The notes under the pieces were generated by a model. It was not told where the DNA came from, ran no database searches, and was given only the letters and a program-made list of their open reading frames with translations. The position numbers and the translations under genes are program-made. A stretch of 64,000 bases of DNA from Phoronis australis (taxonomy: Eukaryota; Animalia; Phoronida), in the NCBI GenBank assembly GCA_002633005.1, contig NMRA01000872.1, positions 38,475 to 102,474 of the forward strand. Reading direction: 5' to 3'. Numbering within the stretch: the first letter of the stretch is position 1; the number at the start of each line of letters is the position of its first letter. Positions 1-64,000 of the stretch are shown piece by piece.

Positions 1-9295
<9,295 letters not shown>

Positions 9296-12200
9296 TTTTC
9301 GGAAATTGGTATCCGTATCTCGATTATTCTTAATGTCATCTCGAATAAATGATTACATGTTAACAGGAATTTACATTAGAAACAAAACCAGTTTCAGGGC
9401 GGTCTCGACCTTCTTTGACGTATTTCAAAACTGCTGTCGTAAAGAAATTTTTGATCAAGTACGCTGGTTTGAGGTTCTTTTATCTACCAGAGAAATTATT
9501 GCATTATTTAACACTTCAATGCCATGTAAACCTGGTTAAATTAACTGGACACATCGAGGAATAAAACTTTTGAGTTTCGCATTGTTTGGCTTCTGAAGTT
9601 CAATTACCAAATAAGCGTTTAGCAACTTCTTGAACCGTGGTAGATAATTGACACGTGAGTACGGAGGATGGAAAAAAGACTCAGGAAACGTTTAATAGCG
9701 AATTAGAATGATATCTAGATAATGTGTATTTCCTGTCCGGTCCACAAAAGTTGCTAATGTAGCTATTTGAGATAAACATCACACAGTACATGGCTGCGGA
9801 AAATTCTTTATGGCAGCTATATACCCGCGTTCCATCAAGGCGACAAAATTTGAGCTTTAAAGAAACTGATCTCCTTTTTATGATATAGAGGAGGAGAACT
9901 GTAACCCCAAAGGGACGTGAAAAGGAAAATATTTTACGACATACGCAGTCGTGGGAATGATTCGGCAACTAGACCCCAGTCACGAGTTTTCGATTTCTTT
10001 CATGCCACTCAAGGGCTCGTAGAAAAGTGAGTTTTGGTAGAGGAACAATTTATATTTCACGACTGCTTGGATTGGATTGTTCGGCTCCCTGACACTAGCT
10101 AACTTTTAGAGCTTGGTCTCAACCTATTCGAGCTATCAGTTATTCCTAATCCCTCCTTCAATTGGACTACGAAACATTATGAGATCATTTCCGAGTCGCG
10201 AAAAGGTCAGAAGTTGGTTTCAGTTAGTGAAATGCTGTTGGAATCAATTTTGAATACACTAATGTTATGTCGATATGAATAAATTGTTTGTTCTTGTAAA
10301 CCATTAATGTAAAAATCAGTAGCGAATGTTAGCATCTCTACATGCACGGGTTTCTTTATGTGCTTCCAAAAATCATCGTATTTTTGTCCCCGACAAGCTG
10401 GGTTAGCTTCCCAACTTAAAACACCGGAAATTTTGTACTGGTTCCTTAGAACTACACTGTGCAAAAGGTTCTGTAATGCGTCTATGCTCATTTCGAAACA
10501 CAGACTTGATTTCAAACTTACTTAATTTACATAATGGGGAGGCGAAAACTTTTTAAGAAAAACTTACACGCAAGTCCTGAAACCGCATGCTGATGTTTTC
10601 TGTTGATATCCGCTGAGGGGCCAGGCCTCCCCTTAGTCAAGCTACATATTTGGTTTTAAAAGCTAATTTCAAACCCTCTCTGAATAGTCTAAATTTCAAT
10701 AAATCCATCATATTTCAAAAATACCTTGTAGCCTTTCACAATCGTTGTTTCCAAGGGACTGATATTTACCTGGTCTGCTGGTGCACTATAATAAAAATAT
10801 TCAACAGTTGAGCAATTGGTAATACGGTAAGTTTTAATGACAACACCATGCGTCAAGTTGTTGGTGCATCAATCACGCTCTGTTTAGGTGTTCAATCAAG
10901 TGGTCGTGTGTTTTGTAAAGCAAAGTAATAGTTTCCCTGATTGTCATTGAAAAGTTTGACCTCTGAATCAGTTGATGAAGGCAATTAAGTCAAACGATTC
11001 GGACAAGCTGAACACGTCCGAGTAATATGCAAAGATCGCCTCGACTCCTGAACAGGTTTCCCACTTCTGCACGTTACTGTACTAGGGATTGCTAAAAGGT
11101 CCAAAAATTTCGTATCCATCATCCTTGTTCAAGTAGATTTGCAAGCCTGGTTAGCGACGTCTTGCGACCAAACTCCTATTCAACGCGTTGACTATTCGTC
11201 ATGTTCTATTGTATACATGTATGGTTATTGTCAGCACGTAGCGTCACATTACTCAGCACAGTCGAAACAAGGCCAGGGTGGAGCACATCTTAGAAATTGA
11301 CCTTGCACGCATGTACATTTTTTCTTCTGCAATTGAATTTTGATATTTGAGAGGACGCCGCTTTGATTTTATGAATTGCTTATAAATCGTCTTGAATAAG
11401 CAATTCTGCGCTTTCAATAAGAGCAGAAAGTTGATCTTTTAAGATCTACCCCACCGCGTGGAATAAATTAAACTAGGTGTAAATTAAGCAAAATGGCGCA
11501 TTGAATAAGCACATTTCGACGCTCAGAAAGGTATTGGTTTCAGAACCTTTTGACGCTTCCTACTTACAGTGGCGTACACGTCTTTGTATATTTACGAAAA
11601 TTCCAAAGTCAACTACGTATTTGTGTTCGTGTAACTAGCTACAAGTACGTGTACAGGAACATACACGTACATGTTTTTAAGCCGCAATTAGTAGTGTCAT
11701 ACATGTACATATACATGTAGATCTAACGTAGGCTTACGTCTTGAAGGATGTTGAAACCGCTCCTCTTCTGCTGTCGCGGCACTTTTCACGATCAGGCGCT
11801 GCTATTTCTTCGGCAAGGAATGTTTGTTTTCACAATTCAAAAGGATCAGATTTGCCAACATACAGGCAATAGAGTAAGCAGGCAACTAACTCCATTTTAA
11901 TTTTGACCTGGGGTATGTTCTGTCACTTCCGTCTTTTGTCTAGTATTGTTTCAACTGTTGGGGGAGGGAGTCTGATTATGTACTGCGAAGATCTATGTTA
12001 TCACAAGTGCACCAAACCATGCCAGTGGAGATATTAGATTGTCAAGTATCAAAGTTCTATCGTGGAACCTGTTAGCAGCGAGCTTGAGAGGCTTCGAAAT
12101 GCTTGAACATTTGGTGTAGGAATATTGGTCCTAAGGAATGTCGGCACCGGATTTACACAAAGGGTAATATTAGTCATGCGAAAGACCGTAAATATTCTAA

Positions 12201-13173
12201 TATCGTAGGAAAGTCAAACATGTAGAATTAAAAAAGTATAATGTGTGTGTCGTCAAATGGGTTTACTATCTACATTTGATTGAGAAATGTTTATAAATTT
12301 AGTCACAAAAATCACAGTTGAGAAAGCAAATCTATGTAACCCACTTCAGTTTAAATTTAAAAACAAACATTTTGTGTTGTAAATGGCCTTCAAAAACACT
12401 GGAAAGCTGAAGGTTTCCCCGAGTTTCAAACTGGCATCATGTAATGTGTAAATAAGTACTGCTTTGGACACCTCAATTTTGAGCTGGTGTTGGGATTAAA
12501 GAGGCAATGTGCAGCGCCACCTCTTACCACAATGTTGTAGTAAAAATTGATGCTTTTCAACATAACAATGTATAACTTAAAAGCCTAGGTGTTGTTTAAA
12601 AGCAAATACTTGAGAATGGGATTAGCCATACACAAAAATGAATTTGCTTAAACCCTCACATGATCATGGAATGATGAGACAGGAACCACGGCACACGGCC
12701 TATTGATATTGAAAGGCTTCCAGACTTTTCACTTTCACAAGTGATTAAACCGTTTCCTCAAACTGGAGATTGGTAACACCGACGGTGGGAGGGAGTTCAT
12801 TTATTCACAGATGTGCACATGCATTGTTGTCGTTTTCAAGCATCAGGTACCTTAGTCTTTCGAGAAAATAGTGCATGACGTCACGGGGTGATGGTGAGTG
12901 CCACCCATGGTCTGCTGTGTATGAGGGGTCCAGCTGTAACTGACCACATTTTCTATCCATCCACTGGTTGACATGCACTGCACTTTTGTTGATGTAAATA
13001 GTCTGTTTCAATTGTTTTGCTGCGTTGTTTATTGGTAACAATAGCAAGCAGGCTGGACATATCTGCGATTTGCAAGCCGTGGTGCATTTTGCCATTTTTT
13101 ATGAAAGCCACATGTGAACATTCCTGCACAGACCCTAGACCCAAACCACGTCATGACCGACTCTGATTCAGTG

Positions 13174-14396
13174 GTAGGCGCCTCATTAGGGATCGTTGTC
13201 AATGTTTTGAAGGTTTGCAAAAACAAGCACATTGATGGCTACTGTGGGAATCCGCCATATCCAGAGAGGGTCAAATTTAAGGGCGAACGCAGTTTCGGCA
13301 CGACCCACCCAGCCGTCTAGGAGCTGACTATTAAGGTGCGTTTTCGTCTGCATATCTTGTTTTCTTTCGGTACATGCTGCTTTACAATAATCTGCATTCC
13401 GTCGTATTGACATGACATCATTTTGTCGTATTGGGAAACCAGGAGAGTGTTCGGCAGATGTTCGGCTAGTTTCATACCAGAAAAGTACATGTAAGATGTC
13501 GCCAGAGCAAAATCACTCTTATTTTCCCCCAGTATGATTGGGAGTCTACCTGCCTATCCTAGAAAAATGAAGACACTGAAGTTAGGCAAGATTAGTGTGC
13601 TGAATTGCACGGCTGTTTTCACTATTTCCGTTCGACTCAAATGCAGCTGATATCTTGCGGTTTCTGGTACAGAGCCTAGAATTTTAGGAGCAGAACAGTT
13701 GGGAAATAGAATATTCGCATGTTTATTAGTTACACGGTAGACTCAAAATAACAATGGTAATGTTGCGCGGATTTGAATCGGGCGNGTAGGCGCCTCATTA
13801 GGTATCGCAGTCAATGTTTTGAAGGTTTGCAAAAACAAGCACATTGATGGCTACTGTGGGAATCCGCCATATCCAGAGAGGGTCAAATTTAAGGGCAAAC
13901 GGAGTTTCGGCACGACCCACCCAGCCGTCTAGGAGCTGACTATTAAGGTGCGTTTTCGTCTGCATATCTTGTTTTCTTTCGGTACATGCTGCTTTACAAT
14001 AATCTGCATTCCGTCGTATTAACATGACAACATTTTGTCGTGTTGGGAAACCAGGAGAGTGTTCGGCAGATGTTCGGCTAGTTTCATACCAGAAAAGTAC
14101 ATGTAAGATGTTGCCAGAGCAAAATCACTCTTATTTTCCCCCAGTATGATTGGGAGTCTACCTGCCTATCCTAGAAAAATGAAGACACTGAAGTTAGGCA
14201 AGATTAGTGTGCTGAATTGCACGGCTGTTTTCACTATTTCCGTTCGACTCAAATGCAGCTGATATCTTGCGGTTTCTGGTACAGAGCCTAGAATTTTAGG
14301 AGCAGAACAGTTGGGAAATAGAATATTCGCATGTTTATTAGTTACACGGTAGACTCAAAATAACAATGGTAATGTTGCGCGGATTTGAATCGGGCG
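13174..14396. repeat. ~611-bp direct tandem duplication across an N (probable assembly/haplotype overlap)
   Basis: 13174-13784 is near-identical to 13786-14396, and the two are separated only by the n at 13785. Confidence 0.9.
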
Positions 14397-15984
14397 GGTC
14401 GTCTACATGATGCAAAAGCACTCTGCATTTGCCCCAGTATTTGGATAGAATGGTCATATGCGTCTAATTAAAAAGACGGTCTTGAAATGCTCTGACCACA
14501 ATACATGGGCGGCCCACCATAGGGGGCTGGGGGGCTATAGCCCCACTTTTTTTCGGTGGTACGCCGCAAATAGCTGGTTGTCCACAGGGGTGCTGAGAGG
14601 GATTTAGCCCCACTCTTTTGAGTACTGCACCACCGTGTAATATACATACATTGTACGTGTATGGCTGAAGCAAAAGATTCTTAAGTTTAAAACACTGACA
14701 ATAGCTCTCTGTAAGCGTTTTGTGGAGTGAAGGTACCTATAGTTGCCTATATCTACAACGGCTTAACTGACTAAAACGGTGACGCTGATCGATAGAGATA
14801 ATGATAACCAGAAATTTATTAGAAGCTTGCCCGAAATGAAGTCGGGACACTGGTAGGCCTCCGAATACATTCTTTAATGACAAGTTAGGAAGCATTTATC
14901 CAGATGGCGAATTGATTTTTTGTCATAACACAAATGCACCATTGGCAAGAGAAAAAAACAGCGCCATCTTGTGTTGACCTGTCAGCTACAGCACGCAGGA
15001 ATTCCTCTGAGATTTGTAAGACCTACACTGTAAATATTGATATGCTTGTGTAGATGCAGGACGTCTCCCAAGTGTTTGCATTTAGGGTAAAACCTTAGAT
15101 TGGGCATGGTACTGTGATGCTTCAAGGCGGGTCGAATGGAAACCCGCATGTGGATGTAGGCCTAGGCTATTGGTCAAGGGCGATCAAGGGACACGGTACC
15201 CGCCGCTATCTTGGACCACTGGCTGAGTCTGTTGGTCATGCATTAGGCCTACGCGGTAATCATGTTTTCAACACGTTTATAAAAACTCTGATTTTTATTT
15301 ATTTCAAGCAGCGTATTGGAAGAGAGCAAAACATATTCACGTGTATTCATTAGAATCTAGCAAAATTCACAAATTCCGAAAATCGACAGAAAAAATTATT
15401 GACTGTAAAAAACGAGTCTATAATAATATAAGTAAAACAACCACCGACAAACTTTTAAAGTAAGATCTTACTATACTAATAACTTGGTCATAAAAGTTTT
15501 ACTTTCAGGTGACTGTCATTAATGCCACAGCCAGATTTAAGGGGGAAGGGGGCAGCAAAATCACGAAGAAAAATGAGTTTGTTAATTAACTCCGATAATT
15601 AACATTATACAGCCGAAGTGCACTGTAAGATTTGACAATGTGTGGAGTTTTAATAAGTGTGTGCCTGTGTGTGTGTTTCTGGGGAGCTCAGACTCGACAT
15701 CACTTGTCTAATCGAAGTCTCAGTGAATAATTAAGAAACTCATAATTCTCTCTATGTCAAACATTAAACATTAAGACGGTTTGCGAAGCAACGCGTGGTT
15801 GTTGCCGACACGATAATGAATTTGGTATTTTCGGCAACCTAAGACTGCTTCTTCAACACTTTTGCTACAAACTGGTTGCAGAAAATATAAAACATGCAAT
15901 AAACGTTACAGGAATGAACAGGTTTGCATGCGAACGGTTTGGACCATAAACAATTATGTCTCTTACTATTTGGGCTTAGTTGAA

Positions 15985-16110
15985 AGCGTGGTAGCACAAT
16001 GGAAGAGTGCGCGCTCTCAGATCCAGAAGTCGTCACTTGAAGTCCACCCAATTTATGAATTTCCCTTATTAAATCACAAGCGGCGATTACTATGTTAAAC
16101 GTTGAAACAA
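15985..16110 (+). mobile_element. Degenerate tRNA-derived SINE fragment
   Basis: A-box-like TAGCACAATGG at 15992, tRNA-like arm agagtgcgcgctctcagatccagaagtc, decayed B-box and an A-rich tail (gttaaacgttgaaacaa). Confidence 0.35.
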
Positions 16111-16310
16111 CCCTTACAAAAATGAACTTAAGTTTTCATCGAAAAACTTAAGTTTTTGGTCTGAAAAACGTAAGTTTTCATTCACGAAAACTCAAGTTTT
16201 CTGAAAAAGTTAAGTTTTTCGGAAGCACTTAAGTTATTTTCCAGAAACTTAAGTTTTTTTGTCCAAAACTTAATTTTTCAACGAAAAACTGAACTGCATT
16301 TTTGTAAGGG
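16111..16310. mobile_element. 200-bp MITE with CCC..GGG termini and internal palindromic subrepeats (CACTA/EnSpm-like non-autonomous element)
   Basis: Perfect 14-bp TIR cccttacaaaaatg / catttttgtaaggg flanked by aa on both sides. About 8 internal AAAACTTAAGTTTT-like units. Confidence 0.75.
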
Positions 16311-16954
16311 AAGAATGATAAATCACGTGATGGATCTATATGAGGATATTTACAACCCAAGTAGGGCCTAATTCGCGAGAGTCCTAGGACTACAGAACAG
16401 AGATTGACTAAGATTGTTTTTTTCCTGTCAGTAACCGTCAGTTGTAACCAATCAAATATTTGGGCATTTACCTTAATTACGCCTCGGAAACCAACGGATT
16501 TTGGAGAGTTGACCTTTGTGACCTTCGCAACTGTAATCCAAACTGTAATAGCAACGTATTTTCCTGAAAATTTAAACGTTTCTCTTTTGGTCCAAAATAA
16601 ATAACGAAACACCTTCATGTAGCATAGTATATTGTACCAATTTCAGTAAAATCTCACTTAAATGCAGGCAAATGAGTCCACGTTAACACTCTTTTTTCTG
16701 ACTTAATATCATGTACAGAGAGCCATTCTGTATGTTCTGCTTTGCTAAAGAACATGTATTCGAAAATATCTTGTCTCTAGCGAATAGCCAATTGTTCTTG
16801 CAAATACTACAAATGATTTGATGACCCACACACAGGTCCAAATACGCCACAGCATGGGCAGGCATTTAATCCAGGTCAAGGAAGACACACCCCAATATTA
16901 AGTTGCTTGCGTCAACGAAATGGTCCTACCATGTTTAAAAACCAGACACACCAG

Positions 16955-19900
16955 CTAAGCGAATTGTGTTCCGTTATATGCGTCATTGTATTGCCTGGGC
17001 GGCATGCACTTGGGCTGTGTTGACGTTCCATAGCGCTCGATGGATACTTTTTGGAAGTTATCTTTTGGCTCAACAAATACGGTATCTGAGGACGATGCAC
17101 TTGGGTCTTCGTCGAAGTAGTTGAAAGGATACAGAAAGAAATTTAGAGTCATGTATGGCGTTTGCGTCGACGGAGCGTCCTCTGAATGGGGAATATGGTG
17201 CGTAGCAAGCGATATCCAAGCCACGAGGTCCTCATCCACAATGTCTTCATTGTCTAAGATGAAATCTTCAAAGTTCACCACGGGGTTCCAAGGGTCGTTC
17301 TGCGTGTAAACAGAACTACTATCCCTCTCATGATCCTTGTGCTTCGTGACGGCGAGTTGATACTTTGTCCAGGCCGCCCCCTGCACACCAGGTGTGTCGT
17401 CGGGAAGGACAAACTTACCCATACCCACTGGCTTCAGACGGTAGGCACGCTTAGCTCCGTAACTGTTTACATTGTCTTTGCTGTAAAAGATGCAATACCT
17501 CGGTTTATCAAAATCATATTTGTAAGCAGCGTCTTTCTCTTTCGTTTTCAGAGATCTTTCCATCTTCATTTGTGTCTTCATTCGTCCGGCAAACCATGGG
17601 TTCGGTATTTTCTCCACCCCTATGTCAATGGTCTCGTAACGGTTAGAGCGACCCAAGATGTCAATGTCTGCCTTGAAGTGGAAGTTATGGATGTGCATGT
17701 TTCCTAACGCGGTAGTGAACAATCTGTGACCGTAAGGATCCTCTTCCGGTGTGTAAAATGTCGTTTCTGGATATCCAGTTGAGGCGGCTTTCACTTCCAC
17801 GGCACCGTTTAAATGGAAAATGTAGTCGAAGACGTAATCGTAGTTCCATACGGTGGCAGCCTGCCTCACCACAAGTTGGTAATCCGGCAGGCCTGCGTAA
17901 GATCTATACCCACCGTTGTAATCCGTTGAAAAGTGCCTTCTCAGAGGCATGTGGTTGTTAAGCTCGAAGACGCAAACAGACCTCCGGTTACGTTTTGGTG
18001 TGTGCGTGTTTACGAAGTAATCCATGTCTAAGTAAACTGCAGTTTCTGGACAGTCAACACCCTCCATCAGCTCGGCGGAGAGCTCACCTAGATTCCATGA
18101 CACATCGTAGTACATAGCGATTGTCTCAAAGACGTCGTAGCCCGCATAGATAACGAACGCTTCTTGGAAACTCAACTCGTAAGCGATGCGCTCACCTCGG
18201 AATCTCACGTCAAATAGTTGCAATCCTGAAGAAAACCGGGAACGAATATCGAAACTCCACCCCATATAGTCTATATGGCGGCCTGAGACTTTGAATCTCC
18301 TACCTTCAGGCTCATACATCCGGGGACCCATCTGGGGTTTTTCGGGCATGCTATGGGCAGATCGCTTTTTATAGGAATAGTACTTCGTGTCTTTGTCAAT
18401 AGGAATAGTCAGTTTCTTAGCCGATCCGTCGTTATACGCTGTCAACAATCCGTCTACACTCTCATACTTGACGTTGTTGTAATAGATGCTATCTACCTTC
18501 CAGTCTCCTTGCTTAGTTGACTTGTGATTTATTGTCATCATGAAACTAACTGGTCGAATATAGTACCCTTCAGATCGCACAAAGGCGATGTACAACGAAG
18601 TTCGTTGCCCACTTTCTATCAGGCGAGGAGCGAAGTCATAAAAATCAAGACAGTCGCTGGTTGCTGTGCAGTTATGGTGGCCGGCGCCAAAACTTTCTTT
18701 CAAAACCTGGGAAAAGAATCAAAATATTATATTTATAATTTTATACTGATCATTTGCTACATCCTGAACACACTCAAGCCAGAGGAATTTTGGAATAGAT
18801 AAAGAGCGTATTATAACAAGTTCTAAGCCTGCAGTTCAAATCATGAATTTGGAACTCGACTCGAAAATCAGGCGAATGCATGTCAAGTTTGGTGTAAACT
18901 TACAAATTTCCAAACGAATCGTACATCGCGATCAGTTAAATTTCAAGTCTCAGTGTTAGTCGCGTCTGTGTCCTGGAATTTGACCATGGGCCTGTTTAGA
19001 AAATAATGTTTTATTCTCGTCTCAGGCGATTTTGAATTGTCAAATCAACGTCATCGTGTTTAACCTTTGCTAGAATTGTGGTTAGAGAAAAGAAAGCTCC
19101 TGGAATTCACCTGACTGCCATGCTACTTCGGTAAAACTAACCCCCCTTACAAGTAAAATTCACGGACTTACATGTAGTTCAAACAATAACGAGACGAAGT
19201 AACTGACAGAGTTATTCAAGTGCCACCAGTGCCTCTCGTACTCCATCAATCACTTCCCCATATATTAAAAGGATGTAAAGCCATGTTTTGATGATTTCAG
19301 CCAATCATCGTTATGTCATCTGCTAAATGCATCACTGGTGTTAATCTTCCAACTTAATGGAAGAAATCAACTCAAAACTCGATCTCTCTTTGTCACAGAT
19401 TGGACAATATGGTCCTCGGTGGGTAGTCTTTTGCCGTGTAGGCGTAGGTCACGCTTGCCCATTCATTCGACTTTAATTGGAGTTTTCAAATTTTCCTCCC
19501 AGTGTCCTAGGGTTGTTGGTGGTTGGAGAGTATGTTTTGTTTCAGAGAACTTGACATGAAAGTCGTTTTTCGTATGTGTTAATAGGAATTCCCTTTTCAC
19601 TAATTAACTAACGAACACTCACTCAGTGGTCCACAAAGTCGTTCACTTATTAATTAGCTCGCTCGCTCTCTCCCTGGTCACCTTGCCTCTCGGTTCTATC
19701 ACTAGCTTCATTGCCCATCACTTGTTCATTTTTCACTCATTAATCCCCTCATTAACTACCTTAGTTAGCCACTCACTCACCAAAACTCACTCACGCAGTC
19801 ACTCACTTACTCACTTATGATCGCTCACTCATGATCATTCACCCACTGATAATCACTTACGTATGACCATTCACTCACTCATCGTAACGCCCTCACTCAC

Positions 19901-20636
19901 CCAGTTAATCTTTCAGTAACTCACTGATCCTCATTTATTGGCCATTCATTCGGTATGTTGCGGCCATTCATACAAGAAAGCAAAGCACGAGACGTTACTT
20001 CACACATTGTTCTGACTGTTAACAAACCTTGTACAATTTCTCTGAAATTTCTTTGATCATCATATTCAGGGAAGACACTTCTGCTGCGTCCATGAACTTC
20101 GATTCATAAGGAAGAGGGTCTCTCCTGTAGGAAGGGTTCTTGTATAATGTGTGCGTGTTTGGATTAGGCAAAGGGCCAACGATGTACTCCTCAAGACGAG
20201 GCGGAGAAAGATCACCCCGCACGACGATAACCAACGCCTCTCTTCTCGGCTTTGGACCATTGGAGTCGATGTAATTTAACACTTCCGACTTTTTTGGAAG
20301 ATGAAGGTCAATAGACGAGATGTAACCAGATGAAAGGTTTCTCGTTTGCTTGACAACATCAAATGGTAGCAGATTCAGCGCCTGGTTTATGTAGTCACGA
20401 ACTCTCACGAGCTCGTCGACGGTTAGATCATCAAAGGTGCTGGGGTTTTCAAGGTCACGAGGGATGGTCGGAATGTCGTGGCTGCAAGATGGACCTCCTT
20501 GCACGATTGGCTCTGCTGCTGAACTTGATTTCCCTTGGTGCGAAACAACGCCAAGGGCAATCGCCAACGCGACGGCAGTGATAACGGCAAATATGGCCAC
20601 TAGACGCCATATGACGTTTGCTCGTTCAGATGGCAT
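16955..20636 (-). CDS. Copper-containing amine oxidase (AOC1/AOC3-like), 786 aa, N-terminal signal anchor
   Basis: Coding exons 20636-20028 and 18706-16955 join in phase 0 (KLYK|VLKESF). Contains the TPQ motif TVWNYDY, copper ligands HIH and HHIPHSED, catalytic-base region YYDVSWNLG, and IAYELSFQE. Hydrophobic segment at residues ~8-31. A splice acceptor (ttttcag) 13 nt upstream of the ATG implies a non-coding first exon. Confidence 0.95.
19600..19930. repeat. Degenerate (CACT)n/(CATT)n simple repeat in the amine oxidase intron
   Basis: Recurrent cactcact/cattcact units. Confidence 0.7.
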
Positions 20637-21121
20637 GTTGTGAGAGTTTCTGAAAATTTAATATGAAAAATAGGTAATTGACAAGAAAAGGCGGTAGTCT
20701 CACTTTTTAACTTAAATTTTACTTGAATCCAATTCGTTTCACAATGCAACATTAAGGGAGTCACTGGACTGTCCTTGGTGGCAAGGGCGTGATTGAAATC
20801 TTACAGCAGTTAAATGAATAGAAGTCTAGACTTGGAAGGCAAAATCCTGCATGTGGCATATGTATCCCGTTGTTCCAGCTTGCGATCCCGAGATTTCACA
20901 TGATAGTCGGTACTGACTGTCAATTTCTGGTAGTCTGCTTGTCAACTGAGATTTGAACAAATGCTGTAGTTGACAGGTGTGCGATACGAATATTATGTAT
21001 GAAGTAAATTACTTATATTTTGCTTATTGTATTATCATACTCCATCAGGAGCTGATGAAAGGCTTTTAATGCTAATAAAGCAACTCTACACCGTTCCCAT
21101 TGCCCTAGTGTTAAAAATATA

Positions 21122-23207
21122 TTTTTTTTCGGTTAAGTATTTTTATTTTCTCTAGCATGGGTATTTACAATTTACACGACACAATAAAACAATACAGTAT
21201 ACAAGTACATTAGTTGCAACAAATTGTCATCAAGTATCACAATTTGGTATACAGAACAGAAATACAGATATGTAAGAAAAAAAAAATCAAGCCATTCTCA
21301 CCCTTAACATACACGCCACACGCAACCGCCCCCCCCCCAACCTACTCTTAGTAGGATGTTGTCAGGCAAAAGTTATGGTTAACCAGTTTCTCCAGGTTGC
21401 ATGGTATTCATCTAAATTACCATTATTTAATAAAATCCTTCTTTGAATATAAAATTCTCTTTCTAATATCTTAAGGAACTGACAGAAACTGGGGATTATT
21501 TTTTTACACCTGGATAGGTAAATAAAATGTTTTAATTGCAAAAGTATCCAATTTAAAACTTTATTTTCATTACTTATGGGCATCCCAAAAAACATTGTTT
21601 TTTTGTCAATAACCATATTTATACCTTTTACCAACAACACCCAAATGCGTAATTCTCCTATCAATGTTTTTACATTATTGCATTCGAAAAAGATGTGATC
21701 CACTGTTTCACTTTGTGAATGACAGAAAGTACATACATCAGAGTCCACCAGGTTAATTTTTCTAAGAAAAGAGTTGGTTACAAGTATTCTATGTAATAGT
21801 TTAAACTGCAGTGTACATAACTTGAAATCATAGGTAGTTTTAAAAGACATTGAATATAATTTTTTCCAGTCATCACTTCGAAAGTTATAACCTTCCTTTT
21901 GAAATTTTTTTTGGGCAATAGGCAAAATGTTGTTGTGGCAGACACTTTCATATATCATTTTACATATTGATGTGCAGTTTAAAAAATTACGGATATTAAA
22001 AGGTATTATTGGTCCATATATCTTAATTAACTGCATTTGTAATGGTGTTCTCCTCAGAAACGACCTAACAGACTCAATCAGAGAACAATATTCCAAAAAG
22101 TTTGTAGATATGTTCGAGATCTTTTTGAATTCAGTAAATGAGTAAAATCTATTATTTTCATCAAGTAGGTCATTAATAAAAAGAACACCACCACTAGCAT
22201 ACTTGCTAAAGAAGATAGATTTTCTGTCTATTAGTATTTCATCGTTATGCCATAAACTTGTTGAGAGTAAATCGTTCGCATCTTTATGGGGCTGTTTACT
22301 AATGAAAAAAGACCAGTTACTTAGAACTTCGTTCCAAAAAGGATTGATTACATCAGTATGGTATTTAATAAAAACATTTCCAAAATTTATAATATTTGAC
22401 TTTGCAATCCCTGTTTCAAGTTCAAACAATTTCACCCATTTTGATTCAGAATTAAGTAATCTCTTTATCCATGAAATTTTTATAGCCTTGTTAAAAAGAA
22501 TAATATTTAACATTTTAACTCCCCCTTCCTCATAAGTTTTGATTAACACATCTCTCTTCACTCTCTCAACTTTGTTATTCCAAATAAACTTAAAAATGCT
22601 TGCATTCAATTCATTCATAATAATGTCTGATGGAGTAGGCAGAGTTGTCATAATGTGAATAAGTTTTGGCACCATCAAGGTCTTCACCACCGTAACTTTC
22701 CCGAAAAAGGAGATTTTTCTTCTAGACCAAATTTTGATAAGATTATTGATTTCATCAATCCTCTCATTGTAGTTGATGTCAATCATTTTTTCTAGGTTAA
22801 CACTAAACTTGATACCTAGCATCTTAAATTCCGTCATGCCCCATTCCAACTTCCATCTTGCGTGATGGAAAACATCCTTGCAAAATTTTTTACTGCCCAA
22901 CCAAATAACATTAGTTTTGGAAAAATTTACTCTCAAACCAGACATATCTGCAAATCTACTCAAAACTTCCATAATAGCTTCCAAACTACGCCTTGAACCA
23001 TCTAAGAAAAACGTTGTGTCATCAGCATACTGAGTAAGTATAAATTCCTCATTTCCTATTTGAATGCCTTTAATTTCCCTATCTTGTTTCGTCATCATAG
23101 CTAATATTTCAGCACATAAAATAAAAACATACAGAGAAAGAGGATCACCTTGTCTACAGCCCCTGTGCAGAGTAAAACTTCTGGTCAGGAAACCGTTTTG
23201 AACAATG
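21122..23207 (-). mobile_element. 5'-truncated non-LTR retrotransposon (L1/Tx1 clade) ORF2 with 3' UTR and poly(A)
   Basis: Open frame from ~23207 to 21362: IVQNGFLTRSFTLHRGCRQGDPLS...TQYADDTTFFL (reverse transcriptase) and a C-terminal zinc-binding motif CTFCHSQSETVDHIFFEC. The 3' end reads AATAAAAATACTTAACCG(A)8 on the minus strand. No endonuclease domain and no clear TSD. Confidence 0.92.
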
Positions 23208-26200
23208 TATTATTTGTCCTAGGTACATGTTTTCAGTATCGTATTTGTGGTGCTTGATTATGCGGATATATTTCGAGGTACGTGTAAGCTTTCGAAAGAA
23301 TTGCAATACGTCTAGATTGTTGGGCACAATACATGTACTCCTAGTTGTTAGACAATGGTAGTACCCACAGCCAGGTACCCGAAGCCCGGAATCGCAAGTA
23401 GATCCCTGTGATCTTCTGTTTCAAAATGTTTGGAGCCATTAGACCGCAAAATATTCCAAAATATATGTGGAATTTGTTCGGAAGAAGTTTTTCGATGACA
23501 ACAGTTCTTAACTTAATTCATCTCTACATATAAACATTCCACCCTAAGCCCTATATTCCATAGTAGGAACTAACACATGAACTAATGAATGCAAACAAAT
23601 CCCGCGGAAGCGTGGCGCAACCTACGCAGCGCGAGATCGAAGTTGTCATTCCAAGCCTAGAGCTCTAGCGTTAATGCAACAACTTGTTCCAATAAACAAG
23701 CTAGATAATTTAACCCACTGTATGCTATAGTGCCCTAGTATCAGTTACCCAGGCATCTCGGCGCTAAGCACTATGTCCTATACTAATATAGATAAGGACA
23801 ACTCAGGCCAAAAAGTCATAGTTGAAGCGGGTCGACTCATTTTTAGGCCTTTACTCACTGACTAAATTAAAAAACGCTCGCTTGTATCCATTTTTGTCCG
23901 CACGTTAGAAAGGGAACACAAAATTTGAAACGTCATGATTTAGCTGTGGTGGGTGAAAATTTACCCGCATCATTTTTGCTTGTTTCAGGTGGGTTTTCTT
24001 TTTTGAAAAGGTGAGCAACAAAAAAGACTGCATCACCGATTCCATTTAAACGAAAAATGAGACATCAAATTCAACTTTGCCTTTTTGTCCTGATAAAATA
24101 GTCACAGTCATGACATCTGCGTTGAAGTTGCCGTTGAGAGGTTTTCAAAACTTAAAAGTTTTAGCGACGGAAAGACGATACCTTTTCAGTGCAGACTGAA
24201 TTTTAGACTTAAATCTCTGGAAAATACAATAAACGTAGAGGCCCATGACCATACCTCGACAATTTCAAATTTCAGATTGAAAATCACGGTAACCGGTGAG
24301 TTTACTGATCGATAAACTGTGCGCAAATTCCATACACTAGTTTAAATGCGTCGTTGAATCTGTGGAAACCGCTTCACAAGACTGAAGTACATAAAGAAAT
24401 TGTTCTCACGATAATTGCCCTGTCCCTTGTTTCGGATTTTCACCTCAGTGCTGCAGCAACTGGTTATCACCGACTGGTCATTCGGCATATACAAAAGCGA
24501 ACTAAATGAAAAACAACGCAGCCACGACCTTGTGTCACCTCAATCGTTTATCTATCTCAGCAAATCTTTACCTGAAAACTTGATATCACTTAGGCGATAC
24601 CGTTGAACGCGTCTTATCTGCCATGGCACAGTTTGGAAGTAAATTATGTTTACCTTAGATTGGTTCCGTAGTCGGGAAGATCTCGCCAATGAACCCAATG
24701 TGATCACGTGGTTTGCTTGTAGTAATGGGAATATCTCGCAAGATTTTGCTTGTTGTGTTTTCTCGAGGTTCTCGCGTCTACGAAGCTTAAGTATGCAACT
24801 TCGTGAAAAACTAAGTAACCCCATTGACGTTATTCGTTGATTTAGTGTTTTTATAAAGCTCTCTGCTCCACGTTGGCTTTCTGAGAATTTGTAGGGCAGG
24901 CGTACCGAAGGGACCGTCTGTAAACGAGAGGACCACGTCTCAGTGAAAGATGGACCCTTAATATGAAAGGTTTTCTGTCCCAATGCTCTAATCGCAAAAA
25001 AAGGCTATACAGCTGAGAACAGAAAAGTGACCCTCTTTCCATGCATCATCGGGTAACCCTCCTTCCGTCACTGGGCTATCTTCCTGGACATAAAGAATTT
25101 TACAATTTCACAAAAAAAAAACAGGAAAATAGGGGAAATCGATGCCACCATTAGTCCCCCTTCCCGGCCCTCCGCGAGCGGCTCTTTAAATGAAAGGATA
25201 TCAATACAACAGATTTTTACGAAGAATGCATAACCAGGAGTACATTCGGATAACTAAACTGCAAAACCTGGGCTAACCCGCTAAATGCTCGGACAATGGC
25301 CTCGAACTGGTAGCTGACAAAGGCTCTCTTAATTACCTCGTCTGAGCGCTTAGCTGTGTCTTGTCACAAATGACCTTCGCCCCCGGCATTAGGGCAAAGG
25401 GAAACTTTTCTAAACGATAAATACATGTAAGGACACCTTTATCTGTGTCAAACTCGGAGCACGCTATCTGCGCTTGCACATGACAAAGTCCAGTCTCATT
25501 GAGAAATCATGTGTTGACAAAGAACAGCTAATGCAGTGAACAAGTTAATTGTCAATTTTATGAAGAAGCTTCTCGACAGTGAGAAACTTTGTAAAGAATT
25601 TTCAAGCTTGATTGATGTAGTTTACACGAATGGTAAATGTATTTGCGCATGCTCAAGAAGAAGAAATGTTTTGCCTCAACGAATTATACAAATTACCTGC
25701 ACATAAATGTAAATGCTCAGTTAGGCTAAAGCCGGCTCGGCTTCAGTGTCCTTATAATTTTATCTAAGACTTGCCTGTCTGATACATGTACGTATTTGTC
25801 TTAACTGGAGATAACGTGTGTGTTATCGTTATCTCCCCAATAAGTCCTATCCAGGGTCCTTGTTTGCGACACCTACATGTACATGTATAGGTACAGTACA
25901 AGTGTAGTACGCAGACTTATGCTAATGTACGTTATAGGGCTTATAGGCCGCGATTTGAGTTAGCATTCAGTTTTCGACAGCTCGTATTAATTGGTCTCTG
26001 AAACATTTTGATGAGTTTTCACTGACTCTGGCCTATCAGGGCCGTAACCCGTCAACAGTTTTGGGGAGCGCGCTTGGAGAAACTTTGACATGAAACACAG
26101 GGTTCATTAGATGTCATAGGACAAACTGAATAAACCAGAAGAACACACTGTATGTCAATTAACAGTTAGGTATTCGTGTGCCTCATGCCTCCCGCGTAGA

Positions 26201-27302
26201 CCCAGAACATTTTAGTCATCCACTGACACACTTCGCAAAATCTTCGCTTTTCTCAGTGGAACGGAATCAGGGCGGAATTATATCCCAACAAGTATGCATT
26301 TGTAATTCAACTTGTCCACTTCCTAGTCACCTACCAATAGACCAATAGCTTAACTGCAATGGCTTCCGCGTAGTTAATTCTGATAATATTTCGAGCATAC
26401 TCTCAAAAACAATCGACTTCGTTCAAAGTATTCTGGGCATGGAACATTAAAATAAAACACTCCGTCTCATGCATACTGAATACGACATATGCTATAATTA
26501 AATCAAGACCTAAACTTTATATCGTTGTAAGAGAGAATTCACACACCGGCTCGTTTCTAACTCCCTTTCAGATAAAAGTTTTATTTCCTGTACGTTTCCC
26601 CAAATTTCCCGGGAAGGAAATTGTTTTCATTAACGTCATTGGTTTAGGAAACCGTACTGTTGCACACGCACTTCAATCATTGCAATCCGATGGCCACCCG
26701 ACCAGCTGCAGTGCTTTTTGGACGCCAGGTAAACCGTTAGGTCCAGGATATAAAGCACATGTCTTGGCTTGTACAGATTTAAAAAAATATAACTTTAATA
26801 AGATATTGAGAATTTGTAACAAGATATTTTTTCTAGTCTTGATAATTGAAAACGGCAGCTAGGCTAAATGTAGGCCTAATAATCTCTTCCGATAGAAACT
26901 CTCACGCTGCTGCTAGACATACAAACTATGTAATAGAGAGAAACTCAGTGGTGTGGGGCATGCGCATTGAAATTTGCACAATCGGTATTGGTCGGGGCTT
27001 AATCTCATGGTTACGCGTGTGAACTCGGGACAAAGATACCGTATAAAATCCTTGTTCGGGAGTTCCGGCACGAGTTTTCAAGTTCACGCACAATGGCATC
27101 TATTTCTGATAGGTGGCGCCCTATAGTGTTCGACTGCATTTTTCTGGTACTGCAATTTTGCGGCTTCAATTTTCAAAAGTTGTTTGTTCATTCATCATTG
27201 ATAAATTTAGACGAGCTTAGTCACCTCCAGCGTGGCTTCCCTCTCTAACTCATTTATCAGAGCAATCTACACAAGGCAAGGCGTTTCGTCAGAAAGAGAA
27301 AA

Positions 27303-30300
27303 ATGTCTGCGCAAGATCCAAGAGTACGAAACATGAAAATTAAAACGGGTGTCGTCAAACGGTGAGTCGCCCGTGTTTGTTTGTTCAGAACACCGGCAAT
27401 GCCTTGCCGACGGAAATTCTGAGCAAGCTAATGGGCAATGTATATGAGTGTATGGGGATAGTATAGTTCCAAACATTTCAAAATAAAAAATGGGACATCT
27501 AAAATAGGAAGGCAATACATCGGCGCTTTCAAGACTTCGGACTTAATCTTAATAGGAACAGTAGATCTAATCTTACTACCGAACCACTATTCGGTCTTCT
27601 GCAGAAACCCCCTGTTGTAGATGTGCTTCCGGCGAATCATATGAGCCTCTGTTAGGTACCCGCTAACCGGCAATTGCCTATTAGCTGAATGGTTAGCACG
27701 CTTAAAGGGTTTTATGGGGGTCGCTGTTTCGATCCCCGGGTCGGGTAATCTCGGCTAGAATTACTACAAATGGCGTAGTCGGCAAACGTATTATCTACCG
27801 ATGAAGCACTGCCAACTGTACCCGTGGACCTTGGGACTTTTCTTCATGGAAGGTTCCAGAGTCAAGGACCTGTATGAGAGACTACCTTGTGTTCACCTGT
27901 GTTGTGGTGGTAAAGGTACTAAGGGAGGTTGATGACCTGTATACGAGACATCCTGGTGTTCACCTTCCTGGTCACATGCCTGTTCTGTAGGAAATGGGGG
28001 AATGTTGTAGATGTGCTTCCGGTGATGAGCCTCTGTTAGCTGCTCGCTTACGGGCAATTGCCTATTATCTGAACGGTTAGCACGCTTGCCGGTTTTATGG
28101 GGGTCGCTGGTTCGATCCCCGGGTCGGGTAATCTCGGCTATTACTACACCCCCTATACACAAGCTCAAATCGATCTGCTGAACTTAGAACAAGCGCTGAC
28201 TTGTAGGACCAATGAGTTGGGCCGTGAGCTCGGCTGGCTTTTGCCTTTTTTTGCAATTAAGGCAGTGGCAAGTTTGAAAGCCAAAAACAGAAAAAAACGT
28301 CATGACCAAATCAAGTCAAAGACCTACCAACCTTACAAACATATCGTTCCCGAGAGAGTATAATCGCCGACAAAACTCTAATTTTACCAGTAAATACAGT
28401 TTGAAAAAAAACAAACTTTGCTAAAAAGATTTCAATGTCATATCGAGTATATTGTAAACAAATATACAATATAAAGAAACAATAAAAATATGAACTGATG
28501 TACATTCACATTAACGTACTCTCTCCCAAAGTTTTTTAGAACTGGACCATTGATAGCTGCTCGTGGACGTGGTACTATTTCTGGGACAACGATGGCGTGC
28601 TCACAATGCGCTATTCAAGACCACCGGTGTTCTCACGCCACTTTCTGTTTTTAGTCACCAGACTTCAGCCTCAGCAGACTCCCATGTAGGTTTTGTCTTA
28701 TGGAGAAGTCAACCAGTGACGTAATAATATTATGAACTATGTAAAAAGTGCACAGATACCTCTGGATTGCCACAGGTCATGGGACAAGGGGGTTTTGGGT
28801 CGAGGGGTGTCATGGGTTGAGGGGTGTGGGGGTCAAGGGGGTTTCGGAACAGTCTGTTCTGTTGGACTGACTGTTAGCATGCGGCGTGGAGCGACATATT
28901 CTAATAATGCCAAGCACGGGTTAGGGCAATTTTGCAACAGACTTTTCACTGTTTGAACCACATGCTCAGCTTCATCGTTGCCTTGAGACTGAGAGTCCGT
29001 TGGGCTTCTTGTTACATGCTTGAATTCATACTCTTTCGCAAACTGTTTTAACTCGAACGAGGCGTATTGGGGCTATTTTCTTATATGAGTTTTTGTCGGA
29101 TTCCTTGGCAATATAGATTTCACGTGTGTGATTATGTCGGCTGATGTCAAAGGTGACAGTTTAAAGACTGAGAAGTAATCGACTATAATACTAGATCACC
29201 GTCGCTAGCTGGCCAGTTTAGGTTCGTGGTAGACCTTTAAAACTTAAAGTATTAGCTTAAATGTCTAAAGTATCTGAAAACTTTTTAAATCATTTTCAAA
29301 AATGATTAGCCAAATACTTTCTCCCTATCCCCAGCTTACAGTGAAGGTTCGCCAGCCATATGGGCCTGATGTTGAAAAAAATTCAGCAGGGGTTCCTCCC
29401 CTATTCCCGAGTTATGGCAAAGGTACGCCGGCCACTTGGGCATTTAAATGATGTTGGCCTTAAAAGAAATTGGGTATCCCTCTATCCCCGGGTTACGACG
29501 AGGGGTATGCCAGCCATATCGACATTTCATTGATATTGACCAAAAAATATGAGCAAGGTTTCTCTCCCATCGCTGTTACGGTGGGGTTACTCAGGGAACT
29601 GGCTATTTTTACTAGCCATGTGTCGTCCGGCCTGATGAGGGCACTTTCGGGTGATGTTAGGTAATTGAGCTGATACTCCGAGATCCCTGTTGTGTTTTCC
29701 TGCTGCTATTTACTGTTGTGATCATGGCTGGTTGACAGGAATGTCAAAATGCGTACCGTTTTGTGCTCAACACTTTATATTTTTAAAGAATTTATTCTCG
29801 AGCATTTACGTGTACTTAATGGCCATATAATCCCTCTATACAGTTTTGTGGTGTTATCCTTGCAGGCTGACTAAAGAGAAACTAATGTATGAAAAGGAAG
29901 CTGTTCAACAGCAGGAACGGATTGACAAGCTGAAGGCTGACAACGGTGATGAGTACGTGGTGAAAAAGCAGGTAGGTCAAAGGTCAATACTGGTGAAAGA
30001 TGAACGACGATCGTGAACTGGGGAGGAGACACTGAGCACTAAGCTAATGAATGAGTGACCTGTTTGGTTCAGAGCTGAACATTAATCAAGGCTTGGAATT
30101 TTCCGCGGAAACGCGGATTTCCGCTTTTTTCAAATGTAGTGTCTGCGTATTTTATTGTATTTCTGCGTAAAAAAATCAGATTTGATATAAAATTTCCGCG
30201 GCTAATTCCTTTCTTACCGCTGCGTAGCCGACGACTTTCACCTCCAAAAGCGGAAGTTGCTCTTTATGCTTCGGAGGAACGTAAATTGTCAACATCGCCG

Positions 30301-32934
30301 GGGCATCTGGGATAGCGTGGTGGATTTTTCAATGGCGTCTCGTTTCATTGTAAAAAAGCGGTGGCAAATACTACGACTCTGCAGCCAAAAATGTGTGGAG
30401 GTGGGAGTGGACGGGCGAGCTGAAAAGACGCACGGCTGTGGAGGTGGTACCGTTTTTCTTTTTTTAGTCCTCCCGATTTTTTGTCGGCAAAAACGTCCAC
30501 ATCGGCTATGTCGAGGGCCGGGAGGCGGGCATGTTTTGAGCCATAAAAGTTTCCGCGTTTTTCGTCATTGGTCATTCCAAGCCCTGATTAATTCACTTGG
30601 CCAGCAAGAGCAAGCTACATTTTTGCGGAGGTCGAATCTGTAAATTTCCAATATTGCTATACTCGAAAAAGAAATCATCTGTTATACAGTTGGGGGAGCT
30701 TGTTAGATTTTTTTCACAGTAGACTCACCCTATTTTGGGCACAATATGGCATACAAATGACACTTGATTTTCTCAGGTTGTTCATAAACGAGAAGAACCG
30801 CCAAGCCAATGCTTTCCATGTTCAAACTCGGTAAGGACAGGTACCACCAGACGATTGTTTTTTCGGCAAACGCAACACTGTTCAAAACCATCTAAAAGGA
30901 ATCGGCATTTTTTCACTCAGGGTGCAAATCTAGAATTTTTTATGTTATGCAGTCATATTGACAGAATTCCTTCATCTCTGACAGATATTTGTATGATGAT
31001 GTTGTTTTAACACCGGTACTACGACATTTACGCATTTTAAAGTATGAAAAAAATGTTAATTATGGCCAGAGTAATCCTTAATATAGCTGAATATAGCCAA
31101 AAATCCATCATTGATCCATTCTTGTTGTTTTATTTACCGATTTATATTCTTCATTTCTTGAAACAATAGTATCCTTGGGAGGATCTGGATCGCCTTATTT
31201 AGTTTCAGATATATATTTTCTACGTTATTTTCCATTATTAAAAGATTTTTGATACTGCACATTGGGAATCGTGAAGCTATCTTTGGCCCAGAATAAATAG
31301 AATAGACCAATTCCTGGATTTGAATTGATCATTTAAGCAATGATGTATTCTCCATAGCCCCTCTATTCTCCTTAGCCCCCAACTTTGAATTGTACATGGT
31401 TTGAAAAAGCTCGTATCTAGGTGCATTTACTGAGACAATGGAGACAAATAAACTCTCCTACACAAGAAAAAAATACATTTTTTATTTATGGCTGGGTTTT
31501 GAGGCAAGTTTAGGTAAAATTACTTTTTCAGTTTAAACTCATTATTAATAGAACATGAATGTTCTTTGGTCATTCAGAAGTGTTGGTATTAACAAGTAAA
31601 TGAATTCTATTGCATTTGCTCAAGTATTCATCCACTTGTAAACAGGTATCTGCATATTTTGTATTCTCTGTAGCCCCATTTATGACCTCTGTGCTATGTG
31701 AGACTTAGGCATTCAATGTTTATTGATGATGAAATGTGTTTTCCTGTATTTCTTTGATGGTAGTTAATGGAATTAGTCTTTCCTTTTGACAGTGATGTGA
31801 CTCTGATGATAGTCATGTGCTGAGTATGTCTAAGGATTAAGTACAATCTATGTTTTATTTGTACATTCACACCTTGTGAAGCATACACAGGTGGGAACCT
31901 ATTTTTTATATTGACGTTCAGTGATTAAGTACATGAGTTACCAATATTAAACTTTCTTGTTCCTGAGCCAGACTTAAGTCTTTTTTCCAACATGGATGTG
32001 ACAATACCAATGATGTATTCTCCGTAGCCCACATTTTTCTTTGTTATTTCAACAGGCCAAATCTCAAAAACTAAATGAGTAATATACTCCCAAATTGTAG
32101 AGACTGATGTCAATTGATAACATTTCTGTAGGAGCTCTGAAATCACTTCAATTATGACTAAGGAACATTTTGAGAGCAATTTCATTATGGAAAGTGGACT
32201 AACTCCAAATGTATTTCTGTGGTGGAAGAGGGGTTAGTAGCAGCTGTTGACAGCGAGTTATCATTTCTGTGGTTGTTTATTTACTTGATGAGCTCAGTAC
32301 TTGCTTTTGTTGGTGTTACTATTATGGTGGCTCACTGGGTGAATTGTAATGCACAGTTTTACCGTTGTGATTTTTTTCAGATTGAAGTACTCAATGAAAC
32401 ACTGCAAATGATTCCAGACTCCCTGCGGCGGTTGAAGCAAGCCATTGCTGAACTAGACTCTCTCATGGTGAGTGCACAGATCTGTCAACTTTATGTCTCC
32501 CCTGACCTCGACCATGACCCATGTCTGCTCTTATGACTTGCTTGAACAAAACTTTGATGACTGGGAAGTTGACTGGATATGCCTTCTGTCAAAAATACCA
32601 TTGTCTTTGAACCGGTTCTCAACATTGTTATTTCTCATTGTTGGACTTAAGAAGACCTAACTGTTTGTTGCTTGAGACTAGACTGGATGTGTTGGACTGA
32701 CATCATTTCATGCCTCCAAAGCAGTATTTCTGTCCAAATAAAAGTTTGTTCTGTGGACTGACACTGCGGATAACTTTGAGACTTTTGCACCGTGTTGCAA
32801 ATTTAATATGTTTGTGTTTTTATTTACAGTCTGAGAGCCAGACAGACCTCAGTGAACTTGAGGAGTTCACCACTGCCAAACAGCAATTGGACGACGCCCA
32901 GAAGGTAGTCGACGCCCATGCTGAAGCCTCCTAG
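27303..32934 (+). CDS. TBCA: Tubulin-specific chaperone A, 4 exons, 118 aa
   Basis: Exons 27303-27361, 29866-29971, 32381-32467 and 32830-32934 give MSAQDPRVRNMKIKTGVVKRLTKEKLMYEKEAVQQQERIDKLKADNGDEYVVKKQIEVLNETLQMIPDSLRRLKQAIAELDSLMSESQTDLSELEEFTTAKQQLDDAQKVVDAHAEAS*, matching the TBCA signature KIKTGVVKRLxKEKxMYEKE. Candidate AATAAA at 35105. Confidence 0.96.
27613..28148 (+). mobile_element. Terminal-repeat retrotransposon in miniature (TRIM) with tRNA-like Pol III promoter in its LTRs (Helenus-like)
   Basis: LTR1 27613-27768 and LTR2 28003-28148 (TGTTGTAG...TACTACA). PBS TGGCGTAGTCGGCA at 27771-27784 is complementary to the 3' end of tRNA-Ser. PPT AGGAAATGGGGGAA at 27989-28002. CCCC(C) flanks both ends. 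A-box TAGCTGAATGG at 27682 and B-box GGTTCGATCCC at 28109. Confidence 0.9.
28888..29189 (-). pseudogene. Degenerate Ty3/Gypsy integrase core fragment
   Basis: Minus-strand translation IIVDYFS...TSADIITHVKSI...*PQYASFELKQFAKEYEFKHVTRSP...QGNDEAEHVVQTVKSLLQNCPNPCLALLEY resembles the Gypsy rve core (VDYxS...SDNGPQF...TSSPxxPQSNGxAERxVQTVK). It has an in-frame stop and deletions. Confidence 0.8.
30087..30586. mobile_element. 500-bp non-autonomous DNA transposon (hAT-like CAGGG termini)
   Basis: TIR caaggcttggaat / attccaagccctg, flanked on both sides by ATTAAT. Subterminal ttccgcg repeats and a GC-richer interior. Confidence 0.75.
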
Positions 32935-35900
32935 TCAAGTTGCTTTAATCTAAGCAGAAATAACTGCTCTTCTATAATCCATGTGCTGAGTTGTATTAAA
33001 TTCCAGCTTGATTCAAGCTGAGCTTCTGAACTCAGCACACTGTAGTACATAATATGTGTTAAATTGATTTGATTTAATTTTTCACCCAATGGATGTCAAG
33101 CTGTCAGTTTATGCCCTGCCGTGTTAAAGTCTGATGCAGTGATATATTGGAAGTCCTAATGAAACTGAAGTATAAGTACAGTGTAGTGTGGACTGTCAAG
33201 GCTTTGTTTCATAAAAGTGAATGAAAGCCTAACTTCAATGGAATTTTGTTATTTTAGATGTATTGGGCTAATCAGATAGTCTTAGCAAAGTCTTGGTAAA
33301 ATAAGAAAACGCGAGTTCAATCATACAAATGTAAGCTCCTCAAATGATAAGTGAAGCTGCCTTTTTGTGACATGTTGCGTCACCATGAGATTCCAGCACA
33401 AACAACGAAAGGTTGTATTGAATAGGGGTCTGAATAGAGCACCATTGCGTGTGGATGTTATTCGCAGCTGTTTGAATTAAGATTAAGATTCTTGTGGTGA
33501 CATAGACGAAAGCAAACCAATACTCCTAACAGTTCGTTACATTTGGCAACTAATGGTTGACTCAGAAGGATGCTCTTAACATACTGTAGGAACCAAATTT
33601 ACCTGTGTCACCGTTGCAGATAGACTGTGAGACTTCAGACAGAAATTTGCTCTTACTCACCCACTTGACAATTGCTGAAAAAGCCGAGTAATTGAAAGCA
33701 CGTCACACTCTAGAAATAATTGATAGACATTGAGCTGGTAAGGAGCAGTTATGTGTGTATTTTCAGCGACTTGGCACTTATGCTTTAGTGTGAAACATCT
33801 TTGTGTAGCCTAAGACCAATTTTCTGACTTAGGCCACTTTTTTGAAACAGACCTCTGAGCTTGGACAATCACTGAAGTCGCTTCAGTCTCCAAAACTTGT
33901 CACACTCAGGACTGTGGTGAAATTATCATATTCAGGAGACGGCAAATGTGTAATTGTAATGGCACATGCTGTCATGAAATGGGAACGTTAGGAAAAGCGA
34001 CCTCTTTGTGCAGACTGACAAGTTATGCGATGGCAAGCTAAGCAAAGTAATGTGTGTAAAATTTCAAGTGCAAACGTCCTTTAATAGAAAAAGTACAAAC
34101 GTTTACAAACAGATATCGCTGTACACATTTGTTGGTTTATGCTAACAAATACGGCTCCCATAGAAGTATCGGGCTATACAGCCCATGGAATAAAGCGGAG
34201 AAAAGCCTACTGTAACATGCTCTGCGGGGCTTTAAATGTATCCCAGCCTTGGTACGTTGGCCCATTCATGAATATATTCCAATGCACTGCATTGAGCATG
34301 GTTATGGGTAAGCTGGTCTTTGGAAATTCGTGATACCCCTTGAGTGACATCCTATTACGCATTTTCGATGGCCAGCTCTAACAAATCTTGTAAGGTAGGT
34401 TAAAGGACCTGTGTTAGGAGTAAAGCCTGTTCTGAGAGTACTCATCGTCTGCCGTCTGAGGATGTGGGGATAAATTAGTTGCCAGTGTTGATCGTTACTA
34501 GTTTGTGATGCACAATAGGGAGCTGTGAGCATTACATGGCATAGAATTTTAGTTAAACTCTTGTACATGAGGTTCAAAGCCGGGGGCTAAATTTTGTACT
34601 CGAAAACTGAACAATTAGATTGCAATCTTTAAGTAAACTTACAAATTTGCACTCGAATCATTCAACACAGTTGGTTGCATGAGTTTCAAGCTCCTGAGTA
34701 AGTTTTTCTGATTTCCAAGATTAGACCTTGGGCCTTGGTCTGTGATACATAAAGATTTATAATAATCTAATTATACATCTATTTTTCCATGTCCGCAATT
34801 TGAATTCATGACTATTACACTTAGTCTTTGTTTAGTAAAGATTAAGCATAATGAGGTGTGTTTTTCAATCACAACGTGGTCGTTGATGTTCACATACACG
34901 TAAGCTAATACTAAGGCTTATTGATGTTTCAGTATTTTGTGTGAGAGACTGCTGAAACCGTTAGACTTACTGAGGCTAAGCTTTCATAGGGAAGACAGTT
35001 TGAAATTCTGTTGGCATCAACTATAGGTGTCGCTGTATCTATGCTTTCGTTCTCTTTGCGTCTAATTTATACTGTGATGTGTTTTACACAATATGTACAT
35101 CTTGAATAAATCAAAATAGAGTAGATGACCTGTGTTTTGCTATGCAAGATTTTGCTGTCTTTTAACAATTGCTTTGTTTTCGTTTTGTATGTACGCAAAT
35201 GTTTTGGTAAATCCCTGCCCCTGATTTCTGTTGTGGCTTCATGTTCTGGTTCATGTGCACTTACATGTGCAAGTGTCGCCCCCTGTTGTTGGCCATTTAG
35301 CTTGGGCAGACCATCTATTATATTTTGTTACAAGCTTTGTATTAAGCATGTTGTCTGGAATTACTGGCTCTTTGGATTGCAGCAACCAAACTTAAATAAT
35401 GCAACTGGGATTCAATCCAAGCGTACCCCATGCATTAGCAGACATTTAAAGAAAAGCCACATTTCAATTTAGTCCGGTCTGTGCTACTTTCTGATCAGGA
35501 ATTTTTGTCTGTAATCAGAAAATTTAACGCTTGAGCACAAAATTGCTGGGTAATAACCTGTGTTCACTCGACACGAAAGTTAGCTTAAAATCTGTTTATG
35601 GGTACCGTAGGTCTCGTGAATGGGGGATCGTCACACTCGACATTGTTACATGCTCGCTGTGGGATGTGTGCAATTTTGAAGTACCCTGTATACTTTATGG
35701 CGGTCATAGGCAGACGGAGAGCTAAAAGGGTTTAACTCAGGGTTAAGAAAATGGTTTCAAAGTCTTCCCTGATCAAGTTCAAGGTGGATTTGGTACTTGA
35801 AAAATGACACTACTGGTTGGTTTAGCACAGCGTGACGTTTTATGAACCAAACCGGAGTGCCCGTTTTCTGGAAACCCCGGCAGGGTGCACCAGTCTCAAA

Positions 35901-36443
35901 TAGCCACGCAACTATGTCCCCTAAATCTACAGCGTATTTGTTTCGTTTTTTACTCACAGATGTTATATTTTTCTATCGTTTTAGTTTAATTATTGGTCCC
36001 ACTAAATGACATTTTCTAATAATATAGCTAAAACTGAGTCCTAATTGAGTTATAATAATTAGGGACTTAGTCCTTAAATCGGGGGCATAGCATGGAAAGA
36101 TCCCTACATATTTTCAGCTCAGAGAGACTTGTTTTATATATCTGAGTTTTCAGTGATGTTGATGTTTTAACGCAGAGTTCACTCTCGATTCGTACATTTA
36201 TCAAAGCCTTAAACCGACTTAGTCATGAGACTGCATAAGAAAGGTCGAACAGCATAACAAAGGACAAAAATATTTTCACAAGCCTAGAAATACACAGTAG
36301 ATTTATGGAACTCAGGTGAGTCCCAAATTGGAAATGTTTCATGCAACGGCGAGCACTGAAACTCATTTCACATGTTTTTAAGGGACAATTTGAGACCAGT
36401 TAAATAACAATAAGTAGTCGACTGTCGAAAGCTTATTCCTTGN

Positions 36444-38815
36444 CCTCAGCGAACTTGAGGAGTTCACCACTGCCAAACAGCAATTGGACGATGCCCAGAA
36501 GGTAGTCGACGCCCATGCTGAAGCCTCCTAGTCAAGTTGCTTTAATCTAAGCAGAAATAACTGCTCTTGTATAATCCATGTGCTGAGTTATATTAATTCC
36601 AGCTTGATTCAAGCTGAGCTTCTGAACTCAGCACACTGTTGTACATAATATGTGTTAAATTGATTTGATTTAATTTTTCACCCAATGGATGTCAAGCTGT
36701 CAGTTTATGCCGTGCCGTGTTAAAATCTGATGCAGTGATATATTGGAAATCCTACTGGAACTGAAGTAGAAGTACTGTATAGTGTGAACTGTCAAGTCTC
36801 TATTTCTTAAAAGTGACTTAAAGCCTAACATCAACGGAATGTTGTTATTTTAGATGTATTGGGCTAACCAGATAGTCCTAGCAAAGTCTTGGTAAAATAA
36901 GAAAACGCGAGTTCAATCATACAAATGTAAGCTCGTCAAATGATAAGTGAAGGTGCGTTTTCGTGCCATGTTGCGTCACCATGAGATTCCAGCACAAACA
37001 ACGAAAGGTTGTATTGAATAGGGGTCTGAATCATTCAACACAGTTGGTTGAGTTTCAAGCTCCTGAGTAAGTTTTTCTGATTTCCAAGATTAGACCTTGA
37101 GCCTTGGTCTGTGATACATAAAGATTTATAATAATCTAATTATATATCTATTTTTCCATGTCCGCAATTTGAATTCATGACTATTACACTTAGCCTTTGT
37201 TTAGTAAAGATTAAGCATAATGAGGTGTGTTTTTCAATCACAACGTGGTCGTTGATGTTCACATACACGTAAGCTAATACTAAGGCTTATTGATGTTTCA
37301 GTATTTTGTGGGAGAAACTGCTGAAACCGTTAGACTTACTGAGGCTAAGCTTTCATAGGGAAGACAGTTTGAAATTCTGTTGGCATCAACTATAGGTGTC
37401 GCTGTATCTATGCTTTCGTTCTCTTTGCCTCTAATTTATACTGTGATGTGTTTTACACAATATGTTCATCTTGAATAAATCAAAATAGAGTAGATGACCT
37501 GTGTTTTGCTATGCAAGATTTTGCTGTCTTTTAACATTTGCTTTGTTTTCGTTTTGTATGTAAGCAAATGTTTTGGTAAATCCCTGCCCCTGATTTCTGT
37601 TGTGGCTTCATGTTCTGGTTCATGTGCACTTACATGTGCAAGTGTCGCCCCCTGTTGTTGACCATTTAGCTTGGGCAGACCATCTATTATATTTTGATAC
37701 AAGCTTTGTATTAAGTACGTTGTCTGGAATTACTGGCTCTTTGGATTGCAGCAACCAAACTTAAATAATGCAACTGGGATTCAATCCAAGCGTACCCCAT
37801 GCATTAGCAGACATTTCAAGAAAAGCGACATTTCAATTTAGTCCCGTATGTGCGACTTTCTGATTGTTCAGGAATTTTTGTCTGTAATCAGAAAATTTAA
37901 CGCTTGAGCACAAAATTGCTGGGTAATAATCTGTGTTCACTCGACACGAAATTTAGCTTAAAATCTGTTTATGGGTACCGTAGGTCTCGTGAATGGGGGA
38001 TCGTCACACTCTGCATTGTTACATGCTCGCTGTGGGATGTGTGCAATTTTGAAGTACCCTGTATACTTTAGAGCGGTCACAGGCAGACGGAGAGCTAAAA
38101 GGGTTTAACTCAGGGTTAAGAAAATGGTTTCAAAGTCTTCCCTGATCAAGTTCAAGGTGGATTTTGTACTTGAAAAATGACACTACTGGTTGGTTTAGCA
38201 CAGCGTGACGTTTTATGAACCAAACCGGAGTGCCCGTTTTCTGGAAACCCCGGCAGGGTGCACCAGTCTCAAATAGCCACGCAACTATGTCCCCTAAATC
38301 TACAGCGTATTTGTTTCGTTTTTTACTCACAGATGTTATATTTTTCTATCGTTTTAGTTTAATTATTGGTCCCACTAAATGACATTTTCTAATAATATAG
38401 CTAAAACTGAGTCCTAATTGAGTTATAATAATTAGGGACTTAGTCCTTAAATCGGGGGCATAGCATGGAAAGATCCCTACATATTTTCAGCTCAGAGAGA
38501 CTTGTTTTATATATCTGAGTTTTCAGTGATGTTGATGTTTTAACGCAGAGTTCACTCTCGATTCGTACATTTATCAAAGCCTTAAACCGACTTAGTCATG
38601 AGACTGCATAAGAAAGGTCGAACAGCATAACAAAGGACAAAAATATTTTCACAAGCCTAGAAATACACAGTAGATTTATGGAACTCAGGTGAGTCCCAAA
38701 TTGGAAATGTTTCATGCAACGGCGAGCACTGAAACTCATTTCACATGTTTTTAAGGGACAATTTGAGACCAGTTAAATAACAATAAGTAGTCGACTGTCG
38801 AAAGCTTATTCCTTG
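36444..38815 (+). repeat. Duplicate of 32847-36442 (TBCA last exon, 3' UTR and downstream) after an N; probable alternate haplotype
   Basis: Starts mid-exon right after the n at 36443 and ends in the same sequence (gcttattccttg) as the copy before the N. It has scattered SNPs and lacks 33436-34658. Confidence 0.9.
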
Positions 38816-39296
38816 TCGTCAAGTGGGGCGTGGATTTTTATAGCTGCTTATTCATATATCCCTGGCTAACTAAAACGCGGCACTATTCCTTCAATTTCGT
38901 GAACCAAAAAAATGATGTTGGGTCTTGCAAGTCAATGATCGTGCGCCGTACTTGTTCTCTTCCCTTAAGATAGTGTCACACGCCCACAGCGTGAGAGTTA
39001 AGCCTCCTGACATAAGTTTCCTGGCACATACGCTTATCGGGGCTTAAAACAAACAAAGAGCTAATGGGAGTTACAGAAATTAATGAACTGAGCAGGTCCT
39101 TTGAACCAATTGACAACAACGAATACCTCGAATATAGGAGAAGAAACGAATCTCCAATCGTCTTTGTCTTGTTTACTGTCCGACGAGTTAAGTTGATTCC
39201 TTCCAAGAATGTACTTTCACACCACGATAAATCTGCTTTATTTTGAGAGGACCCCCGGGACTGTAACTTCTTCATTTCACAAACTCTCGGACTGTG

Positions 39297-42200
39297 ATGA
39301 GGTCTCTCGCCTTGCTGGTGATTTTCGTCTTTGGCTACGTGGTATGCGATGGGCCACATGAGGTATGAATGTATTTTTTATCCACAAGTGAAGTTGTTCT
39401 CCTAACGCCTCCCTTTTGTTTTGAAAATATTTACTAAATGTCAATCACCTTTGCGTAACTAAGAAAGGATTTTTTAGCCCGGATTCTGCCGAGTCACGGA
39501 TGCTTTTCACACAAGCTCTGAAAATTATGGGTACACATGAGATATTCATGTATAAGGCTCCATTTGCAATCTCATAAGAACTATAATTTTCGAATTAATA
39601 TAACTGGGTTATTCAAAGAATTTCATACAAACATTTGTAGAGCTATGCAATCTTCATGAACAGTCCTAGAAAAGATCCACTGCTCCTGGGAGTTTACAAC
39701 GGTGACTGCACGACTTGCTTTCTCGTTAATCAAATGTTCCCCGTTGTTATGGATAGAGTTTTATTCCCACAATTCTGATGTCAACCCAAATCTTGGAATC
39801 ACATGTCTTTTTTCGTAAACCGCTGTTATTTCCAATTTCTGATAGGATGCACTGTGTATTGTGACAATAGTAAATAGCGTGACACCTCCCTGTATACTAG
39901 GTCGAGTGCTTCTGGTCCTGTCACTCGAACGTGTATGCAAAAATGACCAGGCTATGAGAAAAGAAGTATGTTCACAGGGGCAGATCCAGGATTTTGAGTT
40001 GGGGGGTAGGGTACAAGAATAACCATAATTTCGCCTCATGCGCCCGCCCAGCCTAAAATGTGTCACGCTTTTTGTGGTCACAATAACAGCGGTTTACGAA
40101 AAAAGACATAGCCCNCCACTGGTTCACGGCAGATCATGTCAGCAAGAACGCCTGGCAAGATTAGTGCTTGAGGGGGATGAACGCACCGCGCATGTAGGGC
40201 GGGCGAGGAACCCAAACAGCCTTGAATAAAGCATACCACAGTGTCTTGAGCTCTCACTTTCTCATGGTCGACGATCGAAATCATAACCGTGAATGTCTTA
40301 CTTTCCAGGAACAGGAAGAAGCCTTAGGCAGTACACTTGACCAACTATGTAAGTTGCCATTTTGGGTGTTCTCGACACTGCAAGGCAGACCAGTATACAT
40401 GTAAGATCACTTATGGCGGTGGCAATTGAAAGCGTCATCAAGACTGAACAACTAGAAAAATACATTGCCAACTCATTTTATTCGTCAAGACATCGTCATC
40501 GTTTAATCAACGTTGGCCCGATTGCAAGCTTTTCTCCAAACAACTGTGAAGATTAGTCATCGGTAAAAGTTATGTGAATTAGAACTCCGGACATTTGAAG
40601 TATTCCTATAAAACATTCGGTCAGAGAAGTATGCCGCCGCTACTCTAAAGCCTGCGCCTAAAGCATGATTTCACCATTTTATTCGTTAGTTCGACTTCTG
40701 TTATTAGACATGTGCATCGTTTCGAAATTTTAGTGCTGAGTTTGTTTGCGTATTAAATTATTTTTGAAAAATGTCAGTGGGAACTCAAGGGAATTCTTAC
40801 AAAACAGCCCACTTACTTGCTCTCGGTCAACGTAGCACTTCCTGACGTTCATGTCATTCAGTTTCAGATGAAGAATTTGCCAAGTTTCTTCAATATGAAG
40901 AGGACGGTCATGAGGTTTGTATATACATGTAACACTTCGAAAGTCGATTGAAAATTGCAATCGTGTTTCCATGATTGCTTTCAAACCTGGTTTCCTTTCG
41001 AGCGCAGGCCTATTAGACATGTTTCACGGAAATGGCTGGTACAGGATTCGCAGGAGAAGGTTTTCCGAATTGAATGTTTATTCATTCACTGATTTTTAAA
41101 ATTTATATTGACCTTAAATGTGGGGATATTGTTTCTTTAGCGTTTATTATCTGACTGGTACACATGTATCCAAAATGTTGGAAACACTTTCAGCATTACA
41201 ACAGTTTCATTTTCAACTATACCGGGACATCTGTTTAGGACAATTAGATCGACTACGTCAGACCTTCCTCCCGTTCATTAACTCTAGGACCCCGCTAAAA
41301 AGTAAGACTTCGCGAGATTACGTGAGTTATTGCCGTGCATTTTAAATGAGAACACGTGACTTTGACTAGGTTTTAGCTACTGCAGGTCCTGCTATCGTAG
41401 GCCCTAGCGACTACTGAACGCACGCCTTGTTTACCATAATCAGATTGTCTGTGACAGGATGTGGGTGACTACAATAAAGGAGAAAGATGGACGAATGGAA
41501 TAGTCTTCTATGAACTAGATCCGCAATATGGTAAGAGTTTATGCGCCTGTCTTTTTTACTTTGCATCGTAAATTTTCCCAGAACTGTCCCTAACATCATA
41601 AAAAACAAGATGCCAGTGAAAGTGGCAGCACCTGAAAGCACTTGACGCAGTGGAAGTCCCTGAAGTTCCACCATTTTAACCAAGTTTTTATTTGGTTGAA
41701 ATCCCTGTAAGAAAACACTTAATCCGGTAATTTCATGTAAAAAGATAATTTAATGGTATAAACAATCTGTTACTTTCTTAAACCCTCGAGCAATAGCTTT
41801 ACGAAACAAGTACGAAACTGAGCTTGCACAACCATGGCATACATGTAGTTCGTTGACATTTAAGGCTTTGGCTGACTATTCCGGCGAACAAAAGAAGGAC
41901 CGGTGGTGCAGCCCCAATCGCTTCAGTGTTAAGTGTGCTTTTTTGGGTGAAACTGCTTTGGAACTTCATATTTTAAGCTGGTCTCTTGGTTCCATCTTCA
42001 AATGTTGACAGTACTTGACATTAGCTGCTTGCACGAATTCGTCAGTATGCTTGAGAACGAGGTGTTGTGTCCAAACTACAGTTGTTCTGCATGTTTGAAA
42101 CGCGCGCTTTCAAGTTTGCGTTGTTAAAGTTGGTGCTAAAACGAGACATTGTACAGTATCTAAAACAACAGCGCACAGCGCCGCCAAAGTTCGCAAGTAG

Positions 42201-45200
42201 TGAATTGGTAGATATGTGCCGGCGTTGGAAGGTTGCAAAACTCATGGGTGACTGTTCATACCTTTTCCCTGAATTATATATCGAGAGGTTTTAGACATAC
42301 CGGGAATTGCCAAAAATACATGTAGGCCCATGACTGTATGTTCTGAACAAAATTCCAAAAGTACTCCCATTGTCGTATTTTCGCCTGTTTGTAGGCTTTG
42401 GAAATGTGCTGAATGACTTCCAAACCGTTTTGAGAGACTAATTAATGATAATTATTTTGCTTTAAATCTGCGTATTAAACAAAATATTATCACAGTTTCC
42501 AAAAATACTCCTGTCCGTGTATTCGATTTTATTTCGCGTTTTTGAAAGTTGTTCAGTTTAGTGATATCTGCCTTTCGGTCTTTTTGGAAATTTCCGTTCA
42601 TCTCATGTTGGTTGAATTCGTTTGGATACATATAGCCTAATAGGGTATCAGTTTCATTTCCTGAGACAGAAAATTAATTCCTTTTCAAGAGCTCGGTCTT
42701 GTTTTTTTGTTATTAGTGACTCGGGTTATCTATAATGGCGAAAGAACAACGACAAATTCAGAGACTGAAAGAGTTTTCGCATTGAATTTATCAAATTTGA
42801 AAAACCCGAAGGTCGACATTAAAGTCATTATAACCATTGTCAGAGATATAATGTTTTTGCCTGGAGAGAGTAAGACATACTTGAACACGTACCTCACTTG
42901 AACTAAGCCTTCATGTAACATGGAGCCTCACAACAAAGCATACAACTCAAGCAGCTGGCTATAAGCAAAAGAAACAAACGTTCACCTTGCCACGAATCAG
43001 TTTGAACTTGTCGCCGGGTTGCGCGAAGATGGCCGTGCTTGGTGCCTCATGTTGTCATTCTATTCGGTGATGTTGCTTCGATAAGTGTTGTTTCCGTTAA
43101 AGATGAACTCGACGCGTATCTCATAGAAACAGCAATGAGGCGATTCGAGAACGACACAGCCATCGGCAATCAAACCTGCATACAGTTCAATAAGAGAAAA
43201 GACGAAGAGGACTACTTATACATTAGTCCTATCAAAAACTCGTAAGTAGCACATCTACACGTATACAGAACAGTGACGACTGTTTACGACTCATTTCTGG
43301 TTGACCAGCACAGAGAGACCATCTGAAAATGACTTTTTGTAATTGGCCCTATTCATTAGCCAATCATGTCTATAGAAGCTCGAGCTAGTACTTTCCCTGG
43401 AATGCTTACGATATACGTTACGCAAGAAAATAGGTTCATATTCAGACCTGAAAGTTTCATAATGAGGCTAGGTATCAACTTTGAAGTTGCCTGTCAATTG
43501 ACGCAGTGGGGCTCAAAAACGAGGGTCAGCTTAGAAGACCCATGAGTTGTGCTAATGGCCCATTCCGACGTATTCAAATTTGTAGTGAGGTAACCATTCA
43601 CGAGCGAGCTTTTCTGCTGCCCCATGAGTGCATTACGCGGAAAGCTACCTGCAATTGTTTGAATGTAGAAAGTATTTAGCAGGAGAGCAATTCTGATAAA
43701 ATTCACCCTCTGCGTCAATGGTGAAATCATGAAAGTCACCGGGGCAACATGTGGATTCAAAACTGAGCCATTTAGCTTGAACTAAACGATGATAATACGG
43801 GTTACTGTTCATGCTAAAGGCCTACATTAAACCTGACTAAAAGCGTCAGGGCAGATGCGCGCAACTTTACTTAAGTGTAGAGCCTTCTCGGCCGAACTTG
43901 AGAAAAGGAACATCCAGTCCATTTTATGCCCAGAAAACACAGATGTTTGAGTACAGGGATCAAATTGAGATCAAATTTTGAGGGTAAGTGATCTAAATAT
44001 GAAATTGATTTTTGTGACAGATTGTGGTTTATGGCGCTTTAAGATTTGGGTGGAAGCGACGACGAGGAAGAGGTTGATGATGATGATGAAGGTGTTGTCG
44101 GTGGTGGTGGTAGTGATGATGGTGGTTGTGATGTTGATGGTGGTGATCATGATGTTCATGGTGATTACAAGGATGACGAACTAACTCCATGATATAGTGA
44201 CGTTAATGAGAATGTGACGGAGTGTCGAGGCAGATTTTAATGGCAAACCTGAGGTAGACGTGAGGCTTTCCAAGTTTGTGTCCTTGTCAATTCGCTTTCG
44301 GTGTAAAAGTCGCGTTGCTGTCGTGGAGAAAAAAAAAGTTTTTATTCTGTGTGTTTGTTGTATTGTAGCCGCAACCCACCTCTCATTTAAGGTGTTTTTC
44401 AAAAGTTGGTCGAAAAGGCGGAAAGCAGGTGACGTCACTAGGGAAACCGTGTCTTGCCGAAGAAGGAAAGATTCATCACGAGCTGATGCACGTTCTGGGC
44501 TTCCTACATGAGCAGAGTCGAAATGACCGCGACCAGTATGTCAGAATTGTCTGGGAAAATATAAACCCAGGTGGGTGAGCGAAATATTTAAAGAGGAAAC
44601 ACGATCAGAATGACACCTGTAGACTTTTGACTTTTTCCGTCTCTAAAAGTGAGTATAATCATATTCCATAATGGGGCAAAGTTGTTGTATAGCCGTAAAC
44701 GGCTCTGTCCACACATCCCAGCTATTCGACTATAGTCATGAACAATTTTTTCGTCTCGACTTTTCAAGTTAATATCGGATACTGAGTCGTATGGAGGTAG
44801 AACTTTACAGAATTGGTAAAATGTGACAATAAATTTACAATTTTAGTGTAAGATTTGATCTACCTGCTGGTATTCTAGCTCAGTGCGTTCAGTCGCCGGC
44901 TGACTGGGGACAGTTTCTCGGAGAGAGTTTTTTTTTCTTTTAATCCTTGTCAGCTGTCAGAAATCTGACTGCGAATAGCCAAATGGTGATGTTTTTTTTG
45001 TCTTTTGAGTTTCTCGAAACGTTTTGTCTTCAGCTCGTCGAACAGAATGTAAAAGTCTGTCTGACTGTCACCATTAGCCTCTTATCGTGACTGGCTTCAT
45101 GTAAGTCATTCCTAGACTAATTTTTAACGTGAAGTCATAAAACAAAAGCCAGTAGACTCTTTCAAAAACACTGCGGATTCAGGTCATGAGCCTGTTATTT

Positions 45201-45865
45201 CCAAGTTTTTGGTAGTGCTCGCGATAGAAGCCTGACTTCTGCCAATTAAGCGCACGCGTCGAATCCACGAAGTTTAAACGGTGAGTAATGTTACAGGTCC
45301 TACTGTATAAAAGAACAACTTTTGGCTTTAGACCACTTATGCAAGTGGCTACAACAATCTGATGTTATTTGAGGGCTTAGGAACAGCCGACAGTTCGTTA
45401 TTCACTCTTGAGGCCTATTGGCTCCTCTGCATGGCCTCTGTCATCACGGCATTTCATAACGAAATGTTAACCTTTGCAAGCCAATGCATAATTTGTCATA
45501 GTAAATGACTAACAAGTTAAGACCAGTTGTATAACAAATCAATTAAGATTATTTTTTGCTGTAGGCCTACTTGTCTATAGCCGCTTAAATAATGAGCATA
45601 ATCCCTGACCGTTGCGCTTAAAACACATTTCTTGTTATTAGAACACTTCCGTAACTTCGAAAAGTACTCCAACGTGGAATCGGAACACTTTGGTCTCCCG
45701 TATGACTACGGAAGTCTACTCCACTACAGCGAATACGCATTTTCCAAGAACGGTGAAGAGACTATCGTCGCCACCAACTCATCTGGTGCTGCCACCATGG
45801 GTCAACGAGAGAAACTGAGTCCTATCGATATTCAAAAAATCAGATCAGTCTATGGATGTTTGTGA
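39297..45865 (+). CDS. Secreted astacin-family (M12A) zinc metalloprotease, 7 exons, about 255 aa
   Basis: Exons 39297-39362 (signal peptide [18 protein letters not shown]), 40309-40348, 40868-40914, 41458-41530 ([12 protein letters not shown]), 43103-43241 (TCIQFNKR), 44392-44570 ([10 protein letters not shown]...[19 protein letters not shown]) and 45642-45865 ([11 protein letters not shown]...[21 protein letters not shown]). Phases are consistent. Small exons 2-3 are less certain. Confidence 0.9.
39803..40109. mobile_element. 307-bp MITE with perfect 28-bp terminal inverted repeats
   Basis: atgtcttttttcgtaaaccgctgttatt (39803-39830) is the reverse complement of aataacagcggtttacgaaaaaagacat (40082-40109). 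The right end lies next to the N at 40115. Confidence 0.75.
44074..44180. repeat. Degenerate (GAT/GGT)n trinucleotide repeat in an astacin intron
   Basis: tgatgatgatgatgaaggtg...gtggtggtggtagtgatgatggtgg. Confidence 0.8.
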
Positions 45866-48800
45866 ATTTTGGTGATTGTTCTTGAATACTAGTTGGCATC
45901 CAATTAAAAATAGAAAAAAAGCTTTAGAAGTTCTTGTATTTTCCTGATAACCAGCATTGTTGCTTGAGGAAACGTTGTTTTTAACCTGCCCCCGTTTTTC
46001 TTACTGTGTTCGTGAATTATGCACTACAGACTAAGTGATGTCTATAAAAGTTGAATTTTTAAAGGCAAATGTGTCACCCGATTTGATTTTTTAAGCGTTT
46101 TAATCAGTATTAGTCCATAACATCCCGCCGTGTCATTAAACCTATTTCTGACTATGGATCAGTGCCTTTAATGAAGAATTAAAGCTGCGTGGCGCTTTTG
46201 TATTCAATCCAGTACCGGTGGTCAAAATGTTGAGGGTGTTCATGGCCGCAAATGTGTTCAGGAACGTAAGAATACAATCAGGATTGTAACGCGTCCTTCT
46301 TCTCCGATGCAATCAATGATCTGACTGGCATCGAGTCTTGTGAGTGCCAGTGCCAATCATATTTCAATGCAGTGGTGGGTGCCTGAAGAGAAACTATTAT
46401 CAGCCATGATTCGCTGACGTCACAGACTAATTGAGCATAGCACGGCTTGTCGTCTAGCGACAGGTAAATTATCTGTAAGTGTTGTTATCGAGTGGAACAA
46501 GATGGGCTCAATTTATTCAAAATGTATCGTTTTCGGTGGCATTCGCCTTTAAGAACTGTAGGCTGAATGTGACCTGTTTTCGCCTTTCTGTACTGCGTAC
46601 AGTGTAGTTTCGTCCAGAACACTGTCTGTAGTGAACGCAGTGGTTCACATGTGTGCAATTCAGAAGCACAGCCATGCGACTTTTATACAGCATCCTTTTA
46701 TAGGCTGTATACCTAAAATTCGCACAGGCGCACATTGACTCGGAACGCACCAGGTGTTTCCACGAACTAAAGTATTGTAGCTGAGCATCCAGAAAAAGGC
46801 CTAGAGTTTTTTTCGTAGCCTCAAATTATCCTTCGGAAGTTTTCCTTATCACTGGGCCGGCGCATTGATGTAGCGAGTTTCTTTTTTGGCGCTCGGGAGC
46901 CTTAATACCAAATGCGCCCCCTAGTTGCTTTTACTTTATCATAGAAAAAACAGTATCGAATATAAAGAAAAAATCTATTGACGATGTTGATTTTGGGCCA
47001 AATAAGCAGTAGAAACCAAAGCACAATCACGATTGTTGTTAACATTATGCATTTACATATACCACATACATGTAAGTCCAACGTTTCAACTAGACGATTC
47101 AAACGCAAACAACATGGTCACAAGTAACAAAATCAACTGAATCAAAACCCTCTTGCAAAGCTGTCACACACAAAAGTCAAGAGTATTCCCAAAGAGTGAG
47201 CTGAACCTACCCCAGCCGATTGTCTTGAGAGACAAACGACATAGCATTTTGATCAAGAATGGCAAGGCTGTCCTTAATAGCCAATCTGAACCTATTTACA
47301 TCATTGTGACTGTCATAACTTCTATTACATGGCCTGGTACTACTGAATGAATACAGAGGGCACTGTTGTCACTTTTAGAATGTTCTTTTGCTCTTTGAAC
47401 TAATCTCCTTGTGATATCACTCCCCTGGCCATCCGACTATCAAGCGCGCGCAACGCAATAGCAACCAACGTAGTCTATCGCCAGAGGACAGAAGAGAACA
47501 GAGGCAATCTCAAATGAAATAAAAAGCATTTTATCCTAAGAAGATTTCTCCAAATATTTGATCGTTGTGAACTTTTTGTGTGTTAATAAATTAGATTATG
47601 TAGATAATCAATAATATCCTCTCATTTTACATGACATACTAACATTTGCTCCCTGTCTGCTCACTCAGATGGAAAAAATCGATAGCCTGAAACAGGACCC
47701 GCCGTGGTACATTCAGGACTATGAACTTCCCAAGTAGTTGATTTAGGTTAGACATATCGTACCGCAATGTTGAAAAACGTGTTCGTTGCCGATCATTACT
47801 AGAGGTACACCACGGCAGTTTACGCGACTTGCGATATCGACATTACATCGCAACGTATAGAGATTTCATATGCGTTCAGCGTGGGCATCGCCATTCGCTG
47901 ATATCAAGTTTGCGCATTTGTTCAACCATTTCCATGCACCAAATGAAAGTGAGGAAATTCAGTCGAGTACATGGACTGTAGAGCTAGTAGTAGTCATCCG
48001 AAAATTTGGCAAATCAAATACAATCTTGGTTGAGAAAGGCACAAAATAAAGCTATTATTTCCAATAGCGAGCCGGGTAACTAGAGACACTGCAACAGTTG
48101 AATTCACTTAATTATGGCCGACAGTCAGGCTCACTTTATTAGAAATGCATATGCCGCGATGATTCTTCTGCTAGTTTGAGAGCTGGACACAGGAAACGAA
48201 TCATTTTGCTGGAAGAAGGATTTTTCATAGGGTAGTTAACCTCGGGCTTGAACGCGTTTCGTCTCATCCCTACTTCATCACCACCACCTCCGCCAGACCT
48301 ATACTGTAGAAGTCTACACCTCACGAGCATTGGAACACTCACATTTCACCTGGCAGAGGAAGGTTACCGGCCCATGGCAAATACATGCCTGCACCCACCA
48401 GGTGCAACGTGTGCGGATGTACGCTCTTTGTCTACTTTTCGTTAAGTGTCAACTAGAGGCAAATTGGAAAAACGAAGATTTTAGTATTGTCAGCAACTTT
48501 GTGGTCAGGTCAAATTACACACGGCAACCGCGTGCAATGGGAGGGCCTCATTTCTCTGGGCACGTGCCCTAAATGAACCCTAATATCGATATTATTACCA
48601 AATTTTGTTCGATTTAAATATAAACAAAAAACATTCTTTTTGTTGTATCTATATTTTGATTCATGAAAACACAAAAAGTCGTACTTCTTGATAACTATTC
48701 ACACAGAAGTGGAATTTTTTTAATACAATTCCTACTAGGATATTGGAGAACAGTACTCAAAACATGTTTATGGAAGTTTCAAATGATAATGAATCCGATC

Positions 48801-49880
48801 CGTCATTGCCGTCATTAGCTATCTCAGCTTCACGTTATAGAAACACAAGTTGACGTCATTTTCTTTCAATTTCCTTAGCTTTTGTCTTGGTATGATCCTG
48901 CAGAATACCTGAGAACGCGAGTTCAATTAACGAAGTTTTCGGTAATGGGTTACTCGACTACCAATTTCGTCAACACACATTTCATGTATTTTTATACCTT
49001 TAGGAACAGCGTCTCGGTTAAAATGAGAGTCGAGAAGTCAGGGTCTAATAAACAACCTTGAACACTGTCAATATCCATTTCCACGAAAAATGATATTTTT
49101 TTTCTTTTTCGTTAATGTCGAGTGAAATAAAAATAAATCGTAACGTCGAATGAAGTATACATGTAGAGTTCTTCATATGACAATGATTGCGTCGTCAAAT
49201 CCTGCAGTCCCAGTTTGGTCCGGTTACTTCACCCCCCAATTGCATGCCGGGTTAGGGTATGAAGTACCAATCTTAGGGCCAACCACGACTTGCCTTTGGG
49301 GCCTCAAGACTTCCCGAGATGTTCCGGAATACTCATGAGATAACAAAAGTATAATTTTAACCAATCACGTGCCACCGGTTCTGATTTTTACTGATGAGCA
49401 CCATACTCGTGGGCCTCCAAACTAAGCATAACGTTCCCCGAAGCACAGCGACCACTAGGCCTATCGTGTTTTGTCACCATGGCACAATCAAGGGTCAATC
49501 GCACTGGAACCACAAAATGCAACCCCCGACACTTTCCCCCCCAAAACAGTTAACAATGCCAGCATTGCAATTCATAATTTATTTTAACAACAATCCCAGT
49601 ATGGTTTTCATTTAGTTCATAAGCGGCTTTTTCAAAATATAGAAAAAACGGAGCCGGTCGAGGTCATCTAGATAGGCAAAGCTTTAAGTTTGCATCGGTT
49701 TCAAAATCAAGCACAGTAAATAAAATGAGAATTCTAAACAACAACAAAATACTAAAATATAAAACAACAATGAAATTCATCAAACACAACATCTACGGGA
49801 ATGCATAATTGACAAGATGCCCTTGCAAAGACTGTAAGTTCGACACTGTTGGAAATGGTCAGAAAACATACACGCAACTA

Positions 49881-50226
49881 ACACCTTCTCATTTGAAATG
49901 AGCTTTTCTCAAATAAATGAGCTTCGAAAAAAGAACTTATATTGAATACTTAAAAAGCTATTGCTCAGACAATACTACACTTGGTAATACATGAATTGGT
50001 ATATCCTATATTTATATAGGATAGACCATGCAAAAGAACGACGTCAGTGGTCTACCCTATATGTATATATACGAAGTACGTCAGTGGTATATCCTATATA
50101 TGATAGACCGATTAATGATTTTGCAAGCGTGGCATTGTCTGAGCAATACCTTATTAAGTATTCAATTTAAGTCCCTTTTTCGAAGCTCATTTATTTGAGA
50201 AAAGCTCATTTCAAATGAGAAGGTGT
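49881..50226. mobile_element. Foldback MITE (~346 bp) with ~130-bp inverted arms
   Basis: acaccttctcatttgaaatgagcttttctcaaataaatgagcttcgaaaaa... is mirrored at 50226 back to ~50100. Flanked by TA (or CTAA/TTAA). Centre has repeats of ggtatatcctata. Confidence 0.85.
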
Positions 50227-53200
50227 TAACTCCAAAACCAACTAAAGACGCATTATCAACCATGGTTTTGTTACTTGCTCTTCCAAAGCCTATCTCCGAA
50301 TCATTAACCTTTGTTTGAATTGAAATTCGTTACTATACATCGCCTGGAATACTATCTCATGGCAGTGACACTGAACTTGCTGGTTTGAAGTACGACTGAC
50401 AGTCCTCGGCCTACGGATCATTTCTAAATACATGTACGAGGATAGAACAAGTTGAGACCAATTTTACAACTTTACAGTAAGTGCCCTAAATCAGACGTTG
50501 GCCTTTGACCACAGAATGGTTTTATTGAATTTAAAAACGGCAGACAACATCACTCAATGGTGACTAACACCTGGAACCACTGGCACTTTCAGTTGTGTGG
50601 CCGACCACAGGATTGAGCACGAGGTTTTCAATTATTGTCTGACGTGGGCTGCTGGAAACTAGATGTACAGAAAATGATCGACCACTGTAAAAATGGGATA
50701 CTGGTAACAGACCTTGGCGTGTGGGACCATGCCACTGGTAAAATATAGTGGCGTAGGGGACATTTTTCAAAGATTGTAGCAAACGGCGACTTTCAAATAT
50801 CGAGGAATAACACGTTTTCCCGCGGGTCTCATTACACATGCTCCACCTGAGTAAGTGTTCCCCGTGACAGAACAGCAACCAAGATATGCTTTTGTAGACC
50901 ATAGGTTACTAGTCTCTTCACAACCCCATGTCTGAACCCACAATAAAACAGCTAGGTGTACTTCATGCACAAGACGGCCAGTTTCAGGTGACACGATACT
51001 GTTCCTCTGTCAAGTCTACCATTCTAGGCTTCACTATTCAAAACCAATAAGGGGTAATAAAACAATAAGCCAGGGTCATAAACCTTTTGTTAACCTGTGT
51101 TTACTTACAATTTTATGATTAAGAGCAGGGCTAACACAGAAACCTCATCACTGACCTTGCATGACAATATCAAAAGGCCTATTGTGTATGAGCAACACCC
51201 AGGATTTACAACCATGTGCAAACTTTTAAGCCATCACCTCGACTAGTTACCCCTCCAAGCCCAAAATGTACAAACTGATATAAACCTTATCCTATGAAGG
51301 CTACTGAACTTGAACAAAAAGGTTTTAATCCTTGGTAAAAAATGCACGGTTGTCCAATCAGGCGCATTCAATTTCATTTAAATACTATACTAACAACACA
51401 TCAGAAACAACCTGGTAAATCCTACCAATGGCAAGTTATGCTAATTGTTCTTTAACCCAATTGTTCTTTTCTACATATCATGTTGCACTCCATAGAAAAC
51501 AACCTCTCCTACTATGTACAGGTTCAAGTTTCAAAGCTATGCAATGGAATATTTATACATACAAAATCCTCAAACTCTCGCCTACACCAACAACAACTAG
51601 AACTAGATTTACTTAGGTTCCTGAAATTTTCCAACAATTCAAGTTCAAAATAATTTACTACTAACACTGAAGTTCCATTCAATTTCTATAAAATATTCAC
51701 ACGATAATGCATCATGCATGCCAAAAAAGAATGCCGCTTTTGTTTATAAATGTATTCAATCTCACATCCTGTACACCAAGAATAAAAGAGGGCATTCCTA
51801 GGTCTGGACAAGGAAAATAATTTGCACAAACATTTATGTCAGCGAACACGAATTACTTAACATTTTTAATTGGGAGCCTCGGTAATTTTGGTCACCTATG
51901 CATACCTGTATGTGCTGTACAAAACAAAAGTAATAAAAGTAATAACACAAAATACCATTTCCCGGCACGACAGGAAATGGTAAAAAGGAGCTGTTAATTA
52001 CTACTATGGGTTTCATAACCTTGCTAAATTTGCTGAAAATTTCTCTCCAGTTTCAGCTGTGATGGTAGGCAACTCAGACAATGAATTCACTTCTGCCCAG
52101 CCTTCACCATGGGGAAATTCCACGTCATTTTGTCTGAAAACCTTTGACCTGTATTGCACATTTAACTCCCATCACCCACACACTTGAACAGCACTAGTTA
52201 AATGTAATCTATTCTAACACTTGTCACAAGTAAATAATCAGTGTTTAATGTGACGTTATGGCAGCTACCCAAAAATTGGTAATTTGTAAATGGACTGGCA
52301 AGAGTAATTTTCGTAATTTCGAAAAAATCTGCAGAGCCACAACTATCGAGATTTTGTTGAGAACTTGTCAAAAGGAAAAGAATAGTCACTGTTTTGTGTG
52401 CCAAAACTGTGTTTTGTGTCACTGTCCAGTTTATTTTGAAACCCCCTGCAGGACTAAGAACACTTCGAGACAAGTTCTGCTGTAAACTTGCCTTTGGTAG
52501 AAAAATTAGTACAGAAAAGGTACCATTATACACTTAGACTCGGACTGGTCCAGGGCACAAGATTTGGCTGATGACCAGTGCTTGAGACAACATGTTGGCT
52601 TGAACTGGCAGCTCAGTCTATGTGTGAAGCAAAGCCCTTAACAATAACAACAAATCCCTCTCTGTTAGTCCATAAACCACAGTAAACTATCTTAACTGTA
52701 ATTTGGGACCACAACACTTTTGAAACCAGGATGACAACAACTCACCCAGTCACACTAAACTCTTACATACTAGTACTTAGAATTTTAAATTATTTCAACA
52801 AATTTGCCCCTAAATAGTCTTTTCAATACTTAATTAATTTCACAAGAACAGCTTTAGAATCAACATTCTAAGCTTACAGTTATTTCACATCCACATATGG
52901 CACTATACTTCCACACTGAGATGCTCAGTTCATTTATATTGAAATAAGTGCACCCTCCAAAAACAGCCCCTTTGGGGATCAGCTGAGCGCAAAATTACGC
53001 AGGTAAATAATGCCCTCCTCTGCTTTAAGTAAACAGGGTCTTCTGGTTGCGGACCCTGAATTCTTCTGTTGCCAATTTCCAAATTTGTAACACACAGGAC
53101 TAAAGGAATCGTACAAAACAGTGTTTCCTCATCGAGTCCAGGTAATGACAGTCATGACAGGTCGTTCTAGTTACCTTGATGACGAGTTCTGTTTGCATCC

Positions 53201-54224
53201 AGACATGCTGACGGCGAATCCCGCTGGCACTCCGCCTCCACGATGAGGAATTCTGGGTAATTTTGTCCGATTATTTTAGAGTGCACAATAAGAAGCCAAG
53301 GTAGGACATTTACAACAAATAGTAGTTCACCTTTAACACCACCAAAAGTCAACAGTTCATAAGCGGGAATGTACTGGAATTTGCAAGAAGTTCCTGCAAG
53401 CAAAAAATGTGCAACTCGTCACGATTGACGGATAAGATGCACGTGCTTCTTCTGACGATGACATAAACGCAAAAGGAACGGAAAGTGTGTCGTCACCTTA
53501 CTGGGGTAGTCTAGAAGATTCCCCCACTTTAGTTGTAACCCTTGGCATTTCTCTACAGGAATGCATAACAGGTCAAACATTTAACTGGACAATCAGCAGT
53601 TCAACTCTGTTTTAGAACACACGTGGTCAATATGTGAATGAGCTTCAAATTCTAAAATGTTAAATTTATCGAATTTGTCAGTTTGAACAATTAGCGCATG
53701 GGAATAAGTCACCATCATGTTGTTTGCCACCAAAAGGAGGAGTTGTTGAGGGTATAACATAATCACTTTCCATCCCTAGTGCTGAATCCGCTTGCAAACA
53801 ACCTTCTGTAGTTAAGAGGAAAAGTATTCAGGCACTTTCACTTAAGTCTGGTAAAGAAGTCTCACTTCAGAGTCAGTATAGACTTCGAGTTGCCTGTGGA
53901 AAACAATACACACAGTTCCAAAGTAGCAGCAACTACGAAGAAATAGACCTCCTCTGTTGTGAATTGAGAAAAATAAATGAGACATTGTAGCAATGTACTT
54001 GAATCGAATTTCACAATGTCTTCATCTAGTCCACTCATAGTCCTCTCTTGATCATCTCCCTATCCTGAAAGTGAGCAACGACACCGTGAATCAACACGAA
54101 AAAGTCTTATGCTACTTTGGACAGTGAAACAAACAGGTTACTCAATTCAGAGGAGATAAAAGTTTTAAAATCATTAAATTTCAATAGGTTTTCACGAGAA
54201 AGATGAATACTCAATTTTTGGCAA

Positions 54225-54310
54225 TGGTCAGATGTAACACGCCCATATTTTGAGAACCAGTCAAATGCCCGTTATTCAGTGGAGAAAACTGGTTTCCAAA
54301 ACGTGGGCAT
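54225..54310. mobile_element. ~105-bp palindromic MITE family, copy 2
   Basis: ggtcagatgtaacacgcccatattttgagaaccagtcaaatgcccgttattcagtggagaaaactggtttccaaaacgtgggcat. Confidence 0.65.
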
Positions 54311-54510
54311 CCCAAAAGAGATTGACTTCTTGACTACCAAATATGTTCCCATTTCATTTGTACAGGGATCTTGTCATACAATGCAAAGGTTCAATAGACA
54401 TAGCACAAGGCTATGTTATTTTTCATCAGGCTTTGTTAGTGATGGGATAAACTGTAGAAAATCTCATCAGGGCAAACAAAATGCAGTCCACAATACATCA
54501 GAAATGCAAT

Positions 54511-55530
54511 CTACCCACAAACAGATCACAGGTCAGACCTCCCTCTAACTAGGAAAAGACCACAGGTCTGACCTCCCTCTAACCACAAACAGATCACAGG
54601 TCTGACCTCCCTCTAACCACAAACAGACCACAGGTCTGACCTCCCTATAACCACAAACCCATCAAAAGTCTGACCTCCCTCTAACCACAAACAAACCACA
54701 GGTCTGACCTCCCTCTAACCACAAACAGATCACAGGTCTGACCTCCCTCTAACCACAAACAGATCACAGGTCTGACCTCCCTATAACCACAAACCCATCA
54801 AAAGTCTGACCTCCCTCTAACCACAAACAAACCACAGGTCTGACCTCCCTCTAACCACAAACAGATCACAGGTCTGACCTCCCTCTAACCACAAACAGAT
54901 CACAGGTCTGACCTCCCTATAACCACAAACCCATCAAAAGTCTGACCTCCCTCTAACCACAAACAAACCACAGGTCTGACCTCCCTCTAACCACAAACAG
55001 ATCACAGGTCTGACCTCCCTCTAACCACAAACAGATCACAGGTCTGACCTCCCTATAACCACAAACAGACCACAGGTCTGACCTCCCTATAACCACAAAC
55101 CCATCAAAAGTCTGACCTCCCTCTAACCACAAACAAACCACAGGTCTGACCTCCCTCTAACCACAAACAGATCACAGGTCTGACCTCCCTCTAACCACAA
55201 ACAGATCACAGGTCTGACCTCCCTATAACCACAAACCCATCAAAAGTCTGACCTCCCTCTAACCACAAACAAACCACAGGTCTGACCTCCTCTAACCACA
55301 AACAAATCACTAGTCTGACCTCCCTCTAACCACACACAGATCAAAAGTCTGCCCTTCGCTAACCACAAACAAATCACTGGTCTGACCTCCCTCTAACCAC
55401 AAAAAGATTAAAATTCTGACCTCCCTCTAACCACAAACAAATCACTAGTCTGACCTCCCTCTACCCACAAACAAATAACTGGTCTAACCTCCCTTTAACC
55501 ACAAACAGATCACAGTCTGACCTTCCTCTC
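54511..55530. repeat. 34-bp minisatellite (~30 units) with 4-unit (136-bp) higher-order structure
   Basis: Unit CTAACCACAAACAGATCACAGGTCTGACCTCCCT. The variant ...CCCATCAAAAG... recurs at 54658, 54794, 54930, 55100 and 55236. A lone unit lies at ~56086-56123. Confidence 0.95.
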
Positions 55531-56157
55531 TCACTGGTTCCATGCACGCCGCTAGGTGGTCAGTAACCAACATGCAGGTATCAGTTAATTTTCCTCGGAA
55601 AATCCTTTTACACTGGCATTTCTGATTGGCTGGTCGAATTCTCAACAGGCAGCGCTTTACGCAAACAAACTGGCATGACTGATGGACTGCAGTGTAAATG
55701 TGGTCTGTTGTACATGTTCAGGATATGTGAATCCTAGGAATTGAGGTTGCGCCTTTAAGGTGTGCATCTTTTTACTGTCAATGACTTTTGTTTACGATAC
55801 TGTTCTGAATTCATACAGTATGAATGCCACAGGTTAAATCAGCCACTGTGTTTACTGTATGTATGTGTTTCAAGCACGCCCCTATTACACAACAGTGCAG
55901 AAACGAAATAGTTGCCGCCACGCAAGTTGCATGACAAGGCTAAGAATCGTTCGCAGTCCGCCATTTTTTCACCGTGTTGAAAAGCTAACCAATGACTGCT
56001 GAGGTTACATCGACCAATGCTAATGCGTATACCACTGCGTGATACCTGCGTACTGGCTCAGGCTAGGCATGTAGGGAACCAGCGACACCTCCCTCAAACC
56101 ACAAACGGACCACAGGTCTGACCAAAAATCACTTACTATGTATTGTACATTCAGACG

Positions 56158-59100
56158 CTATTTAAGTAACCTAGCCCGGCCGTTGGTTTCAAACACCGTC
56201 ATGTCGTCATCTTCGTCATCGAGGTCAAGGGGTTGAAGTTCAAGATTATCTGCTGAGCTCACGATCCCGTATTTCTTTGTCTTGCGGCGTCTCATCCTGT
56301 AAAAACAAAAAGCAACCAATTCTCATAGGACTGCAGGTTGATGATGCTTTAGTCTTTTTGATAAACCATTACTCTGGCAATGACACAGGGATACATTATA
56401 TACCTGTGATGTAGGTATCACAAACCTACGTCACAAAAACCCACACAACAGGAGTGCACCCGAGTCCAAAATTCACTTATTAAATTAAAAAATTAAATAA
56501 ATATCCTGAAGTGGGTTTTGGATGCAAAACAAAATAAAACTAACACTAGGAGGTGCCACAGCAGTCAGTCGCCATCATCAAAAGTCCATTTCACACTGAA
56601 AACATATACAGCGATTTTTTAAAACCATGCCTAGAATGATTTGGTTGATCGAGGGGTGGACGTCAAAAACGAGATTTGAAAACAGCAAAAATGGCCACCA
56701 GGTGACGCAAAATACCTCAAGTCCATCCAAAAACAGGATGATAGCATCATCTCACAAATAAATGCCTATATTCAAAATTTTATGAAAATCTGTTGAGGAC
56801 CATATCAAATCAACACAGAAAAATCAGGAACCCCAACTGGAAAATCAAACCACAGGTCTCTAGATTGCTGGTCTGGTGTTCTCACCACTGAGCTACTGAG
56901 GACCCCACATCTGTGAAACTACTGTTTACAGCCAACTGTTAAGTCATACATCCCATGAGCGGCGTTTCGCCATTTTCACAAGGGATTAAGGGGTTGAGGA
57001 CTGGTAAATGTAAAAACTAAAATTGCCACTAGGGGGCACACCAATAGTCCGATCCGTCTGAAAGTTGTCATCGTCCATTGTCAACACCATACAAATACAC
57101 TTGCTAAATTAACCAAAAATCGGTTATATAGATATAGCCATGAGCGCAAAAAAAAACAAAACTGCCACTAGGAGACACCACAGTAGTCAAACTGGTTGGA
57201 AATTCAATGTCAGTTGTTCACTTTATAGTAAAAACATACATGCTCATTTTTACAACTATCCTGAAAGCGGTTTGGTTGATAGACGAGTGAATGCCAAAAA
57301 ACAGACTCGAAAACAGTAAAAATGGCCACTAGGGGGGGCAAACTAGGTTGTATCCACCTAAACACAGAGAGGTAGAATGACTTCATTAGGATAAGCCAAA
57401 TTTTATGAAAATATGTTGAGGACCTTTGAATATACAGAGGTAAATGTAAAAAATAAAATTGCCACTAGGTGGCACAACAGTAGTCAGGTCTGTCAGAAAG
57501 TCATCATCTTCCTTTGCTAACATCATATAAATACACTTACTAAATTTAGTAAAGATCCTGCAAACGGTTTAGGAGATACAGCCATAGGTGTAAAAAATCA
57601 TAACTGCCACTAGGAAGCGCCACAGTGGTCAAAGTCGTCGGACAATCATCGTCAGCCGTCCACTTCATAACAAGAACACACATGCCAATTTTCACAATCA
57701 TCCTTTGAGCAGTTTGGTTGACTCAAAACCAGTAAAAATGGCCATAAGTGGCGCAAACTAGGTCGAATTCGTCCAAAAACGGAAGGATCGCGTCACTTTA
57801 CTAACAGGTGCCTATATACCAAATTTTATGAGAATCCGTTCAGGACTTTCGAAGATACAGAGGTAAACGTAAAAAACTACAATTGCCACTAGGGTGCACA
57901 CCGGTAGTCGGATCCGTCCAAACGTTCGCTGATGCCCTCCCATCCACATGTATGAAATTTCATGAACATACATCGAGGCGTTTTGGAGACAGAGCAGCCG
58001 ACGCCGGTCGGAGATGACAGCATAATGTGTCCACATATAAATATGTGGGCGCATAAAAAGCAATATTTCATTTCTTCCTAGAACCAATATAAAGTCTTTA
58101 TCACTTTTACATATACAACACAAGCTACCAACTCACAAAGTTTCAGATAAGAATAAGTACTTGCAACAGTGCTCGAAGCCCTTTGAAAAATGTAAGAGAT
58201 TTAATTCCCCAATAATTCATGTCTGAAATTGACAACATTTTAAACTAATTGCAGCATTTCCTTATTTTCACACCTGCATGCTGGCACATGCCAAGAACCA
58301 TAGACAACAATCTGATATAATATGCCCTTATTTTGAGAACCAGTTGATCTCCATTATTCAGTGGAGAAAACTGGTTCACAATACATGGACATGTAATATC
58401 AGACTATTACTGAACCTTATGCACATCTGAAACTACAGCAACAGGTGATGTCCTAGATCAGAATTTGCTCAACTGTAGCTGAAGTGTTTCACAACTGAAC
58501 AAATAAGGCTTTGCAGAAAATTAGAATCTGAATGTGAATTAGCAAGTTCAGTGAGGAAAAACCTCACCAACATGAATTTAGGACACAATTGAGTAAAATT
58601 TTATAATTTCATTTTTTTTAAATTTATGAGAAACAGCTCTAATAAGTTGCTTTATCAGTTTTAAAGATTTATACCAAACACACCATCTAGCAATGGTTTT
58701 GAGAAATTGTGGGAAAACACCACAATTGGCAATTATTGTTGTCTGAAATCACACAATTTTACTGTAATATGACTGCTTTGTTGGTCTTTAGCACTATGCA
58801 GATCCAATTCCAAGTTTGTCAGATAATGGCAAAATGATGAAAGAGCTGAATGCAATCATAATCAGTAATTTATTTCATTGGTGTCATATTACTTTTTCCA
58901 CATTATATTATCCAGTCATGACCGATTACATGCAATGGAAAACACACCAAGGCCCGGTCTCCAATCTTTTTACTCGAAATGGAACTCGAAATTAGGTTTG
59001 GCATTTTCTACTCTACTTTTGGGTGAAATCAAGATAAGTGTCTATTATTCTATGCTCGAGTACACAATAAATTACGTAGATAATTTATTGCCCTTAGTTC

Positions 59101-62100
59101 ACAGTTTGTAAACCCAATATTAAAGCAATAAGTTCGAGTTTGAGCTCGAAAATTTGGAGTTTTTACTCGAGTTTGTAGCACGAATATAAGGGTCTTCAAG
59201 GGCAAACTTGAACTAGAAACTCCTATGCATAAACTATAATGTATTCGAGCACAGTCTGATAATCAATTATCTTAAGTTCGCACAAAAGGAGCACAGAAAT
59301 TGCCAAAAATAATTTCGAGTTCGTTTCGAGTACAAAGATTAGAGACAGGGCCCAGTTTGACAAAAAGTAATGAAAAATATGAGGATGATTTTTCATTTTT
59401 CAAAGACCGTTTGCATTTTTATAAATGGCTGCCAAACCTTTGACTGATGGCAGCTGAAAATTGAAACCACAGCGTCATGAAACTCTACCATTTGTCAATC
59501 AAACAAGTTGTCCTGTGACCATGCCAAGCTATCAACCACATCAAAAACCACAAAGTAAACACACACTGATTTGGAATCTTAGAGCAGCAAAACACAACTT
59601 CCACTGAGCAGTACTAGTAATTTGTTCACTGAGGACAAATATGCATAGATCGCGTCAAGCGCCATGTTCACTGTGAAACCCATTTCTTGCTCAGAGTTGC
59701 TGTTGTTGAGATGAATGTTCTTTTATCAACATAGTCCTTGAATGTGTTGAATTCTGTTAAATTGTGCTACAAATAGCATTTTTTGTATGATCAACATGAC
59801 ATTTACAACGTTCATTTCGCCGATAGTTCAAGAACTTATAGCTTTGGGGCTCAATCAGATACAAGATGGCGCTGTGGTGATCGTTTTTCAAATGATTTTT
59901 GCAAAGCTCAAGCTGCCTAGAGTGATTTTTGGACACAACCTTGTAAAATTTGGAACGGTAAAAGACCCCTTTAACTGCTCTTTGCAGTGCCTTATTGTTT
60001 TTTTCATTATGTCTTATACAGTTCATGAGTTATTTGAGAATTAACATCTTCTAATTTGACAAATGCTCTCTTATTTTGTAATTTTAATGATTATCATGAT
60101 CTGTTGGTGTACCAGGCTCGTGGTCATTCGCATTGTTGGTTTTGTCGAGCTCAGTTACCTATGTTTTTATAATTTCCCGGATTCATGTGAGAAAAATGCA
60201 GTCGTGGGTCAATTGTCCAACAGAGCCCCAAATTTATGGGTCAGTCTTGAAGATCTAAGCCATTCGACCATGAATCCGCAGGTTATTCTTGCATTATTTA
60301 CATGCTTTAGCTGCTTTTGCGTGTGTTTAACCCTCCCCCAATAGACGTACCTATAGCTTCATGGCCCCTTCACCCAGCTTCTTGTAGAAACCTTATCACA
60401 GGCAAGATTATTTCTAGGCCTTTCTTGCACTCCTTGAGTGGCACCAAGGCATGGTGAATTTATGTTTGAAAGGCATTATGAGAAGGAACACTAATAAACA
60501 GTGAGTTTGTTACCTACACAAATGCAAAGCTGGGCAACACTCTTGATATAATGTGTCTGTAGTTACTAGTAGGGAATCAGTTGATGCTCGTTATTCAACT
60601 GGAGAAAGCTGGTTCTCAAAATGCAAGCACGTTATATTAGAATGTTACCGGAAAGCTGGTGAACCCATTCAATAACAATGTGGAGTCAGGAATGGGTGAC
60701 CTTATCAAGACCACAAGCATCCTCAGCTTCTGATCGTCCCCAATACACTACTACACTTGGTATGACACTCGAGACTAGAAATTCCACAGATGCTTTACTT
60801 CAGCAGTCCACATCAAACACAAAACTTAATAGATTTACGCAAAATAAGGGCTCAACAAACCATGAGCAGTTGTTCTTCCTTCTAATGCCATTTACGGTGT
60901 CCTGTCCCAGCGAGTTCACAACAAATCTGTGGTCAAAGCACAAAAATCTTCCCAAAAAGCAACATTACTCCAGGGGCACGGTGATTGGGGGAGGGGCCTT
61001 CCAATTTGTTTTCATTTGTCCAAATCTTCATGAATGTGAATTAATTATTGTATTTGGTTATTGTATTGAGTTTGAGGGTAAACGTAAACATTGCAGTGTG
61101 AACTGCTCTATCAGTATACTCTGCCTCTACTGTTGTTGTTTTTAGTTGATGTAAGCGTTCTGAAGATGTCGCGAGGGGCCTTATGAGCATGCGCATTAGA
61201 TGATGCCGAATGGGTCGATTTATGCTTTTCGCTTTGCTGTGAATGTTAGCAATTGACCCAGGAAAATCTGCTGGTGTTGTTTTTATTTGTTTCGATGCCA
61301 ACAAATGGAAGCGGTGAACGTGTTGCTGTCACATATAAAATGTTTGAGTTAATTTACTCTCAGATTTGACAGGCTTGGAGTTATTCCGGATGTGACCGCC
61401 AGACGGCCATATTTAATAGCAGTTGTGTAACCTTCTCTATACAGTCGAGGAATAGTTAAAGGTGCCTGTAATTGACCCCTTTTGTATAAATTTATCAATT
61501 GAGTTTCAAATGCGTTTCATATGGATAGCTGAAGTGAAGCACCCGTGCATGGAATTTCAATTCCCAAGTGTCATACCTTGTTGTAGTATATTGTTGTAGA
61601 TGTGCTTACAGTGAAACATATGAGCCTCTGTTAGCTACTCGCTAACGGGAAATTGACTATAAACTGAATGGTTAGCACGGTTGCTAGTTTTATGGGGGTC
61701 ACTGGTTCCATTCCCGGGTCGGGTAAACTCGGCTATTACTAGAATATTGTGTGCTGGGGACAATGAGAAACTGAGGATGGCTGTGATCAAGACAAATAAA
61801 ATCTATGAGTAAGCCTAGTTTGTTGTGAGTAAAAGTGACTTACCGCCAATACTTCACTCCGAAATATATCACAACAATGCCTGTGAGTCCCATTAACACG
61901 TACAGTGTTCGTTTTATCATTTCAAAATTTTCGTGCCAGAACTTGTCGATCTCGCCCATGATTCCATGGTAGTCGACGGCACAGTCCGTAGAGTTTGAAT
62001 TCGTGCAGTTCTGATTTCCAGACACGGTGGAATTGTTTTTGGGAATCTGTTGATTATCCGTGGTTTGTGCTGTAGCAGCTGCTGTCCGCTTTGACGACGT

Positions 62101-62241
62101 CATTGTCGTGGAGTCCACGTCAGCGCTTGTTGTTTTAGTCGCTGCCTCGACTCTGACAGATCCATGTGCGACAGCACACGCCAAAATAACGAACGATACA
62201 AGGACAGACGTGCAACAAAGTGTTCTAACCATTGTGTCCAT
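56158..62241 (-). CDS. FAM174: FAM174-family (DUF1180) single-pass membrane protein, 178 aa
   Basis: Exon 62241-61844 encodes a signal peptide, a Thr/Ser-rich ectodomain and the TM region MIKRTLYVLMGLTGIVVIYFGVKYWR. Exon 56296-56158 encodes MRRRKTKKYGIVSSADNLELQPLDLDDEDDDMTVFE, the typical FAM174 tail. A further 3' exon probably starts at 54064, with a long 3' UTR to AATAAA at ~50526. Confidence 0.9.
56445..58059 (+). mobile_element. DINE-1/HINE (Helentron-associated)-like element with internal ~145-bp subrepeats (~430-bp higher-order period)
   Basis: Repeated blocks aaattgccactagg.../aaattttatgaaaat.tgttgaggac. A 3' hairpin ccacatat-aa-atatgtgg at 58031-58048 is followed by gcataaaaa. The family assignment and 5' boundary are inferred. 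Confidence 0.55.
56830..56907 (-). mobile_element. tRNA-derived SINE head nested in the repeat array
   Basis: Minus strand reads gtggggtcctcagTAGCTCAGTGGtgagaacaccagaccagcaatctagagacctgtGGTTTGATTttccagttgggg: intact A-box and decayed B-box. Confidence 0.6.
58308..58410. mobile_element. ~105-bp palindromic MITE family, copy 3
   Basis: aatctgatataatatgcccttattttgagaaccagttgatctccattattcagtggagaaaactggttcacaatacatggacatgtaatatcagactatt. Confidence 0.7.
58951..59352. mobile_element. ~400-bp foldback MITE, PIF/Harbinger-like (GGCCC termini)
   Basis: ggcccggtctccaatctttttactcgaaatggaactcgaaatta is mirrored by taatttcgagttcgtttcgagtacaaagattagagacagggcc. Flanks are caa/cag. Confidence 0.75.
60572..60648. 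mobile_element. ~105-bp palindromic MITE family, copy 4 (partial)
   Basis: gaatcagttgatgctcgttattcaactggagaaagctggttctcaaaatgcaagcacgttatattaga. Confidence 0.55.
61592..61743 (+). mobile_element. Solo LTR of the tRNA-promoter TRIM family, 4-bp TSD ATAT
   Basis: Homologous along its whole length to 27613-27768 and 28003-28148. Flanked by ATAT at 61588-61591 and 61744-61747. No PBS or PPT adjacent. Confidence 0.88.
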
Positions 62242-62296
62242 CGTTTTACAAGGAATATGCTAGCGCAACAAACAACAACAACTACATGGTCCAAAA

Positions 62297-62310
62297 CCGG
62301 AAGTCACATG
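62297..62310. promoter_or_regulatory. ETS (CCGGAAGT) plus E-box-like (CACATG) site just upstream of FAM174
   Basis: ccggaagtcacatg lies ~55-70 bp 5' of the FAM174 ATG, as is typical of housekeeping promoters. Function is inferred only. Confidence 0.4.
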
Positions 62311-63404
62311 AAAACGGTTATAAACTTGCAACGAATATAGCGGTAAAAGACTTCAAAGTTTTTAAAGTGTACTTTGTACTTTTCAAGCCTCCCAATAGCT
62401 ATGTGACGCTCAGAAAATTTTAAATAATCACAATTTTTAAGGAAGTAATTCCAAGTGCCGAATGGAGTAGCGACATCTATAGAATGAAACTGTAAACGAT
62501 GGCAAAGCGAGTGATGCATGATATCAAAGCCACTGGGGAAATTCAAGCCAGGCGGATTTAAGGGGGGCGTGTGAAGGTAGCCGACCACTCGGTTCACTCT
62601 TGACTCTATATAGTTGCGACGGCCGGCATGATACCTAGTGCATCTATGGCCGAAGTTATGTCATGGGTTAACTAGAACCTTCAGCGACGGCGCCTGCAAT
62701 CCGGCACTGAGGTGCGACCGTTGACATTTTACTAGGATTTGTTGTGTTAACACCCAAGTGTTTGCATTATTGCTTAAGAGATCTTATTGCATGCTCGTAG
62801 GCCTACTGCCGGAGCCGACCTGCCCATGACTGTATGCGCGCGGGGGGGCGGGGTCCCGGAGGGCCGAGCGGGGTGCCGCGGCCGCGGGAGCCCGCCGGGG
62901 TAGGCCGGCAAACTAGGCCGGGTCCGCCAAATTTATTCAGATTACCCGGCCGTACTTAGTCAATTACCTACACGTAATGCTCTTTTACTTAAAATATTTT
63001 TCGCTGAAAATGAAAGATTGTCAGCTACCTGCGGCACCATAGCCTATATGTAGCACTAGAAAAAGCTAGGTAGGCCTCTCAGGCTACCCGGTAGGCCTAC
63101 GGCACCGGTAACACTGAAGTCTTACTGTTTATAGTATCGAATGTTTAGTTTTTTTAAACCATCTCGTTCCTCGTAATATGCTTAATAACACCAGAACCAT
63201 TCAATATTACCAGGAAGAGATAACCACCAGGAAGAGATTCTTCCTGATATTACCTATATTTACGTTTAGACCGGCAGCCCAGAGCACTTAGCATAGATGA
63301 ACGAGGTACCAACATCTGACCACGGGAGCATTTAAAGTCCACCTCAGTATGTACAGAAATGGACGTCTGCCGTTGTCTGCACTCTGGGTGTGACCCCTGG
63401 GGGC

Positions 63405-64000
63405 CTTACAAAGACCCCAAAAAATGAGCTAGACTAGATATTCGAGGTACCAACCAAAACTGATTTAAAACGAACAATAATACCGCACTGAACACCGAAT
63501 GACCCATGACAGACAAATTGCACTCTGGAATGGGTCCGGCAGAAGCCAAAAAAGGACCCCCCAAAAATGAGCTAGCACATACATTCGAGGTACCACACAA
63601 AACCAATTCCATGTGATTCAATACATGTCACAGATCACTAAAACCCCTATGACAGACAAAATACACTCTGGGTTGTGCCCGGCAGAAACCCCCAAAAATC
63701 TCAACCATGGTATGCCATCAAAAATTTGAGCTAGACTAGATTTTCGAGGTACCGGCCAAAACTGATTTTAAACGAACAATAGTACCGCACTGAACACCAA
63801 ATGACCCATGACAGACAAATTGCACTCTGGAATGGGTCCGGCAGAAACCAAAAAAGGACCCCCCAAAAATGAGCTAGCACATACATTCGAGGTACCACAC
63901 AAAACCAATTCCATATGATTCAATACATGTCACAGATCACTAAAACCCCTATGACAGACAAAATACACTCTGGGTTGTGCCCGGCAGAAACCCCCAAAAA
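63405..64000. repeat. Tandem satellite-like array, ~301-bp dimer of related ~143/158-bp monomers, running off the window end
   Basis: gagctagactagat occurs at 63427 and 63728. gagctagcacatacattcgaggtacc occurs at 63570 and 63871. Both monomers share atgacagacaaa.t.cactctgg...ccggcagaa. Confidence 0.85.

Follow-up and report, generated by a model that had tools for sequence, protein, structure and literature searches.

The 64,000-nt stretch of Phoronis australis DNA that we analyzed (hereafter, the window) contains a 536-bp element that is almost certainly a Helenus-type TRIM, i.e., a gene-less, non-coding LTR retrotransposon. Our preferred reading, to which we assign a probability of roughly three in four, is that the element belongs to a dispersed Helenus-type family that is likely transcribed by Pol III from the A and B boxes in its LTRs, and likely copied in trans by Gypsy elements. 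Our confidence in the use of Pol III is lower than that in the TRIM identity. The full element in the window is an ageing copy and is probably dead or weak, based on the 8% divergence of its LTRs and the presence of one broken box in each.

The anatomy of the element was re-derived from the window, and the coordinates are compiled in Table 1. As had been claimed from the sequence alone, two TG..CA direct repeats enclose 234 non-coding bp, a 14-nt PBS lies 2 nt behind LTR1 after an AA spacer, and a PPT abuts LTR2. The CCCC(C) target duplication that had also been proposed was found as CCCCC on both sides of the element; in such a homopolymer, duplications of 4 and 5 bp are indistinguishable. 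The longest ATG-started ORF in the entire element is only 43 codons. Alignment of the LTRs (BLAST E 9e-47) showed 134 of 146 aligned bases to be identical and 12 to be mismatched, and it contained 3 gaps. The insertion is not a fresh one, as this corresponds to a corrected divergence of ~8.7%. Directly behind the element we observed a second, unrelated multi-copy repeat (28153-28340; summed contig depth ~1,300-1,800), in which no tRNA boxes were found; 41 contigs part from the window before 28178. This repeat, or its edge, may have been the insertion site of the TRIM.

Table 1. Features of the element, of a solo LTR of the same family and of the host intron (window coordinates).
Feature	Coordinates	Strand	Remarks
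Host intron 1, TBCA (tubulin-binding cofactor A) gene	27362-29865	+	Splice loose end in 3 RNA runs
Left TSD, CCCCC	27608-27612	.	4 or 5 bp, homopolymer
5' LTR (LTR1), 156 bp, TGTTGTA..TACA (TG..CA)	27613-27768	+	44 DNA contigs diverge exactly before 27613
LTR1 hairpin arms, 5' of palindrome	27651-27667	+	One arm broken; pairing base at 27656 restored in most reads
LTR1 palindrome, 10 nt, GGCAATTGCC	27669-27678	+	Begins 13 nt before box A
LTR1 box A, TAGCTGAATGG	27682-27692	+	Intact
LTR1 T4 run between boxes	27710-27713	+	Possible weak Pol III terminator
LTR1 box B, GTTTCGATCCC	27726-27736	+	Decayed; begins 44 nt after box A; canonical in most reads
Interior, 234 bp, non-coding	27769-28002	+
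PBS, 14 nt, TGGCGTAGTCGGCA	27771-27784	+	After AA spacer
Two internal direct repeats, 32 bp, 84%	27867-27898 and 27934-27965	+
PPT, AGGAAATGGGGGAA	27989-28002	+	Abuts LTR2
3' LTR (LTR2), 146 bp	28003-28148	+	53 DNA contigs diverge exactly behind 28148
LTR2 hairpin arms	28035-28051	+
LTR2 palindrome	28053-28062	+
LTR2 box A, TATCTGAACGG	28066-28076	+	Decayed
LTR2 T4 run	28093-28096	+
LTR2 box B	28109-28119	+	Intact
Right TSD, CCCCC	28149-28153	.
Solo LTR, same family, older	61592-61743	+	Both boxes decayed; ATAT on both flanks (61588-61591, 61744-61747)

Contigs from a DNA run (X1) that is probably the assembly's own sample, and hence not independent of the assembly, diverge from the window exactly at the two ends of the element (Table 1), with a flank agreement of only 0.35-0.36. 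That dozens of contigs do so at both ends indicates a dispersed family rather than two adjacent SINEs. Summed contig depth, which is not a copy number, was 7.8 in the unique flank, 568-28,660 in LTR bins and 267-4,338 in interior bins. This shows that LTRs far outnumber interiors, as solo LTRs would give. Two independent tRNA-derived SINEs lying side by side, or a local duplication, might be suspected from the occurrence in the repeat of boxes A and B, as in the head of a SINE. However, the TG..CA ends, the correctly placed PBS and PPT and the one duplication around the pair speak against this, as do the absence of an A-rich tail, the position of the boxes in the middle of the repeat, and the multi-copy interior with identical family ends in dozens of contigs. 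The sequence-only reading had named inconsistent ends or boxes in other copies as the sign of such a pair; the other copies were found to have the same ends and interior, with canonical boxes in the majority. We consider there to be next to no chance that a SINE pair or a local duplication is the correct explanation. A tRNA-derived SINE was also rejected as the identity of the element, since a SINE of that kind is expected to have a tRNA head at its 5' end and a simple-repeat tail, and no LTR, PBS or PPT.

The length of the target duplication could be read at another copy, the solo LTR, whose flanks match over 4 bp (ATAT) and mismatch over 5. This is the single clean case of a 4-bp TSD. In the RNA runs, the dominant loose ends on the left and on the right have GAAG in common next to the element and differ in their fifth base; if both derive from one copy, a pairing that we infer, they represent a second 4-bp duplication. 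The solo LTR is probably intronic, with a FAM174-like exon (61840-62259; Pfam PF06679) from which it lies ~100 bp downstream on the minus strand. Reads and contigs were also observed to turn back where the LTR ends and resume either on the PBS side or at the beginning of the LTR (joints 28139/27760 and 28148/27613). These joints could simply represent the 5' LTR-PBS junctions in other copies, or may stem from tandem arrays, such as have been reported for Cassandra and LTR-11_DR.

Boxes A and B begin 43-44 nt apart in the element, and the spacing in tRNA genes is close to this. A search of the window with a box A..box B pattern, which was fitted after the site was seen and allowed one B-box mismatch, gave 1 match, at 27682, compared to a mean of 0.01 in 100 shuffles. 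The sequence-only reading placed both boxes in each LTR. This does not apply to the copy at 27613-28148, in which box B of LTR1 and box A of LTR2 are decayed, but it does apply to the majority of the family. In the three RNA runs, the box B base at 27727 was canonical in 53/59, 41/43 and 69/69 reads, and the box A base at 28068 in 136/145, 135/146 and 189/198 reads. The hairpin-arm positions 27656 and 28049 likewise had the canonical base in most reads, and the same majority was seen in the contigs of the one DNA run. The broken boxes and hairpin arms of this copy are private decays.

Upstream of box A, the hairpin described in the earlier reading (gttagc..gctaac) proved to be a composite, as one arm is broken in each LTR of the element; it is whole, with a 9-bp stem, only in the solo LTR. 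The palindrome described with it is perfect in both LTR1 and LTR2. Its presence alone is not significant, because there are 98 perfect 10-nt palindromes in the 64-kb window. The predicted energy of the palindrome is -16.4 kcal/mol as a self-duplex vs -2.6 kcal/mol as a hairpin. There was no sign of a cloverleaf: ARAGORN reported 0 tRNA genes in the sequence, and Rfam had neither a tRNA match nor a 5S match to E 10. The single Rfam row, snoR110 (E 9.3), was outside the element and was dismissed as chance. Functional tRNA genes were rejected as the identity of the tRNA-like parts, whose fold z-scores were -0.8 and -1.9.

Intron 1 of the TBCA gene contains the element in sense orientation, ~250 bp behind exon 1. 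RNA reads pass from the splice donor into the next exon, which was found at 29866 (Pfam PF02970, E 1e-9). From ~18-19% of each of three RNA runs, 920, 887 and 848 reads were placed on a 1,138-bp stretch. The libraries are stranded, as the reads of the TBCA exon run in one direction only, and in all three the element reads covered both strands. Between 72 and 78% of the element reads continue into unlike sequence, no site with many read starts or ends was observed over the element in the three runs, and the intron beside the 27613-28148 copy had almost no reads. These reads are from other copies carried in host transcripts. The pattern weighs little for or against a Pol III RNA, since library selection was not recorded.

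The resemblance of the reads to passengers in host transcripts is one of several features that would fit a different history, in which the tRNA-like piece is the relic of a captured SINE within a TRIM that spreads, or spread, by Pol II read-through or from a Pol II promoter in the LTR, the boxes now being idle. A T4 run within the transcription unit, the lack of a cloverleaf, and the decay of both boxes in the solo LTR and of one box in each LTR at 27613-28148 are all in keeping with such a relic, and Kojima (PMC10886601) noted that the Helenus promoters are without experimental validation. However, the majority of family reads retain both boxes at tRNA spacing even though the tRNA fold is lost, which is what selection on the promoter only would predict. 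We regard an idle relic as unlikely, and Pol III transcription from boxes A and B as the likelier case.

In the element, the palindrome begins 12-13 nt ahead of box A, at the position where transcription from a type 2 Pol III promoter is expected to initiate. Under our proposed mechanism, TFIIIC and Pol III would start the RNA in the 5' LTR ~13 nt before box A, i.e., at the palindrome, and the RNA would extend across the PBS, interior and PPT. A weak T signal in the 3' LTR would end it, assisted by an RNA structure that can form only if the transcript includes the upstream LTR part. A Gypsy particle would then package the RNA, with a host tRNA priming at the PBS and the PPT priming the second strand; the integrase would leave a 4-bp duplication, and recombination between LTRs would produce solo LTRs.

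Some published observations are consistent with parts of this scheme. Ty3 and Ty1 RNA dimers are held together by short 5' palindromes (PMC11381356, PMC6844567), and termination at four U in human cells is reinforced by a hairpin located ≤19 nt upstream (bioRxiv 10.1101/2020.09.11.294140). The hairpin of the element is upstream of the predicted start, and so only the 3' LTR would contribute it to the RNA; it could therefore make termination one-sided. The resulting R could be some dozen bases long, comparable to that of Cassandra, whose RNA is reported (as cited in PMC10886601) to have both its start and its end within the small-RNA portion, giving an R of 18 bp. Cassandra read-through transcripts are reported as well (PMC7215508).

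The evidence for a one-sided terminator is mixed. In a fold test that had no shuffle control, pairing just before the T4 with vs without the upstream LTR part was 0.68 vs 0.31 in LTR1 and 0.88 vs 0.56 in LTR2, and did not rise in the solo LTR (0.66 vs 0.63). T4 runs also occur inside the predicted transcription unit, where they could cause premature Pol III termination: one is at 27710 in the 5' LTR, and another, which reads often lack, is at 27838 in the interior of this copy. Counting against such a terminator, most published families have only three T before box A, where this family has TAT, and box B is followed in many published LTRs by long T runs, at which Pol III should stop in the 5' LTR.

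The T4 between the boxes is kept in all three LTRs of the window. This raises the question of whether the main product of the LTR is a short Pol III RNA ending at the T4, or a tRNA-like RNA useful to the host, with full-length RNA a rare product of read-through. Partial termination with read-through is described as common for human Pol III (PMC3141230). The z-scores given above, on the other hand, show no tRNA fold. A predominantly short or host-useful product seems quite improbable to us, and would be compatible with, rather than exclusive of, Pol III transcription followed by Gypsy mobilization.

The PBS, TGGCGTAGTCGGCA, is of a type that we take to be tRNA-Ser. Self-priming was rejected, since a canonical PBS is present. 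A scan with a pattern of LTR end plus PBS found 107 loci (7 viral, 100 metagenome), and a search of the viral contigs for the primer tRNA gene found 0. The PBS is extended by GGA in 30 of the 107; the other 77 mostly look like chance matches. Domains of gag (PNMA-like or CCHC) or pol were found downstream in 19 of the 22 GGA-extended loci that were tested, several of these loci being copies of one family and all being from organisms other than this host. The order RT-RH-INT was seen in two of them, L008 and L036. Another repeat, that of L002, was examined as a potential LTR and rejected. None of the 107 loci resembles the element beyond the PBS. Three metagenome contigs (L008, L036 and L039) hold several copies of a single LTR family whose pol domains begin shortly behind the PBS; no gag frame was detected in front of pol, and these are possibly internally deleted elements.

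Judging by their domains, Gypsy elements that use this primer site exist. The earlier proposal that the element is mobilized by such elements is supported indirectly by the gag and pol domains at same-PBS loci, all of which are from other organisms. The PNMA-like-gag Gypsy (Ty3) loci (L008, L010, L020, L036, L074, L075 and others) have an LTR end of TACA and the same PBS within 1-4 nt; they differ from the element in that they are coding, have a longer PBS pairing, occur in other organisms and show no likeness to it outside the PBS. We suggest that Gypsy elements of this kind are a candidate helper class. Gypsy is the only group with which animal Helenus have PBSs in common (PMC10886601).

During our analysis of the window, we noted several features apart from the TRIM family. 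A copper amine oxidase gene (16955-18718 and 20019-20657, minus strand) has a very long exon (587 codons open), the best matches of which are only 46-49% identical (molluscs, amphioxus, Lingula). In a quick tree of 48 rows (the query and a hand-picked 47 of 120 listed matches), the query was on a long branch from an open node next to Lingula, outside the sampled bivalves, gastropods, amphioxus, vertebrates and corals. Just upstream of this gene is a 5'-truncated non-LTR retrotransposon frame (21362-23209, minus strand; 615 codons open) with the C-terminal part of RVT_1 and zf-RVT. Exons at 1199-5301 (plus strand) are presumably those of an alpha-amylase-like gene based on their motifs, with a weak Pfam match (E 0.03) in one exon. 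Near-identical tandem duplications at 32847-38821 and 13174-14399 (1.8 kb at 98%, 589 bp at 95%, 614 bp at 98%) are either recent duplications or assembly artefacts. Also observed were a 34-bp minisatellite of 30 copies (54510-55529), tandem units of 143/302 bp (63418-64000), and three copies of a short dispersed repeat (7004-7112, 54222-54310, 58303-58410), one with an inverted, MITE-like self-match.

The upstream features of the LTR are not confined to this element. By eye, we recognized a module consisting of a hairpin, a self-complementary 8-12-mer and then TT and box A in published Helenus LTRs. The palindrome-TT-box A part was counted in 54 of 76 published non-insect animal LTRs (33/51 in bivalves, 3/3 in nemerteans and 18/18 in vertebrates) and was absent from 3 Lingula LTRs and 1 ctenophore LTR; these counts were made by eye, were not blind, were lenient on G-U, treat related families that are not independent, and leave out 40 wasp families and the fungal families. 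Most of the 54, though not every one, have a clear hairpin. The letters of the palindrome vary, with centres of TTAA, GATC, GTAC, TCGA, CATG, CCGG, TGCA, ATAT and ACGT (AATT in this element), yet the sequences remain self-complementary, the departures being compatible with G-U pairing on the sense strand or limited to one unpaired base in the middle. Because the loop of a hairpin needs no self-complementary centre, duplex formation is the simpler interpretation.

The words "palindrom" and "hairpin" have 0 occurrences in the main text of Kojima 2024 (PMC10886601), and we found no description of the module in a literature search whose coverage was mostly outside subscription journals; two later papers do no more than name Helenus. 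The module may be new, and may mark a short R or dimerization end. We tentatively hypothesize that the hairpin-palindrome module defines one old lineage, or a recurring design, of Helenus in aquatic animals (bivalves, nemerteans, bony fish, coelacanth and this host), in which the palindrome would be the RNA start and a very short R that pairs genomes or genome ends, and the hairpin, by converting a weak T run, would provide a one-sided terminator at the 3' LTR. If true, this would explain how Pol III starts in one and stops in the other of two identical LTRs, and would argue against separate molluscan and fish origins. A shared module could also stem from a captured SINE head or from horizontal transfer. 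Kojima 2024 does not explain how two identical LTRs allow Pol III to produce an R-to-R genome, and the module provides a testable handle on this, as it predicts exact RNA ends and a dimerization site.

Helenus (TRIMp3) was defined by Kojima 2024 (PMC10886601) by a tRNA-like LTR sequence with box A (TRGCY..YGG) and box B (GGTTC), a cloverleaf not being required; animal families have 4-bp TSDs, and the zebrafish LTR-11_DR has thousands of copies (Table S3 of that study). Our data support the placement of the element in this group, which had been suggested from the sequence alone. Like Helenus, it is shorter than ~1 kb (536 bp) and non-coding, with two TG..CA LTRs, a PBS after the 5' LTR and a PPT before the 3' LTR, and it belongs to a dispersed multi-copy family with solo LTRs. 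Boxes A and B are both present in the LTRs of the family majority, each LTR here having one broken box, and the 4-bp TSD is seen at the solo LTR, the 27613-28148 copy being ambiguous.

Nearest in layout are the tRNA-Ser-primed mytilid families Helenus-2_MyGa, -2_MoPh and -2_LimFor, and also Helenus-2/-3_PiNo. The mytilid families have LTRs of 141-156 bp and interiors of 226-268 bp, compared to 146-156 and 234 bp here, and both they and the PiNo families have, by eye, a hairpin and palindrome ahead of box A. The element differs in having TAT rather than TT ahead of box A, no T-run after box B, and a T4 between the boxes. Five diagnostic motifs gave 0 matches in the Data S1 supplement of Kojima, in which line breaks can hide a match, and no animal family there looked alike by eye (parts 1 and 5-9; the fungal consensuses in parts 2-4 were motif-searched only). 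The PBS is absent from Fig. S2 of that study, where the Ser sites differ. Its sequence thus suggests that the element is a new Helenus family of a known TRIM kind, as judged against Data S1 only; the earlier suggestion of an uncatalogued family holds relative to that supplement, and the family may still be catalogued in Repbase or Dfam.

Two other groups of TRIMs have a Pol III promoter in the LTR, Cassandra of plants and Ajax of nemerteans. Their LTRs carry 5S boxes A/IE/C, in contrast to the tRNA boxes A/B of the element, and Ajax has 5-bp TSDs. Membership in either was rejected, as the boxes are tRNA-type and Rfam gave no 5S match. The biv-TRIM of bivalves is also a short non-coding LTR element of marine invertebrates, but, as described in PMC6934838, it is without a canonical PBS and has hairpins in its interior. 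Overall, the element contributes to Helenus one family and a PBS absent from those listed for animal families, and it probably extends the host groups by one.
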